Source of the DNA: an uncultured virus (IMG/VR IMGVR_UViG_3300030101_003309)
Lineage: Duplodnaviria > Heunggongvirae > Uroviricota > Caudoviricetes
DNA length: 64,000 nucleotides
IMG/VR virus record: IMGVR_UViG_3300030101_003309
Location: 1-64,000 of that record
Strand: one strand, 5' to 3'
In this document: in pieces, positions 1 through 64,000 of the stretch
Layout of the letters: each line of letters starts with the position of its first letter
How positions within the stretch are numbered: the first letter of the stretch is position 1
Notes under the pieces: model-generated
The model's database searches: none
The model's input: the letters and a program-made list of their open reading frames with translations, nothing else
Told to the model about the DNA's origin: nothing
Made by a program: the position numbers and the translations under genes

Positions 1-380
1 TTTAATTTCTAAGTGTTCATTCATACTCATTGATAAAAATTTTTTTTTCATAATTAATTTTTAAAGTTTTTATTGTACCATTGTTTCATAGAATTAAGCT
101 TGTACATATATATGTATCTAGCCCATTCATGATATGATTTTATTAGGTGTTTGCCCACTTTTTTTACTTTCATAATTTATTTATATATATTGTTTTTATA
201 TAAGTTATAAGTATCGTTTAATATATCCATCATGTCTGTTTTATGTTTACTTCTTATTAGATTTTTAATTATTCTAACTCTCCATAAAAATCACAACAAT
301 CCTCTCTTAACCATGTAACATAATTATCTATTTTATCATCAATGTCTATTTCTTTAAGTTCTTTTTCTGTTAAATTCATA

Positions 381-674
381 TTATCTATATTTTATTTGTT
401 CTATTTGTATTGTTCCACTATTTATCATATTAAATACTTTATTCCAATTCCCATTGTCCATCTCCCATTCAATATCATCTCTTTTAAATTTAGTTTGAAA
501 ATTACTATAAGCAAATGGAGATGTAAATATTTTATAGTCTCCTTTAATTTTTTTTACACTCCATCTGTATTTGTTATCACACATTACGGACACTACATCA
601 ATTTTTATTTCTCTTGGATTTCCCTCTACCTTTAATGCTGGAGGATCTAATCTTAATTTATGATATAAACTCAT
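381..674 (-). CDS. hypothetical protein
   Basis: 97-aa ORF with A-rich leader, co-oriented with neighbours. Confidence 0.7.
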   Translation of the reverse strand: MSLYHKLRLDPPALKVEGNPREIKIDVVSVMCDNKYRWSVKKIKGDYKIFTSPFAYSNFQTKFKRDDIEWEMDNGNWNKVFNMINSGTIQIEQIKYR

Positions 675-712
675 TTTATTTTATTTTTAGTTAATTTATT
701 TGTTTTAATAAA

Positions 713-786
713 AGAAAGGAGGAATTGTAAATACACACAAAGTATAACCGCTCAGTTATTATATGTTGTTTACTAACCTCCTTTCT
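713..786 (-). ncRNA. structured intergenic element A
   Basis: closing stem AGAAAGGAGG(713-722)/CCTCCTTTCT(777-786) with inner GTAAA/TTTAC and ATAAC/GTTAT stems; strand inferred from flanking genes. Confidence 0.45.
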
Positions 787-792
787 ATATTA

Positions 793-902
793 AGAGTCAG
801 GAACACTTTACGTCAACTTGCTATGCTTAAAGTTTATTTGCAATTAAAACACTTTAATTATGAATTTTATTAATTCTACAAATAGTTGCCCGACCTGACT
901 CT
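793..902 (-). ncRNA. structured intergenic element B
   Basis: closing stem AGAGTCAGG/CCTGACTCT; nested CAACT/AGTTG, TATTTG/CAAATA, AATTAAA/TTTAATT and GAATT/AATTC stems. Confidence 0.5.
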
Positions 903-908
903 ATGTAT

Positions 909-971
909 TAGAGAGAAGTGATAACAGCAAGCTTTATTTATCATTCCGAGATCTCTCGCTCCTTCTCTCTA
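909..971 (-). ncRNA. structured intergenic element C
   Basis: closing stem TAGAGAGAAG/CTTCTCTCTA; inner TGATAA/TTATCA and CGAG/CTCG hairpins (three-way junction). Confidence 0.45.
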
Positions 972-1355
972 TCGGGTAGCTAACCCTTTAGTTTTTAAGT
1001 TTTTAAAAACATTACCTAAAGTATTTGTTTTGAACTTTGCTTTATGTTTTGTCAAAGCATTTATTACTCTGTAATATTTTTTAATATATTCTCTACGCTT
1101 AGATTTGTAGTGATCTGCACTAGACCATCTAACACGTTTCATTAGTTCATTGTAAGTAGGTAATGTACGTGTAACACCACTAAGATATGTGATGGTAAGC
1201 TTTGCTTTATCTACATGTTTAATAATCCAGTCTGCATTTGCTCTTCTGAACATTTTGTGAGCAATATCATACTTAGATATTTCATTGTTAAACAATTTCT
1301 TTTTCAATTGTTTGTAATAGTTTGGTGACTTGAAGTCAGTGATTTCTTTTTGCAT
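969..1355 (-). CDS. hypothetical basic protein
   Basis: 128-aa ORF. Confidence 0.75.
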   Translation of the reverse strand: MQKEITDFKSPNYYKQLKKKLFNNEISKYDIAHKMFRRANADWIIKHVDKAKLTITYLSGVTRTLPTYNELMKRVRWSSADHYKSKRREYIKKYYRVINALTKHKAKFKTNTLGNVFKNLKTKGLATR

Positions 1356-1389
1356 AATAAAAGTATTTTGATTAGTAATTATAAAGTTG

Positions 1390-1415
1390 AAAAAAAAGAG
1401 CCACTAGGACTCTTT
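1390..1415 (-). terminator. intrinsic terminator
   Basis: minus-strand hairpin AAAGAG/CTCTTT overlapping the stop of 1404..1649, followed by a T tract. Confidence 0.55.
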
Positions 1416-1649
1416 GGTTTCTGGCTCTTCAACTGACGGAGTTAGTGCCGTAAAGATTGAAAAGAAGACACCTGCAATAGCTGCAGTAGCCATACCGCTG
1501 AACGTGCCAATAAATAGCAATGGCATAAGAACGGTAAATATAATGTCCCAGAATGTTTGTGTTTTAACCAGTCTACGCCTACCAAGGGCTTTGTACAAGA
1601 TAATGTAGTAGCCAATGGCAGCGAAGAATGATATACCTAGAATACCCAT
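1404..1649 (-). CDS. small membrane protein
   Basis: 2-3 hydrophobic segments, acidic tail. Confidence 0.75.
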   Translation of the reverse strand: MGILGISFFAAIGYYIILYKALGRRRLVKTQTFWDIIFTVLMPLLFIGTFSGMATAAIAGVFFSIFTALTPSVEEPETKES

Positions 1650-1957
1650 TAGAATGGTAAATCTTTTATTAAGGTATTTGTATTACCTGCGTATTCTTCT
1701 GCAGGTTTTTTAACAGCTTGTGGTTTAAAATCATTAAGTATAGGTGTATGTGTTAGTTTGTTTTCACCTATTGTTTTGTTAGGTATAAGCTTTAGATTAA
1801 CCCATTTAGAACCTTTTTTGTCTTCTACAAAATTAGATTTCATAAATTGAACAAAGTCATTTGCTTTAATAGACAAGTTAATAATTTTAGTACCTGAGTT
1901 GAACGTGTGTTCTTTAACAAACATACCGTTTGCTAGTGTGTTTACTGATTTTTGCAT
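1649..1957 (-). CDS. putative ssDNA-binding-like protein
   Basis: beta-rich 102 aa ending in KDLPF, like an SSB C-terminal tail. Confidence 0.5.
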   Translation of the reverse strand: MQKSVNTLANGMFVKEHTFNSGTKIINLSIKANDFVQFMKSNFVEDKKGSKWVNLKLIPNKTIGENKLTHTPILNDFKPQAVKKPAEEYAGNTNTLIKDLPF

Positions 1958-1998
1958 GATTTAATTATTTAATGTTAATATTTATTGTTAAGTTGAAA

Positions 1999-2125
1999 AA
2001 CGAGGTCGGGCAGGTGTGGTTCTACTAGCACTTAGCTTTTCAGCACCTCTAGTTTTTGCTTTATCCTGCCGTTTGTATCGTGGTATTTTAAATTGTACCT
2101 AATACGTTACCACCCTAACCTCGTT
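1999..2125 (-). ncRNA. structured intergenic element D
   Basis: minus strand: AACGAGGT/ACCTCGTT, GTGGTA/TACCAC, GGCAGG/CCTGCC, ACTAG/CTAGT and a GCT-GAAA-AGC GNRA loop; GC-rich relative to flanks. Confidence 0.65.
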
Positions 2126-2131
2126 GAAAAA

Positions 2132-2223
2132 AGAAACAGCACCGTCATGACTGACCTACTATCATAGTAGATTTACGGGGAATTCACGGGCAAGATTATC
2201 ATATGCTAATCTCTACTGTTTCT
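2132..2223 (-). ncRNA. structured intergenic element E
   Basis: AGAAACAG/CTGTTTCT closing stem; AGATTA/TAATCT, CCGT/ACGG and CTACT/AGTAG inner stems. Confidence 0.55.
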
Positions 2224-2236
2224 ATAAATATAATGC

Positions 2237-2500
2237 CTAATATGGCACTCCAAATTGTTCATGATCTGTTTGAAAGCAGGTATTCCAATCAATATGTGGT
2301 AACATATCGTACATATCTATTTCTGCTTGTACTTTAGCACGTTGTTCTAATACGTGTAAAGGTGTAATGTCGTATGATGTGTAAGACTTTACATCATCAA
2401 CATTGTGTACAGTTGTACACTTTGTACATTCTACCAGTTTTTGTGATAGAATAATTGCATGTTCATTGCCACATGAACAGTTGATTCCTATTGTTTCCAT
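2237..2500 (-). CDS. putative zinc-ribbon protein
   Basis: CSC...CTKC in N-terminal half. Confidence 0.65.
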   Translation of the reverse strand: METIGINCSCGNEHAIILSQKLVECTKCTTVHNVDDVKSYTSYDITPLHVLEQRAKVQAEIDMYDMLPHIDWNTCFQTDHEQFGVPY

Positions 2501-2856
2501 AGTAATTGTTTTAGTTAATATATTATTATCTATTATTAAGTTGTAAAAATTAGTCAGCTAAATATATATAGTGAATAATTATTTTATAAAAAACTGTGTA
2601 CTATACTTGACAATGTAAAATAAAATGTATAACTTCGCACACATAATAGTTAGTTATTAGTTTAATCAGCTAAATATAATTACAAGTATATTATATATTG
2701 TTTATAACTAATATAAAAACAATAACTGATTGATTATCAATAACTTAAGTAGTTTATTAGCATTAATATAGTAAATATTAGTGTAATATTAGGGTTTTTA
2801 GACTACATCTTATTGTCACATAAATACGCAATATTTAGTATTTATTATACATAAAT

Positions 2857-2886
2857 AAAAAAAAAGAAGACTATTTGTCTCCTTTC
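2857..2886 (-). terminator. intrinsic terminator
   Basis: minus-strand AAGGAGAC/GTCTTCTT stem plus T tract at the stop of 2871..3035. Confidence 0.55.
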
Positions 2887-3035
2887 TTAGATTTAGGCAT
2901 AGCATTTTGTATAGATTCTGCAGTTTCTGGGCTATACTTTTTAATCATAACCCATACAAATACAATTAATACAACGTATAAGAATAGTTTTGCAAATGCT
3001 AGTAGTACAGTTAGTATAATGAATAGTGTGTCCAT
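2871..3035 (-). CDS. 54-aa single-pass membrane protein (absent from the supplied ORF track)
   Basis: manual translation MDTLFIILTVLLAFAKLFLYVVLIVFVWVMIKKYSPETAESIQNAMPKSKKGDK; terminator at stop. Confidence 0.7.
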   Translation of the reverse strand: MDTLFIILTVLLAFAKLFLYVVLIVFVWVMIKKYSPETAESIQNAMPKSKKGDK

Positions 3036-3190
3036 AATAAATAGTTTAAGTGAATAAATATACTGTCAATAAAAAAGTCTGTAAAAAAAACAGAAAAGTA
3101 AAAAGAAGGGTAGGGTAGTAAAAAAATAGAGATGGCAAGGGGGTAGTAAGCATATAGTATCCCTTTCTCAAAAACATAAAATATTTTTTT

Positions 3191-3198
3191 TATCTTTG
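3191..3198 (+). promoter_or_regulatory. Bacteroidota -7 promoter box
   Basis: TATCTTTG (TAnnTTTG) upstream of 3227. Confidence 0.6.
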
Positions 3199-3226
3199 TA
3201 GTTATTAATAATACAACTACCACATC

Positions 3227-4672
3227 ATGACTGAAGAACAAAATCTTGCAGATCTATTTGCTAACCTCAATCAAATATCAGCAAACACAATACTAAGAGA
3301 AAGAACTGGAGGTGGTAAAGGCGGTAGCGCTATGCCATTAGAAGGTAATCAAGATCCAAACCCTCTTATAAAGTTCAATCCATTCTTAGGCAAGAACGTT
3401 ACTTCTTTTCAAGAAGGTGGTTCTATGAGACCTCCCACATTGCCTAGTAATTTTAATATGGATCTCAAAAGACTACCAACTGCTAGGTTACCATTTACAT
3501 TTCAAAAACCTTATATTGACCCTAAAATACGAGAAACATTTGGTAGTGTAATAAGAAAAAGAAGAAAAGGCACCCCTGTGACACAAGAAGAACAGGATAC
3601 TTTAAAAAGTGTATTTCCAAATGGTTTTACCACAGCAAAAAAAATTATGGCTAAAGGCGGTAAAAACGTCACGCCTACACAAGACGAAATAAATAAAGTA
3701 GCTGCTATGGGTAGAAATGGTGATACTAGACTAGCTCATGTTACACCACAAGAAGAAAGAATGTTAAAGGCTATGGGTGGATCTGGTACTATAAATCCAT
3801 ACACTGGTATGCCTGAATATTTCTTAGGAGGGTTTTTTAGTTCTCTTTTTGGTGCTATTGATAATGTTTTAGGTGGAGCACAAGATGTTGTTGGTGGTGC
3901 AATAACAGGAGTTGGTGATGTGGTAAATGAAGGTATTTCAACTGGAACAAATCTTGCAGGTGATCTTATTGATGCAACAGGACAAACTGTAAGTAATGTA
4001 GGTGGACAGGTAACAAATGTACTAAATCCTTTTTTTGATCCAATATTTGACACTGTGCAAGATGCAGGAGCACCAATATTTGACGCTGCAGGAAACTTAG
4101 TACAAGAAGCAGGAGGTGCTGTATCAAATGTTGCTAACATGGCATCTCAGGGTTTTGCTGATGTCACAAAAGGTGCTGGTTTTCAGACCATGGGTCTTTT
4201 ACAAGATGTAGATGAAGGAGTACGTAACTTCTTAGCTAATTTATTTGGAGGTAGTGGCATGCAAGAAATAGATCTTGGTGCTGGAGCAGGTAGAGCAGAC
4301 ATAAAAAGAGGAGCAAAACAAAAAGGAGGAGAGGTAGTATCAGGCGTACAATCAAGAAACAGAGATAAAGCCTTAGCCAATATAAGCAAAACAGAAAAAG
4401 CTAGTTTAGGTACAGGAGACTTTGTATCGCCAAAAGAAAACCCATATATTACACCTAATGTTGAGGTTGAGTTGGACTACGCTGCACAAGGTATGAAAAT
4501 GCCAGATTATAATATGGGAGGTTTATTTACAAAACAAGCAAATCAAGCTATAGCCATGGACCAATTATCTGCGTTAACTAATCGCATGTCAAGAAAATCT
4601 GCAAAAATGGAAAAAGGAGGAAAGACAAAAAAAGTTATGAAACGTAATTTTACCAAAGGAGGTCGTTTCTAA
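3227..4672 (+). CDS. putative internal virion/ejection protein
   Basis: GRNGDTRLAHVTPQE...GGSGTINPYTGMPEY motif recalled from phage virion proteins, Gly-rich amphipathic region, repeated xxGG motifs. Confidence 0.55.
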   Translation: MTEEQNLADLFANLNQISANTILRERTGGGKGGSAMPLEGNQDPNPLIKFNPFLGKNVTSFQEGGSMRPPTLPSNFNMDLKRLPTARLPFTFQKPYIDPKIRETFGSVIRKRRKGTPVTQEEQDTLKSVFPNGFTTAKKIMAKGGKNVTPTQDEINKVAAMGRNGDTRLAHVTPQEERMLKAMGGSGTINPYTGMPEYFLGGFFSSLFGAIDNVLGGAQDVVGGAITGVGDVVNEGISTGTNLAGDLIDATGQTVSNVGGQVTNVLNPFFDPIFDTVQDAGAPIFDAAGNLVQEAGGAVSNVANMASQGFADVTKGAGFQTMGLLQDVDEGVRNFLANLFGGSGMQEIDLGAGAGRADIKRGAKQKGGEVVSGVQSRNRDKALANISKTEKASLGTGDFVSPKENPYITPNVEVELDYAAQGMKMPDYNMGGLFTKQANQAIAMDQLSALTNRMSRKSAKMEKGGKTKKVMKRNFTKGGRF

Positions 4673-5352
4673 TGGACGAAATAGGATTAGAAGAATTAAT
4701 AGAAATTATTATCACAGATAAAGGTGGTACCCCACAACAGTACTACGATTTGATGGATTATATAGCATTTCACGAAACAGGTGCAGAACAAAGAATGAAA
4801 GCTGATGCTGTTCAAATAACTGATGATGGAAGTAAAGATGGACAAGGTAAGGGATTGTTTATGTTTGAGACAGGTTACAAAAAAGGAGCTAATTCAGCTA
4901 TCAATCGTACAGTTGATTATTTTCAAAGTAAAAATATAGAATTACCTGCCTGGTTGAGAAAGGCAAGTTTAGCTAGTAAAGAAACTAAAAGCTTTGATGT
5001 AAGAAAACTTAACGCAGATCAACAAAAAATGTTATTTTTGGGTAATCACAGAATGCACCCAGACGCAAATTTTAGCAAGGTATGGTCAGGAGAGGAGTCA
5101 ATAGCAGACTTTTGGTTAAAATACCACTGGGCAGGATCTAAAGACCCGCAAGCCAAATACGATTTGTTTAATAGCAATATAACTTTGAAAGATTCTTTAG
5201 ACACCGTCAAAGCAAAAGAAGAAGAATTATTATACAAAAAAAATATGGCCCCTTTTCTATCAGATTCTAATAATGTAGATAAATTTAGTAATTTTACCAA
5301 AATATTAAATAAAATATTTGGAAAAACTTCATCATTAATAAACAAGAAATGA
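4672..5352 (+). CDS. putative lysozyme-fold protein
   Basis: IAFHETG (candidate catalytic Glu) followed by GKGLFMF. Confidence 0.45.
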   Translation: MDEIGLEELIEIIITDKGGTPQQYYDLMDYIAFHETGAEQRMKADAVQITDDGSKDGQGKGLFMFETGYKKGANSAINRTVDYFQSKNIELPAWLRKASLASKETKSFDVRKLNADQQKMLFLGNHRMHPDANFSKVWSGEESIADFWLKYHWAGSKDPQAKYDLFNSNITLKDSLDTVKAKEEELLYKKNMAPFLSDSNNVDKFSNFTKILNKIFGKTSSLINKK

Positions 5353-5618
5353 AAGAATTGGACGAAAATATGGGTAAAATATATGTAGAGAATGATTTCT
5401 ATTATTTAGAAAAAGTATATACTTGTATGGAGGAGATGATGATTGAAGAACCAGAGGTAAAGAAAAGGGCAAAAAAACATAATTTTAAAATTGTATCTTG
5501 TAAATGGTATATAGAAAAAAACCCATTTCATCATATAGAAAAAATTTTAAACGAAACAAAAAAAGAAATAGATAAGAATAGATATAGGTTCAAATTAAAA
5601 CTTACGTATAAAAAATAA
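5349..5618 (+). CDS. hypothetical protein
   Basis: 89-aa ORF coupled to neighbours by overlapping start/stop. Confidence 0.7.
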   Translation: MKELDENMGKIYVENDFYYLEKVYTCMEEMMIEEPEVKKRAKKHNFKIVSCKWYIEKNPFHHIEKILNETKKEIDKNRYRFKLKLTYKK

Positions 5619-6151
5619 TGTATTTATTAAAATTAAATAAAAAAGGCGATATATTTAAAGACGATGATGGCGTTACTGCCGTACCTGAGTTTTATTCACT
5701 TATCCGTAAGGAAAAGTTCGGGCCTACGGCCCTCAAATGGGTTGCGCTAGTCTACGACTACGAAAGCCCATACAGACATTACAGTGAAAATGAAAGAAAA
5801 AAAGCAGTGTCAAAAGATTTATACGATACTTATACTTGGAAAGGATGTAATGATGCAACTTTAAAAGCAGCAGCAGATAAATACAATGAGTTACAGTTTG
5901 ATCCACTTGATGAACAATTAATAGCCTTTAATAATAAAATTAATCAGTTTACAAACCTTATAGATAAAATGCACCTTGATGAAGAGAATGCAGAAATGCT
6001 GCAAAAACTTATGATCGGTGTAGAAAAAATGTTAAAAACAAGACAAACACTACTGGACGCAATAGATAGGAGAGGAGAAAGAAAGAAGATAGTTGGAAAT
6101 AAAGGACTATCATTTTTAGAAAGAAGAAAAGAAATAAAAGAATTAAATTAA
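5618..6151 (+). CDS. hypothetical protein, terminase small subunit candidate
   Basis: helical 177 aa with coiled-coil C-terminus upstream of TerL; function is positional inference only. Confidence 0.4.
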   Translation: MYLLKLNKKGDIFKDDDGVTAVPEFYSLIRKEKFGPTALKWVALVYDYESPYRHYSENERKKAVSKDLYDTYTWKGCNDATLKAAADKYNELQFDPLDEQLIAFNNKINQFTNLIDKMHLDEENAEMLQKLMIGVEKMLKTRQTLLDAIDRRGERKKIVGNKGLSFLERRKEIKELN

Positions 6152-6161
6152 ATAAATAGTT

Positions 6162-6347
6162 ATGCCAAAAGATGCGTGTTATCACAAAGTAGTAAGTAGG
6201 TATGGTCCAAAAACTTCAGCATATAGGAGTGGAGCCATGGCCAAATGTAGAAAAGTTGGAGCAGCCAACTGGGGAAATAAAAGTAAAAAGAAAGGTGCTT
6301 CTGGAATGAAGTACAATTGTGGAGGTAGATATAAACAACACGATTAA
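6162..6347 (+). CDS. small basic protein
   Basis: DACYHKV..SAY.SGA..KCRKVGAANWGNK motif recalled from marine phage proteins; ends YKQHD. Confidence 0.75.
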   Translation: MPKDACYHKVVSRYGPKTSAYRSGAMAKCRKVGAANWGNKSKKKGASGMKYNCGGRYKQHD

Positions 6348-6348
6348 T

Positions 6349-6606
6349 ATGGCTGTTAGAAAAACAAAAAAAGGTTTAGCTCTTAAAAGATGGTTCAAAG
6401 AAGATTGGAGAACACCATCTGGCGAAAAGGACTATAGTAAGGGTGAAAACACTTTTAGACCTACAAAAAAAATATCAAAAGATACGCCAAAAACTTGGTC
6501 ACAATTATCAGCTGGTGAAAAACGTGCAGCTGCAAGAGAAAAAAACAGAAAAGGACGTGTAAGCAGGTATAAGAAAGGAGGTAAATTTTATAAACAACAC
6601 GATTAA
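6349..6606 (+). CDS. small basic protein (DUF5872-like)
   Basis: LKRWFKEDW...RPTKKISKDTPKT; start moved to ATG 6349; ends YKQHD. Confidence 0.7.
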   Translation: MAVRKTKKGLALKRWFKEDWRTPSGEKDYSKGENTFRPTKKISKDTPKTWSQLSAGEKRAAAREKNRKGRVSRYKKGGKFYKQHD

Positions 6607-6622
6607 TTAAAAATTAAAAAAA

Positions 6623-7087
6623 ATGATGAAAAAAAAGAAAATGTACAAAAAAGGTGGTAAGGCAAAACCATTCAAGCCGCACATGATGTACGATCCTAAA
6701 TCAGGAAAAGGATTTAAAGCCAACACAATGGCAGATCACAAACGAATGGATAAGATGGGTTACACGCATTCTAAACCAAAAGCCGCTTATGGAATGAAAA
6801 TGAAAAAAATGGCTATGGGTGGAAAAAACTTAAAAGCGGTAGATAGTAAGAAAAATCCAGGATTAGCAAAACTTCCTACAGACGTGAGAAATAACATGGG
6901 TTATATGATGATGGGCGGTAAAGTTAAGATTAAAAAAGCTCCAGGAGGAATGAAAATGGGCATGAAAAATAAAATGATGAACTATGCTGGTGGTGGTAAA
7001 ATGCTAAACGGTATGTCCATGCAAAAAGCTAATAAAGGCATGAAAATGAAGTATGGTATGGGCGGATCTTACAGACAGCTTGACTAA
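6623..7087 (+). CDS. Lys/Met/Gly-rich basic protein
   Basis: low complexity, about 8 xxG[GM]K-type repeats; ends YRQLD. Confidence 0.75.
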   Translation: MMKKKKMYKKGGKAKPFKPHMMYDPKSGKGFKANTMADHKRMDKMGYTHSKPKAAYGMKMKKMAMGGKNLKAVDSKKNPGLAKLPTDVRNNMGYMMMGGKVKIKKAPGGMKMGMKNKMMNYAGGGKMLNGMSMQKANKGMKMKYGMGGSYRQLD

Positions 7088-7425
7088 TGGCAACACCTGC
7101 TTGGCAAAGAAAAGAAGGTAAAAGTAAATCTGGCGGCTTAAATAAAAAAGGGGTTGAGTCATATAGAAAGGCAAACCCAGGAAGTAAATTACAAACCGCA
7201 GTAACAACTAAACCTTCTAAATTAAAAAAAGGTTCTAAGGCTTCAAAGCGTAGAAAGTCTTTTTGCGCAAGAATGAAAGGAATGAAAAAGCGATTAACCT
7301 CAGCTAAAACAGCTAGAGATCCTAATTCAAGAATTAATAAGTCTTTGCGTAAATGGAATTGTGCTCATGGCTGTAAAATGCCAACTAGACCAGTTTCAAG
7401 AACTTTTTATAGACAGTTAGATTAA
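7087..7425 (+). CDS. small basic protein (DUF6321-like)
   Basis: AWQRKEGK..GGLN...RRKSFCARM...SRINKSLRKWNC; ends YRQLD. Confidence 0.7.
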   Translation: MATPAWQRKEGKSKSGGLNKKGVESYRKANPGSKLQTAVTTKPSKLKKGSKASKRRKSFCARMKGMKKRLTSAKTARDPNSRINKSLRKWNCAHGCKMPTRPVSRTFYRQLD

Positions 7426-7643
7426 TGGCTAAACAACCTAAGTATACATTGCAATACTTATACGACCGCTACAAAAAAAAATATAAAGAGGTTGATATGA
7501 AAAAAGCAGATGAATACAACGAGTTGGCTATAAAATTGCATGGAGTAGATCTTAGAGATAGATTTCATGCAAGCTTGGAGGCAAAAGAACAAAGAGCTGG
7601 ACCTTATGGTCTTGGTAAAATGAAAAGAGTAAAATATGGGTAA
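7425..7643 (+). CDS. hypothetical protein
   Basis: 72-aa ORF overlapping the TerL start. Confidence 0.65.
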   Translation: MAKQPKYTLQYLYDRYKKKYKEVDMKKADEYNELAIKLHGVDLRDRFHASLEAKEQRAGPYGLGKMKRVKYG

Positions 7644-9453
7644 AATTAAATTTGATCCGCAAAAATATAGACCTGTACCTAATAATGGTCATCCAGAACT
7701 TAACCCAGATTCTGTTGCTTATCAAGAATATTGGGCACGTGAGACTCAAAGGTGTATAGATGGTTTCAAACCAAAAGGTATGAAAAAAATATCGGGCAAA
7801 TATTATTTTTATCTTAATTATTACAAGATATTAGGTAACGATGGTACAAGCGGAAACCGTAAAACACTCATACATCCATGGTATAGATCTATGGATCACG
7901 AATATTTTGACACTATTGAGGTTTGTAAAGATGAAGGTAAAGGTATGATAGTTATAAAAGCCAGAGATAAAGGATTTTCCTATATGAACTCTGGTGCGGT
8001 TGCACACGAGTATACTTTCTTCCCTTTTAACGATGTTGGTGTAGCAGCAGGACTACAAGCTACAGCAGACGCTTTCTTTGACAAAACAAAAAAAGGATTA
8101 AATGGAATACACCCTAATTTTAAGCATTCAGTGTTAAAAGATACCGATGGTATCATGCGTTCTGGATACAAACAAAAAAATAAGGATGGAAAATGGGAAA
8201 TAGGAGGTTATCAATCCACTATTATATGTAGAACAATGGACAATCCAGAAGTATTTAAGGGAGAAAGGGTCTCTCTTATGATTTTTGAAGAAGCTGGAGA
8301 GTTCAAAAAGCTAAAAAATGCCTATATGTCGTCTAAAGCATGTTTTATGGACGGTGATTTACAGTTTGGAGTGCCTATTGTAGGTGGAACAGGTGGTGAT
8401 ATATCAAAAGCTAGTAAAGATTTTATGGATATGTATTATAGTTCAGAAGCATATAACCTAATACCTGTATTTATACCAGCTTCAAAGGCATATTATGGGT
8501 TTTTTGACATACAAACAGGAAAAGAAGATGAAGAAGGCGCAAAACAGAAGCTAATATCTGACAGAGAAGATATACAAAGCTCTGGTGACAACGAAGCGTA
8601 CAATTTACACATACAAAACTACCCACTTACAATAGAAGAGGCATTTTTGAACACGCATTCTGCAAGATTTGATATATCCTTGCTTAACGCACAAAGATCA
8701 AGAATACTTTCTAGTAAAGATCATAGAAGTCAGATACAAAGAGGGTATTTAGATTGGGAATTAGGTGAGCAGGACCCTGTAGTAAGGTGGAGGCCTGACC
8801 CTAACGGTCCATACAAAATATTATCACACCCAAAACCAGAATATAAAAATTTAGACATAGGAGGCATTGACTCTTATGATCAAGATAAAGCTGGAGCGTC
8901 AGAATCTTTGGGTAGTGCAATAATTTATCGTAGATTTGCAAATACCAATATGTCAAGTGATTACGTAGTGGCTGAATATACGGATAGACCTGAAAAAAAA
9001 GAAGATTTTTGGGACGGTTGTCTTAAATTAGCAGTATATTACAACGCAAAAATGTTGGTTGAGTATACGAAAATAGGTATTTTAGATTATTTTAAGCGTA
9101 TGAATGCCTTGAAGTATCTAAAAGAAAAACCAGAGAGCGCACACAACCCTGGCACAAAAACAAGAAACAGGTATGGCGTGCATATGAACAAACAAGTAAA
9201 AGCATTATTAGAGGATCTAATAGATGATTACTTGAGGGAAAGCGCAGAGGACATTTGGTTTTTAGATCTTATTGATGAGTTAGCAAATTATGGTTTACAA
9301 AACACAGACCGTGCTATGGCTTTCGGTTTGTGCCTAATTCACAATATAGACAATTATAGAATGCAGGTTAGAGAAAAAGAAGAAGATATAGTAGACATAG
9401 GACTAAGATATTATAAAATGGGGTATAACGGATTACCTCAACAAATAAATTAA
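7636..9453 (+). CDS. terL: terminase large subunit
   Basis: Walker A-like KARDKGFS, Walker B LMIFEEAG, GGTGG coupling motif, nuclease GGIDSYD and C-terminal DRAMA. Confidence 0.92.
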   Translation: MGKIKFDPQKYRPVPNNGHPELNPDSVAYQEYWARETQRCIDGFKPKGMKKISGKYYFYLNYYKILGNDGTSGNRKTLIHPWYRSMDHEYFDTIEVCKDEGKGMIVIKARDKGFSYMNSGAVAHEYTFFPFNDVGVAAGLQATADAFFDKTKKGLNGIHPNFKHSVLKDTDGIMRSGYKQKNKDGKWEIGGYQSTIICRTMDNPEVFKGERVSLMIFEEAGEFKKLKNAYMSSKACFMDGDLQFGVPIVGGTGGDISKASKDFMDMYYSSEAYNLIPVFIPASKAYYGFFDIQTGKEDEEGAKQKLISDREDIQSSGDNEAYNLHIQNYPLTIEEAFLNTHSARFDISLLNAQRSRILSSKDHRSQIQRGYLDWELGEQDPVVRWRPDPNGPYKILSHPKPEYKNLDIGGIDSYDQDKAGASESLGSAIIYRRFANTNMSSDYVVAEYTDRPEKKEDFWDGCLKLAVYYNAKMLVEYTKIGILDYFKRMNALKYLKEKPESAHNPGTKTRNRYGVHMNKQVKALLEDLIDDYLRESAEDIWFLDLIDELANYGLQNTDRAMAFGLCLIHNIDNYRMQVREKEEDIVDIGLRYYKMGYNGLPQQIN

Positions 9454-9455
9454 AA

Positions 9456-11741
9456 ATGGAGAAAACGTACAAATCAATGCCATCAATGGTGATTGCAGAA
9501 AAAGATAAGACTGAAGATTGGTGTAGGTCTGTATTATTAGCTGTGACGCAATATATGGGACATGAGGGTGGCGAATACCACTCAAGCAGAACAAAAGATA
9601 TTAGAAATTATCAAATTTACAACGGACAGTTGTCGCAAGGAGATTACTCGTATTTAACAGAGCAGTATGGCTTGACATATCCTGCTAGATTGGTAAATTA
9701 CCCTATTATATCGCCCAAAATTGATTTGTTAGTTGGTGAAGAGCTTAGAAGACCTATGGATATAAAAGTTACCACAGTAAACAAATCTGCTGTGTTAAGA
9801 AAACACGATCATAAAGTTGGTATGATGATGCGTAGTTTATTAGAGGACTTTCATAAAGACATGCAAGAGCAAATGAACTTAGATGTACTAATGGAAGGAC
9901 AAGGAATGCCTGTGCCTGAAGATATTGATACATATATGAAATATAACTACCGAGAAATGGTAGAGGAAACCGCGCAAGATGGTTTAGAGTATGTTACAAA
10001 TAGATATAATCTAAAGGATGTAATGAAAGAAGGCTTTAGAGACCTATTAGTAACAGGAAAAGAGTTCTACAAGATTTCTATACAAAATGGAGACCCATAT
10101 GTAAGAAGAGTAGATCCAAGAAATATAGTATATGATGATTCTTTTCATTCAGACTTCTTAGATGATGCAGGTTGGGTTGGGGAAGAAAGATATTTATCTG
10201 TAAATGAAATAAATGACGAATATAAAGATAGTTTGACAACAGACGATCTACTAGAGTTAGATAAAATGCGTAATTTATACGTGGGAGGAGATATGGACAA
10301 CTATAATNNNNNNNNNNATGGAAGAGATAATCGTATAAGAGTAGTTAGTTGTGAGTGGAAATCATTACGTGCTTTGAGATTTAAGGTTTCTGAAAATAAA
10401 TACAATCCAGAAAGACCATTTAGAAAATTAGTACCAGACACTTATAGAAAAAGAAGAGGAGAAGTAATAGAAACTAAATGGGTAGACGATATATGGGAAG
10501 CTACTATGATAGGTGGTAAAATATTGGTAAATGCCAGACGTAGAGATAATCAAGTTAGAAGCGTAGATGATCCAGGTAAAACTCCGCTTTCGTATGTTGG
10601 ATGCATATATGGAAATACAACAGGTAAATCAACATCTATGGTTGATCTTTTAGATAATATACAGATGCTTTATAACATAGTAGTATACCAAATAGAACTT
10701 GCTATGGCTAGATCAGGTGGTAAGGCTGTTGTATATGATGTGTCACAGTTGCCGACTAATGTTGGTATGGACATGTCGCAAGTTTTATATCATTTAAAGA
10801 CAGATGGTATAATACCAATCAATTCAAAAGATGAGGGTAACCAATTACAGTCGTTCAATCAGTTTCAACAAATAGACTTTACATTATCACAGTCAGTTCA
10901 GCAACTTATTAATTTAAAAGTCATGCTAGAAGACATGGCTGGTCAAATATCAGGTGTATCAAGACAAAGAGAGGGTGCTGTAGGACAATACGAGTATGTA
11001 GGTAATGTACAAAGAAGTGTAGTACAAAGCGCAACAATTACTGAAAGCTGGTTTTATTCACATTCTGAATGCAAACAAAGAGTTATGGAAAGAGTTTGTA
11101 ATTTAATGAAGATATGTTGGGCAAACGGAAAAAAGGCTGGTATGATACTAGGCGATGGAGCTTATAAATTTTTAAACGTTATGCCAGACATAGCCCTTCA
11201 AGACTATGGAGTGTACGTTGGAGATAGCGGTAAAGATGATTCTATGAAACAAGTAGTACAACAGTTAGCACAAGCTGCACTGCAAGCTGGATCAATAGAT
11301 ATGTTAGGAGTAGTAAAAGTTTTAAAGGCCGACACTATGACTGAAGCTGAAAAAGTATTACAACAAGCTATGAATGAAATGAAAAAACAACAAGATCTTA
11401 CTGCAGAACAACAAATGCAAGCACAACAAGTAGTAGCTCAAGCTGAACAATCTAAGTTTGAAGCTGAGGCACAACTTAAACAAATGGACAATGAGGCAAA
11501 ACTACAAGTTGCTCAAATAAGTGCAGAGTCAAGAATGCAAGTTGCTAAAATACAAGCTGAAGTTGATAGAGACATACACGATACCAAAGAAAGAAATGAA
11601 GTAAGTAAAAAAGCTGCAGAATATTACATAAATAGAGAAAATAAAATGGAAGATATAAAAAGAGAAGATGACAAAGAACAAAAACGTACACCAGCAAGAA
11701 CATCTTCTGACGATCTTAAAAAAGTAGCAGAAAACTTATAA
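9456..11741 (+). CDS. portal protein
   Basis: follows TerL; NYPIISPKIDLLVGEE, VRRVDPRN, ISGVSRQREG motifs; C-terminal coiled coil; contains a 10-N gap. Confidence 0.88.
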   Translation: MEKTYKSMPSMVIAEKDKTEDWCRSVLLAVTQYMGHEGGEYHSSRTKDIRNYQIYNGQLSQGDYSYLTEQYGLTYPARLVNYPIISPKIDLLVGEELRRPMDIKVTTVNKSAVLRKHDHKVGMMMRSLLEDFHKDMQEQMNLDVLMEGQGMPVPEDIDTYMKYNYREMVEETAQDGLEYVTNRYNLKDVMKEGFRDLLVTGKEFYKISIQNGDPYVRRVDPRNIVYDDSFHSDFLDDAGWVGEERYLSVNEINDEYKDSLTTDDLLELDKMRNLYVGGDMDNYNXXXXGRDNRIRVVSCEWKSLRALRFKVSENKYNPERPFRKLVPDTYRKRRGEVIETKWVDDIWEATMIGGKILVNARRRDNQVRSVDDPGKTPLSYVGCIYGNTTGKSTSMVDLLDNIQMLYNIVVYQIELAMARSGGKAVVYDVSQLPTNVGMDMSQVLYHLKTDGIIPINSKDEGNQLQSFNQFQQIDFTLSQSVQQLINLKVMLEDMAGQISGVSRQREGAVGQYEYVGNVQRSVVQSATITESWFYSHSECKQRVMERVCNLMKICWANGKKAGMILGDGAYKFLNVMPDIALQDYGVYVGDSGKDDSMKQVVQQLAQAALQAGSIDMLGVVKVLKADTMTEAEKVLQQAMNEMKKQQDLTAEQQMQAQQVVAQAEQSKFEAEAQLKQMDNEAKLQVAQISAESRMQVAKIQAEVDRDIHDTKERNEVSKKAAEYYINRENKMEDIKREDDKEQKRTPARTSSDDLKKVAENL

Positions 11742-11744
11742 TAA

Positions 11745-11760
11745 TAATTTTGTATATTTG
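11745..11760 (+). promoter_or_regulatory. tandem Bacteroidota -7 boxes
   Basis: TAATTTTG and TATATTTG upstream of the scaffold gene. Confidence 0.6.
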
Positions 11761-11794
11761 CAAATCAGGGAATATTAATTAAAATAAAATAAAA

Positions 11795-12829
11795 ATGTCA
11801 GAAGAATCAAAATTAGTAGATGAAGTTGTAGAAACACCATCTACAGAAACAACAGAAAGTAAGGAAGTCTTTAATCCGCTAGCCTTTGCAGGTGATGAAG
11901 TTTACAATCCAAATGATGATAAGACAGAGGCAGTAGAAGAAAAACAAGACGAAGTTGAAGAAACAAAAACAGAAGATACAGAACAAGATGATGATGGATT
12001 TTCTTGGGATAAAGTTGAGGTAGATGGGCAAGAGGACACACAAGAAGAAGAGTATGATTGGGACGGTACCGCAGGACAAAAACAAGAAGAAAAACCTGCT
12101 GAAACTGAATTAGATTGGAATAAATTTGGAAAAGAGCTTGGTATAGAAACTGCGTCCAAAGAAGATTTTGTAAACGCAATAAATGCATTACAAAAAAACG
12201 CACAACAAGAGCAAAATCCACAAGCTCAAAAAAATGCTACAGTATCAGATCAGGTAGCTGAATTAAAATCTTATTTAAATTATTCAGACAGAGATTTGGT
12301 AGCAGAAGAATTGAAAGCTGATGGTATAGAGGATTCAGAAATAGAAGAATCTCTTGATAAATTGGAAGATTCTGGTATGATGAAGATGAAAGCAAAAAGC
12401 ATAAGACGTGTTATAAATAATGCTATAGACCAACAAACAACTTATGCACAACAACAAGCACAACAAAACGAAGAACAAAGAAAGCAAGCAGCAGAACAAG
12501 CAAAAAAACAATTGAAAGAACAAATAAAAAACATGAACGAATTCATGGGCGGGAAAGTAACAAAAAAACAGAAGGAAGAAGTATATAGATATGCTACTGG
12601 CGATCTAATGAAAGACATTTACGCAAATCATGCCAATGTTGCTGATGTTGCAATGTTTATGTTATATCGCAAGCAGATTGAAAAAATTCTTCGTTCTCAA
12701 GGTTTAGAAGACGGCAAAGCCGCTATCATGGATAGTATAGTCTCACCAAACCTTAACACTGGAAAGGGCAAATCTAACTTTAAAGTAAAGTCTAGTAAGT
12801 TTGATCCAAAAGCGTTCATGAGCGAGTAA
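11795..12829 (+). CDS. putative capsid scaffolding protein
   Basis: very acidic N-terminus, coiled coil, located between portal and capsid. Confidence 0.7.
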   Translation: MSEESKLVDEVVETPSTETTESKEVFNPLAFAGDEVYNPNDDKTEAVEEKQDEVEETKTEDTEQDDDGFSWDKVEVDGQEDTQEEEYDWDGTAGQKQEEKPAETELDWNKFGKELGIETASKEDFVNAINALQKNAQQEQNPQAQKNATVSDQVAELKSYLNYSDRDLVAEELKADGIEDSEIEESLDKLEDSGMMKMKAKSIRRVINNAIDQQTTYAQQQAQQNEEQRKQAAEQAKKQLKEQIKNMNEFMGGKVTKKQKEEVYRYATGDLMKDIYANHANVADVAMFMLYRKQIEKILRSQGLEDGKAAIMDSIVSPNLNTGKGKSNFKVKSSKFDPKAFMSE

Positions 12830-12913
12830 GCTGAAAAAGAAAAGACAAAGTCTGCTTATAGTTGAAAGTTAATTGAACAAGAAAAAAAATGTTTAATTAA
12901 TAAAATAAAAAAA

Positions 12914-14452
12914 ATGGCAAAATTATTTTCTGGAACTTATGGTTCTGGTACAACGGCAGAGAATGCTTTGAATACAGCCCTAATGCAATACCCAGAGATT
13001 GCAAGAACGCTAATTCAACAGTATCCTCGTTATGCAGCGACTTACCTTTTAGAAAGAACAGGTCGTTTTGCAACAGAGAAAGTCTTAGGTGACAACTCTT
13101 TTGAATGGAAGGTTATGGGAAGATATAACCGTCCAAGTTTTAACGTTGGGTTTTTCTCAACTAATGGAACTTCATTTACAGCTTCTGGATCTGTTACTGC
13201 AACAGGCGGAACAATAGATGATGCAGATGCTAATGGTGATAAGTTCTTCTTAATTATAGAAGGTGACACTGGATCTAATAATAGAACTGGTGACTTCTTA
13301 AATAAATTTGATATGGTAAGATTTCAGTCAGGAGCTACAGCAGTAGTTATAGCTGACCCAATAGCAAACACTTCTTCAAGTGGAGCTTCAACAGATCATA
13401 TCGTACAATTTGAAATGATAGACGCAACAGCTCAAGCTTTATTACCTAGTGATATTGCTGATGAAGCTATAGTAGCATCTATCGGTTCTGCATTCCCTAA
13501 TGGATCAGATGGTGCTGATGTAGGTGAAAATCACATGTATCCTGAAACTCACACTAACTGGTTAACTACAATGCGTAAAAAATGTTCTGTTACAGGTAAA
13601 GACCTTACTGATGTAACTTGGATTGAAAATAATGGTTCAAGATTATGGTACTTTACAAGAGAACAAATGATGATGGATGAGTTTATGTACCAACAAGAAT
13701 TACAAAGATGGTACGGAAGAAAGTCAGTAACTGACACTTCTATTAGAAGACCTAACGCTTATCAAACTGGTCTTTTAGGTACTTCAGGTACACAAGCTAC
13801 TTCTGTAATCACAGGTGATGGTTTATTGGCACAGATTGATTCTGCTAACCAAGCAACATACTCTTACGGTTCTTTAACTGAAGACATCATTACTGAGTTT
13901 ATTGCAAAAATTTCATTAAATACACAATCTGCTGAAGGAAACGAGTTTGTTGTATTTACTGGAACTGAAGGTAGATTAGCATTCCACAGAGCTATGAAAG
14001 ATTTAATCGTTGCGCCTGCGGGCTCGCTTACGGGAGGATCTATGAAAGGTGTTAGTGGTGATGTAGATTTAGGTGCAAACTTTGTATCCTACAGCGCATT
14101 AGGTAATAAGATAACTATTGCTCATTGTCCTGTATTTGATGATCCAAACTTACACTCAGCAGCTGGAGGAACCAATTCATTTGGTGACAACAGATTAAGA
14201 GAATCTGCTAAGATGGTATTCATGGACTTCGGAAGGTCAACTGGTGTGTCTAACGTTGAGTTAATCACAAAAGGTGCTGAAGGAGTTAACAGAAGTATGA
14301 TCAAGAAGTATGTAGCTGGAATGGTGAATCCTTATGACCAAAAAGCAATATTGGCTGCTAACGCTGATGACAAATTTGAGGCACACGTGCTTTCAGAAAC
14401 TGGAATCGTAGTTAGAAACCCATTGTCTTGTGGTATCTTAAGTGCATCGTAA
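12914..14452 (+). CDS. major capsid protein
   Basis: 512 aa, position after scaffold, biased codon use, FEWKVMG and TGDGLLAQI motifs resembling crAss-like capsids. Confidence 0.85.
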   Translation: MAKLFSGTYGSGTTAENALNTALMQYPEIARTLIQQYPRYAATYLLERTGRFATEKVLGDNSFEWKVMGRYNRPSFNVGFFSTNGTSFTASGSVTATGGTIDDADANGDKFFLIIEGDTGSNNRTGDFLNKFDMVRFQSGATAVVIADPIANTSSSGASTDHIVQFEMIDATAQALLPSDIADEAIVASIGSAFPNGSDGADVGENHMYPETHTNWLTTMRKKCSVTGKDLTDVTWIENNGSRLWYFTREQMMMDEFMYQQELQRWYGRKSVTDTSIRRPNAYQTGLLGTSGTQATSVITGDGLLAQIDSANQATYSYGSLTEDIITEFIAKISLNTQSAEGNEFVVFTGTEGRLAFHRAMKDLIVAPAGSLTGGSMKGVSGDVDLGANFVSYSALGNKITIAHCPVFDDPNLHSAAGGTNSFGDNRLRESAKMVFMDFGRSTGVSNVELITKGAEGVNRSMIKKYVAGMVNPYDQKAILAANADDKFEAHVLSETGIVVRNPLSCGILSAS

Positions 14453-14478
14453 TTATTAACCTTTAAAAATTAGAAAAT

Positions 14479-14781
14479 ATGGCAAATAGATGTTTTTTCT
14501 TCGCTGCAGATAGCGCAACTGATATGGTTTGTGTAGACAGCGATAAGATAACTGATATAGAAGTTTCAGATGCAACAACAGTAAACGTTAACTACGGCAC
14601 AAACGCTGGAGGTAACGGTTCTATTATAATTGGCGTTACAAGTGGTAAGGCTGATAACGTTGTAAAAGAAATAGCTAGATTAGTTTTAGCTGGAAGAGGT
14701 GTAATTACTTTGGCAGATGATGTTAATTCTGTATATGGAATTGACGGAGTTGAAGAAGTAGATTCAATTGCACACTCATAA
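14479..14781 (+). CDS. putative capsid auxiliary/structural protein
   Basis: small beta-rich protein directly after MCP. Confidence 0.5.
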   Translation: MANRCFFFAADSATDMVCVDSDKITDIEVSDATTVNVNYGTNAGGNGSIIIGVTSGKADNVVKEIARLVLAGRGVITLADDVNSVYGIDGVEEVDSIAHS

Positions 14782-14790
14782 TTAATTAAC

Positions 14791-14833
14791 GGAGGTCTGT
14801 AGAAGATAGTGCCTTTATACAGGCCTCCTATTT
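14791..14833 (+). terminator. hairpin, possible terminator or processing site
   Basis: GGAGGTCTGTA/TACAGGCCTCC stem followed by TATTT. Confidence 0.45.
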
Positions 14834-14856
14834 ATAAACTTTAAAAATTTAGAAAA

Positions 14857-15354
14857 ATGGCAATAAAATTTGATTTTAACAAACTAAGAACTGCAATTAG
14901 CGGCTTCTTAACTGGTACGGACCTTTCGGGGGGTACTTTAGCTGCTGGAGAACAGGCAGTTCATGTACCAAAAATACGTACTGCGAAAATAGTAGAACCT
15001 TTAACTGGTGATAAAACATTAACTACTGAAGATAGTGGTAAAGTTTTTATACTATCTCAAGCTGCAGCAGATGATATTACAATACCTGCTGTAACAGAAT
15101 CTGGTTGGAACGCTAAGTTTATCTTAGGTACAGCTGGTTCAAACGATGTAGATATCATTGGAGGTACTGCTGATAAAATGGTAGGACTAGAAATGGCTGA
15201 TACGAATACAGCAATCTCTGCTGATTCAGACAAAGTTACTTTCGTTGCATCCAATGCAGGAGTAGGTGACTTCGTTGAAGTTGTTAGTGATGGTTCAAAT
15301 TATTATGTTGTACACGCTTCTGTGGCTGACGCTGGAGCTGCACACAGTGGATAA
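14857..15354 (+). CDS. putative head decoration/fibre protein
   Basis: KTLTTEDSGKVFIL...ITIPA...GDFVEVVSDGSNYYV beta-sandwich pattern. Confidence 0.55.
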   Translation: MAIKFDFNKLRTAISGFLTGTDLSGGTLAAGEQAVHVPKIRTAKIVEPLTGDKTLTTEDSGKVFILSQAAADDITIPAVTESGWNAKFILGTAGSNDVDIIGGTADKMVGLEMADTNTAISADSDKVTFVASNAGVGDFVEVVSDGSNYYVVHASVADAGAAHSG

Positions 15355-15370
15355 TAACAATTAGAGTTTC

Positions 15371-15390
15371 GGGGGAGCTTCGGTTCCCCC
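15371..15390 (+). terminator. GC hairpin with C(UUCG)G loop
   Basis: GGGGGAGC-TTCG-GTTCCCCC after the capsid genes; no clear U tract. Confidence 0.5.
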
Positions 15391-15398
15391 AAAATTCT

Positions 15399-15406
15399 TA
15401 TATTTG
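15399..15406 (+). promoter_or_regulatory. Bacteroidota -7 promoter box
   Basis: TATATTTG 4 nt before ATG 15411 (near-leaderless). Confidence 0.55.
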
Positions 15407-15410
15407 TAAA

Positions 15411-15608
15411 ATGAGAACAAGACTAGTATACAGAGACGGGAAAGTAATAGAGCAAAAAGAAAATAAAATAGAAAAGCCTAAAGGAAAACAAGTATTTTCA
15501 ATAGGAAATAGATCAGGTTTCAAATGGGCAAAACAATCTTCTAATAAAACATGGATTGAGGATGGAAATGTAATTAGAGAAAAAAAGGGAAAAAAAGTAA
15601 ATAATTAA
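15411..15608 (+). CDS. small basic hypothetical protein
   Basis: 65-aa ORF. Confidence 0.6.
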   Translation: MRTRLVYRDGKVIEQKENKIEKPKGKQVFSIGNRSGFKWAKQSSNKTWIEDGNVIREKKGKKVNN

Positions 15609-15636
15609 CAGGGAGTAATAACTAAAAAAAAACAAA

Positions 15637-16416
15637 ATGAAAAAACACATTGTACACATTAAAGCAAGAAAAGCTGGAAAATTCAATTATTGTAAATTTG
15701 GAAACTATAAAGACAAACAAGGTAGAATAATTGAACTAATAGACATCAACGATCAGAAAACAGAAGGATATGAAATGTTTCAGCCATTAGTTTCTTTAGA
15801 TATAACTGAAAAACAAGACAGAAGAGTATATGAATTTTTAAAAAATCATCCACTGATAAATAAATTTATAGTTGACGATATTAGAGCAAATGAAGAAAAA
15901 AATGCAGAAGGAGCGTTAAAAAGTGCAGAAGCTATAACAAAAGCAACTAGTTTATCTATAGCCGCAATGAATGATTTAGCAGTTCTTATGGGCTTAGATC
16001 CTGATATAGACGAAACTATGCTTAGAGCTAAAATAATTCAGTTTGCTAACACAACACCAGAAAAGTTTTTATCATTGACAGATGATATAGATCAAGAGTA
16101 TAGAGTATTCTTAAAGAAAGCTGAAAACAAAAAGGTTTTAACAAGAGTAAATGGTGTATGGAAACATGGATCTTTAAACATAGGATTGTCAGACGATCAA
16201 GCAATTGTTTGGTTAAAAGATAACGCAGACGTATACGCTTTGTTAAGAAGACAATTAAGAACAGGAAAGCCTGCTATAGAAGAAAAAGAAGATCCTATAG
16301 TCGTGGAAACTGAAAATAGAGAAGCACAAACATTTTCAACAAATTTAATAAATGAAATGGAGAACACGACAAAAAAATCAGGAGGTTGGTTTAACTCAAA
16401 AAAAGATAATGCATAA
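15637..16416 (+). CDS. capsid-module protein
   Basis: 259 aa, syntenic with crAss-like genes downstream of MCP. Confidence 0.55.
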   Translation: MKKHIVHIKARKAGKFNYCKFGNYKDKQGRIIELIDINDQKTEGYEMFQPLVSLDITEKQDRRVYEFLKNHPLINKFIVDDIRANEEKNAEGALKSAEAITKATSLSIAAMNDLAVLMGLDPDIDETMLRAKIIQFANTTPEKFLSLTDDIDQEYRVFLKKAENKKVLTRVNGVWKHGSLNIGLSDDQAIVWLKDNADVYALLRRQLRTGKPAIEEKEDPIVVETENREAQTFSTNLINEMENTTKKSGGWFNSKKDNA

Positions 16417-17252
16417 TGGATTTGAATGAAGCCTATAATTATATGGATATGCTTTTAGATAAAGCGGATCAACCATATTTTACAGTAAACGAAAAAAATA
16501 GGTTTCTTGATTTAGCAATATCAGATTTTATAAATAGTCATTATCAAAGAATGGGGGCTGATGAAGATTCAAGAAAAGCTCTTACACCAATAATAGATTA
16601 CGGAAATTACAATATATCTGCAGCTGACATAGTAAGCGGATCTTTTATTTATAATAACAATTATCCAGCATTATCTGAAAAATATACTGAAGCTGCACAC
16701 TTGCTTAGAAGTAATGAGATGCATGATGTGGGTACACAAAAGGATGTAGGTTATTTTATATATGGCAATCAGTTTTTAATGCCAGAAAGACATTTATATA
16801 CGATTACTTGTCAAGTATCTACATACAATTATAATCAAATAATTGATCCATCTACAGGTATGCCTTACAGTGGCGTAACTGAAGCTGATGTAAAAACATC
16901 AGACCTAATAAACGTAGACCTACAGGCTACAGCAGATTTTCACGATCAAAAAGAAAGTCAAGATCCTTTCAATGGATATAAAAATAGAAAAAGTGAATTA
17001 AGTACGCCAGAAATAAGAGCGCATTATGTAGAAAATAGAATTGTATTTACAAATCCTAGGCATATAAGGCAAGTAGTGATGCACGTTATATTTTTACCAA
17101 CATTTACAAATATTTTTTATTATAAAGGTGAAGGAAGTTCTAATTTGCCTAAACGTCCAACATTGTCTGAGCATCATCAAAGACAAATTATTGAATTAGC
17201 TGTAAGCAAAATGACACAAGTAGATGTAGGATTGATGACAGGGCCATCATAA
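16416..17252 (+). CDS. putative tail ring/adaptor protein
   Basis: N-terminal EKNRFLDLAI and C-terminal LSEHHQRQIIELAV helices typical of connector rings. Confidence 0.6.
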   Translation: MDLNEAYNYMDMLLDKADQPYFTVNEKNRFLDLAISDFINSHYQRMGADEDSRKALTPIIDYGNYNISAADIVSGSFIYNNNYPALSEKYTEAAHLLRSNEMHDVGTQKDVGYFIYGNQFLMPERHLYTITCQVSTYNYNQIIDPSTGMPYSGVTEADVKTSDLINVDLQATADFHDQKESQDPFNGYKNRKSELSTPEIRAHYVENRIVFTNPRHIRQVVMHVIFLPTFTNIFYYKGEGSSNLPKRPTLSEHHQRQIIELAVSKMTQVDVGLMTGPS

Positions 17253-17285
17253 AATATAAAAAGTTCTTTTGCTCCCTGCTTCAAG

Positions 17286-17327
17286 AATAGGTTGCGACTA
17301 GAAATAGTCAATGCCTATTTTTGTTTT
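17286..17327 (+). terminator. intrinsic terminator
   Basis: AATAGG/CCTATT with inner GACTA-GAAA-TAGTC, then T tract. Confidence 0.65.
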
Positions 17328-17343
17328 ATAAATAAAAATTAAC

Positions 17344-17351
17344 TAATTTTG
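17344..17351 (+). promoter_or_regulatory. Bacteroidota -7 promoter box
   Basis: TAATTTTG upstream of 17374. Confidence 0.5.
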
Positions 17352-17373
17352 TAATTGTCTAAAACTGCGTCTT

Positions 17374-18480
17374 ATGGTTACACTCAATGAAATTGCATAC
17401 AATATTAAAAACATTGCTTACGGTGGACAAACATCGGATGAGAATTTTATAAGCATTGAACAAATAAAATTTTGGGTGCATTATCATAGAGCAAGATTAA
17501 TATCAGAAAATCTAGATAAAGGAATATTAGATCGTCCAGAAATATATCAAAACATACAGTTAAATAATTACAATTCTAATGAAAAATTTATTGTAGATTA
17601 TATAAAAGATTATGATTTGTATTTACAGGGGCAAGCAACAGCACCAGACCCTACAGCTATAACAGAGTTAAGCCAAGTGCCAAGAGATTCAGCAGACATG
17701 TTACGCGCGAACTTTATAGTTTATAATTCATTAAGTTTTGCTAGTTCTGATATAGCGGAAAGTGGAGCAAGAACAAGAGATAAATTTGGACAAGATTTAT
17801 ATTCTACTAACGGAACTTTTAGAGGTGACTTCAGAAACAAAGGTAGCCATACTTTCAACATACCAAAAGTGTTAATTTTTGACCACAATAAAGGTATAGG
17901 AAATGTAAAATACAAAAGAACTTTTTTTAGTAAAGAAAATGGAGCTTACAGAAGACAGACAGCACCAAGAGAAATGATGTATAAATCAGAAGATGATGCA
18001 ATATATTCTGGACACAATAGGTTTACGAATTTTAGAAATGAACCTTTTTATCATTTGGAAAAAACAGATTCTAATGCATATCTTGGGTCACAGGAAGAAC
18101 AATTGATAACACTAAATAATTTGAGGGTAACGAATCATTATTTTAGAAACAAAACTACACCAGGTTCAGCTAAAATTTATTTTTCTTATTTAGCAAGCGC
18201 TAATGCAATATTTCAAAACCCTACAGCTGTAGCTGAAAAGGGAGGATATGATCCTGTAAATTTTGAAATTTATAATGATTATAACAGATCAAACAAACCA
18301 AAACTATGGGATGATAGTAAATCATCATATCCGATACCTATGGATATGGTAGGGGATTTAGTACAAAGAGTTGTACAATTAGAAGTATCTCCAACACTAA
18401 AAACTATGCCAGAAATAGTATCAGATAATTTTGATGATACAACAAAAATGAAAACAAGTGGGACACAAGTACAAAGATAA
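17374..18480 (+). CDS. putative tail ring protein
   Basis: TLNEIAYNI...QIKFWVHYHRA N-terminus and YPIP.DM C-terminus as in crAss-like ring proteins. Confidence 0.6.
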   Translation: MVTLNEIAYNIKNIAYGGQTSDENFISIEQIKFWVHYHRARLISENLDKGILDRPEIYQNIQLNNYNSNEKFIVDYIKDYDLYLQGQATAPDPTAITELSQVPRDSADMLRANFIVYNSLSFASSDIAESGARTRDKFGQDLYSTNGTFRGDFRNKGSHTFNIPKVLIFDHNKGIGNVKYKRTFFSKENGAYRRQTAPREMMYKSEDDAIYSGHNRFTNFRNEPFYHLEKTDSNAYLGSQEEQLITLNNLRVTNHYFRNKTTPGSAKIYFSYLASANAIFQNPTAVAEKGGYDPVNFEIYNDYNRSNKPKLWDDSKSSYPIPMDMVGDLVQRVVQLEVSPTLKTMPEIVSDNFDDTTKMKTSGTQVQR

Positions 18481-18850
18481 ATACGTATCTTTAAAAGATA
18501 TATATAATAAAATAAAATCTAACTTTTATAAAAAAGTAGATTATAAATTATATTACAAAATAATTACTAAATATTTAAATATAATTTTAAGGGACGCAGT
18601 ACAAAGAAAACGTAGGGTAGCTCTACCAGATAAGATGGGATATATAAGTTTGGAAGAAAAAATACAAACGAGAGCTTTTCATTACAGAGTGGATAACGCT
18701 GCAACAAAAGAAAAAGGAGAAACGGTTTTTTATAAAGTGCCTATATTTGATGATTATTATAAAAAATTAGTTTGGAAAAGACCAAGAAAATATAAACGTT
18801 GTAAAGTTATGCCTTTACGGCTTACAAAAAGAATAATAAATAATAATTAA
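18458..18850 (+). CDS. HU/IHF-like protein
   Basis: basic helix then VALPDKMGYISL; position matches the IHF-like gene of crAss-like tail modules. Confidence 0.55.
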   Translation: MGHKYKDKYVSLKDIYNKIKSNFYKKVDYKLYYKIITKYLNIILRDAVQRKRRVALPDKMGYISLEEKIQTRAFHYRVDNAATKEKGETVFYKVPIFDDYYKKLVWKRPRKYKRCKVMPLRLTKRIINNN

Positions 18851-18851
18851 T

Positions 18852-19313
18852 ATGGGAACAGAATTAACAGCACAAACATTAACAGTTACAATAACAGAAG
18901 CATTAGCGGTGGATCACGCAAATGGCACAACTAATGATATTGATTTCGCGCAGACGTACACGCACACGTACGGGAGCATTGCAAATGTTTCAAAAAGAAT
19001 TATTAAATTAGCAAACACAAATTTGACTGAAGTTGCTACTTTTGGTACAGATACGCAGAACGGATCTTTTGTAAGAGCTGACGTAAGGTATATTAGAGTA
19101 ACTAATTTAGATAGTTCAGACGCTTTACAGGTTGGTTTAGATGACGAAGACTCAGACGCTGCTTATACCTCAGTAGCTGCAGATAGTAGTATTATGTTTA
19201 CTGGAACAACTGTTGAAGGAGGTAATGGAGGTAGCACTTTAGATAATGCAACAGCTTTAAAAGTTAAAGGGGCGGCAAATCAACAATTAGAAGTAATGAT
19301 AGCATCAGTATAA
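18852..19313 (+). CDS. putative structural protein
   Basis: Thr-rich beta protein; RYIRVTNLD motif resembles 50495 and 50895. Confidence 0.55.
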   Translation: MGTELTAQTLTVTITEALAVDHANGTTNDIDFAQTYTHTYGSIANVSKRIIKLANTNLTEVATFGTDTQNGSFVRADVRYIRVTNLDSSDALQVGLDDEDSDAAYTSVAADSSIMFTGTTVEGGNGGSTLDNATALKVKGAANQQLEVMIASV

Positions 19314-19316
19314 GAT

Positions 19317-20459
19317 ATGCATATAAATATAGATAGAATATTTACAACAGTAGCAAGAAACCTAGGATTAAAAAAATGGTCTAGACATCTAGATAGTTGG
19401 ATTGAGTGGACATACGAGGCAGAAAAATTAATTGGTAGTATTGATACTTTTGTTACAAAAGAAGCAACATACTCAGCAGAAGGAGCTAAAGCTTCAGGAA
19501 CAATAAAATTTTCAACAGATAGACCACAAGATGGGGATCTTATAGAATTAAACGGAACAACACTGTACTTCAGAAAAAATGACGGAGCAGGGCAAGGAAA
19601 TAATAATACAGGATTAGAGACTAACGAAATTAGAATACATAGTACAAGTTCTAGTTTTGGCTTAGGAGCTACGTTTACACAGCCTGGTGGTATAAAAGAT
19701 AATTTAACAAGAAGTGATGATGATGGTAATGGTGCAATCCAGTTTTATCCAGAAACATTAGGATTGGCAAATTATACCTATTCTATAGCCTCTGGTGGAT
19801 CAATAACTGCATTTACAGATGAGGAGATAACTATAACCGTAGAGGCTGCTCACATAGGACCACAAGGAAATGATTTTACTATGTCTTCTAATGTTGCAAA
19901 CAGAATTAAAACAAGCGGTCTAACATTAACTGGAGGAAAAGGATTATATAATAATCAACAGATAACATTACCAAATAATTTAGTAAAACTATTAGCAGTA
20001 AGGGTAGGCGAAGATTGTCACCATTTTAAAAATGCACAAATATTAAAAACACCTTCTATACATAGAAGCAGAATTGGAAAATTTGAAAACAGTTCAGAAC
20101 AAAAAGCATTAAGATATTATGTGGACGGCAATAGGCTAAATATAACACATGATGATCTTGATGAAATAACCATAGTATATTTAGCATACCCAACAGACAT
20201 GAGGGGTTGGCCCATGATAAAAGAAGGACACGAAACAGCAGTGGCTCAATACATAATGTGGCAAATGAAACTAATAGAATTTTATAATGGAAAGCTACCA
20301 CAATACATAACTAAAGAATTAGAAAGAAGATGGTATCAATTGTGTGCAAAAGCCAGAGGTGACGACTCAATGCCTTCATCAGAAGAATTAATGCAAATAG
20401 GGAGATTGTGGAACACTTTGATTCCTGTAAAAAGCAACAACGGTTTAATAGACTTATAA
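19317..20459 (+). CDS. tail tubular/ring protein with inserted domain
   Basis: WIEWTYEAEKLIG N-terminus, VYLAYPTD..GWPMI C-terminus, directly before the tail stabilisation protein. Confidence 0.6.
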   Translation: MHINIDRIFTTVARNLGLKKWSRHLDSWIEWTYEAEKLIGSIDTFVTKEATYSAEGAKASGTIKFSTDRPQDGDLIELNGTTLYFRKNDGAGQGNNNTGLETNEIRIHSTSSSFGLGATFTQPGGIKDNLTRSDDDGNGAIQFYPETLGLANYTYSIASGGSITAFTDEEITITVEAAHIGPQGNDFTMSSNVANRIKTSGLTLTGGKGLYNNQQITLPNNLVKLLAVRVGEDCHHFKNAQILKTPSIHRSRIGKFENSSEQKALRYYVDGNRLNITHDDLDEITIVYLAYPTDMRGWPMIKEGHETAVAQYIMWQMKLIEFYNGKLPQYITKELERRWYQLCAKARGDDSMPSSEELMQIGRLWNTLIPVKSNNGLIDL

Positions 20460-20460
20460 A

Positions 20461-23400
20461 ATGGCAAAAAAAAGACAGCAGGCTAGTCCAACTCTAGGAC
20501 AATCAGCACCAGAAGGATTTACACAAGGAATGGTGAGTGATCTTGATCCGAGATTCCAACTTAAAGGAAGTTATGCGGACGCTCAAAATATAAGACTTAC
20601 AAATTCAGAAGGAGATACATTCACTGTAGAGAATATAGAAGGTAACAGTTTATTTGTAGACTTGGCAGACCACCCAATTCACCAGGCAAACAACATGAAC
20701 AATGCTGCTTACCCAACATTTTATGATAGAGGTCCAAATCATGATTTATATTTAAATTCTAAAATAGATAATAGATGCTCTATAGTCGGTAGCGTAAATT
20801 ACGCAAATACTATAATACTTGTTTTAGTTGGAAGATTTGATTATATAAGAAATCATCCAAATTTTACAGGAGATCCCAATTCAGTTCCTTTAACTAATAA
20901 TCCAGACTTAGCAAGCGCAGGGGGTCCAAATTATACAAGTGATAATACACAAATAGATAGAACAATTTTTTTAAAAGTAGATTTTGATTCTAATTTTAGG
21001 GTAAGCAAAATTACTGATTTACTTGTTTGTTATAGTGCTTCTCAATATCAATATCCAGATTTAAAAATGGATATAGATAATCCACTTAGAATGGAAGTTC
21101 TTATAGAAAACGAAAGTATACAAAGAATATATTGGACAGATAATAAAAATCCACTAAGAACGCTAAATCTAAAACAAGACAATCTATGGGATCTTGATCC
21201 AGAAGCTTTGGATATAACCCCTTTGATGAAACCTTCACAACCTGTATTAGACTCAACTATACATGGAAATTTGCCAGTTGGAGTTTATCAATATACTTAT
21301 AAATTTATATCAGAAAACGGAGGACAAACAACTTTCGCACCTTTAAGTAACATGTATCATGTGACTGATCAATCCTTTTCAAATTCATCTACATACGGTG
21401 GTGGGCCAAAAGGTAATTTAGGCTCGCAAGGCTTTAATATAAGAGTTCATGGAATTGACGACAATTTTGATTACATAGAATTGTATTCGTTATATTACGA
21501 CACGTTAAATCAGCCGCCAAGAGTTGCTGTAGTATCAAGAGTAGAGATAGATGCCGCTTCAGCTGCTGAGGTAACAATTCAGCATGTAGTGTGGAATAAC
21601 GAAGTAGAAAGAGGTTTAGAAGAAATATTAATAGAATCAAACACATTTGATGTTTGTAAAGATATAGCCATAAAAGACAATATATTGTTTGCTGCTAATT
21701 TACGGCAAAAAAGAAACTATATATCAGAAAAAGAATGGAATGTTAAGGTGATGAGGTTTAGACAAGCGCCAGGAGGATCTGGTAAACTTGACGCTATGCT
21801 AACCACAATAGATAGTGAAGTAAAACATTATACAACAACAGGAACATATCCTAATCATACAGTTATAGAAGTAACAGAAGGTGCTACGGATTACGCTAGT
21901 AATATAGTTGGTCACGGACAGCTTCTTGGCGCTCCAGGATCAATGTATGATGCCGTCAATAACACTGCGTTTTTGTATAACGGTGTTTTAAATTGTCCTA
22001 TGTGGACTACACCTATATCAAACCTTAGAGCAGCAACTGGCGGTGCAAGCGATCAAACATATACAAGGAATTATATGTATAGATTTTTAGGAGATAGAAT
22101 GACTTTAGGTGCAGAAAGCTTTGATTATGCACAAAATGTGTTAGGTGGATGTCGTATATCTTTTGCGCTACATGAAAAAGTAGCAGATCAAGCAGCGAAT
22201 GCATGGGATACACCATTTATTACAGCAGTAAATGATAACGAAGAAATAACCACAGACTTTGTTCATAGTGCTAGTAGTACAGAAGAAGGAGCGGTTTTTA
22301 GGACATCTATGTCTCTAGGCGGAACAAAAGACCCGCATTTAGCAGGTAATACTAGAGGTTATCAAAGAAGTGAAATATATAGATTCGGTGTGCAAACATT
22401 TGATTTGACAGGCGCTCCAGGAAATGTTTTGTGGATAGGTGACATAGAAATGCCAGGTCAATATGATTTGCTAAGGATGATAGATGTAGAAAATGAAAAT
22501 GCTGGATTTAACGGAACATCAGATTACAGCCCATTAAGACCTACATTTTATTTAAGTTCGTTCACGGGCTATTCAAATGTGGGTTTAGCACCATCTGATC
22601 CAGGAAGAAGTTTACATACCGCAGACAACATACATACACATCATAAAGTACACGATCATAGATTATCCCATGTATATGGTCACACTGTAGCGCCGCCAGA
22701 TGTAGAGTGGTTTACCTGTAGGGATGGTTCTGGTAATGAAAAACCAGAAGCATATAAAAATGAATATGGAGCCGATGTTGATGGTAGATTTTTACCTGGA
22801 CCTGCAGGAACTTCAAATCCATACCGAACTTTCCCTCCAAACGGAACAGAAAGAATTAATAAAGCAATGCCATATAGTTCTAGTGATGTAAGTGGATTTA
22901 GAAGATGGGATTATGTAATAGCAGAACACACAGACACACATTATTTATATGATTTGTATGTTGTATTTGAATTTATAATACCACCTGAAGTAGTAAAGAA
23001 AATATCAGGATTTAGAGTGGTTAGAGCTGAAAGAAAAGAAGAGGACAGAAGAATTGTACAACAAGGTTTGTTAAATCAAACAGCCCAGTATGGAAGCGCA
23101 TTAGATGGACAAAAATATGGATATGATAACACTAAGTTTTGCGCAAAAGACAATGAAGCTTTTGATGACGATCCTGTTTTTGTAAATGATTGGAATGATC
23201 AAAATCCAGGCGGTAATCCGTCCAACTCAGTACCACCAACAGATCCAGAACAACCAGAATTTAATGTATATCTAAATGGTTATCTAGGTTTAGCTGAAAA
23301 TTCACATTTAGCGTTTTATGAAGCAAGTGCTAATAATAGCTACTGGACGAGCGGCTCACCTGATGGGCAGGCAACAGTAGGAGGTAATTCTGCAGGTAAA

Positions 23401-26400
23401 GTTTTTTATTGGCCAGAAAGAGAAGACACTAAAGAATGGGGACCATATGGTGCAGGAAGAGTAAGAACAGCGCCTTCAGGTGCAAATGGAGGGGGTCCAG
23501 CGTTTTATGGTGGGCCAGGTACTTGGGGAGTGCATTATAGGCATAGTGCATATTTTGGAAGTTATGATAAGTCACATATTTCTAGCAGTAATTATGGTTA
23601 CGAAAAAGAGGACACTAATTCAGCTAATCATAGTCAAATAGATTGTAACATATTTACACTTGACTCGCCAGACAGCGCATTTGGAATTAGGCCATATACA
23701 TACAGAGATGGAGATATGTTGCGTATTGATTGTGTTCTCAAGTTGACTGACGAGGTAAGATATAATAACCAAATAGGATTCAATTGGGGTCAAGCAAATG
23801 CTCATTCTTATTGGACACACACAAGGGGAGCAACAAAAAACAGAAAAAACGATACTAGTTCTGCCTTACCAACATGGGAACAAAATGGTGCACAAGATGC
23901 AAACGACAATGAATGGAGGCCAGACGCAACAGACAACTCTTATTACGATTCTATAAGTTTTTGTTCACGAAAAGAAATTGACGAAAACTACTCGGTACTA
24001 ATCGGAAAATATTATTGTTTTGATCCTTATTTTGGTATAGGTATGGAGATAACTGGAGGAAGTTTTGCTGGTATAGGGCATTTTGTGTCAAATGCTAGTC
24101 AACAGTTTAGACCTTCACAGCAATACGGCTGGCAACTGCCTATATCAGCAGCAAAGGAAATCACGGATGGAGAAATTGTACCCAGCGCGTTTTTTAAAAA
24201 ATCTAAACGTATGAAAGATGGGCAGGTTGACGGATTTTCTAATAACACATTGGGTTTTGTACGTAGAGCAATTTCAAGCGGTAAACCTGCTGGTCAAGCA
24301 GAAAGGTATTTTGTTTTTGGAGCTGTTGATAAAAGTATAGCGTATATACAGAACTCAAACAATGGAGGTAATGCTAGCACACAACATGGTACAGTCAAAG
24401 AACAAGATTATACTTACGATACAGTATCTACAATGCAGATGGGGTTAAGATCAATATTAGTAGAAATAAATGCCAATAGACACGAGGTTAGAAAATATGG
24501 ACCAGGCCCTGAAGACACATATTGGCAATTAGGTTCAGGTAGGGATAGATTACCATTCAATTCTTGGTTTGCACCTTTAAATCTTGGAGCTTTGTATGAA
24601 CACGGTTCATGGCATTCTTATAATGTACATACAAATTCATATGATGATGGGGGTGGTGATCAGGAACAAAAATGTTGGATGTCTAACTTTATGAGCATGT
24701 ATGGACCTATTGCATTATCACATATAGACACTGAAACTCACGATGGTGGAACGGAAAATAGTTTTTCTTTAAAAGGTAAAAGTTTAGTACCATACAAATA
24801 TTTATGTTCTATAGTAAGGTATTCTACGCCATATGGTGGATATACTAAATCAGCAATAGAAAAAACAAGATATATTCCTTGTGGAAATTTTCACAGAGTA
24901 TCACTTAATTATCCTAATGCTAACTTTACAGAAAATATGGTTCAAGGACATGTAAGTAAGGTATTTGGTGGAGATACTTTTGTAAATTTATACTCACATC
25001 AAAAAACTTCAAGTCCATATATGAAAAAATCTGCATCTAGATTTCAGGTTTTTCCAGTTGAATCTTTTGTAAATACAGATATGCGAAGTGGTTTGACTTT
25101 AAACAATGGCGATACAGTTGTAGGTAAAAGCATGCAACAACCACCATTTAGTAATGATTGGTTATATAATAGTGTGTATTCACAAGAAAGCAACATTAAA
25201 TCTTCATTAGTTGTTGATGAAAAAAAGTTTGACGACAGTTTGAATTTACCATACGAAATAGCTTATTCAAACACTAAAATTTTAGGTCAACAAACAGACG
25301 CATTTAGACAATTTCCAATAAATCAATTTCACGACATGGAAGGAATTTATGGTGAAATAAACAGAATTGTAAATTACAAAAATGAGTTATATATTTTACA
25401 AGATTCTGCTTTTGCAAAATTAGCTGTAAATCCTGTTTCGGTTTTAACAGATGAATCAGGAGCATCACTGTTTACTGGAACTGGAGACACTATTGAATAT
25501 CACACATATATATCAACTAAATTTGGATCAAGACATAGGTTTAGTGTAACAACAAGTGATAAATCTTTATATTTTGTAGATACTAATTACGCAAAAGTTT
25601 TTAAATACGATACAGAAAAATTAATATCTTTAGGTGATGCATTAGGACAAAGAGCTTATTTGAAATACATAATGCACGACTGGAAAAAAATTACATATAG
25701 AGAATGCCCAGCATCTACAGGAGCAGGAGGTGGTGTTAGTCATGCAGGTGGTCCAGTGGTTCACGGAACTTTATATGGCGATTTAAAGTCGGTTGAGAAA
25801 CCAGATGGAAGAAGAAATTATTTAGCCGATAATCCTTTAAGATTTTTAGGCATAACATCTATATTTGATTATAACACAAAAGAACTAATGGTAACGTTTC
25901 ACAATTCATCTTTTGCAGATAAAAATAAATTAAGGCAGGAGTTTGCAAGAACATATGATAATCATACAATGGGAAGCACAACTAATGGACAGCCAATCGG
26001 TATATCAGAGACTTTAGTTTATAGCGAGGCGGTAAATGCTTTTACGTCTAAATATACAGTAGCGCCACCGCAGTGGATACCTGGAGGATTAGGCACTTTT
26101 ATAGTGTGTCCGCAAAACGAAATAGGAATAAATGCAATTGCAAATTTTAATAGTAATAATGGTTTGAGAAGCAGTTATTCATACTTACCGTATGATGTTT
26201 ATGGAAGTTACGATGATGCAGGTTACAAGCAATACAGGACAGATCCTTTAAAGTTGTGGATGTGGGGAAGGCATGATGAAAATAAAAAAACACATTTTTT
26301 TGGTAAAAAAGATGACGTATTGCATCGTGTTCCAGTAACATCTCCTATCACAAATACCGATCACAATGGCATAGTAGCAGCTATTGATGGTGTCCAAGAC

Positions 26401-27324
26401 ATGCCTGACGAAAGTTACATAGTCAAAGTAATAAACTCAGAAGCTAGTAGCAGCAAAATATTTGACAACACAAAAGTTGTTATGACACCAGAGTATGTAA
26501 ATTACAGTCATATTGAGTACACTACTGACTTATCGCATGATACTATAGATGTTCAATCTTTGCCAGATCAATTTGGTTTAGTTCATCCAAAAAAATTAGA
26601 TGAGGTAGAAGAATTAACAATAAACAAAAGGTGGGATTTTAAAGACGATTCAGGTCATTTAGGATGGTATGGAACAATAACTGTAGGCGGTCAACTTGAA
26701 GTTCAAACAAATTTTATTGACAACAACGTATTCACTTTCGGTGATGACAAAATAAGTATATACAGTCCAAGAGATAAAGATGGCTACGGTAATTTTATAT
26801 TTGCAGGAAAATACAACAACAAAATAAGAATAAGGTTAAAAAGAACTACTGCGCCTGCTACAGCGAAAACATGGCTAGGTGAGCTTTACTACCAAGGTTA
26901 CGATCCAATAGACAAAGAAAATGGTCAATATCAAAGATTTGGATTTAGTGGTAGTAGAGTAGTAACGGTGGATGATCCTGGAAGCGCAATTGAAGATGAT
27001 TTTGTAATATTAGAATGGGATATGGCGGGCAATGAAGGAATAGATGGTAACCAAAAGTTTGCAGCTTGGGATGATAGTATGATTGAACAAATACAAATCC
27101 GACTAGAACAAGATCCAGGAACCTCGGTATATGAAGTAGACTACATAGAAATAGGTGGATTAAAAGCACATAAATATACAGACGGGACGCTAAAAGCACC
27201 CCTAAGAACAGAAAAAAGTATACGCAGAACAAGGGGTACATATTCTAAAATAAAGTATCGTGCAAAAACTAACGAAAAATTTAATATCTTTGCAATACTT
27301 GCAAAGTATAGAAAAACTTATTAA
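20461..27324 (+). CDS. tail stabilisation/nozzle protein (crAss Tstab, P22 gp10-like)
   Basis: 2287 aa; F..GM.SDLDP and Y.DA.NIRL N-terminus, IYWTDNKNPLR, GYQRSEIYRFG, FGGDTFV, C-terminal R.RG. Confidence 0.75.
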   Translation: MAKKRQQASPTLGQSAPEGFTQGMVSDLDPRFQLKGSYADAQNIRLTNSEGDTFTVENIEGNSLFVDLADHPIHQANNMNNAAYPTFYDRGPNHDLYLNSKIDNRCSIVGSVNYANTIILVLVGRFDYIRNHPNFTGDPNSVPLTNNPDLASAGGPNYTSDNTQIDRTIFLKVDFDSNFRVSKITDLLVCYSASQYQYPDLKMDIDNPLRMEVLIENESIQRIYWTDNKNPLRTLNLKQDNLWDLDPEALDITPLMKPSQPVLDSTIHGNLPVGVYQYTYKFISENGGQTTFAPLSNMYHVTDQSFSNSSTYGGGPKGNLGSQGFNIRVHGIDDNFDYIELYSLYYDTLNQPPRVAVVSRVEIDAASAAEVTIQHVVWNNEVERGLEEILIESNTFDVCKDIAIKDNILFAANLRQKRNYISEKEWNVKVMRFRQAPGGSGKLDAMLTTIDSEVKHYTTTGTYPNHTVIEVTEGATDYASNIVGHGQLLGAPGSMYDAVNNTAFLYNGVLNCPMWTTPISNLRAATGGASDQTYTRNYMYRFLGDRMTLGAESFDYAQNVLGGCRISFALHEKVADQAANAWDTPFITAVNDNEEITTDFVHSASSTEEGAVFRTSMSLGGTKDPHLAGNTRGYQRSEIYRFGVQTFDLTGAPGNVLWIGDIEMPGQYDLLRMIDVENENAGFNGTSDYSPLRPTFYLSSFTGYSNVGLAPSDPGRSLHTADNIHTHHKVHDHRLSHVYGHTVAPPDVEWFTCRDGSGNEKPEAYKNEYGADVDGRFLPGPAGTSNPYRTFPPNGTERINKAMPYSSSDVSGFRRWDYVIAEHTDTHYLYDLYVVFEFIIPPEVVKKISGFRVVRAERKEEDRRIVQQGLLNQTAQYGSALDGQKYGYDNTKFCAKDNEAFDDDPVFVNDWNDQNPGGNPSNSVPPTDPEQPEFNVYLNGYLGLAENSHLAFYEASANNSYWTSGSPDGQATVGGNSAGKVFYWPEREDTKEWGPYGAGRVRTAPSGANGGGPAFYGGPGTWGVHYRHSAYFGSYDKSHISSSNYGYEKEDTNSANHSQIDCNIFTLDSPDSAFGIRPYTYRDGDMLRIDCVLKLTDEVRYNNQIGFNWGQANAHSYWTHTRGATKNRKNDTSSALPTWEQNGAQDANDNEWRPDATDNSYYDSISFCSRKEIDENYSVLIGKYYCFDPYFGIGMEITGGSFAGIGHFVSNASQQFRPSQQYGWQLPISAAKEITDGEIVPSAFFKKSKRMKDGQVDGFSNNTLGFVRRAISSGKPAGQAERYFVFGAVDKSIAYIQNSNNGGNASTQHGTVKEQDYTYDTVSTMQMGLRSILVEINANRHEVRKYGPGPEDTYWQLGSGRDRLPFNSWFAPLNLGALYEHGSWHSYNVHTNSYDDGGGDQEQKCWMSNFMSMYGPIALSHIDTETHDGGTENSFSLKGKSLVPYKYLCSIVRYSTPYGGYTKSAIEKTRYIPCGNFHRVSLNYPNANFTENMVQGHVSKVFGGDTFVNLYSHQKTSSPYMKKSASRFQVFPVESFVNTDMRSGLTLNNGDTVVGKSMQQPPFSNDWLYNSVYSQESNIKSSLVVDEKKFDDSLNLPYEIAYSNTKILGQQTDAFRQFPINQFHDMEGIYGEINRIVNYKNELYILQDSAFAKLAVNPVSVLTDESGASLFTGTGDTIEYHTYISTKFGSRHRFSVTTSDKSLYFVDTNYAKVFKYDTEKLISLGDALGQRAYLKYIMHDWKKITYRECPASTGAGGGVSHAGGPVVHGTLYGDLKSVEKPDGRRNYLADNPLRFLGITSIFDYNTKELMVTFHNSSFADKNKLRQEFARTYDNHTMGSTTNGQPIGISETLVYSEAVNAFTSKYTVAPPQWIPGGLGTFIVCPQNEIGINAIANFNSNNGLRSSYSYLPYDVYGSYDDAGYKQYRTDPLKLWMWGRHDENKKTHFFGKKDDVLHRVPVTSPITNTDHNGIVAAIDGVQDMPDESYIVKVINSEASSSKIFDNTKVVMTPEYVNYSHIEYTTDLSHDTIDVQSLPDQFGLVHPKKLDEVEELTINKRWDFKDDSGHLGWYGTITVGGQLEVQTNFIDNNVFTFGDDKISIYSPRDKDGYGNFIFAGKYNNKIRIRLKRTTAPATAKTWLGELYYQGYDPIDKENGQYQRFGFSGSRVVTVDDPGSAIEDDFVILEWDMAGNEGIDGNQKFAAWDDSMIEQIQIRLEQDPGTSVYEVDYIEIGGLKAHKYTDGTLKAPLRTEKSIRRTRGTYSKIKYRAKTNEKFNIFAILAKYRKTY
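27285..27292 (+). promoter_or_regulatory. Bacteroidota -7 promoter box
   Basis: TATCTTTG upstream of the cargo genes. Confidence 0.5.
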
Positions 27325-27326
27325 AT

Positions 27327-28565
27327 ATGGCTTATTCGGATATATTAAACGCAACACAACTATATGGTAATTTACTAAACAATAAGTATGCTAATACGGC
27401 AAATAATATAAACCAGTCAAAATTAGAATATACACCAGTAAATCCGTATTCTTCATCTGCTTTTGCGACACAATCTTCAAGATCTTTATATCCAGGAACA
27501 GGTAGAGGATTATTAACTGGCATGCAGTTACAAGAAGAAAATCAACTAGAAGGCATGGATAAAACATTGACAAAAGTTGGGCAAGGATTACAATTTGCAA
27601 ACTTTGGAAATAAGGCAACGCCTTTTTTAAATCAAGCGTTAGGTAGTTTAGGTGTTTCAGGAGAGGTGGGAAGTCTAGGACCAGCGGCAGCTCTTTACGG
27701 AGCAACAAGAGATAATAATCCATATGATTATTCACAAACAGAAGCTTTAGGAACATTAGGAAGTACTGTTTTAGCAGCTCGTTCTTTCTCAAATGTATTA
27801 AATCCTATTTTAGGTAAAGTCATGCCGCTTGCTAGTTCCGCAGCAATTCCTGCGGGTATTGCAGCGCCATCATTAGCTGCTGGTGTAGCAGGTCCTTTAG
27901 CGGCTCCAGCCGCAGCAGGTGTAAAAACAATATTTGGTATGCATCCTCTTCTTTTAATAGGATCTTTACTGTTAGGAGGTTTGTTTAATAAAAAGGCAAG
28001 AAAAAACGCTAGAAAAGAAGTAGAAAAAGAAATTCAAAGAGTGGCGGGAGAACAAACTAAAATATCAGAAGATAGAGCAGAGGCTGTAGAAGAGCAAAGA
28101 GAAGACATGTTAGCAAGACAAGCTGCTGATATGTACGAAGACACAGCAGCAATGTACACAAATCAATACGGTGGCAATTACCAAAGATCTTATAATATGG
28201 AAAAGGGAGGTAAAATGGATGTTGTAGCGGAATTCACTGGTAATGAATTAATAGTTAATGATCAGAACGAATTAGAGGCAGACATATCAAGAGGTGATAA
28301 TAAATCGGCAGCAAATAGAATAAGAAAAGCAATGAAAGGAGGTAGAATTACACCAGGCAAAGAGACACACAAAAGCAACCCAATACCAGTGTCTAGTGAC
28401 GGCACAATGTATACAAAAGGAGGTCCGATGAATTTTAAAGTAAAGAAGGGTGCTGGGGTTTATGATCATGCAACGGATCAATTTAAAATGGATATGGATG
28501 ACAATTCTATAGTAAGTGTTGTAAAAAAGAATATGGCTAAATGGAGAAAAAATAATATGGCGTAA
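27327..28565 (+). CDS. putative cargo/ejection protein with membrane segment
   Basis: Ala/Gly-rich hydrophobic region, TM helix, coiled coil, MEKGGK motif. Confidence 0.55.
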   Translation: MAYSDILNATQLYGNLLNNKYANTANNINQSKLEYTPVNPYSSSAFATQSSRSLYPGTGRGLLTGMQLQEENQLEGMDKTLTKVGQGLQFANFGNKATPFLNQALGSLGVSGEVGSLGPAAALYGATRDNNPYDYSQTEALGTLGSTVLAARSFSNVLNPILGKVMPLASSAAIPAGIAAPSLAAGVAGPLAAPAAAGVKTIFGMHPLLLIGSLLLGGLFNKKARKNARKEVEKEIQRVAGEQTKISEDRAEAVEEQREDMLARQAADMYEDTAAMYTNQYGGNYQRSYNMEKGGKMDVVAEFTGNELIVNDQNELEADISRGDNKSAANRIRKAMKGGRITPGKETHKSNPIPVSSDGTMYTKGGPMNFKVKKGAGVYDHATDQFKMDMDDNSIVSVVKKNMAKWRKNNMA

Positions 28566-30292
28566 TGGCAAAACCAGGAAAAAATAAAATATCACAACAA
28601 GAAATCTATAATTATCTAATGACTAGACCAGGCATGGATGATATAAAGGCTCGTGGTATATTAGCAAACATTCAAGCAGAATCACTTTTTTATGCAGATG
28701 CAGTAGAGATTGGTGATATGAAAAACAAAGGAATAGGTTTGTTTCAACATACATTTCCTGCTAGAAAAGAAGCTTTTTTAAAAGCTGTGCCAGATTGGAA
28801 AACTAATTGGAAAGGTCAAATAGATTTTGCACTACAAGAAGCAGAGGCACAAAATTACAAAAATACAAATTACCCAACCGTAGCAGATTCTACACGAGCG
28901 TTTATGTTAGAGTTTGAAAAGCCTTTTGATCAATCAGAACAAGCTATAGAAAGTAGGGTAGATATAGCAAATGATATAAAAATAGAACCTGAAAAAGATA
29001 AAGATGTGTTGGTAGACGCTGGACAATTACCAGAGGTTACGATCAATGAGCAAGAACTAATAGGAGATGGTGGCACATTACCAGAAGTAACTATAGAAGA
29101 AGAAGGAAAAACTTTTGATGCGGGTACTTTACCAGAAATAAAAATTGAATCTAAGTTAGATATTGATACAATTAGAAGTTTACCCCCACAAGCTTTACAG
29201 GTAGACAGCACAGGTACCTTGAGAGGTTCAATACCTACTGTTGCTCAAACAGAAGAGAATAAAAGCGCGGCAAAAACGGAAGTTGTAGAGACACAATATA
29301 TACAGGTTATGGGTCCTAATGGTGAATTAGTAACAATACCTGTCGGCAAAAATGTAACAAAAGAAGATATTCAAAAATCTTTAGAATCACAGCAAGAAGG
29401 TATAGGAAAAAGACAAGAAGTAACACAACAGTTAGAAGCTCGTGATCAAATGATTGATAAAGATAATGATGGTATACCTGACCTCATAGATGCAGATGGA
29501 GGCACTGGACAATCAACAGCAGAACAAGAAAATCAAGAAGCAGTAGTAGAACCTCAAGCGGAAGTAGAACCTGAAATAATACAAACGCCGCAAGATGATG
29601 CGGTACAAACTGTAACTACAGATAAAAAAGGACCAAACGTAATGGGTGTAGCAAATGCATTATTACGTGGAACAGGAGCGATTTTAGACGGTTTGGGAGG
29701 TCCAGGAGCACTCATATCATATGTAATGGGTAAAAAAGGATTAGATGCGGCTATGAAAGAAGTTGAACCGCAATCAAAACCTGAACTATCACCTATGTTT
29801 ATGCAGCACTTGAGACAAACAAGAGAGCTTGCAAAAAGAGGTTTTCATCCAGATCAAGAAAGAGAATTTAGAAATGAATTAGACAAAACCTATCAAATGG
29901 GTTTGGAAAATGCAGTTAGAGGATCGGGAGGACAAAGAGCGAGATTCTTAGCGCAAAGCGGAGTATTAGATGCCCAAAGATCAGCAGCTCTTTTAGATTA
30001 TGCGGCCAAAGATGCAGAGCTACAATCAGCCAATCAAGATAAATATGAAAAAATGATGTTGTTCAAAGAAAATTTTGACATCCAAAGAAGTGAAGAACAA
30101 CGAAGTGAAGATTTAGCAAGACAAGAAAGGGATAAACAGGCTGCAGCAAAGTTTGTAGGTTCTGCCTTTTCTAGCATAATGAACTCATATGCCAATATGA
30201 ATTCAGGTGCTGTTATAAATAAATTAGGTAGAGGAACGTTAGATCTTGTAAATCGTCTTACGACTACAGGATTAAATCAAAACAATAATTAA
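28565..30292 (+). CDS. cargo/ejection protein with N-terminal phage tail lysozyme domain
   Basis: GILANIQAES...GIGLFQHT...QIDFALQE...FEKP (Phage_lysozyme2 pattern). Confidence 0.7.
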   Translation: MAKPGKNKISQQEIYNYLMTRPGMDDIKARGILANIQAESLFYADAVEIGDMKNKGIGLFQHTFPARKEAFLKAVPDWKTNWKGQIDFALQEAEAQNYKNTNYPTVADSTRAFMLEFEKPFDQSEQAIESRVDIANDIKIEPEKDKDVLVDAGQLPEVTINEQELIGDGGTLPEVTIEEEGKTFDAGTLPEIKIESKLDIDTIRSLPPQALQVDSTGTLRGSIPTVAQTEENKSAAKTEVVETQYIQVMGPNGELVTIPVGKNVTKEDIQKSLESQQEGIGKRQEVTQQLEARDQMIDKDNDGIPDLIDADGGTGQSTAEQENQEAVVEPQAEVEPEIIQTPQDDAVQTVTTDKKGPNVMGVANALLRGTGAILDGLGGPGALISYVMGKKGLDAAMKEVEPQSKPELSPMFMQHLRQTRELAKRGFHPDQEREFRNELDKTYQMGLENAVRGSGGQRARFLAQSGVLDAQRSAALLDYAAKDAELQSANQDKYEKMMLFKENFDIQRSEEQRSEDLARQERDKQAAAKFVGSAFSSIMNSYANMNSGAVINKLGRGTLDLVNRLTTTGLNQNNN

Positions 30293-30293
30293 T

Positions 30294-32357
30294 ATGGATT
30301 ACGCATTATTTGAAGCGCTATCAGGACCGTTAGCTAATGCTGGCCTAATACAGCAACAAAGAGAGCAACAGCAGTTGCAACAGTTACAAATACAAGAAAG
30401 ACAAAGACAGTTAGAATTACAGCAATTAGACAAACAAAAAAGAATACAAGCAGATTTAAATAAATTTGCTAATGCTGCACAAAAAGATTTGTATACAAAA
30501 ACAAATTTTTCTAGACAAAAAGACTTAGATGATTTTAGAGATTGGCATAACGAATTGTCAGGCTGGAGCGATATACAAAGCGTTCTAAGAGAACAAGGGT
30601 CAATAGATAATGCTAGACTATATGGAAATTTAGATTATTTACTTGAAGAATACAGAACAAGAGTGCAAAACAATCCTATCTCTAGAAGAGTCAACAAAAA
30701 CAAAGCTGCATTAGAACTGTATCATTCATATGCACTAGATAAAGAAGGAAATGCAAAGTTCTTAACACAAGGATCAAAACAAAGGTATAATAACTTTATA
30801 AAGGGCAATACAGATAATTTTGTTTTTTATGGAGGTAGAGGGGATTATTTAGGAGAATCTATAAAAGGTAATTTGGTTACAGACCAAATAGATCTTGACG
30901 ATGTTTTAAATAGAAATGAGAGTGCCATAAGAATTGATATGATAAATGATGGTAATCTAAATCCTAATACTACATTTTCGCGTGATGAAATGAAAAATTA
31001 CTTGAAAAGAGAATTGCAAGCTAATGAGTTTAACGGTATAACTTATTTCCAAGGTAAACCATATTACGGAGAACAAGAAGTAGAATTAGACGCAGCTGGA
31101 GAAATAAACAATATGTTAGAAGGAGTGCAAGCAATGAAAGGTAGCGATTATTTTCAAACATATAATTTAGATGAAGGGCGTACTTTCGCTCAAGACTTTG
31201 TTGCAAGTGGTAGTGATCAACAATTTGGAAAATTTGGCGGAACAACAGACGAAACTATGTTTGATTACTCTGATGATAACTATGGATTCCTTACTAAAGG
31301 AACACAAACAGTAGGATCAACTAGAGTATTTACAGATCCAGATATGGAAACAAAATTAGCTAGAGCACATTTTGGAAAGTCAGGTGATAAATACCTATAC
31401 AATGAACAAGATAGAACATTAGGTAAAGTTTCTATGAGAGGTTTATTTACTGAAAAAGGTAGCATAATTAATAGTCAAGATATAGATAAATTTTTTGGTG
31501 ATGCAGGGAAAAGTGGTATTCCATTTGAAGAAGATTTTATAGGGGAAAACGAATTTATGAAAGGATTACAATTAGAAGGATATTTTGTAGGATTTAGAGG
31601 AAAGTCAGCTGACGGAGAAGATATTCTATTAACAGACGTAACTAATGAAGATGATAGAAAAAAGTTAATGAATGCTTACAAAGATGTAGATTTTGAACCA
31701 GTATTAGTTGCTGAATTAAGAGATGAAGATTATCTTCTATTAGGTGGTGCTGATGATCGTTATTACAGTGTCGTTGATATGGGTAATTATGGTGTGAGGG
31801 AAAGATTGCAGCAAGAAATGCCTTTGGATGATACGAGTGACGCATTAAATAAAGCTGCTACTTATGAAAAAAGGAAAGCAGAGAACGATTATTTTGCTCA
31901 AAAGAAAGTAGCAAACCAAATAAAGCTACAACAAATGTTAAAGCAGCCAGATGAAAAAAACACACAACAATTAGTAAACGGATACGATCAACAACTCACT
32001 GTGACTCTTGGTATGTCAGGTGTTGCTTCAGGGCAAATTCAACAAGCAGTTCCTTTGTTAATTGCAGATTTATATGTAGATTCGCAATTAAATAGAACTT
32101 ATCCTTTTGATTTTACACCTAACGAAAGTGATCCAAGAAAAAAGAAAATAGCAAATTCACCAGGTGAATATATGGCTTACGCTACAATGCAACTAAAGGA
32201 AGGTTTAATGTCAGGTAATCCAGCATATCAAGCTATGTTAGAGGCAATAAGAACAGGTAATTATAATCAGTTTAGCAGAACATTATATGACGGAAAATCT
32301 TTCAAAAAAAGAAGAATGTTATCAAAACAAATAAACTTATATCAAAGAGGTAGATAA
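30294..32357 (+). CDS. putative cargo/ejection protein
   Basis: Gln-rich coiled-coil N-terminus; lies between cargo genes and RNAP. Confidence 0.55.
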   Translation: MDYALFEALSGPLANAGLIQQQREQQQLQQLQIQERQRQLELQQLDKQKRIQADLNKFANAAQKDLYTKTNFSRQKDLDDFRDWHNELSGWSDIQSVLREQGSIDNARLYGNLDYLLEEYRTRVQNNPISRRVNKNKAALELYHSYALDKEGNAKFLTQGSKQRYNNFIKGNTDNFVFYGGRGDYLGESIKGNLVTDQIDLDDVLNRNESAIRIDMINDGNLNPNTTFSRDEMKNYLKRELQANEFNGITYFQGKPYYGEQEVELDAAGEINNMLEGVQAMKGSDYFQTYNLDEGRTFAQDFVASGSDQQFGKFGGTTDETMFDYSDDNYGFLTKGTQTVGSTRVFTDPDMETKLARAHFGKSGDKYLYNEQDRTLGKVSMRGLFTEKGSIINSQDIDKFFGDAGKSGIPFEEDFIGENEFMKGLQLEGYFVGFRGKSADGEDILLTDVTNEDDRKKLMNAYKDVDFEPVLVAELRDEDYLLLGGADDRYYSVVDMGNYGVRERLQQEMPLDDTSDALNKAATYEKRKAENDYFAQKKVANQIKLQQMLKQPDEKNTQQLVNGYDQQLTVTLGMSGVASGQIQQAVPLLIADLYVDSQLNRTYPFDFTPNESDPRKKKIANSPGEYMAYATMQLKEGLMSGNPAYQAMLEAIRTGNYNQFSRTLYDGKSFKKRRMLSKQINLYQRGR

Positions 32358-35300
32358 TGGCAGAAAATAACGACTATACTTTAGGGTTAGATAACATATT
32401 ATCGCAAGCAGCATCTCAACCACAAGCACAGCCGCAATCACCAGCAGACGATTTACAAAGTCTGTATGATAACAATATGGTAGAACAACCTGAAACGGAA
32501 CAAAGCCCGTTGGGAATATCTGGTATAATAGAAAGTACCATACCTTCATATTCGGCATCTGATATGCAAAAATACACTGAACTTGTTGAATCAGTATCAG
32601 CACAAGATCAAATTGATCAGACATTTGCACCCTTTAATAGATTTGACGAAGCACCAAATCAACAAATAATACAAGATCCAGATTCCATGATAGCAGGTAC
32701 ACCTGAAAGAATAAGAAGAGGTTTATCAGCAGGATGGGGAGATTTAGTATATGGAACAGGAGATACCTACGATTATGTCAATGCTTATCTTTTTAATGAG
32801 GCAAAACCAACAACATCAGTTGGTGATTATTTAAGAAAAGTAGGATCTACATACCAAAATGACAATGTTTTGGTTTTATCAGAGGATCTTAAAGATATGC
32901 AATTTGATGATTTAATTAAAGGTGAGTTTTGGACATCAAAAGCTTCAAGACTATTACCATATGCACTAAGTTTCTTTATACCTTACGTAGGTGGAGCTAG
33001 ATTGGCAAATTTAGCACTTAAAGGTGCTGCATATGGCAGAAGAGGTCAGAAGTTTGCAAGAGGACTGTCATCTACGGGAATATTAGGATCAATGGACAAA
33101 GGTGTTAAAGTTGCAAAAGCGGGAGAAAAAGGATTAAAAGGATCAGGATTATTAAGACACATTTCTAAAGATTTAGGAAAAAAAGGTGTAGTACCTACAG
33201 CATTGACTAGAAACGTGACAGGTTTTATAGGTGGTGGTGCTGCAGCTAACTTAATGGAAGGTGCGTATTTAGCAGGAGAAGCTTATCAAGAAATGATAAA
33301 TGACATAGATCCAGAAACAGGACAACCTGCGTTCACACCACAAGAGGCGGCAGAAGCGGCAGCAGGTGTAGTCAGGGATAATGCTAAATACATGTATGTT
33401 GACATGTTACAGTACGGAATTTTATTTGGAGGAGCTGGAAAAGGTATAATGGGCAGGATACTTAGAAACCCAATAACTAAATCAACTATAGGCCAAAACA
33501 CCAGAGGTCAAATAGCAAATTTAGTTAGAAGAGCTGCAGGAGCAGCGCCAGCAGTAGGAGCATACGGAACTATAGAAGGTGTTTCCGAAGGTTTTCAAGA
33601 AGTATATCAAGAGTGGGCAAAATATAAAAATATGCAAGAAGCAAAAGGATTAGATTATGATCCAATGACCACTTGGTTAAAAGACGCTCCTTTTGGAAAA
33701 AACAATCCAGAGTTAAGAGATATATTTTGGTCATCAGTAGGTCTGGGTGGTGCAATGGGTGGATTCAGAGGGTATTTTGATTCTGCTGCAGAACGAAAAG
33801 CATTAACAGACAAAAAAATTGATCAATACAATAATGCCATAGATATTATAAGAGAAGCATCTGCCGATCAAACTGCTGATCAAAAACTAGCAATGGAAAG
33901 AGCTGTTGATAATTTATTAGCTTCTAATATATGGAACTATTCAGGTGATGGATCAGTTGCTATGTCAATAGTAGAAAATTTGGTGGCAGACAAAAAGATT
34001 ACAGAAGAACAAGGAAATGCTTATAAAATAAAAATAGAACAAGCCGAAGCAAATTATGCAAAGCATCACGTCAATTCTACTTTAACAGAAGCGGGTGCTG
34101 AAACAGCTTTCTATCAGGAAATGAAAAAAACTAGACAGGAAGGTGCAATAGCGCAAGAAATAGAAAGTCATGAAGAGAGAAAAGCTAAGGCTAGAGAGAT
34201 GATAAAAAACAAGAATAAGCTAGATAAAAAATTAGCTATGCTTGAGGATGAGCATAATCAAACAATGCAACGTTTAGAAGCAGAACTAGCAACAACAAAT
34301 CAAGCAATAGAAGATATATATACAGCAGAAGTGGACAAAGCGCCAACAGCCAAGACCACAGGACAAAGAGATAAAAGATTTAAGAAAAAAGGTTTATCAA
34401 AAGATGAGTTTGAAACCTTTACGCAAAAAGGACAAGAACAAAAAACAGAAAGACAAGAGCAAGAGCAAAAAGAGAAAGAAGAAGCTGAAAAGGCCGAGCC
34501 TAAAAAAACGCTAAGAGAAACTTTGACAGAGGTTGGAACCAAAGCATTACAGACAGCTAAGGATGTAGGTGCAGCTGCTGTAAAAGGCGTAAAGGGAGTA
34601 GTTGACAGAGTAACAAAGCCTGCGTCAGAAAGAGAAGCTACTGCTGCAAAGCAAGAAGTAGAGGAAACTGTAGAAAAAATTAACAATCTTACTAACAAAG
34701 AAATAACATCCTCAGCTAAAAAAAAATTAATTGAAGCTTTAGAAAATGGAGATATATCAGTAGAAGCAGCAGAACAAATAAAAGGAAGCGGTAGGGGCGG
34801 TACAATAAACAATAGAGATGTGTCAAGCGCGATTAGGAAAGACGCAAGAAAACAAGAAAAAACTACTGAAGAGTCTCAAGAAGACGTAAAAAAAAAAGAC
34901 CAACCGAAGGTAGCGCCCAAAACTGAACAGTATGAAAGGACAGAAGAAGCTCTAAAAGGCAAAGGAATAAAGCCTTTCGTGGCATCTATATCTAAATTAG
35001 TAGATAAAAAAGCTGGTGCATTTAGTTATATGATTAAGGCAGCTGCTGGCAATACAATAAAGTTTTTTGCAAAGAGAGATGTAGATATACTTAAATACAC
35101 AAGAGAAGCACAAAACATAACGTTACGTTTGGTAAATCCAGTAGCAGGTGAATCCAATGTAGTAGAGGTAGATGGTAAACTGTATTTTCAATTTAAAAAT
35201 AATGGACTATTATATGAAAATAAAATAGAAGTAGTAGCTGATGGTACTGTTATTGGAGAGTTAGAGCAAACAGCCCAAGAGTTTTATGAAGAAGGTAAAA

Positions 35301-38300
35301 CCAGAACAAAAGCAAAGAAAAAAGATCAACGTAAAATAGATCAATTAGTCAAAGGTGTAAAAGAAGCTAAAGAAAAAATAATAAAATTTTTTACAAGAAG
35401 TCAAAAAGAATTACCAGATTTTACTCCTACAGTTTTAGATATTAGACCTGCATTCAGATACGGATCAGGAGTCATAGCAGATTCTATAGTTAAAGATGTA
35501 GTGAACAAAAAATTTCCAGGAGCAAAAGGTGTTCTTGCTTATAATAAACTAATGGATGATTATGGACAAGAAGCGTCATCATTAGCTATTGGTTCAACTG
35601 TTTTTATAAATATAGATTCGGTAGGACAAACAGATATAATACACGAAGCAGGACATATATATTATGGGTTGATGGAAGACACTCCGTTGATGAAAAGAAT
35701 TAAAAAACTTCTACCTAAATCTGGATTATATACAAAAACAAAACAAGATTATCCTGAGCTATTACTTATGAAGTTTAAAGGTAGAACTGCTACATTAGGT
35801 GAGATTTACCGAAACATAGTCAATAACACAGACAGTATGTCTGAGAATGATTTAATAAGCATATCTAATAGTATAAGCCAAGCAATAAAAGAAGGTGACA
35901 ATACAAGAATAAATGAATTGTTTATAAATCTTAGAACGCAGTTGAAAGCAAATGGCGCAACAGAATTAAGAAACAGTCAGCAAAAACATATATTAGAAGA
36001 AACATTTGTAAGAACATTAGAGCTGTATTCAAAGGGAACAGTAGACGCTGTGATAGAAGGTTCAGCTGCACAAAAAAGATTAGAAGAAGATCTTATAAAA
36101 TTCTACAAAGAAGTCAAGAATTTGACTAATGATGAAGACGCTAGACAAATATTAAATTTAACTGTAAAAGATATAGCTTCTTTAGATTTAGAAAATGCAA
36201 CAAAAGCTGTTCTTCTTAACTTTGGATCTGATAACAGAACATTACCTAGAATGCGTAATTCTGCATACGGACCAATAAATAAAGCAATAAAAAAACCTTT
36301 TGAAAAAAACACATCTTACTCTGCAGTGTCTTTTTATATATCTGAATATATAGGTGCTAACAGAAGCGTACAAGAAATCACAGACAATGTAATGCAAGCC
36401 ATTGCCGATGACTCCAATTTATCTATCAAAGATGAAAATGTGCAAAGAACAAGAAACTACATTGAATCAATAATTGCACAAATACAAAGACCTAAGCAGC
36501 TACAGCAAGCTGATAAAATATTAGATAAAGAGCTATCTAGGATAGGTATAGATTTGAAATCAAAAGAAGACATTACAGGTCAATCTGAAGAAACAAATGA
36601 TATCAACAGTAGAGAAGAAAAAGACATAGCTTTACCAAAAACTACTACAAACTTTGTTAAGAAACTTGTAGAGGTACATAACAATAGCGTAGAGGAAGGG
36701 GGTAGAATAGATGCAAAACAAGTGTTAGCAGCTCTTATGTCTGCAGCTAAAGCAACAAGAGAGAATCCGATGGACTTTGCATATGAGGTAAGAAGATCAC
36801 CAAACGAAGCATTGACAGCGATAGTTAATGTAATGGACAGGATTTATGGTAATGATCAAGTTTTAACGAATGCAAAGTTATTACAAATTAAAGGTCCAGT
36901 AGAAGGTATAACAATAGAAACATTAGCTCACAATGTATTAACTATACAAAATGAAAATGATAGATATTGGACCAGGTATATAAGCACAAGCGCAACTGTA
37001 GAAAAGAGTGTTGTTGACGGTGTAGTAAAATCAATAAAAGGCAATGAAGATGTTATTAAAGAAGTTGTAAGAGTGTACAACACTTTGTTTCAAGACAAAA
37101 ATCCTGGTAGTAGTAGAGACAGGTATGATGCCGCTAAAGCTATCTTTCAAACTATATTGTCTGCTGATAATAAAGGTGTTTTAATTGACATAGACTCTAT
37201 GCTTAGTCAAACTATGATATACAAAGGCAAAAGACAATCAGTGTCAGATATATTATTTGATAATACAATAAACAAGTTTGGTAATCCAGATTTAAAAAAC
37301 AAATTTATAGTTAGACATATTAGTAAGAAAAAAGGTTTTGCTGATGAAATAAACAACAGAAAAGTTTTAGGAACCTTTCATGGTAATCAATCTGATATAA
37401 GAACAATATTAACGCATGGGGTCATAGCATCTAGAGCGACTAATTATTTATCTATGGTAGATAATGTAGATATGGATGGTGTTAGTATATTTAACAAGGA
37501 GAATGGTTTAAGAAACAGAGCTGACAATGTAGAAAGAATATTTAACGAAGATATACAGTTGGACAAAAACGATATAATGCATCATGATAACAACATATAT
37601 AGTTTGATGGCATTACGTAATAAAAACAAAGATGGTAAAAAAACTTTTCACTTTACCATACATTCTGGTTTAATGCGTAGATTTATCAATCAAGCAAAAG
37701 GTTTAAAAAACAAAGACAACAGAACAAAAAAGTTTACAGATATAAATCCTGATGAATTAATTGCAGCAGACTTCTTTATGTTTCTAAATAAATATAATGA
37801 TGGTATAAAGAATAATGAAAAAGTTATACGGTACGATCAGCCTATTGCAGTATTTTCTGACAAAAGCAGAAGGTATTATGTAGAAAGTATAGCTGCTCAT
37901 AATCCTGCAATGAGAAAACTATTGTTGTCAAAAATAGAAAACAATCCTGCATATAAAGCAAAATATAAAAATGGAGATCGTGTATTTCCATATGACATTG
38001 TTAATGGCAAAATAAAACAAATGCCTGAGTTGCTAAAAAAATGGAGAGACTACGCGAACAAAAACAAAGAGTTATTTAAGAATAATAACGCTCTTAAAAA
38101 AGGTGTGTTTGAAGAAGGTGCGGTAGAGGCATTTTTAACTTCTTATATTGCTAATAAGTTTATGGCGCAGCAACTGTTTGTTCATGATCATAGACAATCT
38201 AAAAATCAAGTAGACTATATAAAACGTGCTGCAGGAGCTATAGCTAGTCACACTGTGTTTGATAGAAATACTACAGTAGAGTTTGTAGTTACAAAAGATT

Positions 38301-41300
38301 ATTACGAAACAAAAGATGGTGACATACTAACAGAAGATCAAGCAAAAAAACAATTTGGAGATAATTGGAAAGACAATGTAGCGATTGAAAATGACGCTAT
38401 GGGTTACGTATTACCAGAAGAAGCAAAGATGATAAGAGCAAGATACGGTGAATCGCAGAATGTAGGTAATGTGTTTAAGTTTGTATATCATTACACACAG
38501 TTAGAAGGCCCGCAAAAGGGCAGGACTACATACATGAAGTTTGCGGTGCATACACTAACACCAGAGCTAGAAGCAAAAAGTGAGTATTTAAAAAACATAG
38601 GTGATGTATTAAGAGCTAGAACACAAGAGGTAAGAGCAATAGGAGCTAACGGAGGTTTGGTTATTGCAGCATCAGAATCTGCAGCAAAACTATACTCAGG
38701 AGGCAACAGGGTAATACACGATATTAGTGAAGGATATGACATGGCTAACATAATGTCCATACAAGACGAAATATATTCTGACGAAAGTGGATATGTAGGT
38801 TTATCAGGTGAAGGTTTTGGTATACAGTTAGAGTTAGACAAACAAACGGACGAAAGATTCTTTCCTTCGCAATTGTTCTACAACTTGGCAACAAACATAG
38901 CGCCCGAAGAACAAACTACATTAAATACTATGCTTTCACTCAGACAAAGGGTTATGGAAGAAAACAATGCTAGTAGAAATGCAAGCTTAATAATGAACGA
39001 CAAAGGTACTGAATCAGATGTAATAAAGGAAAGAGATTCATTCAAGTCTTCTGTGTCTGCTGATATATTTGATGTTCTTGTAGATAATACATATGAAAAT
39101 CTTGATCCAAGATACCCGTATCTAAACGCTGTACACAATTCAATTGCTACAGGGCGTATAACGCATAAAGGTACAAAAATGTATACAAAAGGATCTATAG
39201 GCTATCAATCTGCTAATCTAGGTATGGGTCTAAAATTTTACGAAAAAGGTTTGTTTGCAGAAGACCCATCTATTGTAGCGTCAGAAGCAATAGTTCCTGG
39301 CTACTTACAAGATCAGGGAGTTAAGATTGGTGATTTGTTTATTGGAACAAGGGTGCCTGCACACGGTAAGGTAAGTAGCGCAGTGTTTGTAGTAAAAGAC
39401 TTTCATAAAAAAATAGGCGATACACCCACATCAAATATTACTATACCTTCTTGGGTTAGTAAGTACTGGGGTGCTGACTTAGATGGCGATAGCATACATA
39501 TGAATTTTAAATACACACTTGAAGAGGTTAGTGATAAGTCTTGGAGAAAGCTGTCTAATGATTTCTTTGATGCATATGTAAAACTCATTAGTAGATCGGA
39601 GAAAGAGGGCGAGATACAAGCTGACATAGATTTTGAGAAAGATGCAGAAGCTGCAATAGCAAAAGTATTTAAAGGCAAAAAACAAGATTCACAATTAGAA
39701 CCAACAGGTGATGGGCAAATGTTTGCAGACAATGTGCCTGCTAAAAATTTAGTTGGTATGATTGCTTCATTAATGAGATCATTCAATGTATTTTCTAATA
39801 GTCGGGATTCTTTACCTTTTAAAATAACAATAAAAGGAGAAAAAGGTCCAATAACACATGATAAGTTTTACGATGACGCAACAGCAGAAAACGGTGTCGG
39901 TAACTGGTATGGTGTTGCACAACTATTAAATATAGCATTAGATAATGCGAAACATCAATATGCTAGTAAACTTGGTATGGACATGCAAAGTGTATTTTCA
40001 TATGTAATGCTACGTAGACTTGGTTACTCTTTAAATGATTTAGCTGTACTATATAATTCTGATATAGTTAAAAGCTACATGGACTTTAAAAGAAACAGCA
40101 GTTCTGATTACGTTTCAAGAGATAGCGACATTAAAGATATGTTTATAGAAAAAGATAGTATAAACGAAAATCAATTATTAAAGTTTGCAAAGCAAGAAAA
40201 ACTAGGCACTATTGATATAAAAAAGTTTGTCAAAGATGGGGAAGTGTCACTAGATCTAAACAAACTAAACACATTAAAAGAAAAGCAAAAAGCAGTTTTG
40301 ATGTTATATGCATTAGATAGATATAAAAAGTTTGCAGTAGATCCAATATCAAAAGCTTTCACGGTACATCAAACTATTGAAAAGAATCCACTTGAATTAA
40401 AGAAAATAAGAGACGGTATACAACAGGCGCAAGGTGTGGTCAACATACCAATGATAGGTAAGACAGGATTTACATATACGTTTACTGATCAAACTAAAAA
40501 CAATTTTATAATTGATCATGCTACAAAATTATTTGATTCGGTGTTACAAAGAGCTGAAAGAACAGACGTAAGATACTCACCGTATATGCAAAGAATACTT
40601 ACTATACCTGCATCTTTAGATAGACTGAATGACATAGGTGAACTAAAAGCAGAAGTTGTAAATCAGGTTATAGTAAATAACATAAAAGAACAATTTACAT
40701 TCTTGAATGATGTCAAGTCAGAGACAGTTTTAGTACAACAGTTTCAAGCATTAAAAGACAGTAATCCTGATAACGCTTTCTTGAGAGATGTTATAGAGGT
40801 AGGAGAACGTAAAGGTCAGAAGTATATTGTAATGAATAGAGCAAAGATTACAGAGTTTACATCTTACAAAGCTATAGAGCAATACAAACAAGCTTTTGGT
40901 CAGTTGTTAGAAGCTGAACAAAATTTAATATTTGAAATAGAGTATGCGTTCAATAGGTTTGGATTATCAGGTGGTGCTGGTAAAGCTTCTTCGTTTGTAC
41001 CATTCTTTAGTGATGCGTATGTAGAAAAAATAAACACTGCAATGTCTAATTTAACACAGGACAATCAAAATAAACAACCTGACTTTACAAAAGGCCCTGT
41101 ACCACAAGAACTAGAAAACGCTATAGCAGATGTAAATAGAAGGCAGTCAGGTGTGCAAAACATGACACCAGCAGAGAAAACAAAAATGCATGCAAGAGAA
41201 AACAACAACATAGTTTTACCAAAAGCAAAAAAAGTAATACCAGCAGATCAATCATACAATGGTGATTACTTGGGTGGTGATGTAGAGGTGTTATCTTTTG

Positions 41301-43801
41301 ATGAATTCTTGCGTGATAAAGGTATAGATCCAGCTAAATTAAATGAAGAAGACCAAACATTAAAGGGATTGCGAGATCAATACACCGCGTACTTGAATCA
41401 ACTAAAAACAGTTAAAGAGTTTGAAGAAACACTTACAAGAAAACCACTCAGCGGGTATACAATAGAAGGTCTGTATGACTTAGCAAGAGACTTTGGTAAG
41501 TTTCATGCTGCTGCATCTAAAAGTATAAGGTACAAGATAGAAAGAGAGATAGGCCAAAAAGCATTTCAAGAACAAGCAGAGTTTTTAAGAAAAAGAGGTA
41601 AACAACAAGATTATAAGTACAACATACCTGGTGTAGACGGTACACCACAACAAGATCTTACTAACTTTCAAGCCTGGTTGGGATCTAACAATATGACATC
41701 TAATAGGCCAGAAATACAATACCTTATAAACGAAGCACAAAAACAATATAGAAAATATATAAGAAGTTTTAAAGAGCACAAAAGACTATTAGAGGAAAAG
41801 AATAGAGCTCTAGTTAGATCAAAGTTACGTGGGCTTACTGTGTTAGAAAGATTACAAAAAGAATTTAGTAGACAAGATCGTTACAGGTTTATTTATGGTA
41901 ACATAGCTTCTGTAGAAGATGGTAAAGTAAGACTATTTACTGAACAAGAAATAGTAGAAAGGGGTGTAGATTTGACCAAAGAAGAAAGAGAATATTACAT
42001 AAGATACAAAGCTTTAGGTGAGGTTATGTTATCAGCAAATGATGGTAAAGCAAATATAAATGCTGGTCAGTTAGGTGTGCTTGAACATATGGGAAGAAGT
42101 GGATTGTTTGGACTTTATAGCACAGCTATAGACGGACAAGACTATCATAGAGTAAGAGTCAAAGGTATAGACAAAAACGGTAAAAGAGTATTTAAAACGT
42201 TTTACGAATGGAGATATGATGTATACAAAGGCAGAACAAGTAAACTTACATTAGATTCTGGTAGACAAATATTTGAGCTTGATAAATTAAGACGTAAAGC
42301 AAAACAGTTGAAAGCAAAAGGTATACATGAAGATGGTGAAAAAATTATGTTGTCTGATATGGAGTATGATGCATTAGTTAATGATGGGCATATGATGAGA
42401 AGACTATTAGGTTCTGAAAACTTAACTGACTTTGATCAAGAACTAATAAAAGAATACGAAAGAAGAAAAGGTGTAAAAGCACAAGATGTATCTTATGATA
42501 TAAACACGGCTATGTTAGAATTTATGCGCGGTCATTTATTTTACAATGGAGACGGACAATATAAATTAGAAAACAATGATGTGGTTGCAAGAGAAGACAG
42601 GTTTACTGGTATGGGTGATTTAGCTATACTTACCGATTCTATTATAGCATTTAATAAAAATTTGGATAACAAGAATGCCGTAAAATATTTGACTGGTTGG
42701 TGGAAAGAAGGTTTCTTAACTATGGGTCAAACGCAAGAAAGTGCATTAGGTAAAACAGGTGATAAAGTTATAGACACCTTTGTAAGACTTACATCCCTTA
42801 GATTATTAGGTTTTAATATGTCTGTCGGTATTGGTAACTTACTAGCAGGTAAATATCAAGAATTACGTAAACGTGGTGGCAAACAGTTTATATTAGGTGA
42901 ATCTAGATATTGGAGGAACTTAAAAAGATCAAGAGAAATATTAAAGGACTTAAGAGTAGTGGATTATAGTTTTGACGAATTTATACATTTGGCAGAACAA
43001 AGTGGACCTGCAAAACAATTAGAAAAGTTTTCGTATTTATTTATGGATTATACAGAAGGCTACATACAAGGTGCAGCATTTTTAGGTATGTTGACTGAAC
43101 AAGAATTTAATAATCCAGAAACAATTAGTGAAGAAAGAATAATGCAGATCAATCATAAAATATCTACATTGCATGGTGAGGGTTACACATCATTAGACGC
43201 AAGTCTTTTATCTATGTATTCTTATGGTAGAGCACTGCTTCAATTTAAAAAATGGTTCATCACATTATTCAAAGACAGATTTTCGGCAGAAGATATAGAT
43301 AGATTTGGTGATGTTAATATAGGTAGTTATCGTGCTTCATCTGAATTTGTAACTGATTTGTTTAGAAGATATTTTGCTGGCGGTATAACAAAACAAGAAA
43401 TAATAAAAATATATGACAATGCAAGCGATACTAGAAAAGCAGCAATACGTGCACACGCAAGAGGTGTAGGTCTTGGTGTAACAGTATTGTCACTAATAGC
43501 AATATTAGAAGATGATGATGATCCAGATACAGCAACTATAAAAACACTTAAAAAGTTCTCTAACGATATATTTGTAACTACTGACGTTAGAAGATTTTTA
43601 AACTACACTATAGTTCCATCTTCTTATGGTACTGCAAAGAATACAATGAAAGCTATAAATCAGGCTACATCAGGAGAAAAAACGCAACGGAAAAGCGAAT
43701 ATGCAGATAGAGGACAATCTAAAGCATTGAAAACATTTATGACAGAAGTTTTACCTGGCGCAGAAGTAAGAAAACAAATAGCAAGACTGGGAGAAGAATA
43801 A
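32357..43801 (+). CDS. virion-associated two-barrel RNA polymerase polyprotein
   Basis: 3814 aa; GADLDGD (D2374-D2378) preceded by TRVPAHG; DYIKR, NDAMGYV and YMKFAV motifs; HEAGH zincin motif at aa 1096. Confidence 0.82.
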   Translation: MAENNDYTLGLDNILSQAASQPQAQPQSPADDLQSLYDNNMVEQPETEQSPLGISGIIESTIPSYSASDMQKYTELVESVSAQDQIDQTFAPFNRFDEAPNQQIIQDPDSMIAGTPERIRRGLSAGWGDLVYGTGDTYDYVNAYLFNEAKPTTSVGDYLRKVGSTYQNDNVLVLSEDLKDMQFDDLIKGEFWTSKASRLLPYALSFFIPYVGGARLANLALKGAAYGRRGQKFARGLSSTGILGSMDKGVKVAKAGEKGLKGSGLLRHISKDLGKKGVVPTALTRNVTGFIGGGAAANLMEGAYLAGEAYQEMINDIDPETGQPAFTPQEAAEAAAGVVRDNAKYMYVDMLQYGILFGGAGKGIMGRILRNPITKSTIGQNTRGQIANLVRRAAGAAPAVGAYGTIEGVSEGFQEVYQEWAKYKNMQEAKGLDYDPMTTWLKDAPFGKNNPELRDIFWSSVGLGGAMGGFRGYFDSAAERKALTDKKIDQYNNAIDIIREASADQTADQKLAMERAVDNLLASNIWNYSGDGSVAMSIVENLVADKKITEEQGNAYKIKIEQAEANYAKHHVNSTLTEAGAETAFYQEMKKTRQEGAIAQEIESHEERKAKAREMIKNKNKLDKKLAMLEDEHNQTMQRLEAELATTNQAIEDIYTAEVDKAPTAKTTGQRDKRFKKKGLSKDEFETFTQKGQEQKTERQEQEQKEKEEAEKAEPKKTLRETLTEVGTKALQTAKDVGAAAVKGVKGVVDRVTKPASEREATAAKQEVEETVEKINNLTNKEITSSAKKKLIEALENGDISVEAAEQIKGSGRGGTINNRDVSSAIRKDARKQEKTTEESQEDVKKKDQPKVAPKTEQYERTEEALKGKGIKPFVASISKLVDKKAGAFSYMIKAAAGNTIKFFAKRDVDILKYTREAQNITLRLVNPVAGESNVVEVDGKLYFQFKNNGLLYENKIEVVADGTVIGELEQTAQEFYEEGKTRTKAKKKDQRKIDQLVKGVKEAKEKIIKFFTRSQKELPDFTPTVLDIRPAFRYGSGVIADSIVKDVVNKKFPGAKGVLAYNKLMDDYGQEASSLAIGSTVFINIDSVGQTDIIHEAGHIYYGLMEDTPLMKRIKKLLPKSGLYTKTKQDYPELLLMKFKGRTATLGEIYRNIVNNTDSMSENDLISISNSISQAIKEGDNTRINELFINLRTQLKANGATELRNSQQKHILEETFVRTLELYSKGTVDAVIEGSAAQKRLEEDLIKFYKEVKNLTNDEDARQILNLTVKDIASLDLENATKAVLLNFGSDNRTLPRMRNSAYGPINKAIKKPFEKNTSYSAVSFYISEYIGANRSVQEITDNVMQAIADDSNLSIKDENVQRTRNYIESIIAQIQRPKQLQQADKILDKELSRIGIDLKSKEDITGQSEETNDINSREEKDIALPKTTTNFVKKLVEVHNNSVEEGGRIDAKQVLAALMSAAKATRENPMDFAYEVRRSPNEALTAIVNVMDRIYGNDQVLTNAKLLQIKGPVEGITIETLAHNVLTIQNENDRYWTRYISTSATVEKSVVDGVVKSIKGNEDVIKEVVRVYNTLFQDKNPGSSRDRYDAAKAIFQTILSADNKGVLIDIDSMLSQTMIYKGKRQSVSDILFDNTINKFGNPDLKNKFIVRHISKKKGFADEINNRKVLGTFHGNQSDIRTILTHGVIASRATNYLSMVDNVDMDGVSIFNKENGLRNRADNVERIFNEDIQLDKNDIMHHDNNIYSLMALRNKNKDGKKTFHFTIHSGLMRRFINQAKGLKNKDNRTKKFTDINPDELIAADFFMFLNKYNDGIKNNEKVIRYDQPIAVFSDKSRRYYVESIAAHNPAMRKLLLSKIENNPAYKAKYKNGDRVFPYDIVNGKIKQMPELLKKWRDYANKNKELFKNNNALKKGVFEEGAVEAFLTSYIANKFMAQQLFVHDHRQSKNQVDYIKRAAGAIASHTVFDRNTTVEFVVTKDYYETKDGDILTEDQAKKQFGDNWKDNVAIENDAMGYVLPEEAKMIRARYGESQNVGNVFKFVYHYTQLEGPQKGRTTYMKFAVHTLTPELEAKSEYLKNIGDVLRARTQEVRAIGANGGLVIAASESAAKLYSGGNRVIHDISEGYDMANIMSIQDEIYSDESGYVGLSGEGFGIQLELDKQTDERFFPSQLFYNLATNIAPEEQTTLNTMLSLRQRVMEENNASRNASLIMNDKGTESDVIKERDSFKSSVSADIFDVLVDNTYENLDPRYPYLNAVHNSIATGRITHKGTKMYTKGSIGYQSANLGMGLKFYEKGLFAEDPSIVASEAIVPGYLQDQGVKIGDLFIGTRVPAHGKVSSAVFVVKDFHKKIGDTPTSNITIPSWVSKYWGADLDGDSIHMNFKYTLEEVSDKSWRKLSNDFFDAYVKLISRSEKEGEIQADIDFEKDAEAAIAKVFKGKKQDSQLEPTGDGQMFADNVPAKNLVGMIASLMRSFNVFSNSRDSLPFKITIKGEKGPITHDKFYDDATAENGVGNWYGVAQLLNIALDNAKHQYASKLGMDMQSVFSYVMLRRLGYSLNDLAVLYNSDIVKSYMDFKRNSSSDYVSRDSDIKDMFIEKDSINENQLLKFAKQEKLGTIDIKKFVKDGEVSLDLNKLNTLKEKQKAVLMLYALDRYKKFAVDPISKAFTVHQTIEKNPLELKKIRDGIQQAQGVVNIPMIGKTGFTYTFTDQTKNNFIIDHATKLFDSVLQRAERTDVRYSPYMQRILTIPASLDRLNDIGELKAEVVNQVIVNNIKEQFTFLNDVKSETVLVQQFQALKDSNPDNAFLRDVIEVGERKGQKYIVMNRAKITEFTSYKAIEQYKQAFGQLLEAEQNLIFEIEYAFNRFGLSGGAGKASSFVPFFSDAYVEKINTAMSNLTQDNQNKQPDFTKGPVPQELENAIADVNRRQSGVQNMTPAEKTKMHARENNNIVLPKAKKVIPADQSYNGDYLGGDVEVLSFDEFLRDKGIDPAKLNEEDQTLKGLRDQYTAYLNQLKTVKEFEETLTRKPLSGYTIEGLYDLARDFGKFHAAASKSIRYKIEREIGQKAFQEQAEFLRKRGKQQDYKYNIPGVDGTPQQDLTNFQAWLGSNNMTSNRPEIQYLINEAQKQYRKYIRSFKEHKRLLEEKNRALVRSKLRGLTVLERLQKEFSRQDRYRFIYGNIASVEDGKVRLFTEQEIVERGVDLTKEEREYYIRYKALGEVMLSANDGKANINAGQLGVLEHMGRSGLFGLYSTAIDGQDYHRVRVKGIDKNGKRVFKTFYEWRYDVYKGRTSKLTLDSGRQIFELDKLRRKAKQLKAKGIHEDGEKIMLSDMEYDALVNDGHMMRRLLGSENLTDFDQELIKEYERRKGVKAQDVSYDINTAMLEFMRGHLFYNGDGQYKLENNDVVAREDRFTGMGDLAILTDSIIAFNKNLDNKNAVKYLTGWWKEGFLTMGQTQESALGKTGDKVIDTFVRLTSLRLLGFNMSVGIGNLLAGKYQELRKRGGKQFILGESRYWRNLKRSREILKDLRVVDYSFDEFIHLAEQSGPAKQLEKFSYLFMDYTEGYIQGAAFLGMLTEQEFNNPETISEERIMQINHKISTLHGEGYTSLDASLLSMYSYGRALLQFKKWFITLFKDRFSAEDIDRFGDVNIGSYRASSEFVTDLFRRYFAGGITKQEIIKIYDNASDTRKAAIRAHARGVGLGVTVLSLIAILEDDDDPDTATIKTLKKFSNDIFVTTDVRRFLNYTIVPSSYGTAKNTMKAINQATSGEKTQRKSEYADRGQSKALKTFMTEVLPGAEVRKQIARLGEE

Positions 43802-43816
43802 ATAATTTAATTTGAT

Positions 43817-43824
43817 TATATTTG
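43817..43824 (+). promoter_or_regulatory. Bacteroidota -7 promoter box
   Basis: TATATTTG upstream of 43838. Confidence 0.6.
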
Positions 43825-43837
43825 TAAAAAATAATAC

Positions 43838-44209
43838 ATGAACGTAAACGATTTATTTAAAGCATCTTTTGGACAGTTTGGGTCAGTATATTTGACTGGT
43901 GACGGTGCACAGTTAGATTTAGACGGGGCAACTGCAAATAGATTTGTAATAGCTATAACTATGTTAGAAACAGTAACGTTTCAGGAGCTACAAACTTTAG
44001 ATAATTTAGTCGGTTCCATTACAACAGAAACAACACAATCACAAATAGATGATGCTTTTGGAGCTTTCACAAATAATTCAGATAATGATCAAACAGAAAT
44101 AACGACTAGTCATGAATTTCCAAAAGGTATAACTATATATGGCAAATGGGATTTTGTTGAACTAAATGCTGGTTCTTGTATTTGTTACTTAGCACCAGTA
44201 GGATATTAA
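43838..44209 (+). CDS. putative structural protein, paralog 1
   Basis: shares G.FGS..L.G, AIT.L and TIYGKWD...G.CI.Y.AP.G with the next gene. Confidence 0.65.
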   Translation: MNVNDLFKASFGQFGSVYLTGDGAQLDLDGATANRFVIAITMLETVTFQELQTLDNLVGSITTETTQSQIDDAFGAFTNNSDNDQTEITTSHEFPKGITIYGKWDFVELNAGSCICYLAPVGY

Positions 44210-44221
44210 AAAATAAAAATT

Positions 44222-44599
44222 ATGAGTTTTAAAAACATTGACCACAATAAATACCGTTTAGGAGCTTTTGGCTCTACATTATTATCAGGAACAGCAGGAA
44301 TAGACCTAACAGGATCAAGCGCAAAAGTTTATGTTTGTGCTATTACTATATTAAATTCTGATGACGCTGACTCAACTTTTAGCGCTATGGAATCTTTAAA
44401 CGGTGAAGTGGGCTGTATAAGCAGTGTAACTGCAGAAAATGATTTAGATGGATCAAACGGAATTGGAGCTGCAGGTAATGGGGTAGATTTAGATAATAGT
44501 ATACTTTTTGCAGCAGGTACAACCATATATGGTAAATGGGATAAAATTACTATGGCAAGCGGTGCGTGTATAGTATACTTTGCACCTAAAGGACATTAG
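44222..44599 (+). CDS. putative structural protein, paralog 2
   Basis: tandem paralog of 43838..44209. Confidence 0.65.
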   Translation: MSFKNIDHNKYRLGAFGSTLLSGTAGIDLTGSSAKVYVCAITILNSDDADSTFSAMESLNGEVGCISSVTAENDLDGSNGIGAAGNGVDLDNSILFAAGTTIYGKWDKITMASGACIVYFAPKGH

Positions 44600-44600
44600 A

Positions 44601-44759
44601 ATGGGTTTTATACAAAAATTAGCAAGCAGAAATCCAAGGGTTTACAAAAAAACTATTGAAGAAAAACCTGACGTAATCGTTAAAGACAACGTAGCATATC
44701 AAAAAATAAAACCAAAAAAGAAAAATTTCTTATATTATATAAATCCAAAAAATTGGTAA
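44601..44759 (+). CDS. 52-aa basic protein (not in ORF track)
   Basis: MGFIQKLASRNPRVYKK...YINPKNW fills the gap between two genes exactly. Confidence 0.55.
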   Translation: MGFIQKLASRNPRVYKKTIEEKPDVIVKDNVAYQKIKPKKKNFLYYINPKNW

Positions 44760-44760
44760 T

Positions 44761-45507
44761 ATGGTATTAGGCCTAGGTATAACAAACGAGCCATTAGAGT
44801 ACCCGCCAGATTGGTCACCAACGGATGATAATCTACATTTACGTTTAGCGCTATGGTTGCAAGGAGGTGTAGGGGTTTCGTCAGCAGTATGGGTTGATTC
44901 ATCCGATTCAGGTCGTAATGCTACAGCACCAGAAGTATCAAATCAACCCTCCGTAACCATATCAGATGGTATAGAAGGCTTAGATTTTGACCAAACAGGT
45001 ACATCGCAATTTTTAGATTTTAATACTATAACTATTTCGGAGCAAGAGCCTTTTACGTTTGCTATTGTGGTTAGGTTAGACGCAAACACAAATCAAGTTA
45101 TATTTTCTGACAGCAACAATGAATTTATAGAAATTCAAAACAACAGAAGTTTAAGAATTAAAACAGATGTCCCAAGCAACGTAACTACAAATCTAAAACA
45201 TACCTCGTCTGTATTTACAACTGGAAGTACAAAAATTATATATCTATCAAGAACAGATGATGGGGTGTTTGAATGGAGAGTAGATGGCGAAAAAATTGTT
45301 ATAGATTCTGCGACTTCTACAAATATAACAAACACAGGTGGATTTGACATACAAAATCTTTGTATAAGAAATGACAATGACAGAGCTTTAGACGGTCAAG
45401 TGCGTGAAGTAATATTCTATGAAAGCGTAGTGTTTAGCACATCACAAAGCAGAAATTTACATCAATATTTAAGTGATAAATACAACATTACAATTAATCA
45501 TGATTAA
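44761..45507 (+). CDS. LamG/concanavalin-like domain protein
   Basis: LALWL...WVDSS.SGRNAT...FTFAIVV...LDGQVREVIFY...YLSDKY. Confidence 0.65.
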   Translation: MVLGLGITNEPLEYPPDWSPTDDNLHLRLALWLQGGVGVSSAVWVDSSDSGRNATAPEVSNQPSVTISDGIEGLDFDQTGTSQFLDFNTITISEQEPFTFAIVVRLDANTNQVIFSDSNNEFIEIQNNRSLRIKTDVPSNVTTNLKHTSSVFTTGSTKIIYLSRTDDGVFEWRVDGEKIVIDSATSTNITNTGGFDIQNLCIRNDNDRALDGQVREVIFYESVVFSTSQSRNLHQYLSDKYNITINHD

Positions 45508-45513
45508 CAAAAT

Positions 45514-46629
45514 ATGAAAAAAATTATTTTAATATTTATATTTTTATATATAAGTTTTTGTCTTAAAGCACAAGAACAAATCTCAGTATATTTAAAAAAT
45601 TACAATATAGAAAAATCTATAAAAAAACAATTAAAGTTTGCTACATTTTATACGGCTGTAAACGGAGGTACATCAAAATCTGACTTAAAAACATTTTCTA
45701 TTACTTCTGGATCACTACAAGAAGAAATTATAGAAACTCCATACGATTATTCATTGACAATAGGTTTAAGAAAAATTGCAAGGTTTGGTTATGAAAACAA
45801 AGCAAATACATTTTATGATGGAACAGAGTCAAATTATACAGATGCTGCTACTGTAGGAAAAGTTCAGGGTTTTGAGTATCTCTTTGAAATAGATTACGCT
45901 AGACAGCAAGGCGTTGAGTACATAGATCAACATCATTTTATTAGATACAGTTCTGATGATGATTGTGAAGGGCCTTTATGTGTAGATCATTTTGCTGCTA
46001 AAATAGAGTATTTAAAAGATGGATTTGCAGATGTAGAATATTTTGAAGTATCTGAAAGATATAGACACAAACATAATAAAGACTTATCTTTTAGTATAGG
46101 TTTCACACACAGACTTGCAGAACCATACGGATATAATCCGCTGCAAGAATGGATCTTGGATAATGGAAATTTACATTACACTTACTTAGCAATACAAGAA
46201 GGATACACAATAGATGTTGTAAATAGTGAGTATAAAGATCCTTCTGGAAACCTAGTTGCTACAAGTCCAGAGGTTTGGAAAGAGGTGGTAATACCAAAAG
46301 TATTAGCAGACTACACGCAGAAGAAAAGAAACGAATTAGAAAGAATTATACAACACTCTTTAGTTATTGGTTTTGACTATTATAAATACAGTAAAAATAC
46401 ATGGCTACACGCATGGGGCAATTTATTGCCTTGGCATTATAATGATAGTAATCAATTTTCTTATCACAATTATATAGAGGATGATCAATGGTATGACTAT
46501 ACTGCAGGTTTGATATACGGAATAAAAGTAAACAAAAATTTAGGATATTTTGTAGAAGGCAAATACAATAAGTACTGGAATAGAGAATGGTACGACTTTA
46601 AATTAGGTGTTAACTATATAATATTTTAA
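45514..46629 (+). CDS. putative outer-membrane beta-barrel protein
   Basis: Sec signal ending KA|Q, aromatic-rich alternating strands, C-terminal KLGVNYIIF beta-signal-like end. Confidence 0.6.
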   Translation: MKKIILIFIFLYISFCLKAQEQISVYLKNYNIEKSIKKQLKFATFYTAVNGGTSKSDLKTFSITSGSLQEEIIETPYDYSLTIGLRKIARFGYENKANTFYDGTESNYTDAATVGKVQGFEYLFEIDYARQQGVEYIDQHHFIRYSSDDDCEGPLCVDHFAAKIEYLKDGFADVEYFEVSERYRHKHNKDLSFSIGFTHRLAEPYGYNPLQEWILDNGNLHYTYLAIQEGYTIDVVNSEYKDPSGNLVATSPEVWKEVVIPKVLADYTQKKRNELERIIQHSLVIGFDYYKYSKNTWLHAWGNLLPWHYNDSNQFSYHNYIEDDQWYDYTAGLIYGIKVNKNLGYFVEGKYNKYWNREWYDFKLGVNYIIF

Positions 46630-46630
46630 A

Positions 46631-46714
46631 ATGAAAAAAATAATTTGTAAATTTGTAAAAATAATAACTTTTGGAAAAATTTGTTTGAACGACTGTTATT
46701 GTAACAAAAAATAA
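46631..46714 (+). CDS. 27-aa Cys-rich peptide (not in ORF track)
   Basis: MKKIICKFVKIITFGKICLNDCYCNKK fills the intergenic gap exactly. Confidence 0.45.
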   Translation: MKKIICKFVKIITFGKICLNDCYCNKK

Positions 46715-46717
46715 AAA

Positions 46718-46999
46718 ATGGCTAAAGAGTTAAGCGAAGAAACATCCTTTCAGGTAAGTGTAAAAACACTTGGAGGTATTGCTGCCTTAATTGCAACATT
46801 AGTTGGTATGTGGTTTACATTACAAGCGGATATTGCTGAAGCAAAAGAATTGCCCGCTCCACCAGATCCAGAGGTTACAAGAATGGAGTTTGATATGAAA
46901 GACCAGATGATACGTCAAACAATCATGGACACAAAAAAAGATGTGGAAGAAATGAAAGAAACTCTTGAGAAAATAGAAGATAAGCTTTACAACAGATAA
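46718..46999 (+). CDS. single-pass membrane protein with coiled coil
   Basis: TM segment LGGIAALIATLVGMWFTL, Pro linker, heptad C-terminus. Confidence 0.7.
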   Translation: MAKELSEETSFQVSVKTLGGIAALIATLVGMWFTLQADIAEAKELPAPPDPEVTRMEFDMKDQMIRQTIMDTKKDVEEMKETLEKIEDKLYNR

Positions 47000-47358
47000 T
47001 GAAAAAATCTGATAGTTTTTACCAGTTCGTAATATACTTTTTAATAATGATATTTGTGTTTTTTGCTGGTACTGCTTTTGGACAAATAAAGGTAATACAG
47101 TTTAATGCTGCTTGGAATAGTGCAAATGATGTTGCTTGGGTTAACAATTTAAAAGAATGTAAAAGCATAGGATACACAGATGTAGCAAAAAATGTAGAAG
47201 CACAAAAAAAACATAAGATTGCAGTCGTGCCTACTATAATAATATTTAAAGATGGAGAAGAAGTGGCAAGATTTCAAGCTGATTTGAGTTTTAAAATGGT
47301 TGCAACAAAAGAAGAAGTACAAGAAGAAATAGATAATCAAATGATGAGTGATTTTTAA
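46999..47358 (+). CDS. exported thioredoxin-fold protein lacking CxxC
   Basis: VIQFNAAWNSAN in place of FxAxWCxxC; VVPTIIIFKDGEEVARF; signal ending FG|Q. Confidence 0.7.
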   Translation: MKKSDSFYQFVIYFLIMIFVFFAGTAFGQIKVIQFNAAWNSANDVAWVNNLKECKSIGYTDVAKNVEAQKKHKIAVVPTIIIFKDGEEVARFQADLSFKMVATKEEVQEEIDNQMMSDF

Positions 47359-47359
47359 T

Positions 47360-49570
47360 ATGAAAAATATATTTTTGTCTATACTATTATTACCTTTATT
47401 TGTTTTTGGACAAAAGGATTTTGTAGTACATATAACTACTGATAGCTATCCGTCAGAAACAAGGTGGGTATTGTTTGCAGACAGTTTTCAAGGACCAATT
47501 ATATCGGAAGTACAATTTGGGCATTATACTTTACAAAATACAACACACACAGATACGGTATTATTAGCGGACAGCATAACGAATATATCTTGGGTTATAT
47601 ATGACTCGTATGGCGATGGTATACCAGGAGGTAGTTATTATGTTTCAGTTTGTGAAGATACTATCGTTAGTTACCCTAACCCTACATTTACAACTGGCTT
47701 AATTCATAATAGAGTAGTGCCTCAATGCATGCCTCAACCACCACCTTGCGTTCCTGCTAAAGTTATAATAAATTTAGACCAATATCAAGGCGAAACTAGT
47801 TGGGACATAAAAGACAGTAATGGTGTAGTGTATGCACAATCAGTAACTTATGCGGGTAATCCAGATTACGCGACTATTGTAGTGCCTGTATGTATACCAA
47901 AAGGTGAGTTAATATTTACTATGTATGACAGCTATGGTGACGGATTGAATGGTTCGTTATGGCAAGGACAAGACGGATCATATTTCGTAAAGCAATGTAA
48001 TGATACATTAGTATATGGCACAGATCCTGCTTTTGGGACTGACACGTCACATGTATTTGTTTCTGATTCTTGCCCACCCATATATGGATGTACAGATGAT
48101 GATTATGTAGAATGGAATCCATTTGCAGACGTAGACGATGGTAGTTGTCAAACTTTAAAAATATATGGATGCACCGATTCTACAATGTTTAATTTTGATC
48201 CGAATGCTAATACTATGGATATGATTGCAGATTGTGAGTTTACCTTAGTGTTGCATGATCTAATGGGTAACGGATGGGTAGGTTCGCATTTAGTTTTGAA
48301 TCATCCAGATAGTGTATATCACTTTAATCACACAGGTGGATTTAACGATGAATATCAAATGAATTTATCAGCACCTGCACCAATGGAGTTTATATTTCAT
48401 ATATCGGCTCAAGCAGCACTAACAACTATAGAGTGTGGTTTTACTTTTATTAATCCTGAAGGAGATACCTTGATAAGTATACAGCCACCTTTTATACAGC
48501 CTTTATTTCCATATGGACTACTTACAAATTGTGGTAATACCTGCGAAGAAAAAGTTTATGGGTGTTTAGATTCATTGGCAATTAATTATGATGAAGAAGC
48601 AAACACTAGTGACTCTAGTTGTTATTATACGCCAGGTTGTACTAACTCAAGTTATTTAGAATATTATACACAAGGTTTTGTAGCAGACTATGATGATGGC
48701 AGTTGTATTATTAAAGCTGTATGGGGCTGTATGGATACATCAGCATTCAATTATGATTCTACTGCTAATATAGACAATGGAGGCTGTGTTCCTGTAATAT
48801 ACGGATGTATGCAGCCGCTTGCCTATAATTACAACCCAAATGCAAATACCGCAGATACTTGTATAGCATTTTTGTATGGGTGTACTGATCCAACAATGTA
48901 CAATTATAATCCGTTAGCTAATGCTGATGATGGTAGTTGTATACCTTATGTGTTTGGTTGCACAGATTCAACAATGTTTAACTTTAATCCACTAGCAAAT
49001 GCTGACAATAATTCTTGCATACCTTATATTTATGGTTGTACTGACCCTAGCATGCTTAATTACAACCCACAAGCAAACACTGAAGATTTTAGTTGTATCG
49101 CTTATATATATGGTTGTACCGATAGTTCTGCTTTTAACTATGACTCTTTGGCTAATACTGATAATGGTTCGTGTATATCTATTGTTGAAGGATGTATGGA
49201 TCTCAATGCGTACAACTACAATGAAATAGCTAATGTAAACGACACATTGTCTTGTTTATATGCTGCGAATTGTATAACTGGACCAGGAGTACCATATTGG
49301 TTAAATGATCCGTGCTATGAATGGGTAATATCTGTAGATGAATATTGTTGCCAAAATCAGTGGGATAATATATGTCAATTAACTTATAACTATTGTGATG
49401 GTTCTTATTATGGTCCAATTCCTAAGCGTGTAGCCAAAAAATTAATTGCAATAACAGATCTGTTGGGTAGACCTGTAAACAATATTAAAAATAAATTTGT
49501 TATCTTTATATACGATAACGGCACAACAGAAAAAAAATTAATAAAAAAATGGCGGTACTTACAACAATAA
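47360..49570 (+). CDS. secreted Cys-repeat protein with T9SS-like C-terminal domain
   Basis: signal MKNIFLSILLLPLFVFG|Q (ATG 47360), 11 GC[TM]D-type repeats, C-terminal ITDLLGRPV...FIYDNGTTEKK. Confidence 0.75.
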   Translation: MKNIFLSILLLPLFVFGQKDFVVHITTDSYPSETRWVLFADSFQGPIISEVQFGHYTLQNTTHTDTVLLADSITNISWVIYDSYGDGIPGGSYYVSVCEDTIVSYPNPTFTTGLIHNRVVPQCMPQPPPCVPAKVIINLDQYQGETSWDIKDSNGVVYAQSVTYAGNPDYATIVVPVCIPKGELIFTMYDSYGDGLNGSLWQGQDGSYFVKQCNDTLVYGTDPAFGTDTSHVFVSDSCPPIYGCTDDDYVEWNPFADVDDGSCQTLKIYGCTDSTMFNFDPNANTMDMIADCEFTLVLHDLMGNGWVGSHLVLNHPDSVYHFNHTGGFNDEYQMNLSAPAPMEFIFHISAQAALTTIECGFTFINPEGDTLISIQPPFIQPLFPYGLLTNCGNTCEEKVYGCLDSLAINYDEEANTSDSSCYYTPGCTNSSYLEYYTQGFVADYDDGSCIIKAVWGCMDTSAFNYDSTANIDNGGCVPVIYGCMQPLAYNYNPNANTADTCIAFLYGCTDPTMYNYNPLANADDGSCIPYVFGCTDSTMFNFNPLANADNNSCIPYIYGCTDPSMLNYNPQANTEDFSCIAYIYGCTDSSAFNYDSLANTDNGSCISIVEGCMDLNAYNYNEIANVNDTLSCLYAANCITGPGVPYWLNDPCYEWVISVDEYCCQNQWDNICQLTYNYCDGSYYGPIPKRVAKKLIAITDLLGRPVNNIKNKFVIFIYDNGTTEKKLIKKWRYLQQ
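48083..49255 (+). repeat. coding repeats GCxD..A.N(Y/F)(N/D)P.AN.DDGSC
   Basis: 11 degenerate copies of about 26 aa counted in the translation; boundaries approximate. Confidence 0.85.
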
Positions 49571-49818
49571 ATGGTATACCTTTGTATACTACAGTAGCTG
49601 AAGCTTTATCGTATGCTGCAGCAAATGGGCTATCAGGGTTTCACACACATAATTATCAAGGACAATTAGGGTATATGGGTGGAGCTACACATAGTCAAGC
49701 AGCTACACCATCTTCAGGTTTTAATCCAAATAATCAAACTAACACACCCCCTGCAACAAGCTCTGCTGGTTTTTCTAGTGGCGGAAGTAGTGGTGGAGGC
49801 GGTGGCGGAGGTTACTAA
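49549..49818 (+). CDS. small protein with Gly/Ser tail
   Basis: 89-aa ORF, GFHTH..G..GYM motif. Confidence 0.65.
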   Translation: MAVLTTINGIPLYTTVAEALSYAAANGLSGFHTHNYQGQLGYMGGATHSQAATPSSGFNPNNQTNTPPATSSAGFSSGGSSGGGGGGGY

Positions 49819-49828
49819 ATAATTTAAT

Positions 49829-50215
49829 ATGTTAAGCAAAATATTTTCAGCAGGTGCAGGAGAACTAATAAAAAATGTAGGTGGAGTTATAGATAATCTT
49901 CATACATCAGCAGAAGAAAAAGCAGATGCTGAAAGAAAAATAAAAGATATGATAATGGGTTACGAAGCAGAAATGCAAAAACAAGTAACCGAACGTTGGA
50001 AAGTAGACATGGCCTCTGATTCTTGGTTGTCAAAAAATATCAGACCATTAGTGTTAATATTTTTATGCGTATCTACAGTACTTTTAATATTTATTGATGC
50101 TGGTGTAATATCTTTTGAAGTAAAAGCATCTTGGGTAGATTTGTTACAATTAGTTTTAATAACTGTAATTGGTGCGTATTTTGGAGGTAGATCATTAGAA
50201 AAAGTTAAAAAATGA
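49829..50215 (+). CDS. holin (3TM/GTA holin family)
   Basis: RWKVDMASDSWLSKNIRPL, TM helices, GAYFGGRSLEK. Confidence 0.8.
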   Translation: MLSKIFSAGAGELIKNVGGVIDNLHTSAEEKADAERKIKDMIMGYEAEMQKQVTERWKVDMASDSWLSKNIRPLVLIFLCVSTVLLIFIDAGVISFEVKASWVDLLQLVLITVIGAYFGGRSLEKVKK

Positions 50216-50481
50216 TAGACGACTTAGACGGAGAAGTAAAAGAAATTATACATGAGTCTATGACAAACTCATACATGATTATAACAAATAAACTTACTTT
50301 TGAAGATTTATTAGATTATAATGGATGCGCATTACCATTTAATCCTCAAAAAAAAATAGACAACAAAGTAATTGACAAAATAATTGATTATTTTTGTGAG
50401 TTGGAGGAATATGAAAAATGTAATGAGCTTAAAAAACTTAAAGATTCTAAAAAATATAAGAAAAATTTCATAAATTTGTAA
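50212..50481 (+). CDS. hypothetical protein
   Basis: 89 aa with EEYEKC motif. Confidence 0.65.
   Translation: MIDDLDGEVKEIIHESMTNSYMIITNKLTFEDLLDYNGCALPFNPQKKIDNKVIDKIIDYFCELEEYEKCNELKKLKDSKKYKKNFINL
50471..50478 (+). promoter_or_regulatory. Bacteroidota -7 promoter box
   Basis: TAAATTTG upstream of 50495. Confidence 0.5.
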
Positions 50482-50494
50482 AAAATAAAAAACT

Positions 50495-50884
50495 ATGCCG
50501 CAAAATTATACATTAAACGCAACCATGAGCATGACTGCTAGCTCAGCAACAGGATATTCACAATCACAATCTGGAGCATATACATTAAATATTACTGGAG
50601 TAGATCAAATAGCGACTGGAAGAATTGATGTTGCGCATAACAGTGACGCAACTATAATGGCTGCACCTGGACATGGAAGATTTATTTATGTAAAAAATTT
50701 AGATGATACAAATTTTGTAAAAATATATGACGGACCGTCTAGTGAGGCTGATTACATTGGTATATTAAAACCAGGAGAGTTTTTAATGACAGTAATTAGA
50801 GGAACAGGTACAACGGTTGCAAAAGCTGATACAGCCACAGTAACAGTAGAGTACGCTGCAGTAGAAATAGATTCAAACGCATAA
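50495..50884 (+). CDS. putative structural protein
   Basis: FIYVKNLD...LKPGE; paralog of 50895. Confidence 0.6.
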   Translation: MPQNYTLNATMSMTASSATGYSQSQSGAYTLNITGVDQIATGRIDVAHNSDATIMAAPGHGRFIYVKNLDDTNFVKIYDGPSSEADYIGILKPGEFLMTVIRGTGTTVAKADTATVTVEYAAVEIDSNA

Positions 50885-50894
50885 AAAATAAAAT

Positions 50895-51323
50895 ATGGCA
50901 ACACAATCATTAACAATATCAATAACAGGTTCTGTAACTTTAGTAGACGCTACAGGAACAACAGTATTTACATATACTCCTAATTTTACTACAGATGCAA
51001 CTACAGTTGATTCTGCATTAATATCTACAGGAGAAATACTTACTAACGGAACATCAGACACTACTATAAATTTAGCAAGTCACAATAAAGACCGATTATA
51101 TGCATTAATAAAAAATGTAGACACAGACTATCCAGTAGCTGTCAAACCAGACGGTGATGTAATAGCTGATTTAAAACCAGGAGAATGCATGGTAGCCCCT
51201 TTAAATTTAGATGGAGCGGCAAATGATTCAGCAAATTTAGATGTTGCGGCAACAACAGCAGCCCAAAAAGTACAATATTTATTATGTGATGGGGCAGACT
51301 TAGGTTTGTCGGATGATGACTAA
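50895..51323 (+). CDS. putative structural protein
   Basis: LIKNVD...LKPGE; paralog of 50495. Confidence 0.6.
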   Translation: MATQSLTISITGSVTLVDATGTTVFTYTPNFTTDATTVDSALISTGEILTNGTSDTTINLASHNKDRLYALIKNVDTDYPVAVKPDGDVIADLKPGECMVAPLNLDGAANDSANLDVAATTAAQKVQYLLCDGADLGLSDDD

Positions 51324-51331
51324 AATATAAT

Positions 51332-51808
51332 ATGAAACTTAAAGTATTAAGATTTAGTAGCCAGGAGGATAGTACTTCTGGCTTACTTTTTTTAGAAGGA
51401 GATTTAGGTCTTGAATTTTTGTGTTATACATTAGAAGATGAAAGAAGAGCACTAAAGATAAAAGGAGAAACAAGGGTACCTGCAGGTATATACGAAATAA
51501 AATTAAGAACAGAAGGTGGTTTTCATGCTAAATACAAAAAAAGATTTGCTCCAATACATAAAGGGATGCTACACGTTATTGACGTGCCGAATTTTAAATG
51601 GGTACTTATACACACTGGTAATACTGATGAACATACTGCTGGATGCCTTTTGGTTGGCGACTCGCAAGAAAACAATATCATCATCAAGGATGGGTTCATT
51701 GGAAAATCAACTAATGCGTACAAGAGAATATATCCGAATATTGCTAAAGCGATAGACAGGGGAGATAAGGTTACCATACAATATATAGACTTAGATAAAA
51801 ATATCTAA
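51332..51808 (+). CDS. DUF5675 family protein, endolysin candidate
   Basis: CYTLED...VPAGIY...VLIHTGN...TAGCLLVG. Confidence 0.75.
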   Translation: MKLKVLRFSSQEDSTSGLLFLEGDLGLEFLCYTLEDERRALKIKGETRVPAGIYEIKLRTEGGFHAKYKKRFAPIHKGMLHVIDVPNFKWVLIHTGNTDEHTAGCLLVGDSQENNIIIKDGFIGKSTNAYKRIYPNIAKAIDRGDKVTIQYIDLDKNI

Positions 51809-51809
51809 A

Positions 51810-54251
51810 ATGAAATTTATAGGACAGTTTATACAAAATTTTATTGCAAGATTTCGTAACGATGTTTTCTTAGAAGACGTTGATACAGGAACTATTGCTA
51901 GTGGTGGTAACTTAGGATTAGATTCAAATAATAAAATTGTAAAAGCTTCAATATCCGCATCTGATACTACTTATGGTGTTTCCTGTGTAGACGGAGATAA
52001 TTCAGATGAAGAAAAAATTAGATTAACGTCTAGTGACGGTGAAACTGACGATGTTGTTTTGGAGGCTGGAACAGGATTATCAATAGCCAGAGATGATGAT
52101 AAGATAACATTTACAAACACAGTTTCAGATACTAATACACAGTTAAGTAATGCAGAGGTTAGAACAGCTGTTGAAGCCGCTAGTGATTCTAATGTGTTTA
52201 CTGACGCTGATCACACTAAGTTGAATGGCATAGAAGCCAGTGCAGATGTAACGGACACGTCTAACGTTACAGCCGCAGGTGCATTAATGGATAGTGAAGT
52301 AACAAATCTTGCAGATGTTAAGTCTTTTGATACAAGCGATTATGCTACAGCTGCTCAAGGAGCTAAGGCTGATAGCGCACAACAACCGCCATCAGAAGGT
52401 GCATTTGCAAATGGAGACAAGACTAAGTTAGATAATATAGAAACAGGAGCTACAGCAGATCAAACAAATGCAGAAATTAGAGCTGGTGCGTTAATGGATT
52501 CAGAACTTACAGATTTAGCTGGAGTAAAAGGTGTTACAATAAGTACTCTACAGGTTAAACCATCAGAAGGTGCTTTTGCAAATGGAGACAAGACTAAGTT
52601 AGATAATATAGAAACAGGAGCTACAGCAGATCAAACAAATGCAGAAATTAGAGCTGCAGTTGAAGCGGCATCAGACAGTAACGTATTCACGGATGCTGAT
52701 CATACTAAGCTAAATGGTATAGAAACATCTGCAACCGCTGATCAAACAGCAGGTGAGATTAGAACTTTATTAGGAACTGGTAATGGTAATTTAGTACCAG
52801 CAGCAGGATCAGACGGTGAGTTTTTAAAGCATGACGGTACGTTTGGCACTCCAAGTTATACAACTAATACTAACACTCAACTTAGCACCGAACAAGTACA
52901 AGACATTGCTGGTCCGTTAGTAGCAACTGGTGGTACTAAAACACTAATTAGCGTTACTTATGATGATGCTAATAATAATATGGATTTTGTTGTAGATAAT
53001 GATTTATCTAACTATGATAACAGTTCAAGTGGATTTGTAACTTCAGATACTAATACACAGAACTCATACGCGATATCTTGTGTTGATGGAGACAACTCTG
53101 ATGAAGAAAAAATAAGACTTACTCAAAGTGGTGCTGATGGCGCGGCAACAGATGATGTTGTATTAGAAGCAGGTACTGGTTTAAGTATTGCTAGATCTGG
53201 AGATAAGATAACATTTACAAACACTGTATCTGACACAAACACTAATCAATTAACTGAATTTACATTAACAGGTGATAGTGGTAGTAATCAAACAATAGCT
53301 CATGGTAATACACTAGACATTGCAGGCGGTAATGCTATCAGTACAGTTGTTGGTGCTACTGATACAGTTACCATTAACCATGACGATACATCGTCTCAAG
53401 CTAGTGTTAATAATTCTGGTAGAACTTTTATACAAGATATACAGTTAGATACTTATGGTCACGTAACAAGTATAACTTCTGCAACAGATTCTGATACACA
53501 TGTTGGCGATATAACAGGAGTTACTATTCAAACGGATGATGAAGGCGTGGCTTCAGACACGGCAGGCTCTGCAGATTTTATTTTATCAGGTGGTGAAGGT
53601 ATAGATACAAGTTCATCTGGCACTACTATAACTATAGCTGGTGAAGATGCTACAACGTCTAATAAAGGTATTGCTAGTTTTAATAGTAGTCACTTTAGCG
53701 TAAGCTCAGGTGCTGTTAGCCTAAGATCACCGGCAATAGCTAATTATTCTTTAGTAAGTTCATCTGGTACCACGACAACTAGTACTACAGCAGGAGAGGC
53801 AAATGCAGTAGTAATACCATATGACACAGAAGATTTAGTATCATCTAATAATACTGTAATATTAACAGGTTCAAGTGGTTTGACAGGTATTTCTGGAAGT
53901 TCTTATGCTTGGTACTCAGAAACACAAGGTGATTGGGAATATCAATGGAATGTTATGACTAATACAAATATAGTAAACAATAGAATATTAAATGGCGTTA
54001 AATTACAAAGAGGTACTCACAATGGCAGTACTATGACTTGGACTGATTATGATCCATCTACTTCTTTTATATATGATAGAGGTACTGGTACTGTGAGAAA
54101 AGGATCTACTACAAATCAAACGTTGGTTACACAAGGTGGTACTCAATATTATTGGAGATTAGTAATTTGGAAAGAAGCCGCATCAAATGCCTCAATGAAT
54201 GCTATAACCGTAGTTACAGGTGTTAGTTTAATAGTAAAACAAATAAGTTAA
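51810..54251 (+). CDS. tail fibre-like protein
   Basis: Thr/Asp/Gly-rich; KL(N/D)xIE.xA.ADQT shaft repeats and a duplicated SCVDGDNSDEEKIRL...LEAGTGLSIAR module. Confidence 0.75.
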   Translation: MKFIGQFIQNFIARFRNDVFLEDVDTGTIASGGNLGLDSNNKIVKASISASDTTYGVSCVDGDNSDEEKIRLTSSDGETDDVVLEAGTGLSIARDDDKITFTNTVSDTNTQLSNAEVRTAVEAASDSNVFTDADHTKLNGIEASADVTDTSNVTAAGALMDSEVTNLADVKSFDTSDYATAAQGAKADSAQQPPSEGAFANGDKTKLDNIETGATADQTNAEIRAGALMDSELTDLAGVKGVTISTLQVKPSEGAFANGDKTKLDNIETGATADQTNAEIRAAVEAASDSNVFTDADHTKLNGIETSATADQTAGEIRTLLGTGNGNLVPAAGSDGEFLKHDGTFGTPSYTTNTNTQLSTEQVQDIAGPLVATGGTKTLISVTYDDANNNMDFVVDNDLSNYDNSSSGFVTSDTNTQNSYAISCVDGDNSDEEKIRLTQSGADGAATDDVVLEAGTGLSIARSGDKITFTNTVSDTNTNQLTEFTLTGDSGSNQTIAHGNTLDIAGGNAISTVVGATDTVTINHDDTSSQASVNNSGRTFIQDIQLDTYGHVTSITSATDSDTHVGDITGVTIQTDDEGVASDTAGSADFILSGGEGIDTSSSGTTITIAGEDATTSNKGIASFNSSHFSVSSGAVSLRSPAIANYSLVSSSGTTTTSTTAGEANAVVIPYDTEDLVSSNNTVILTGSSGLTGISGSSYAWYSETQGDWEYQWNVMTNTNIVNNRILNGVKLQRGTHNGSTMTWTDYDPSTSFIYDRGTGTVRKGSTTNQTLVTQGGTQYYWRLVIWKEAASNASMNAITVVTGVSLIVKQIS
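52389..52656 (+). repeat. 97-nt direct repeat inside the fibre gene
   Basis: 52389-52485 versus 52560-52656, one mismatch, offset 171 nt. Confidence 0.9.
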
Positions 54252-54264
54252 TAAAATATAAAAT

Positions 54265-54867
54265 ATGGTATACATAAAAGATAAATATAGAGGTAAAGGT
54301 GCACAAATAAGATCAAATTTTATAGCAAGACAAAAAGATTCAGCAAAAAAAGAAAACGCACCTACTGGCCTGACAAATCAACAAAGGGATCAAATTGCTA
54401 CAGAAAATTTTAGGTCTTTTTCAAATGAAACAGCAAGGGGTCAATCTTTAAATATGACTGGAGCATCTACATTAGCAACAAATCAATTACAATCTAAGAT
54501 TAGAGGTTTCAAGATAGAAGATGCTAATGTTGCGCTACGAATACTTGATCTACAACAAGGGTCTAGTTTAAATAATATTGTAATTCACAATCATCATACA
54601 AGTGAGGCTAATATTAATATTTATTGGAGTCCAGGTGACCAAACAAGAGCTACGTTTGATATATCAACTGGTTTTATAACATCATTCAAAGGAATATCTT
54701 TAATAAATTTATACGGAGATAATTTTTCTGCTAACGCTACAGTATCATTAGAAGGTTTAGTTCAACATACATATAGAAATATTTCTAATCCAATAACTTT
54801 TTATGCAGTTTCTTCAGTAGTTGGACCAAGCATAACTATTAGCTCAACTGATGAACTATCCCAATGA
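54265..54867 (+). CDS. hypothetical protein
   Basis: 200-aa ORF. Confidence 0.7.
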   Translation: MVYIKDKYRGKGAQIRSNFIARQKDSAKKENAPTGLTNQQRDQIATENFRSFSNETARGQSLNMTGASTLATNQLQSKIRGFKIEDANVALRILDLQQGSSLNNIVIHNHHTSEANINIYWSPGDQTRATFDISTGFITSFKGISLINLYGDNFSANATVSLEGLVQHTYRNISNPITFYAVSSVVGPSITISSTDELSQ

Positions 54868-55102
54868 TACATATTGCGTGCCTATATGGTTAAGCAGCTG
54901 GACATTCAGAGATAGTAGAAACAAAATTTATACATTAAATAATCAGGTTGTTAAAGGGTATAATAAAGAAGAAATATTTGCTAATCCAAAAATTGTTAAT
55001 AAACTTGTTAATAAAATTAAAGGAAGACGATCAAAACAAAAGCTTGTTGCCTTAAATTTAACATTAACAAGTCAACACGGTTATGGTGTTGAAGAAAATT
55101 AA
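54851..55102 (+). CDS. hypothetical protein
   Basis: 83-aa ORF. Confidence 0.6.
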   Translation: MNYPNDTYCVPIWLSSWTFRDSRNKIYTLNNQVVKGYNKEEIFANPKIVNKLVNKIKGRRSKQKLVALNLTLTSQHGYGVEEN

Positions 55103-55113
55103 ACAATTTTACA

Positions 55114-56397
55114 ATGTCTTTAAACGATAAAATAAGAGAATATTTATTACAAAATCCTAATTTCTTACGCAGCAAATATGCAGATACAGCAAAAAAATTT
55201 GGAACTAATTATGAACAAATTAGAACTATAGCAAGAGCACTTAGAAGAAAAAATCCAGACACAGAACCAAAAGAAAAAGAAGTAATTAATTTTCAAGAAA
55301 CCAAATCTAGTGCTGTGCTTACTGCAGAAAATTGCACAAGAGTTAAATCACTAGAAGATTTATTAGCAGCATGTGAGGTGGATTTGGATTTGTGGGATGT
55401 TGAAAAATATGATATAGGTACTTATGAGGTAACTGGTTTTGATAATGATCGTAACCCTGTTACTGTTACTATGTATAGAACAAAAGCGTGGTTAAAAAAA
55501 ATAAAACAAGATTTAAATATAAAAAAAATAAAACAAGAACTTATTGAAGACTTACGTAATATATCGCCAATAGTTTCAAAAAAAGATAGAAAAAGACCAA
55601 ATGATAGAAAAGATTTACATTTATTAGAAATATCTGCATTTGATTTACATTTAGGTAAAATAGGAATAAAAGGAGATGAGTATAGTTTAAAAATAGCTGA
55701 AAAACGTCTTTTAAACGCCGTAGAGCACCTTTTGTATAGGGCTAAAGGGTTTTACATAGATAAGATACTTTTTATCGTAGGACAAGATTTATTGAATTCT
55801 GATGGTGATTGGCCAATACCATCTACTACAAAAGGAACGCCACAGTTTAACAGTGATTACCATATAGATATGTATAGATCAGCTAGAAAGCTAATGATAA
55901 AGGCTATAGATATATTAAGTGAAGTTGCTGATGTTCATGTTATGGTAATACCAGGTAATCACGACAGAGAATCTGTAATGCATTTAGGAGATACATTAGA
56001 GTTGTATTATGATAATAATGAAAATGTAAAAGTGGACAATGGAGATTGCTTAATGAAAGCTTTACCATACGGTAATAATCTTATTATATCAGATCATGGT
56101 GACGGTCCAAAAACAAATGACCTGCCAGGTATTATAGCTCAAAGATTTAAGAATCTATGGAGCAATACAGTATATGTTGAAGTACATAGAGGCCATTATC
56201 ATACCAATAAAGCTATGAAATTACAAGCAATAGAAGAATTGAACGGTATAACTGTTAGAAATTTATCTTCTATGTCTGCCACAGATTATTGGCATGATAG
56301 TAAGGGTTTTATAGGTAATATTAAAAAAGCACAAGCTTTTATATATAGTAGACAAAATGGTTTACAAGGTATATTAAACTACAACGTTAGCATTTAA
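55114..56397 (+). CDS. calcineurin-like metallophosphoesterase with N-terminal HTH
   Basis: DLHLG, GQDLLN, PGNHD, HGD and GHYH motifs. Confidence 0.8.
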   Translation: MSLNDKIREYLLQNPNFLRSKYADTAKKFGTNYEQIRTIARALRRKNPDTEPKEKEVINFQETKSSAVLTAENCTRVKSLEDLLAACEVDLDLWDVEKYDIGTYEVTGFDNDRNPVTVTMYRTKAWLKKIKQDLNIKKIKQELIEDLRNISPIVSKKDRKRPNDRKDLHLLEISAFDLHLGKIGIKGDEYSLKIAEKRLLNAVEHLLYRAKGFYIDKILFIVGQDLLNSDGDWPIPSTTKGTPQFNSDYHIDMYRSARKLMIKAIDILSEVADVHVMVIPGNHDRESVMHLGDTLELYYDNNENVKVDNGDCLMKALPYGNNLIISDHGDGPKTNDLPGIIAQRFKNLWSNTVYVEVHRGHYHTNKAMKLQAIEELNGITVRNLSSMSATDYWHDSKGFIGNIKKAQAFIYSRQNGLQGILNYNVSI

Positions 56398-56439
56398 TTT
56401 TTATTTTACTCATACCAAACTTTATATACTTTTACACCG

Positions 56440-56661
56440 TTATAAGTGATACATGCGAGTTCTTTTCTTTTTATTTTTTGTGTCACTATCTGACTTGGGT
56501 CCATGTATTTCGGATTTTTGCTGTTTAGTTTTCTTTTTTTCGGCATAATTATTCAAATTATTAATTAATGATTTATTTTGATCTGTTTTTACAAAATCAT
56601 ACACATACGCTATAATTATAAATAACGTAAATAAAAGTATAAAATAAGCTACGTATTGCAT
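56440..56661 (-). CDS. small membrane-anchored protein
   Basis: N-terminal TM helix, basic tail. Confidence 0.55.
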   Translation of the reverse strand: MQYVAYFILLFTLFIIIAYVYDFVKTDQNKSLINNLNNYAEKKKTKQQKSEIHGPKSDSDTKNKKKRTRMYHL

Positions 56662-56927
56662 TTTTCTAATTTTTCTAGTTCAAATTGTAAATGTGCTATT
56701 GCTTTTTTTATACAATCAACTGGAGATGTATGTTTGCGGTTAGCACGTAAAAGATAAGTCACTGCAGTCCCGCAGTTGTAAGAAAGATCAAAATCTTCTA
56801 CAACTTTACGGGCTTCATATTTATGTATTTTTCCTATATAATAAGAAGGTATTCTTTTGTCTACAGTTGTATCAGCAATATAGCCGTTTCTACCTACCTC
56901 CCAATAGTATTTATTGTGTTCTGTCAT
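56649..56927 (-). CDS. DUF3310 (T7 gp1.7-like) protein
   Basis: PSYY...G.AV.YL.RA..K...DCIKKA..HL. Confidence 0.65.
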   Translation of the reverse strand: MTEHNKYYWEVGRNGYIADTTVDKRIPSYYIGKIHKYEARKVVEDFDLSYNCGTAVTYLLRANRKHTSPVDCIKKAIAHLQFELEKLEKCNT

Positions 56928-57319
56928 TAGTCTAGTTTAGTTTTAAAGTGATCTATAATTTTATTCATTTGTCTTTTATAAAACAATTCAAAATCTACAT
57001 ATTCCATTTGCCCTGTATCTCCATTTATAGATTTTGGTTGTGTTTTTTCCCATAGTTTATACAATACACCACGCATTCTTTGACTAGGTGTTTTTTCATT
57101 AAACTCATTAGTTGCTGTAGCTTTTTCTACAGCATCAATTTGATCTTGATTAATGTTATTTGTAGATATTAATACATATCCTGGTTTTTTGATTAAACTA
57201 AAAAGGTTAACCATAGTTTCGTGTGCTAACTCAGGAGTACCTACGAATATACGTAGGCTCCCGTCAGCTAAGGTGCTAACTTTATCTATACCACCTTCAA
57301 ATACAACTGAATGTTTCAT
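56927..57319 (-). CDS. phage hypothetical protein
   Basis: KTPSQRMRGVLYKLW motif; coupled to the exonuclease gene. Confidence 0.65.
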   Translation of the reverse strand: MKHSVVFEGGIDKVSTLADGSLRIFVGTPELAHETMVNLFSLIKKPGYVLISTNNINQDQIDAVEKATATNEFNEKTPSQRMRGVLYKLWEKTQPKSINGDTGQMEYVDFELFYKRQMNKIIDHFKTKLD

Positions 57320-58125
57320 AATATATCTTCTGTCATTATGTGAATAGTTCGTTTTGATTTTTTGTCCAAGTAATCAAATCCTTGACCTGGCCAATAATTA
57401 TTATCTAAACAGTATTTGTATATTTCTAGATCTCTATTGTATAGTTCTCTTCCTCTATCTATTAGATCATCACCTAACTGCACAATACTTATACTATACG
57501 GTTTAGTTTTTTCTACCGCTACTATATAATATTCATCTGCTTTGACAGCATCCATATAAAATGCTGCTTGTTTGTGATAGTTATATCTTTTGATAGCTTT
57601 AGCAAAACCATAGTAAGATGTATCTTTAGTAGTTTTTAGGTCTACAATAATATTTCTTTCTTTATCAAATACGTCTAGCATACCTTTGCAATTTACATCA
57701 TATTCTTCATTATGCCAAACAACTATATGTTCTTTTTCTCCATTAGATAATAGCTGTACAGCATCACTATCTTGAAATAATTTGCTTGTTATCTCCTGTA
57801 TAGTATCATGATCTTCTTGTGATAATAAAGTTTTGAACATATGTTTGTTAGTAAATGCTTCAAAATCTTCTTTACCCTGCTTAGTTCTTTTGTCAAATTT
57901 AGGCATAACTACATAATGTTTGCTGTATTCTTCAGGCTGTAAAACTTGCATATGTAAAGCAGATCCAAATTTCATAGCTGCAGAAGCAGGCTGTGGATTT
58001 TGTATCATGTGTTTAAAATATTCAGGCGATTTACCTGTTAAATTATTCAGCATACTATTTGTTACATGCTCTGTATCAATATAATAGCTGTCGTGATCAA
58101 TATTGTGATTATTAATTAATTTCAT
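57316..58125 (-). CDS. PD-(D/E)XK exonuclease, RecE/ExoVIII-like
   Basis: FGSALH..VLQP, CKGMLD...IVDLKTT, YHKQAAFY, AVEK..PY. Confidence 0.85.
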   Translation of the reverse strand: MKLINNHNIDHDSYYIDTEHVTNSMLNNLTGKSPEYFKHMIQNPQPASAAMKFGSALHMQVLQPEEYSKHYVVMPKFDKRTKQGKEDFEAFTNKHMFKTLLSQEDHDTIQEITSKLFQDSDAVQLLSNGEKEHIVVWHNEEYDVNCKGMLDVFDKERNIIVDLKTTKDTSYYGFAKAIKRYNYHKQAAFYMDAVKADEYYIVAVEKTKPYSISIVQLGDDLIDRGRELYNRDLEIYKYCLDNNYWPGQGFDYLDKKSKRTIHIMTEDIL

Positions 58126-58150
58126 ATATTTTATTTTAAAGACATCAAGA

Positions 58151-58166
58151 CCCTACCGAAGTAGGG
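58151..58166 (-). promoter_or_regulatory. C(UUCG)G hairpin in the exonuclease leader
   Basis: minus strand CCCTAC-TTCG-GTAGGG. Confidence 0.5.
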
Positions 58167-58216
58167 CCCTAATGAATCAAAACAAAAACCATGTGAACAT
58201 GGATAAGAAAGCAGTA

Positions 58217-58224
58217 CAAAAGTA
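58217..58224 (-). promoter_or_regulatory. Bacteroidota -7 promoter box
   Basis: minus strand TACTTTTG. Confidence 0.5.
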
Positions 58225-58244
58225 CTAAATATATTCTTTGCTCC

Positions 58245-58583
58245 CTATTCTTTCTCTTTTTTGTTTTGAACTTTCTGTTTTTCTTTTAATCTTTCTTGTA
58301 TATCTTTCTCTAGACGATCATCTATCTCTTGCATTCTTTTTAGAATTTTATCTGATTCTGGTATTTGCTCACAATATTCATTCAAACTTTTTCTGAAACT
58401 TTCTACTTCGTTTTTGGAAAATTTGCCTGATGAAGTATAATCTTTATGTACCCATGTTAATAAAGCTACTTCATGTGATTTTAATGCTTCTGACATAGAT
58501 TTTAGTGTTTCATTGATTTGTTTTTCTACTTTATAGGTTTTACCCATAACTTTAATTTCAATTTTTTCAGTTTTTGTTGTCAT
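58245..58583 (-). CDS. hypothetical protein
   Basis: 112-aa helical ORF. Confidence 0.7.
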   Translation of the reverse strand: MTTKTEKIEIKVMGKTYKVEKQINETLKSMSEALKSHEVALLTWVHKDYTSSGKFSKNEVESFRKSLNEYCEQIPESDKILKRMQEIDDRLEKDIQERLKEKQKVQNKKEKE

Positions 58584-59010
58584 TTAATTCTTTTTTTAAT
58601 TGTTTTATTTTTGATTTAAGTTTATCATTATTATCTAGTAGTATGTCTACAAGTTGTTTATTTCTTTCAATATCTGATAGTATTGGAGATTTGTAATATT
58701 CTGCTAAATTTTCTTTATGTTCAATTAAACACTCTTCTGCTACATCATAATATCTTCTTATGTATGGGTATATTTTTAGAAAATTTTCTATTGTTTTTAC
58801 AGCATGCATTACAGTAGCGTGGTTTTTATCAAAAGCTTGAGCTATTTTGTGTAAAGTCATACCAAGTGATCTACGCAAAGTATACATTAACACCATTCTT
58901 TTTTCTACTAAATCTCTTTTGCGTGATTGTCCACATAATTCTTCAACAGATATATCTACCTCTGCAGCATAGTCTGTAAAATAATCTATTAGGCTTTGAT
59001 TATCTGTCAT
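58567..59010 (-). CDS. DnaA C-terminal HTH domain protein
   Basis: SRKRDLVEKR...TLHKIAQAFDKNHATVMHAVK. Confidence 0.8.
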   Translation of the reverse strand: MTDNQSLIDYFTDYAAEVDISVEELCGQSRKRDLVEKRMVLMYTLRRSLGMTLHKIAQAFDKNHATVMHAVKTIENFLKIYPYIRRYYDVAEECLIEHKENLAEYYKSPILSDIERNKQLVDILLDNNDKLKSKIKQLKKELNDNKN

Positions 59011-59372
59011 ATCACTTCTATTTTAACACCAGCATTATTTTTATCTACAGAATATATGCCAAAGCTAGGTATTATATTTTCACAGTTATCATTTTCTACG
59101 TAGCCATAATGTTCCATAAGATCCTGTATAGTTTGACAAGGGTTTATATAATCAAATTTACGTTTAGTATCTCTAATAAATGTAAATTTTATATTATAAG
59201 GTTTTTGTTTGTTTTGTATCAATTGTAAAAATTTTTTTTTGTTTTTCATCCAGTCTGCTTTTGTTTCTTTTATGTAATTTCTAACTGTTTTAGAATGTAC
59301 TAAATACTTGCCTGTCCATTGTTTACTATTTTTGCTAGACGGCACATTCTTTGGTATAAAAATTGCACACAT
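59007..59372 (-). CDS. RusA-like Holliday junction resolvase
   Basis: VPSSKNS...KRKFDYIN...IQDLM...ENDN; start moved to ATG 59372. Confidence 0.65.
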   Translation of the reverse strand: MCAIFIPKNVPSSKNSKQWTGKYLVHSKTVRNYIKETKADWMKNKKKFLQLIQNKQKPYNIKFTFIRDTKRKFDYINPCQTIQDLMEHYGYVENDNCENIIPSFGIYSVDKNNAGVKIEVI

Positions 59373-59376
59373 TTGA

Positions 59377-59384
59377 CAAATATA
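59377..59384 (-). promoter_or_regulatory. Bacteroidota -7 promoter box
   Basis: minus strand TATATTTG 4 nt before ATG 59372. Confidence 0.55.
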
Positions 59385-59390
59385 GTAAAA

Positions 59391-59514
59391 AAAATAAAGA
59401 GTTGCACCCATGATGTTCTTACGACTAGAATAGAGGAATTTGGCGCATTTAAGTCTTAAAAAACTAACTAGTAGTTTTACCTGATACTCTAGGGATTTGT
59501 TATCTCTTTATTTT
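59391..59514 (-). ncRNA. structured intergenic element F
   Basis: 11-bp closing stem AAAATAAAGAG/CTCTTTATTTT; inner TTCT/AGAA, TAGAG/CTCTA and AAAACTA/TAGTTTT. Confidence 0.4.
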
Positions 59515-59521
59515 ATTTTAT

Positions 59522-60094
59522 TTAGAACGGCATATCATCATCAGCATCTTGTGCTACTGCTTTCGCTCTGCCCCATGATGCATGTTTAACATTAAACTCA
59601 GCCATTTCTTCTTCAGTCAAAGTCTTGTTCATATCATTATTATATGTACATTTACCTCCAACTTTAGAAGACCATCTGTATTTAACAGCTGTCCTTATAA
59701 CAGGCTCTTCTGTTTCTTTATTAATACCTATATATTCTTCTGATATAAAAGCTATCATTAAATCTTGATGTATAGCTTCGTTCATAGCAGTGCTATCATC
59801 ACTAAAGTCTTTTACACCTGCATTAATAAGAAAGTCTTTAATTTGTTTAGTTTTCCATTCTTTAGTAGATGGTTTGTCAGATTCTTTTACAACCCAAAAC
59901 CTACATCTACCTACTTTGCCATTTGTACTTTTTACAGTATACTGTATAAATGGAGAGCCATTATAATTTTCAAGATTATCGGATGATGTAAGTCCTGTGA
60001 TTTTGCAATGATGAGCTCCAGGTTCAATATATTCTACTTTTTCACCTTGTGTTCTTGTAGTAGTTGTTGTGTTTAAATTAAAAGGTAATGCCAT
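59522..60094 (-). CDS. putative ssDNA-binding protein
   Basis: EPG.H.CKIT beta-rich core, acidic tail DADDDMPF, near the annealing protein gene. Confidence 0.65.
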   Translation of the reverse strand: MALPFNLNTTTTTRTQGEKVEYIEPGAHHCKITGLTSSDNLENYNGSPFIQYTVKSTNGKVGRCRFWVVKESDKPSTKEWKTKQIKDFLINAGVKDFSDDSTAMNEAIHQDLMIAFISEEYIGINKETEEPVIRTAVKYRWSSKVGGKCTYNNDMNKTLTEEEMAEFNVKHASWGRAKAVAQDADDDMPF

Positions 60095-60096
60095 AT

Positions 60097-60300
60097 TTAT
60101 TTATTAATTAGTTCTTGTACTTTGTTTAACTTTTTTTTGATTTCAATATACTCTAATTTATAATACTGATTATTTTGTCTTAATCTTGAATTTTCTTTTT
60201 TAAGATCATGTAAATCATTAATTAACTCATCTCTTGAATGTTCTATAGGTGTGTTAATACTGTTTTTTGGTAATGCTGGTGCATATTCTTGTTTTTCCAT
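60097..60300 (-). CDS. small coiled-coil protein
   Basis: 67-aa ORF. Confidence 0.6.
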   Translation of the reverse strand: MEKQEYAPALPKNSINTPIEHSRDELINDLHDLKKENSRLRQNNQYYKLEYIEIKKKLNKVQELINK

Positions 60301-60303
60301 TAT

Positions 60304-60477
60304 TTATTGTTTTTGATTTTTATTTATTTTTAATTCTTCATACAGATCATATCCATAAGATTCTTGGTGTTCATCGTCTTCATTAAATCTGTCATAAACA
60401 ACACCTTCTATGTCAAACTTGATTTGTATGTAATCTCCACTAGGTAAATATATATATCTATATTTTTTATTTTCCAT
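60304..60477 (-). CDS. 57-aa hypothetical protein (not in ORF track)
   Basis: MENKKYRYIYLPSGDYIQIKFD... fills the gap. Confidence 0.5.
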   Translation of the reverse strand: MENKKYRYIYLPSGDYIQIKFDIEGVVYDRFNEDDEHQESYGYDLYEELKINKNQKQ

Positions 60478-60949
60478 TTTTGATTTTCCAGTTAATATAT
60501 TTAGTTAATGTATCTCCATCAAAGATAATCTTATCTTTTTCAGGAGCATATGGATAGTCCTTCCCTTTCCATTGTTTAGTTTGTAGCGTTTGTATTGGTA
60601 ATCTGTATAAAAATCTACCTATACCCCACTCTACACATGCACGTTTAAATGCATCTGATACGTGACCTTTGTCTTTTTCTACTTTAGTTTCTGATCCTGT
60701 GTCTGATTTCCACACCCATTTACCATATTCTTCAGCACCAGTTTCTGGACAATATATACCTACTTTACAAAACAATAATCCGCTTGCTTCGTAAAATATA
60801 CTTTGCCAGTTTTCTGGACCACATACTTCGTCTAATATATCCATGCAGTCTCTAGCGTCTATATACGCTACACAGGTAGTTTTTCCGTATTTAGTGGACT
60901 GTACACGCCACTTATACGGTAGTTCTTTCTTTAGATCGTTTAAATTCAT
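60467..60949 (-). CDS. Rad52/Sak-like single-strand annealing protein
   Basis: AYIDAR..MDILDEVCGPENWQ...KG..SDAFKRA.V.WGIGRFLY. Confidence 0.85.
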   Translation of the reverse strand: MNLNDLKKELPYKWRVQSTKYGKTTCVAYIDARDCMDILDEVCGPENWQSIFYEASGLLFCKVGIYCPETGAEEYGKWVWKSDTGSETKVEKDKGHVSDAFKRACVEWGIGRFLYRLPIQTLQTKQWKGKDYPYAPEKDKIIFDGDTLTKYINWKIKNGK

Positions 60950-61181
60950 TTTTGTTTTCTTTACTTTGTTTTTTCATTTTTCTAATAGCTGCAGCTGCAA
61001 CTACAAATTTTACAAAACGTCTTATCATAACGTTCTTACCTTTTAGTAATAGGGTAATACCTATTTCTTTAAATGTAAGTATAAGAACCTCTTTGACAAG
61101 TTTTTTGTTAATGCCTAGATCGTAAGCAATCTCATTAATTATGGATAAAAACTTAGATTTTTGCTTATCTTTCTTATTCAT
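60912..61181 (-). CDS. HU/IHF-like DNA-binding protein
   Basis: IINEIAYDLGINKKLVKEVL...L.KGKNVMIRRFVKF. Confidence 0.65.
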   Translation of the reverse strand: MNKKDKQKSKFLSIINEIAYDLGINKKLVKEVLILTFKEIGITLLLKGKNVMIRRFVKFVVAAAAIRKMKKQSKENKNEFKRSKERTTV

Positions 61182-61188
61182 TAGAAAG

Positions 61189-61196
61189 CAAATATA
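61189..61196 (-). promoter_or_regulatory. Bacteroidota -7 promoter box
   Basis: minus strand TATATTTG. Confidence 0.55.
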
Positions 61197-61204
61197 ATAT
61201 TTTT

Positions 61205-61363
61205 TTATTTATCATAAAAAATTTGAACAGCTAAATAAAGGGGTACCATAATTAGTGCTGCTACAAACAAACTAAGTATTATACGCCATGTAAAATATAT
61301 AATTGTGCCAAGAACAACAGTTATTATAAGAGGATATTCTTTTATTATTTTCTGTTTATTCAT
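61205..61363 (-). CDS. 52-aa membrane protein (not in ORF track)
   Basis: MNKQKIIKEYPLIITVVLGTIIYFTWRIILSLFVAALIMVPLYLAVQIFYDK. Confidence 0.55.
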   Translation of the reverse strand: MNKQKIIKEYPLIITVVLGTIIYFTWRIILSLFVAALIMVPLYLAVQIFYDK

Positions 61364-62639
61364 AATCAATAAATTTTGTTATTGCACTTTTGAATTTTAA
61401 AGTAACTTCACCTACACCAATGTTTCTACCTTTTGCAAATATTATATTGGCAGTGCCTTTACTTTCTTTGCCGTTATCATTGAATTCTATACCGTAGTAT
61501 TCTGGACGATAGATAAGCATTACAACATCTGCTGCTTGTTCTATTTCACCTGATTCTCTAAGATCGGCTAGTGTTGGTTTGCTATTATTACGCATACCCA
61601 CACCTCTGTTAAGCTGGCTTAGTGCGATTACAGTAATATTTAATTCTTTTGCTAAATTTTTTAGTGTTCTAGCTACCTTACTAACTTCCTGTTCGCGACT
61701 ACCTGCTTTGTTTTTTGAACTTACTAACTGTAAGTAATCAATCATGACTAATTTAACTTTTTTTGTTTTAACATATTCTTTTATTCTATGCACTAAATAT
61801 GACAATGATGTAAGATTACCTTCATCTATATTCAAAGGTATTTTTTCTATTTCTCCTATAGATTTATGTATTCTTTTTAATTCATCATTATTTAATGTGC
61901 CATTGGTTATGTATTTATTATTTATTTCTGACTCCATAGAAGCCAGTCTTCTTATTAACTGTAAAGCTGACATTTCATAAGAAAATATTACAGTAGGTGT
62001 ATTTGTATATTTAGCTGCATTGTATGCTAGAGCTAAAGCAAAACTTGTTTTACCCATAGATGAGGCACCACCTACTATAATAAGATCTGTTTCTTGCCAA
62101 CCTCCTGTAAACCTATCAATATCTTTAAATCCTGAAGCTATACCTAACAAACCATCTGTATTCATACGAACTTCTACGTCTTTTAAAAAAACAGTAATTT
62201 GTTTACTAATATCTCCAAGTTGCTCAGGTTGTCCTATTTGCAGTTTTGACATTTCGCTTGTCAGCTTACCTACAATAAGTTCAAGTTCTTCATGATTAGA
62301 TAATTGATTGTGTACATTATGTACAATGCCTGATAAAGTTCTTTTTTGAAAATTTTCAGTTAACACTCCTATACAAGTTAAAGCTTCCATAAATTCAAAA
62401 GCTTTATCTGCCATTTGTGATAATTGAAATACTACGTTTTTTCCTTTTATTAGTTTACCTACAGTTAATAAATCTATAGTTCTGTTGTCATCATGTAGAT
62501 TTAAAAGAGCATGAAAAGTTGCTCTATTAAAGTCATCCTCAAATAAATCTACATGTAGTAGTTTGTGAAACTTGTCAATTAATTTTGGTTCAACTATTAA
62601 TTTACCAAGAAGAGTTTGTTCTATATCATAGTCGTTCAT
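61356..62639 (-). CDS. dnaB: replicative DNA helicase
   Basis: GGASSMGKT, FSYEM, IDYLQL, LSQLNR, DLRESGEIEQAAD; start moved to ATG 62639. Confidence 0.93.
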   Translation of the reverse strand: MNDYDIEQTLLGKLIVEPKLIDKFHKLLHVDLFEDDFNRATFHALLNLHDDNRTIDLLTVGKLIKGKNVVFQLSQMADKAFEFMEALTCIGVLTENFQKRTLSGIVHNVHNQLSNHEELELIVGKLTSEMSKLQIGQPEQLGDISKQITVFLKDVEVRMNTDGLLGIASGFKDIDRFTGGWQETDLIIVGGASSMGKTSFALALAYNAAKYTNTPTVIFSYEMSALQLIRRLASMESEINNKYITNGTLNNDELKRIHKSIGEIEKIPLNIDEGNLTSLSYLVHRIKEYVKTKKVKLVMIDYLQLVSSKNKAGSREQEVSKVARTLKNLAKELNITVIALSQLNRGVGMRNNSKPTLADLRESGEIEQAADVVMLIYRPEYYGIEFNDNGKESKGTANIIFAKGRNIGVGEVTLKFKSAITKFIDYE

Positions 62640-62660
62640 TTTGATTTTTGTTTGAACCAA

Positions 62661-62668
62661 CAAATATA
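62661..62668 (-). promoter_or_regulatory. Bacteroidota -7 promoter box
   Basis: minus strand TATATTTG upstream of dnaB. Confidence 0.55.
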
Positions 62669-62683
62669 TAATTATTTACAAAA

Positions 62684-62890
62684 CTAACGTCTTTCGTCAG
62701 CCATCATTTCTAAATAATTTTCTCTTTGTATAGCTTCATACTCATAATCTTCAATAGCTTCACAACCTTCACCACAGTATGAGCATCTGTACTCTGACTC
62801 GTCCACTCTTTTTCCACAGCAATTGCTTACCATGTCATATCCATAGCCATCATCTGCTGGATTACTTAATTTCCATTGATCGTAATTCAT
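62684..62890 (-). CDS. small zinc-finger protein
   Basis: YDQWKL.NP, SNCCG...CSYCGEGC; likely start ATG 62890. Confidence 0.65.
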   Translation of the reverse strand: MNYDQWKLSNPADDGYGYDMVSNCCGKRVDESEYRCSYCGEGCEAIEDYEYEAIQRENYLEMMADERR

Positions 62891-63063
62891 TTTTTCCAAT
62901 TTTCTTTAATTATTATATCATTGTGAGTTATCATCCATTGACAATGCAAAGGTTTGTGACCCATTTCTATTAATAGGTCACTTACCTCATCGTCTAATAT
63001 TCTTTCATCTAAAGTATACATGTAAGTAATGTCTTTGAAAAAATCTAATACTATTAGTTTCAT
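62887..63063 (-). CDS. 58-aa hypothetical protein (not in ORF track)
   Basis: ATGA overlaps with both neighbours. Confidence 0.5.
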   Translation of the reverse strand: MKLIVLDFFKDITYMYTLDERILDDEVSDLLIEMGHKPLHCQWMITHNDIIIKENWKK

Positions 63064-63506
63064 GCTATTTCTTTTTTTAATGCAATAAATTTTTCAGGTT
63101 TACCATCAAATATAATCTCTTTAGCCCAAATATCATATATACGCATGTGCACTTTTCCATCTTTTTTATAAATAGTGTAAGTATATTCTTCGCCACAATC
63201 TTTGTCATCAGGATGATGTATGTATATATTTCCAATACCATCTTTGTAATGTGCAATTATTTGAGCCGCCAAACATCCCATACCATTCGCAGAAGGTTTA
63301 GGATCAGTAATACTATAACCATTGACAATATTAAAATCTTGCAAAAATTCAGCAAGCTCCATGCCATGACCACTAGGATACCCATCATACTGACGATACA
63401 TACAAAGTATGTTTTTTGTTGTTTTATGTACTTCATTATTATTTTCTTCATCTGCTACGCATGTTTCATAAGATTCTTCTATGTAAGTTAAGCTTCTTGT
63501 TCCCAT
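63060..63506 (-). CDS. phage hypothetical protein
   Basis: MGTRS...YRQYDGYPSGHG.EL..FL...NGMGCLAAQ motif. Confidence 0.75.
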   Translation of the reverse strand: MGTRSLTYIEESYETCVADEENNNEVHKTTKNILCMYRQYDGYPSGHGMELAEFLQDFNIVNGYSITDPKPSANGMGCLAAQIIAHYKDGIGNIYIHHPDDKDCGEEYTYTIYKKDGKVHMRIYDIWAKEIIFDGKPEKFIALKKEIA

Positions 63507-63626
63507 AATTATTTCGTTTTAGATTTAGTTTTTTTTAATTCTTTTTCTAATTCTTTTGTTGTTTTGTTTTCTTTAATCATTTTTTTAATTATACCAAAAT
63601 ATCTTTGTGATAATTCATCCATAATT

Positions 63627-64000
63627 TTAGTGTTTTATTAGTCCTACTTTGTTATTTTTATTAAACCATTTTGTAGCATACAGATCTATTTTAGATGCAT
63701 TGATATAATTATTATTTAGCAATTCTTGATAATTATCAAATATTTTTGTATGTCTATCTATTTTTCTGTTAATCAGATGTTTTTGTTTACCGCTATCAGA
63801 AAATATGATATCATAGTTATCTGGTAGCTTAGCTTCTTTGAGCATTTTTACGCAATTAGTATAGCTGTAGAACTTAACTGCGTGATGCATTACTGCAAGA
63901 TCTATCCACTTTTGTAAATACTTAGGTGAATAGTAATCGCCAGAGTCATGTACACGTACAAAGTCTGGTTGTTTTTTTATAATTTCTTTGGACATAGCTT
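63627..64000 (-). CDS. GP88-like protein, probably 5'-truncated by the window edge
   Basis: VRVHDSGDYYS..Y...W......FYSYT. Confidence 0.6.
   Translation of the reverse strand, partial: AMSKEIIKKQPDFVRVHDSGDYYSPKYLQKWIDLAVMHHAVKFYSYTNCVKMLKEAKLPDNYDIIFSDSGKQKHLINRKIDRHTKIFDNYQELLNNNYINASKIDLYATKWFNKNNKVGLIKH

What the first reader, a model, noticed from the sequence alone, without database searches (positions are those of the whole stretch)
1999..2223. Second tandem pair of multibranch RNAs (D, E) with a GNRA loop and a repeated loop motif
Seen: D (127 nt) has five compatible stems on the minus strand, including GCT-GAAA-AGC. E (92 nt) has four stems, and both of its terminal hairpins contain TATGATA. 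Each element is followed on the minus strand by a T tract plus CAAC, and both are GC-rich islands in AT-rich DNA. I cannot assign either to tRNA, a ribozyme or a riboswitch class. Inference: novel phage ncRNAs; the twin loops of E suggest a bivalent protein-binding decoy.
Basis: partly seen in the sequence, partly recalled or inferred. Interest (0 to 1): 0.78.

Follow-up and report, generated by a model that had tools for sequence, protein, structure and literature searches.

The report
New phage RNA family plus companion
Element D is one copy of a previously uncatalogued, strongly conserved folded RNA found once per genome in several distantly related marine phages, and element E is a rarer companion module; what they do is still unknown.

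Summary
D (1999-2125, minus strand) is real. A 19-base probe from its centre found 10 other viral contigs. They share 52 invariant positions in three junction strands around two hypervariable hairpins. Covariation supports the helices: 9 of 21 pairs change on both sides, and 0 of 500 shuffles reach this. No Rfam 15 family matches, and GenBank phages hold no copy. Each of 5 near-complete phages carries one copy, and their terminases are only 25-27% identical to the window's.

E (2132-2223) has one partial homologue, which also sits beside a D-type element and lacks E's first hairpin. The "twin TATGATA loops" idea is therefore not supported.

D+E form a 231-base insertion that is missing from close relatives. 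It lies in a hypervariable slot that in other relatives holds other stem-closed RNAs, small ORFs or a twister-like ribozyme. "T tract + CAAC" is the start of a repeated leader motif.

Folding energies alone are unremarkable. Function is unknown. I favour a stable early-transcribed RNA with a conserved binding or catalytic core.

The parts
2001..2231 (-). 231-nt insertion (8-nt linker + E + T-tract/CAAC + D), present or absent between near-identical phages
   Evidence: DNA contigs of two runs from different studies join 2000 to 2232 with only ATGG between. The empty 52-nt slot is seen in L003, L026 and L047.
2132..2223 (-). Element E: 92 nt, 10-bp closing helix AGAAACAGUA/UGCUGUUUCU, two hairpins, a C-rich unpaired stretch
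   Evidence: Folds. A single-sequence CM finds only itself in 416 kb of related DNA. One partial homologue, L082:357-429(-).
2123..2131 (-). T5 + CAAC after E; the last C pairs in D's closing helix
1999..2125 (-). Element D: the shortest member (125-127 nt) of a conserved three-way-junction RNA family
2105..2123 (-). D strand S1 (CGAGGTTAGGGTGGTAACG): 5' arm of P1 plus an invariant junction strand
   Evidence: Invariant columns in A9. P1 covaries.
2078..2104 (-). D variable hairpin V1
   Evidence: Unalignable between members, but closed by covarying pairs (AU/CG/GC/UA at one position).
2056..2077 (-). D strand S2 (TACAAACGGCAGGATAAAGCAA): invariant junction strand, used as the probe
   Evidence: 10 exact hits in viral contigs. 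Invariant in A9.
2024..2055 (-).
   Evidence: All 4 closing pairs covary. The interior differs in every lineage.
2001..2023 (-). D strand S3 (AGAACCACACCTGCCCGACCTCG): invariant strand plus 3' arm of P1
   Evidence: It can pair with S1 (RNAalifold) or with S2 (GGCAGG/CCUGCC). Both partners are invariant.
1958..2000 (-). Conserved leader: T5 + CAACTTAACAATA... up to the ATG of ORF102
   Evidence: This is the only part of the gap that is conserved in relatives. The motif occurs 2-5 times per genome, 38-45 nt before an ATG.
2232..2249 (-). Terminator-like hairpin over the stop codon of ORF87; its T tract is weakened here by the insertion
   Evidence: Compare GGCATTCCATTTTTT in the empty slots.
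2237..2500 (-). Upstream gene, 87 aa, Cys-rich, no family match
1649..1957 (-). Downstream gene, 102 aa, no family match; AF2 model unusable (pLDDT 50)

Best explanation
D is a copy of a conserved, single-copy structured RNA carried by diverse marine tailed phages.

Architecture of D:
- A closing helix, P1.
- Two hairpins (V1, V2) whose sequence and length are free.
- About 50 invariant nucleotides in the three strands that join them.
- These strands can form further pairings, possibly a pseudoknot.

E is a smaller, rarer stem-closed module that rides next to D-type elements. The two entered this phage together as a 231-nt cassette. The site is an accessory slot of the leftward early/DNA-metabolism operon. 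Entry was probably by recombination at the repeated terminator/leader sequences that bound every module.

Inferred: both are transcribed with the early genes. D works at the RNA level through its invariant junction, most likely as a stable small RNA whose ends are locked by P1 (usually followed by a short U tract) and whose core binds a conserved protein or small partner.

Shown: family membership, structure, copy number, the insertion, and absence from Rfam.

Inferred: transcription as a discrete RNA, the partner and any trans action.
For: Family: 10 exact hits to D's central 19-mer. Alignment A9 has 52 invariant columns, all in three blocks.

Structure: 92.4% of cells are paired, 9 of 21 pairs have double changes, 0 of 500 shuffles reach this, and slid controls fall to 36-50% paired with 2 or fewer such pairs. 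RNAalifold independently finds 9 of 24 pairs compensatory. L082 and L084 are identical over the whole element except at the two positions of one P1 pair (G/G against A/T).

Strand: G-U pairs occur, and every copy is co-oriented with its neighbouring genes.

Copy number: one copy in each of 5 of 5 near-complete genomes.

Breadth: TerL is 25-27% identical to the window's. The copies always sit among small same-strand ORFs near a ligase or exonuclease gene.

Cassette: the joint 2000->2232 appears in two DNA runs. The slot length ranges from 52 to 609 nt in the 14 of 49 loci where both flanking genes were found. E' is likewise an insertion of about 80 nt in L082 relative to L084.

RNA: a metatranscriptome contig, 100% identical, covers 2066-2225 and bridges E's T tract into D.

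Precedent: crAss-like phage phi14:2 transcribes early intergenic RNAs of unknown function above most genes (passages read).
Against: - Folding energy of D and E is ordinary for this genome (3-4th percentile, with optimally framed targets). Fixed 110-nt windows over the region rank 727th or worse of 8772.
- The RNA evidence is one low-depth contig (depth 4) in a library that may contain DNA. Contigs cannot show ends or strand.
- Only 10 distinct D sequences are known. All came from one probe that required the core to be exact, so invariance of S2 is partly by selection of the sample.
- 2 of 10 members lack a U tract after P1.
- The junction pairings (S3 with S1 or with S2; GUGGU with ACCAC) never vary and so are untested.
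- E rests on a single homologue.
- No partner is identified.
Confidence: 0.55

Rival explanations
1. D is a new class of self-cleaving ribozyme (E perhaps an accessory). It cuts the early polycistronic transcript at gene boundaries, doing the job that a twister ribozyme does in the same slot of related phages.
For: Twister-P1-like hits lie 140-165 nt upstream of the ORF102 homologue in 2 of 34 loci scanned (L061 44.7 bits, E 9e-7; L045 44.5 bits). D has a small size, an invariant junction, free peripheral stems and a possible pseudoknot. In 6 of 10 members it starts 0-7 nt after a stop codon, and in L083 it ends 3 nt before a tRNA-Asp. The review PMC6765202 (passages read) states that bacterial and phage self-cleaving ribozymes cluster near each other and near certain genes, and that the exact motif seems unimportant.
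Against: No ribozyme family matches D or its relatives even at E<=10 / E<=1. No twister or hammerhead lies within 800 nt of the 9 other D copies. The two twister hits are one element seen twice and are below Rfam's gathering score. Most conserved orphan RNAs are not ribozymes.
Confidence: 0.15
2. D and E are cis-acting 3'-end elements: elaborate intrinsic terminators, attenuators or stability structures that set read-through into the next gene. D may switch between two pairings of its S3 strand.
For: Both replace or extend the simple hairpin + T tract + CAAC found in empty slots and after ORF81. P1 is followed by 3 or more U in about 7 of 10 D members. S3 has two mutually exclusive invariant partners. 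Other slot elements (families C and G) are also stem-closed with covarying closing helices followed by T tracts.
Against: 50 invariant junction nucleotides are far more than a terminator needs. What follows D differs between members: protein genes of different families, a tRNA or another RNA. That argues against a riboswitch for one pathway. The RNA contig reads through E's T tract. Phages with the empty slot do without them.
Confidence: 0.15
3. D/E are selfish or neutral DNA: a MITE- or IS200-type passenger (D has 8/10 imperfect terminal inverted repeats and is flanked by TTTTTCAAC on both sides) or recombination debris.
For: Presence/absence between near-identical genomes. Direct repeat TTTTTCAAC on both sides of D. 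No ORF.
Against: There is one copy per genome in 5 of 5 carriers and in the window's genome. A terminal-repeat pattern scan of 185,579 prokaryote genomes gave 5 hits, all chance matches in 63-72% GC DNA. Compensatory changes with G-U pairs and an invariant core point to selection on an RNA. The flanking repeat is explained by the leader motif.
Confidence: 0.07
4. One reading: E is a bivalent decoy that presents two identical TATGATA loops to a dimeric protein.
For: TATGATA occurs twice in E. The second hairpin and the linker before it are conserved in E' (CGTAAATCT.CTATGA.AGTAG).
Against: E' lacks the first hairpin (a 20-nt gap). The two copies sit in different structural contexts. 17% of shuffles give a repeated 7-mer.
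Confidence: 0.04

Closest known systems
Ribozyme-associated intergenic RNAs of phages (twister, hammerhead, pistol, hatchet and the RAGATH candidates; review PMC6765202, passages read; the RAGATH naming is recalled)
   Same: Small structured RNAs sit in phage gene arrays, in the same places as self-cleaving ribozymes. Here a twister-like element occupies the same slot in relatives. They share a conserved core with free peripheral stems.
   Different: No sequence or structure match to any of these families. No cleavage has been shown. No ribozyme lies next to the other D copies.
PeSL promoter-terminator cassettes of T4-type phages (PMC4122927 abstract read; PMC2839356 search listing only)
   Same: Short repeated terminator/leader motifs bound accessory modules and coincide with indel endpoints between close relatives.
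   Different: In T4 the cargo is small protein genes. Here much of the cargo is structured RNA. Promoter activity of the CAACTTAAYAATA motif is untested, and the motif is unrelated in sequence.
Early long intergenic transcripts of crAss-like Cellulophaga phage phi14:2 (bioRxiv 10.1101/2020.03.07.982082, passages read)
   Same: A marine Bacteroidota-type phage (the window's TerL is about 30% identical to crAss-like and Flavobacterium phage terminases) with non-coding early-region RNAs of unknown function.
   Different: The sequences are not homologous (CMs R1-R3 find nothing in phi14:2 1-9000). The phi14:2 region contains a tmRNA-like gene. D/E are much shorter.
Small stable RNAs (species 1 and 2) in the T4 tRNA gene cluster (recalled, no call)
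   Same: Phage-encoded stable RNAs of about 120-140 nt of unknown function, next to tRNA genes. One D copy abuts a tRNA-Asp.
   Different: The window's phage has no tRNA.
Intrinsic (Rho-independent) terminators
   Same: A G+C-containing helix directly followed by a T tract on the coding strand of an operon.
   Different: The helix encloses 75-180 nt of branched, partly invariant RNA instead of a 3-8-nt loop. The consensus terminator scan does not call either element.

Membership tests
Any Rfam 15 family (4227 models) | Covariance-model score at or near the gathering threshold | tested here: not met
   Window at gathering: 0 matches. Positions 1-8000 and 1960-2240 at E<=10: only noise (snoR60 15.7 bits, RMST_4 11.8 bits). 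Nine other D loci at E<=1: only a tRNA.
tRNA / tmRNA | Cloverleaf or tRNA-like domain recognised by ARAGORN | tested here: not met
   0 genes in the window. In 9 D loci, only a tRNA-Asp next to, not within, the D copy of L083.
Twister ribozyme (RF03160 and clan) | Conserved core and double pseudoknot scored by the CM | tested here: not met
   No hit on D/E. Hits exist in the same slot of L061 and L045 only.
Hammerhead / pistol / hatchet / twister-sister / HDV-like | Family CM match | tested here: not met
   None at E<=10 on 1960-2240 or at E<=1 on 9 relatives.
Self-cleaving ribozyme (any class) | Site-specific self-scission in vitro | not testable with these tools
   Needs a bench assay.
Riboswitch | Conserved association with downstream genes of one pathway | tested here: not met
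   What follows D differs: ORF102 here, an unrelated coiled-coil-like ORF, another ORF, a tRNA-Asp, or a further structured RNA.
Intrinsic terminator | Stem, loop of 3-8 nt, then T tract | tested here: inconclusive
   T tracts are present after both elements. The stems are long-range, so the consensus scan does not list them. Termination was not assayed.
MITE / IS200-type passenger | Multiple dispersed copies per genome | tested here: not met
   One copy in G000 and in each of G006, G007, G008, G010 and G011. The terminal-repeat pattern gave only chance hits in prokaryote genomes.
PeSL-like shuffling cassette | Repeated composite terminator/leader motif at the borders of indels between close relatives | tested here: met
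   Promoter activity was not tested.
D family (defined here) | S1-V1-S2-V2-S3 order with the invariant strands, and P1, V1 and V2 helices | tested here: met
   The window's D scores 114.2 bits against model R3. As a seed it matches by construction, but it shares all 52 invariant columns.

The most novel reading that the evidence does not exclude
The D family is a new catalytic or ligand-binding RNA class, most attractively a new self-cleaving ribozyme. Marine phages would exchange it as a cassette and use it interchangeably with twister ribozymes at the same gene boundary. E-type modules would be optional partners.
Probability: 0.15. Interest if true: 0.85.

Novelty: new variant of a known kind. 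Interest (0 to 1): 0.6.

Why it matters
Conserved orphan RNAs with large invariant junctions have repeatedly turned out to be ribozymes, riboswitches or RNP cores. This one has several useful properties:
- It is compact (125-201 nt), with only about 60 nt of fixed sequence.
- It is found in phages whose terminases are barely related.
- It moves as a cassette.
- It sits where relatives carry a twister ribozyme.

It gives a directly testable candidate for the long-open question of what structured RNAs and self-cleaving ribozymes do in phage early regions. It also shows that accessory "moron" slots can carry RNA cargo as well as protein genes.

Tried and rejected
**Probes and sequence searches**
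- Exact probes: four of five D/E probes found nothing in viral contigs.
- Relatives: blastn of D/E found nothing in 9 first relatives, in 5 whole relative records, or in GenBank phages (24 records, all short chance matches inside unrelated genes). It also found nothing in 50 further loci apart from L025, which is identical.
- GenBank phages: a typical family member, L084, also has no match there.
- First 6 kb: no blastn match in GenBank phages.
- Literature: core strings searched in the paper library gave 0 papers.

**Model searches**
- Single-sequence CMs for E and D found only themselves in 416 kb.
- Family model R3 found no further member in 431 kb beyond the seeds. A 16-bit hit in L020 (E 0.13) was dropped as noise before the pair count.

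**Counts and expression**
- Genome-wide count of 8-bp stems followed by a T tract: 7 against 3.4 +/- 1.8 in shuffles, which is not decisive. An earlier version of that scan missed E and D by construction.
- RNA run X16 covered only the flanking genes (1437-1744), not D/E.

**Protein and ORF checks**
- AF2 of ORF102 gave pLDDT 50, so no fold search was run.
- Pfam and PHROGs on 8 neighbouring ORFs gave nothing useful.
- Coding potential: no frame longer than 36 codons on the minus strand.

**Not done**
- No search of metagenome contigs or raw reads with the family model.
- No R-scape.
- bioRxiv supplements of the phi14:2 paper (transcript tables) could not be seen and may bear on the comparison.

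Full report
**What is at the coordinates**

The window is a 65.9-kb IMG/VR virus record, 98% complete. It is a tailed phage. Its terminase is about 30% identical to those of crAss-like, Flavobacterium and Cellulophaga phages.

The finding lies on the minus strand in a 279-nt ORF-free gap (1958-2236). The gap separates an 87-aa gene (2237-2500) from a 102-aa gene (1649-1957). Both are near the start of the leftward early/DNA-metabolism operon.

E is 2223->2132 and D is 2125->1999. Each is closed by a long-range helix and followed by TTTTTCAAC. ARAGORN finds no tRNA or tmRNA. Rfam 15 finds nothing at gathering thresholds and only noise at E<=10.

**Is it more than chance?**

From one sequence, the case is only modest.
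- Shuffle z-scores are -2.0 to -2.7.
- Against all same-length windows of this genome, corrected for composition, E is at the 3.3rd percentile and D at the 3.7th. A neighbouring element (C, 713-786) is at the 0.05th.
- Fixed 110-nt windows over D/E rank no better than 727 of 8772.
- D's interior is ambiguous.
- The repeated TATGATA in E is within chance: 17% of shuffles contain a repeated 7-mer.
- Collectively, the five stem-closed elements that tile this gap and the gap at 636-968 exceed expectation. Perfect inverted repeats of 8 bp or more number 5 against 1.15 expected (P 0.008). Those of 9 bp or more number 3 against 0.31 (P 0.003).

**The slot**

Relatives were found through the two flanking proteins. 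In them, only the last 43 nt of the gap are conserved. This is a leader, T-tract + CAACTTAAYAATA, that occurs 2-5 times per genome. It lies 38-45 nt before the ATG of the first leftward genes.

Between the two genes the content is hypervariable. Both genes could be located in 14 of 49 loci. In those the slot measures:
- 52 nt (empty, 3 loci);
- 137-140, 204, 208, 243, 278, 279, 281, 373, 405 or 609 nt.

The slot holds other stem-closed, T-tract-terminated elements, small ORFs, or mixtures of both.
- Two common element families have closing helices that covary: C in the neighbouring gap and G in this slot.
- In 2 of 34 loci scanned at an E-value threshold, the slot holds a twister-P1-like ribozyme (44.7 and 44.5 bits, E about 9e-7, below Rfam's gathering score of 67.2). 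This is the same element seen twice.

DNA contigs from two sequencing runs of different studies join 2000 directly to 2232, with four other bases between. D+E is therefore a 231-nt insertion relative to otherwise 90-99% identical phages. Its ends lie in the upstream terminator hairpin and in the T-tract/CAAC. An identical copy of the filled slot exists in an independent metagenome contig, L025.

**D has a family**

Four exact probes from D and E found nothing. The fifth, D's central 19-mer, hit 10 viral contigs of 6-79 kb.

Aligned with D, they show three blocks that hold all 52 invariant columns:
- S1: CGAGGUNNGGGUGGUAAYG
- S2: UACAAACGGCAGGAUAAAGC
- S3: AGAACCACACCUGCCCNACCUCG

The blocks are separated by two segments, V1 and V2. 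These are unalignable and range from about 27 to about 100 nt. V1 and V2 are reassorted between members: L088 has the V1 of L085 and the V2 of L083.

On an alignment fitted to a model with P1, the bases of V1 and V2, and GGCAGG/CCUGCC:
- 92.4% of cells pair.
- 9 of 21 pairs show changes on both sides, in 22 cells.
- 0 of 500 shuffles reach these values.
- Sliding the partners drops pairing to 36-50%, with 2 or fewer such pairs.

The alignment leans towards the model. RNAalifold, predicting on its own, also finds 9 of 24 pairs compensatory. L082 and L084 are identical across the element except at the two positions of one P1 pair. G-U pairs and co-orientation with the surrounding genes fix the strand.

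The invariant strands offer mutually exclusive pairings:
- S3 with S1 or S3 with S2;
- a crossing GUGGU:ACCAC pairing.

None of these positions varies, so they remain untested.

No Rfam family matches any member. GenBank phages hold no copy. The core strings are absent from the paper library.

**Distribution and context of the family**

Each of 5 of 5 near-complete carrier genomes has exactly one copy. Their terminases are 25-27% identical to the window's, so these are distant phages.

The element always lies on the coding strand among small ORFs, within 2-3 kb of a DNA ligase or exonuclease gene. This matches the window's own replication and recombination module.

In 6 of 10 members it begins 0-7 nt after a stop codon. 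About 7 of 10 have 3 or more U after P1. What follows varies: unrelated protein genes, a tRNA-Asp 3 nt away in L083, or a further long structured RNA.

A short DNA contig in run X2 carries D's first 38 nt, with 1 mismatch, behind a different upstream sequence. That upstream sequence resembles the context of the L082/L084 group. This suggests recent exchange between phage groups.

**E**

E's single-sequence model finds only itself in 416 kb of related DNA. One relative exists: E' in L082. It is a 73-nt stem-closed element 7 nt downstream of that phage's D copy. It shares the segment CGUAAAUCU.CUAUGA.AGUAG and parts of both closing arms, but it lacks E's first hairpin.

The motif is absent from the other 9 carrier records. 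E' is itself an insertion of about 80 nt relative to L084, bounded by a repeated ...CCUCG.

E-type modules are thus rare optional neighbours of D-type elements (2 cases). The twin-loop feature is not conserved.

**Expression**

One metatranscriptome contig is 163 nt long, 100% identical and at depth 4.

The contig bridges E's T tract. It cannot show ends, strand or level, and the library may hold DNA.

For comparison, the crAss-like phage phi14:2 transcribes early intergenic RNAs of unknown function above most genes (passages read).

**Interpretation**

Shown:
- D is a member of a conserved, covarying, single-copy phage RNA family that is not in Rfam 15.
- D+E is a cassette in a hypervariable slot.
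- "T tract + CAAC" belongs to a repeated leader motif.

Inferred:
- The cassette is transcribed with the early genes.
- D acts as an RNA through its invariant junction.

I favour a stable small RNA with a conserved partner (0.55 for the whole statement, of which the family claim alone is about 0.9). The rivals are:
- a new self-cleaving ribozyme (0.15), suggested by the twister in the same slot and by the review's account of ribozyme neighbourhoods;
- a cis terminator or attenuator, possibly switching (0.15);
- selfish or neutral DNA (0.07), which single-copy status and chance-only pattern hits in prokaryote genomes argue against;

**Comparison with the known**

- The shuffling resembles T4-type PeSL cassettes (abstract read), but with RNA cargo.
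- The setting resembles ribozyme-associated phage RNAs, but membership in every tested family failed.
- D is therefore a new RNA family of a familiar general kind. E is an orphan companion.

Noticed in passing
window 713-786 (-), 793-902 (-), 910-970 (-): Three more stem-closed elements (C, B, A) tile the gap 636-968. C is at the 0.05th percentile of folding energy for this genome and is conserved in 17 loci, with 3 compensatory pairs in its closing helix. Its arms read AGAAAGGAGG / CCTCCTTTCT. From memory, that is a Shine-Dalgarno-like strand paired to a copy of the 3' end of 16S rRNA.
   Followed up: partly
L061:1281-1335 (+), L045:621-674 (+): A twister-P1-like ribozyme (about 44.6 bits, E about 9e-7, below the gathering score of 67.2) lies inside a 600-700-nt non-coding array upstream of the ORF102 homologue. 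Relative to the consensus, C->A in GGUCAC and G->U in GAGUG look like a compensated pseudoknot pair.
   Followed up: partly
L075 (Cellulophaga phage phi14:2, NC_021806) 4031-4502 (+): A tmRNA-like gene (46 bits against a gathering score of 47, E 3.6e-16) lies inside the long intergenic region that the phi14:2 paper reports as a highly transcribed early RNA of unknown function.
   Followed up: no
L081, L085, L089, L090, directly downstream of their D copies: A conserved structured region of about 250-300 nt ends in a T-arm-like GAGGTTCGATTCCTC plus an acceptor-like strand. It contains CTGACGAG and GGAAAC strings. ARAGORN and Rfam call nothing.
   Followed up: no
L030, L033, L034, L038, L045, L056 (slot): Family F: the same closing helix AGAATAGT.../...ACTATTCT + T tract encloses quite different interiors of 65, about 140 and about 178 nt. 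It looks as if cargo is swapped inside a fixed terminator stem.
   Followed up: no
window 58078-58247 (-): This is the most stable region of the genome relative to composition (residual z down to -5.8). It lies in a 119-nt gap after the exonuclease gene and includes GGGCCCTACTTCGGTAGGGTC.
   Followed up: no
window 1649-1957 (-) and 2237-2500 (-): Both flanking small proteins, and their homologues, end in ...PF (DLPF, GVPF). From memory this resembles the C-terminal tip of bacterial SSB. No family match was found, and the AF2 model is unusable.
   Followed up: partly
window 2560-2700 (-): TATATTTAGCTGA occurs twice upstream of the first leader motif and again in relative L004. It may be the operon's promoter.
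   Followed up: no

Follow-up and report, generated by a model that had tools for sequence, protein, structure and literature searches.

Gene content of the locus

What do five closely spaced genes at 45514-49570 contribute to infection by an uncultured, crAss-like phage? We addressed this question in a 64,000-nucleotide stretch of its DNA (the window), for which a preliminary description had proposed that the genes form a single module acting on the host envelope. All five open reading frames were confirmed on the + strand. These genes and those that follow them are:

45514..46629, +: predicted outer-membrane beta-barrel, 371 aa; trio core (AF2 model and fold matches)
46631..46714, +: Cys-rich, cationic, amphipathic peptide, 27 aa with 4 Cys and net charge +6; optional accessory
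46718..46999, +: predicted inner-membrane TM/coiled-coil protein, 93 aa; trio core (hydropathy and invariant residues)
46999..47358, +: predicted exported thioredoxin-fold protein, 119 aa; trio core (family profile against solved thioredoxins)
47360..49570, +: repeat protein, probable secreted cargo, 736 aa; exchangeable
49549..49818, +: small ORF with a Gly/Ser-rich tail, 89 aa; overlaps the 3' end of the cargo gene and lies between it and the holin gene
49829..50215, +: holin of the GTA_holin_3TM type (phrog_3427, E 1.3e-31; PF11351, 24.1 bits against a cut-off of 24.8)
51332..51808, +: DUF5675 protein, probable endolysin (PF18925, 95 bits)

Viral contigs contained barrel relatives at 135 confirmed places, with recurring neighbours, and the genes therefore represent more than chance. 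Several details of the annotation were revised. The start of the repeat protein is most likely ATG 47360, matching L001 and L002, rather than GTG 47348. Within the same gene, a hydrophobic ORF (48999-49229) passed a lipobox pattern, but has no soluble part and was interpreted as the repeats read in a shifted frame. The small ORF at 49549-49818 was found at 18/80 close loci. The DUF5675 gene alternates with M15 and other endolysin genes across related loci, and a DUF5675 protein has been handled as a C82-like candidate lysin in the sections consulted of one preprint (bioRxiv 10.64898/2026.04.11.717860). Scans of promoters and terminators gave chance-level counts (43 vs 45.3 and 4 vs 3.3, respectively). 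A single marine metatranscriptome (n = 1, share 0.06) yielded 26 short pieces of contigs, of which 18 were <90% alike; these inform neither transcription nor operon structure.

A conserved three-gene core

The core of the locus is the barrel, the coiled-coil protein and the CxxC-less thioredoxin, hereafter the trio; the single five-gene unit proposed earlier did not hold. The trio is found in six barrel subfamilies, with identity falling to about 31-35%, and is complete in 211/246 loci of four locus sets and in 109/118 held-out loci of three further subfamilies, these being related loci and thus not independent counts. In all 211 of the former, the coiled-coil gene lies directly upstream of the thioredoxin gene. 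The expected co-conservation of neighbours with the barrel was thereby borne out, in carriers as different as podovirus-like, 29-kb siphovirus-like and 100-167-kb genomes. INPHARED contained no cultured carrier, and no description of the trio was found in the open-access literature. A prediction of the complex (barrel, two coiled-coil copies, thioredoxin) scored 0.18 against a mark of 0.32, and weighs neither way.

The two remaining genes vary. The Cys-rich peptide (helical moment 0.75, shuffle p 0.026) is optional, occurring at 24/80 close loci and 16/118 held-out loci. The cargo slot near the trio holds three different types or none. In one subfamily a cargo gene separates the barrel and coiled-coil genes in 66/66 trio loci, and in two others known cargo types were found near the trio at 0/80 and 0/80 loci. 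The trio therefore cannot depend on the cargo.

Properties of the barrel

The AF2 model of the first protein (pLDDT 81.8, pTM 0.78) predicts a barrel of 12 membrane strands with two helices at the N-terminus, a conserved loop of low confidence, a helical loop domain of ~75 residues and a C-terminal Phe. Its best fold matches were the Tsx, NanC, EstA and KdgM barrels (Z 10.7-11.3). The model and these matches uphold the fold proposed in the preliminary description, and the C-terminus is GVNYIIF as stated there. FadL aligned at Z 7.2, below the 12-stranded barrels, and no Pfam or NCBIfam match linked the protein to the PorV/FadL or PorP/SprF shuttle barrels, with which the fold may still be compatible. 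Similarly, no Pfam or PHROG family matched, and a weak NCBIfam match was limited to the leader.

That leader ends KA↓Q20 and is of the SPI type, lacking a lipobox in the window protein. Together with the even number of strands and the aromatic C-terminus, it makes the protein a predicted BAM substrate; the last residue is Phe or Tyr in 221/239 barrels. A lipobox-type leader occurs in 41/80 close relatives, with at least seven switches on the tree. Mean column identity among close barrels is 72%. Conserved Arg and Lys residues lie on the strands (R67, K68, R111, R125, R163 and R181). Within the loop domain (184-258), Y186, G187, A207, G211, W221, G226, A230 and F236 are each present in at least 80% of 23 distant sequences; strand counting places this domain outside the cell in the predicted topology.

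The barrel is provisionally restricted to phages: among 185,579 GTDB genomes, a scan that detects close relatives only gave 53 pattern matches, of which none was confirmed. BFVD contains one relative.

Properties of the coiled-coil and thioredoxin-fold proteins

The 93-aa protein is predicted from hydropathy and heptads to comprise an N-terminal TM segment, a Pro-rich hinge, a periplasmic helix and a coiled coil. This topology, with its inferred orientation, is i-spanin-like and would qualify the protein as a type II inner-membrane coiled-coil subunit of two-component spanins. Its periplasmic part is only ~58 residues long. E57, K61 and R66 are invariant across subfamilies.

In the thioredoxin-fold protein, W-N-x-x-N replaces W-C-x-x-C. 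The family profile matched 212 solved sequences, thioredoxins among them at E about 1e-10. Q1, W11, N12, P50 and F91 are invariant in 83 aligned sequences; the invariant residues include the Pro of the cis-Pro loop and the C-terminal Phe. Judged from its sequence, the protein is redox-dead, having no catalytic CxxC. The preliminary description had called it Cys-less, which is correct for the motif and incorrect for the protein: one Cys, not invariant in the family, lies outside the motif. By pattern match, the protein leaders reported there were all recovered (KA↓Q, FG↓Q and FG↓Q), and the Gln at +1 is invariant across the thioredoxin family, supporting export into a Bacteroidota-type envelope.

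Properties of the cargo

In the repeat protein, three D-x-x-G-[DN]-G domains are accompanied by 11 Asp/Asn repeats bracketed by Cys, by a helical domain with six Cys and by a short tail modelled as three strands. With 37 Cys, the protein is disulfide-rich. The repeat number matches that given earlier, counted as GC-[TML]-[DNQ]. Its leader is predicted by pattern to be cleaved at FG↓Q18, and [AGS]Q occurs in the leader region of 59/60 orthologues (pattern only). Bacteroidota O-glycosylation motifs, D-(S/T)-X, number 12 against 2.9 expected; such motifs are enriched in 58/60 and 68/76 cargos and not in barrels or virion proteins. On this sequence pattern, the cargo is probably glycosylated.

A tail directing type IX secretion (T9SS) had also been claimed. 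Probable T9SS export is supported by a canonical signal in three orthologues and by the three-stranded tail, whereas the TIGR04183/TIGR04131 match named with that claim is not found in the window protein, whose tail matched neither profile nor PF18962 even at E 0.05. TIGR04183 scored above its cut-off in orthologues L034, L049 and L064 (33-42 bits vs 23), or 3/56 complete orthologues, and TIGR04183/PF18962 did so in L245 and L246. In the first cargo-free subfamily, none of the 14 genomes at least 90% complete had a TIGR04183 match above cut-off, and in the second only 1/8 records did.

The modelled tail has three strands. It aligned with HBP35 (Z 3.2, rmsd 2.2, 39 residues, rank 2 of 48,161) and with the RgpB CTD (Z 2.9, rmsd 2.5, 39 residues, 26%, rank 6 of 48,161), in both cases at Z values tied with unrelated chains. 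Profile comparison gave a probability of 6.5%, and Foldseek found no fold match for the tail or the six-Cys domain. D-x-L-G-R is invariant in 37 cargo tails; the Gly and basic residue of motif B are present, and the Lys-rich end corresponds to the basic motif E. The window family has Thr for the Tyr of motif B and no G-x-Y of motif D; the window tail itself lacks the motif D Gly and extends six residues beyond motif E. Motif B is found in 74/76 cargos of type B, with G-[ILVF]-[YF]-I in 52/76, and both motifs B and D were seen among the type E sequences listed.

The tail had two matches in GTDB, in Rickettsiales and Parvibaculum metagenome-assembled genomes (L247 and L248). The whole module lies in L247, a phage-like stretch; neither match was taken as evidence for the host. 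When the short tail was sought on unrelated bacterial proteins, members of the phage family made up 116/118 sequences and swamped the search.

Linkage to lysis genes

A holin or endolysin gene lies ≤3 kb from the trio at 73/82 loci with both flanks, and at 43/70 such loci in the held-out set. The window shows this linkage (holin at 49829, DUF5675 gene at 51332), and it is cleanest in L241-L244, where coiled coil, thioredoxin, barrel, M15 endolysin and holin are encoded head to tail. In one subfamily, the trio sits beside nrdA/nrdB or DnaB at 54/80 loci, and an endolysin-like gene follows within 2.5 kb at 28/46. Because an endolysin-like gene persists beside these trios, the link to lysis is not just a late-gene effect.

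The linkage is not absolute. In the largest held-out subfamily, 28/69 loci had no detected holin or endolysin gene ≤2.5 kb downstream. Conversely, only 8/80 loci of the window's holin family have a trio gene ≤8 kb away, and the holin-trio distance is 11.5-34 kb in 4/15 genomes. A 6.5-kb threshold is passed by 15/15 genomes against 5.2 expected, a weak result in that the threshold was set with gene positions already seen and ignores late-gene clustering. Nonlabens phage P12024L has a holin of the window's family together with an endolysin and lacks the barrel; that holin family can therefore dispense with the trio.

As claimed earlier, no recognisable spanin was found. Trio proteins matched no spanin family, and a crude lipobox scan gave no candidate o-spanin lipoprotein next to the lysis genes of 16 trio genomes and no plausible lipoprotein gene in G000. 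Among phages of Gram-negative hosts, 91/677 (about 13%) have no recognisable spanin, and an OMP could serve as o-spanin, according to the parts consulted of Kongari et al. 2018 (PMC6139136).

Proposed function of the trio

The best reading, to which we assign a probability of roughly 0.45, is that the trio does the job of a spanin at lysis and that the surface cargo is a passenger. The trio would be made by the phage as late proteins belonging with its lysis genes. The coiled-coil protein would be anchored in the inner membrane, and host BAM would insert the barrel into the outer membrane, a lipid anchor being added in many relatives. In the periplasm, the thioredoxin fold may bridge the two by way of its peptide-binding groove. 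With the wall removed by the endolysin, this bridge would draw the membranes together or open the outer membrane. The repeat protein would have been recruited beside the trio by such phages; it would leave by Sec export, host O-glycosylation and exit through the host T9SS via the short C-terminal signal, and probably coats the infected cell. The genes, folds, co-occurrence, neighbourhood and motif enrichment were observed directly in the data; localisation, use of BAM and T9SS, the three-way complex and the lysis role are all inferred. Among the surface-remodelling options listed in the preliminary description, outer-membrane disruption fits the trio best; surface display fits the cargo only and not the trio.

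The main rival, an unlikely one, is that the trio senses or blocks at the cell surface. Binding of the loop domain to a receptor, to an incoming virion or to a cell nearby would be passed on to lysis timing by the thioredoxin and coiled-coil proteins, as in T4 lysis inhibition, or the barrel would simply mask the receptor, as lambda Lom does. The conservation of that domain (184-258) fits, as do the coverage of all three compartments and the loss of the catalytic CxxC, and closeness to lysis genes is accounted for with no need for absolute linkage. Exclusion proteins, however, are usually early and fast-evolving, and the high identity among close barrels departs from this. The proposal also leaves trio genomes with no recognised outer-membrane lysis step, and its inside/outside assignment comes from strand counting only. 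Blocking of LamB by Lom is cited in a preprint on huge-phage OMPs (bioRxiv 10.64898/2026.10.24.761521), in the part consulted.

It is improbable that all the genes form one surface-display system, in which the barrel acts as the cargo's own PorV- or SprF-like dock and cargo folding is aided by the other two trio proteins. Recruitment of three cargo types beside the trio, the fixed cargo position in one subfamily and the many Cys of the cargo are in keeping with it, but known cargo types are missing near the trio throughout two subfamilies, TIGR04183 is nearly absent from the cargo-free subfamilies, and the thioredoxin is incapable of redox chemistry.

Still less probable is a solute channel that, during infection, raises the supply of anions, nucleosides or phosphate, the coiled-coil protein serving as its TonB-like tether in the inner membrane. 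The top folds (Tsx, NanC and KdgM) are small-solute channels, the barrel strands carry conserved Arg/Lys, nrdA/nrdB are neighbours in one subfamily, and phage OMPs of 10, 12, 16 and 22 strands are often flanked by transport genes, according to the part consulted of the same preprint. Identity to the Tsx, NanC and KdgM channels is nevertheless only 4-12%, with Z values tied across unrelated barrels; transport genes are not among the common trio neighbours, and the trio's position is late and adjoins lysis genes. Finally, the genes sit amid structural genes, but ordinary virion parts or ejected tail-region proteins are very hard to reconcile with Gln +1 export leaders on three proteins, lipobox leaders in relatives, the BAM-type aromatic C-terminus, glycosylation motifs and carriers of unrelated architecture.

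In the broadest reading, at something short of even odds, the trio would be a three-part inner-to-outer-membrane bridge of a phage-only barrel and a thioredoxin-fold adaptor that either opens the outer membrane at lysis in place of spanins or signals surface state to the lysis clock. It would be common to many unrelated, uncultured phages infecting hosts of the Bacteroidota type, and these phages would in addition cover the infected cell with T9SS cargo glycosylated by the host.

Comparison with known systems

Like two-component spanins (lambda Rz/Rz1; PMC6139136, in part), the trio pairs a predicted type II inner-membrane coiled-coil protein with an outer-membrane partner adjoining holin and endolysin genes, and 41/80 close relatives carry a lipobox-type leader on that partner. 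Unlike them, the partner is a predicted 350-residue integral barrel rather than a small lipoprotein, a soluble thioredoxin-fold protein is added as a third part, and no spanin family matches. A membrane anchor has no obvious need for a 12-stranded barrel with conserved charges and a loop domain, an observation that sits uneasily with a spanin, as does the short (~58-residue) periplasmic part of the coiled-coil protein. The trio is nonetheless a candidate outer-membrane lysis step for phages with no recognisable spanin, and might open that membrane in a manner not yet described; at about 1.8 kb, it is small, widespread and clonable.

The barrel resembles lambda Lom and the 1,603 huge-phage OMPs of the preprint cited above in being a phage-made beta-barrel predicted in the host outer membrane. 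For huge-phage OMPs the nearest homologues are usually those of the host; for the window barrel, in contrast, the close-relative scan of GTDB found no cellular homologue. The main text of that preprint, as consulted, contains none of the words 'thioredoxin', 'spanin' or 'T9SS'; its OMP table may include the window barrel family.

Phage T9SS cargo has precedents in Cryophage (Bellas et al. 2020, PMC7468147) and in gut-phage ORFs (PMC6949934), variable genes with a T9SS type A signal that, as here, presumably use the host system. In contrast, the window cargo family has Cys-rich repeats, no recognised enzyme domain and mostly a short signal missed by the standard HMM, and it adjoins a conserved trio, which the portions of those two reports consulted do not mention. 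Its tail resembles the short CTDs of Prevotella intermedia (about 43-55 residues; PMC11969387, in part) in having a basic motif E and, in motif B, a Gly followed by a basic residue; the single sheet of three strands is a possible further likeness, as modelled. It differs in the Tyr of motif B and the G-x-Y of motif D, and both motifs are kept by cargos of two other subfamilies. In the sections consulted of that study, P. intermedia alone among species is reported to have short as well as long CTDs. The cargo points to lytic phages exploiting host T9SS and O-glycosylation via short signals that standard HMMs miss, and phage T9SS cargo is therefore probably undercounted.

Disruptin gp28 of phage phiKT (bioRxiv 10.1101/515445, in part) is a small cationic peptide proposed as the outer-membrane disruptor of a spanin-less phage. 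The 27-aa peptide is likewise cationic and amphipathic, a likeness at the level of description, and differs in being Cys-rich and optional.

Phage, host and module genes

The virus record comprises 65,897 bases and is 98% complete (CheckV); the window covers bases 1-64000. PHROGs matched its terminase, portal and major capsid genes. The terminase shares ~30% identity with crAss-like phage terminases, the 208 matching records being mostly phages of Flavobacterium, Bacteroides and Cellulophaga. Based on these relatives, the Gln at +1 of three leaders (the Q-rule) and signals for type IX secretion (T9SS), we infer a Bacteroidota host. The Q-rule for exported proteins is outlined in PMC5837995, which reports that some Chlorobi and Ignavibacterium also reach high values. 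The phage is probably marine, judging from Tara entries among the homologues and not from this record itself.

The five ORFs of the preliminary description were all present as described, apart from small corrections. The repeat protein most likely starts at ATG 47360, and the thioredoxin, called Cys-less, indeed lacks the active-site Cys but keeps one Cys outside that position. The genes are as follows:

45514..46629, + strand: outer-membrane barrel
46631..46714, + strand: Cys peptide, an optional 27-aa accessory
46718..46999, + strand: inner-membrane coiled-coil protein
46999..47358, + strand: CxxC-less thioredoxin
47360..49570, + strand: cargo, a 736-aa repeat protein
49829..50215, + strand: holin, downstream of the module (phrog_3427, E 1.3e-31)
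51332..51808, + strand: DUF5675 protein, downstream of the module

Tandem paralogous pairs of small proteins without known family flank the module (43838-44599, 123/125 aa; 50495-51323, 129/142 aa). The structural block ends with a 3814-aa protein (32357-43801) without PHROG match, which, by position, we take to be a candidate crAss-type virion RNA polymerase.

Conservation of the trio

Barrel, coiled coil and thioredoxin (the trio) were followed through sets of viral loci defined by barrel subfamily: set A (best 80 of 135 for the window barrel) and, for distant barrels, sets B (best 80 of 96), C (best 80 of 130) and D (6/6). With many A-C loci clipped by contig ends, the coiled-coil gene was present in 73, 68, 68 and 6 loci of sets A-D, respectively, and the thioredoxin gene in 71, 66, 71 and 6. 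In all 211 three-gene loci, the coiled-coil gene lay immediately 5' of the thioredoxin gene, the barrel gene preceding or following this pair. The same profiles found the trio in 29, 5 and 75 loci of the held-out sets E (31/31), F (7/8; one weak partial match, L434, was dropped) and G (best 80 of 222), respectively. In some genomes, either the barrel gene or the coiled-coil/thioredoxin pair is present twice (L020, 1267-2364 and 7001-8074; L469; G028). One 120-kb contig in a Rickettsiales metagenome-assembled genome holds the whole module and a holin (L247), and is probably a mis-binned phage.

The thioredoxin family has the invariants Q1, W11, N12, P50 and F91 and matches solved thioredoxins. 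It is thus a redox-dead fold, which we read as an adaptor.

The barrel

The AF2 model of the barrel (84 sequences; pLDDT 81.8, pTM 0.78) contains 12 membrane strands and one extra hairpin. Its closest folds are Tsx (Z 11.3, rmsd 4.7, 197 aligned), NanC, EstA and KdgM, with tied Z values and 4-12% identity; we take all four to be 12-stranded barrels. On the model, these matches settle the fold of the barrel, not its function. Among 23 distant full-length homologues (mature numbering), conserved strand residues include many Arg, H280, D309 and E329. Also conserved are a helical loop domain (184-258), which strand counting places outside, and a loop of low model confidence (69-99), periplasmic by the same count. 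The C-terminal residue is Phe or Tyr in 221/239 long members.

The family has 299 representatives (50% clustering) at E 0.001 or better. Three ESM Atlas clusters among the matches listed are 100% viral; no match was found among cultured phages or in GTDB genomes, the latter scan reaching close relatives only. A second, small OMP-like barrel (~136 aa; weak PF13505/NF049866 matches) is often encoded close to the module or on the other strand (L026:8136-8543; L040:13275-13682, - strand; L453:10534-10956).

The window barrel has an SPI-type leader. By pattern, a lipobox-type Cys followed by K-x-C-C-x-Q occurs in 41 of the 80 set-A barrel rows, which include the window (examples are L004, L005, L009 and L040), and in 1/160 barrels of other subfamilies and 1/60 cargos. 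A quick tree built from 79 mature barrels, without rows shorter than 330 aa, shows 17 switches of the leader label, at least 7 of these being forced by well-supported branches. Such leaders are putative lipidation signals or may instead be cleaved ahead of the Gln. The cargo of L023 and G003 bears the same leader.

Link to lysis genes

Among loci with 3 kb of sequence on each flank, a holin or endolysin lay within 3 kb in 21/23 (A), 27/32 (B; 32/32 including DUF5675), 23/25 (C) and 2/2 (D) loci, and in 12/15 (E), 4/4 (F) and 27/51 (G) held-out loci. The lysis profiles were built from set A-D neighbours, most named by PHROGs, so unrelated lysis genes can escape detection. In preprint 10.64898/2026.04.11.717860, DUF5675 is handled as a candidate lysin, C82-like and without assigned function. 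All five near-complete IMG/VR records with this holin, among 24 checked, have the barrel somewhere (one is already in set A); in four, the trio lies 3.6-6.2 kb from an endolysin-like gene and the holin 11.5-34 kb off. In set G, the trio is often beside nrdA/nrdB or DnaB, an endolysin-like gene still occurring in 28/46 such loci.

Against the link, 28/69 set-G loci lack a detected holin or endolysin downstream, a trio gene lies within 8 kb in only 8/80 holin loci, and P12024L combines this holin family with an endolysin but lacks the barrel.

Sixteen trio genomes, 15 of them near complete and one at 62%, were scanned by pattern for lipoproteins; none was found beside lysis genes except the leaders of module proteins, and a few candidates lie elsewhere. 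The module is frequently accompanied by a conserved ~72-aa membrane protein without known family (15/80, 44/80 and 34/80 loci; L023:10019-10234 and L083:8999-9211 are examples). Many holin loci have it just 5' of the holin, which makes it a candidate holin partner or antiholin. Other optional inserts in the module are:

L026:8558-8725: 56-aa protein with C-x-x-C and C-terminal Phe/Leu
L012:8350-8715: staphylococcal-nuclease homologue (PF00565)
L011:8277-8483: ~69-aa coiled-coil/TM protein

Proposed role of the trio

The most economical reading of the trio is a three-part spanin substitute, in which the coiled coil would sit in the inner membrane, the thioredoxin fold would act as periplasmic adaptor and the barrel would occupy the outer membrane. 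An OMP in the o-spanin role was foreseen in the spanin survey of Kongari et al. (PMC6139136). Because the spanin reading accounts for neither the conserved outside loop domain nor the charged strands, two alternatives keep some weight: a sensing or exclusion role for the trio, which we consider unlikely, and a channel role for the barrel, which seems improbable. The Cys peptide is cationic, and its amphipathicity is modest (p 0.026 for the window copy, 0.02-0.43 for 24 members); our guess is that it could assist membrane damage.

Phage T9SS cargo (PMC7468147, PMC6949934) and phage OMPs (huge-phage preprint, bioRxiv 10.64898/2026.10.24.761521) have already been published. No description of the trio was found in searches of the open-access literature, which for that preprint covered the main text. 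The present analysis adds the comparison with short T9SS signals, the glycosylation motifs of the cargo, the lipobox leader that comes and goes on the tree, and the cases that run counter to the lysis link.

Cargo and its probable export

The proposal of a single module was not borne out: the cargo is separable and differs in type between sets, no known type occurring near the trio in sets C and G. Set-A cargos are long proteins of 6-18 repeats, some with a MAM domain. Set B has an unrelated ~230-aa acidic protein (77/80 loci) and set E a ~175-aa protein (24/31 loci) that, by eye, may share a domain type with the set-A cargo. The set-B cargo (L104:7017-7712 and 75 relatives) consists of an acidic, mucin-like stalk in which D-T-[IVL] motifs recur, a head similar to LDL-receptor A (weak PF00057) and a short T9SS C-terminal signal (CTD).

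The window cargo tail, expected to carry such a signal, had no match to T9SS HMMs. TIGR04183, an HMM that misses short tails, was above cut-off in none of 14 set-C genomes with a completeness of 90% or more and in 1/8 set-G records; a short-tail profile had no match in six set-C genomes. Of 60 set-A cargos, 4 are truncated, 53 have the short tail and 3 have a canonical CTD that scores above cut-off; thus, one position accepts either tail. The short tail was modelled as three strands, and its alignment to the CTDs of HBP35 and RgpB is weak. In this predicted form it resembles the three-strand short CTDs, cleaved and glycosylated, reported for Prevotella intermedia (PMC11969387). Unlike the B and E cargos, the set-A tail has neither the Tyr of motif B nor the Gly of motif D seen in short CTDs, which counts against its membership. 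Overall, the window cargo is probably exported by T9SS.

Glycosylation motifs were scored as D-(S/T)-[AILVMT], [AILVMT] being the residues allowed at the third position. The window cargo contains 12, half of which lie outside the repeats; shuffles give 2.9. Enrichment (p 0.01 or better) was found in 58/60 A and 68/76 B cargos; none of the 246 barrels or of six controls from the structural region showed it. The underlying D(S/T)X form is from PMC11969387. Most likely, the cargo is a surface protein, late and glycosylated, that could serve in shielding or in sticking to new hosts or particles. A hydrophobic shifted-frame ORF within the cargo repeats (48999-49229; L247:5732-6061) is read as a codon shadow.
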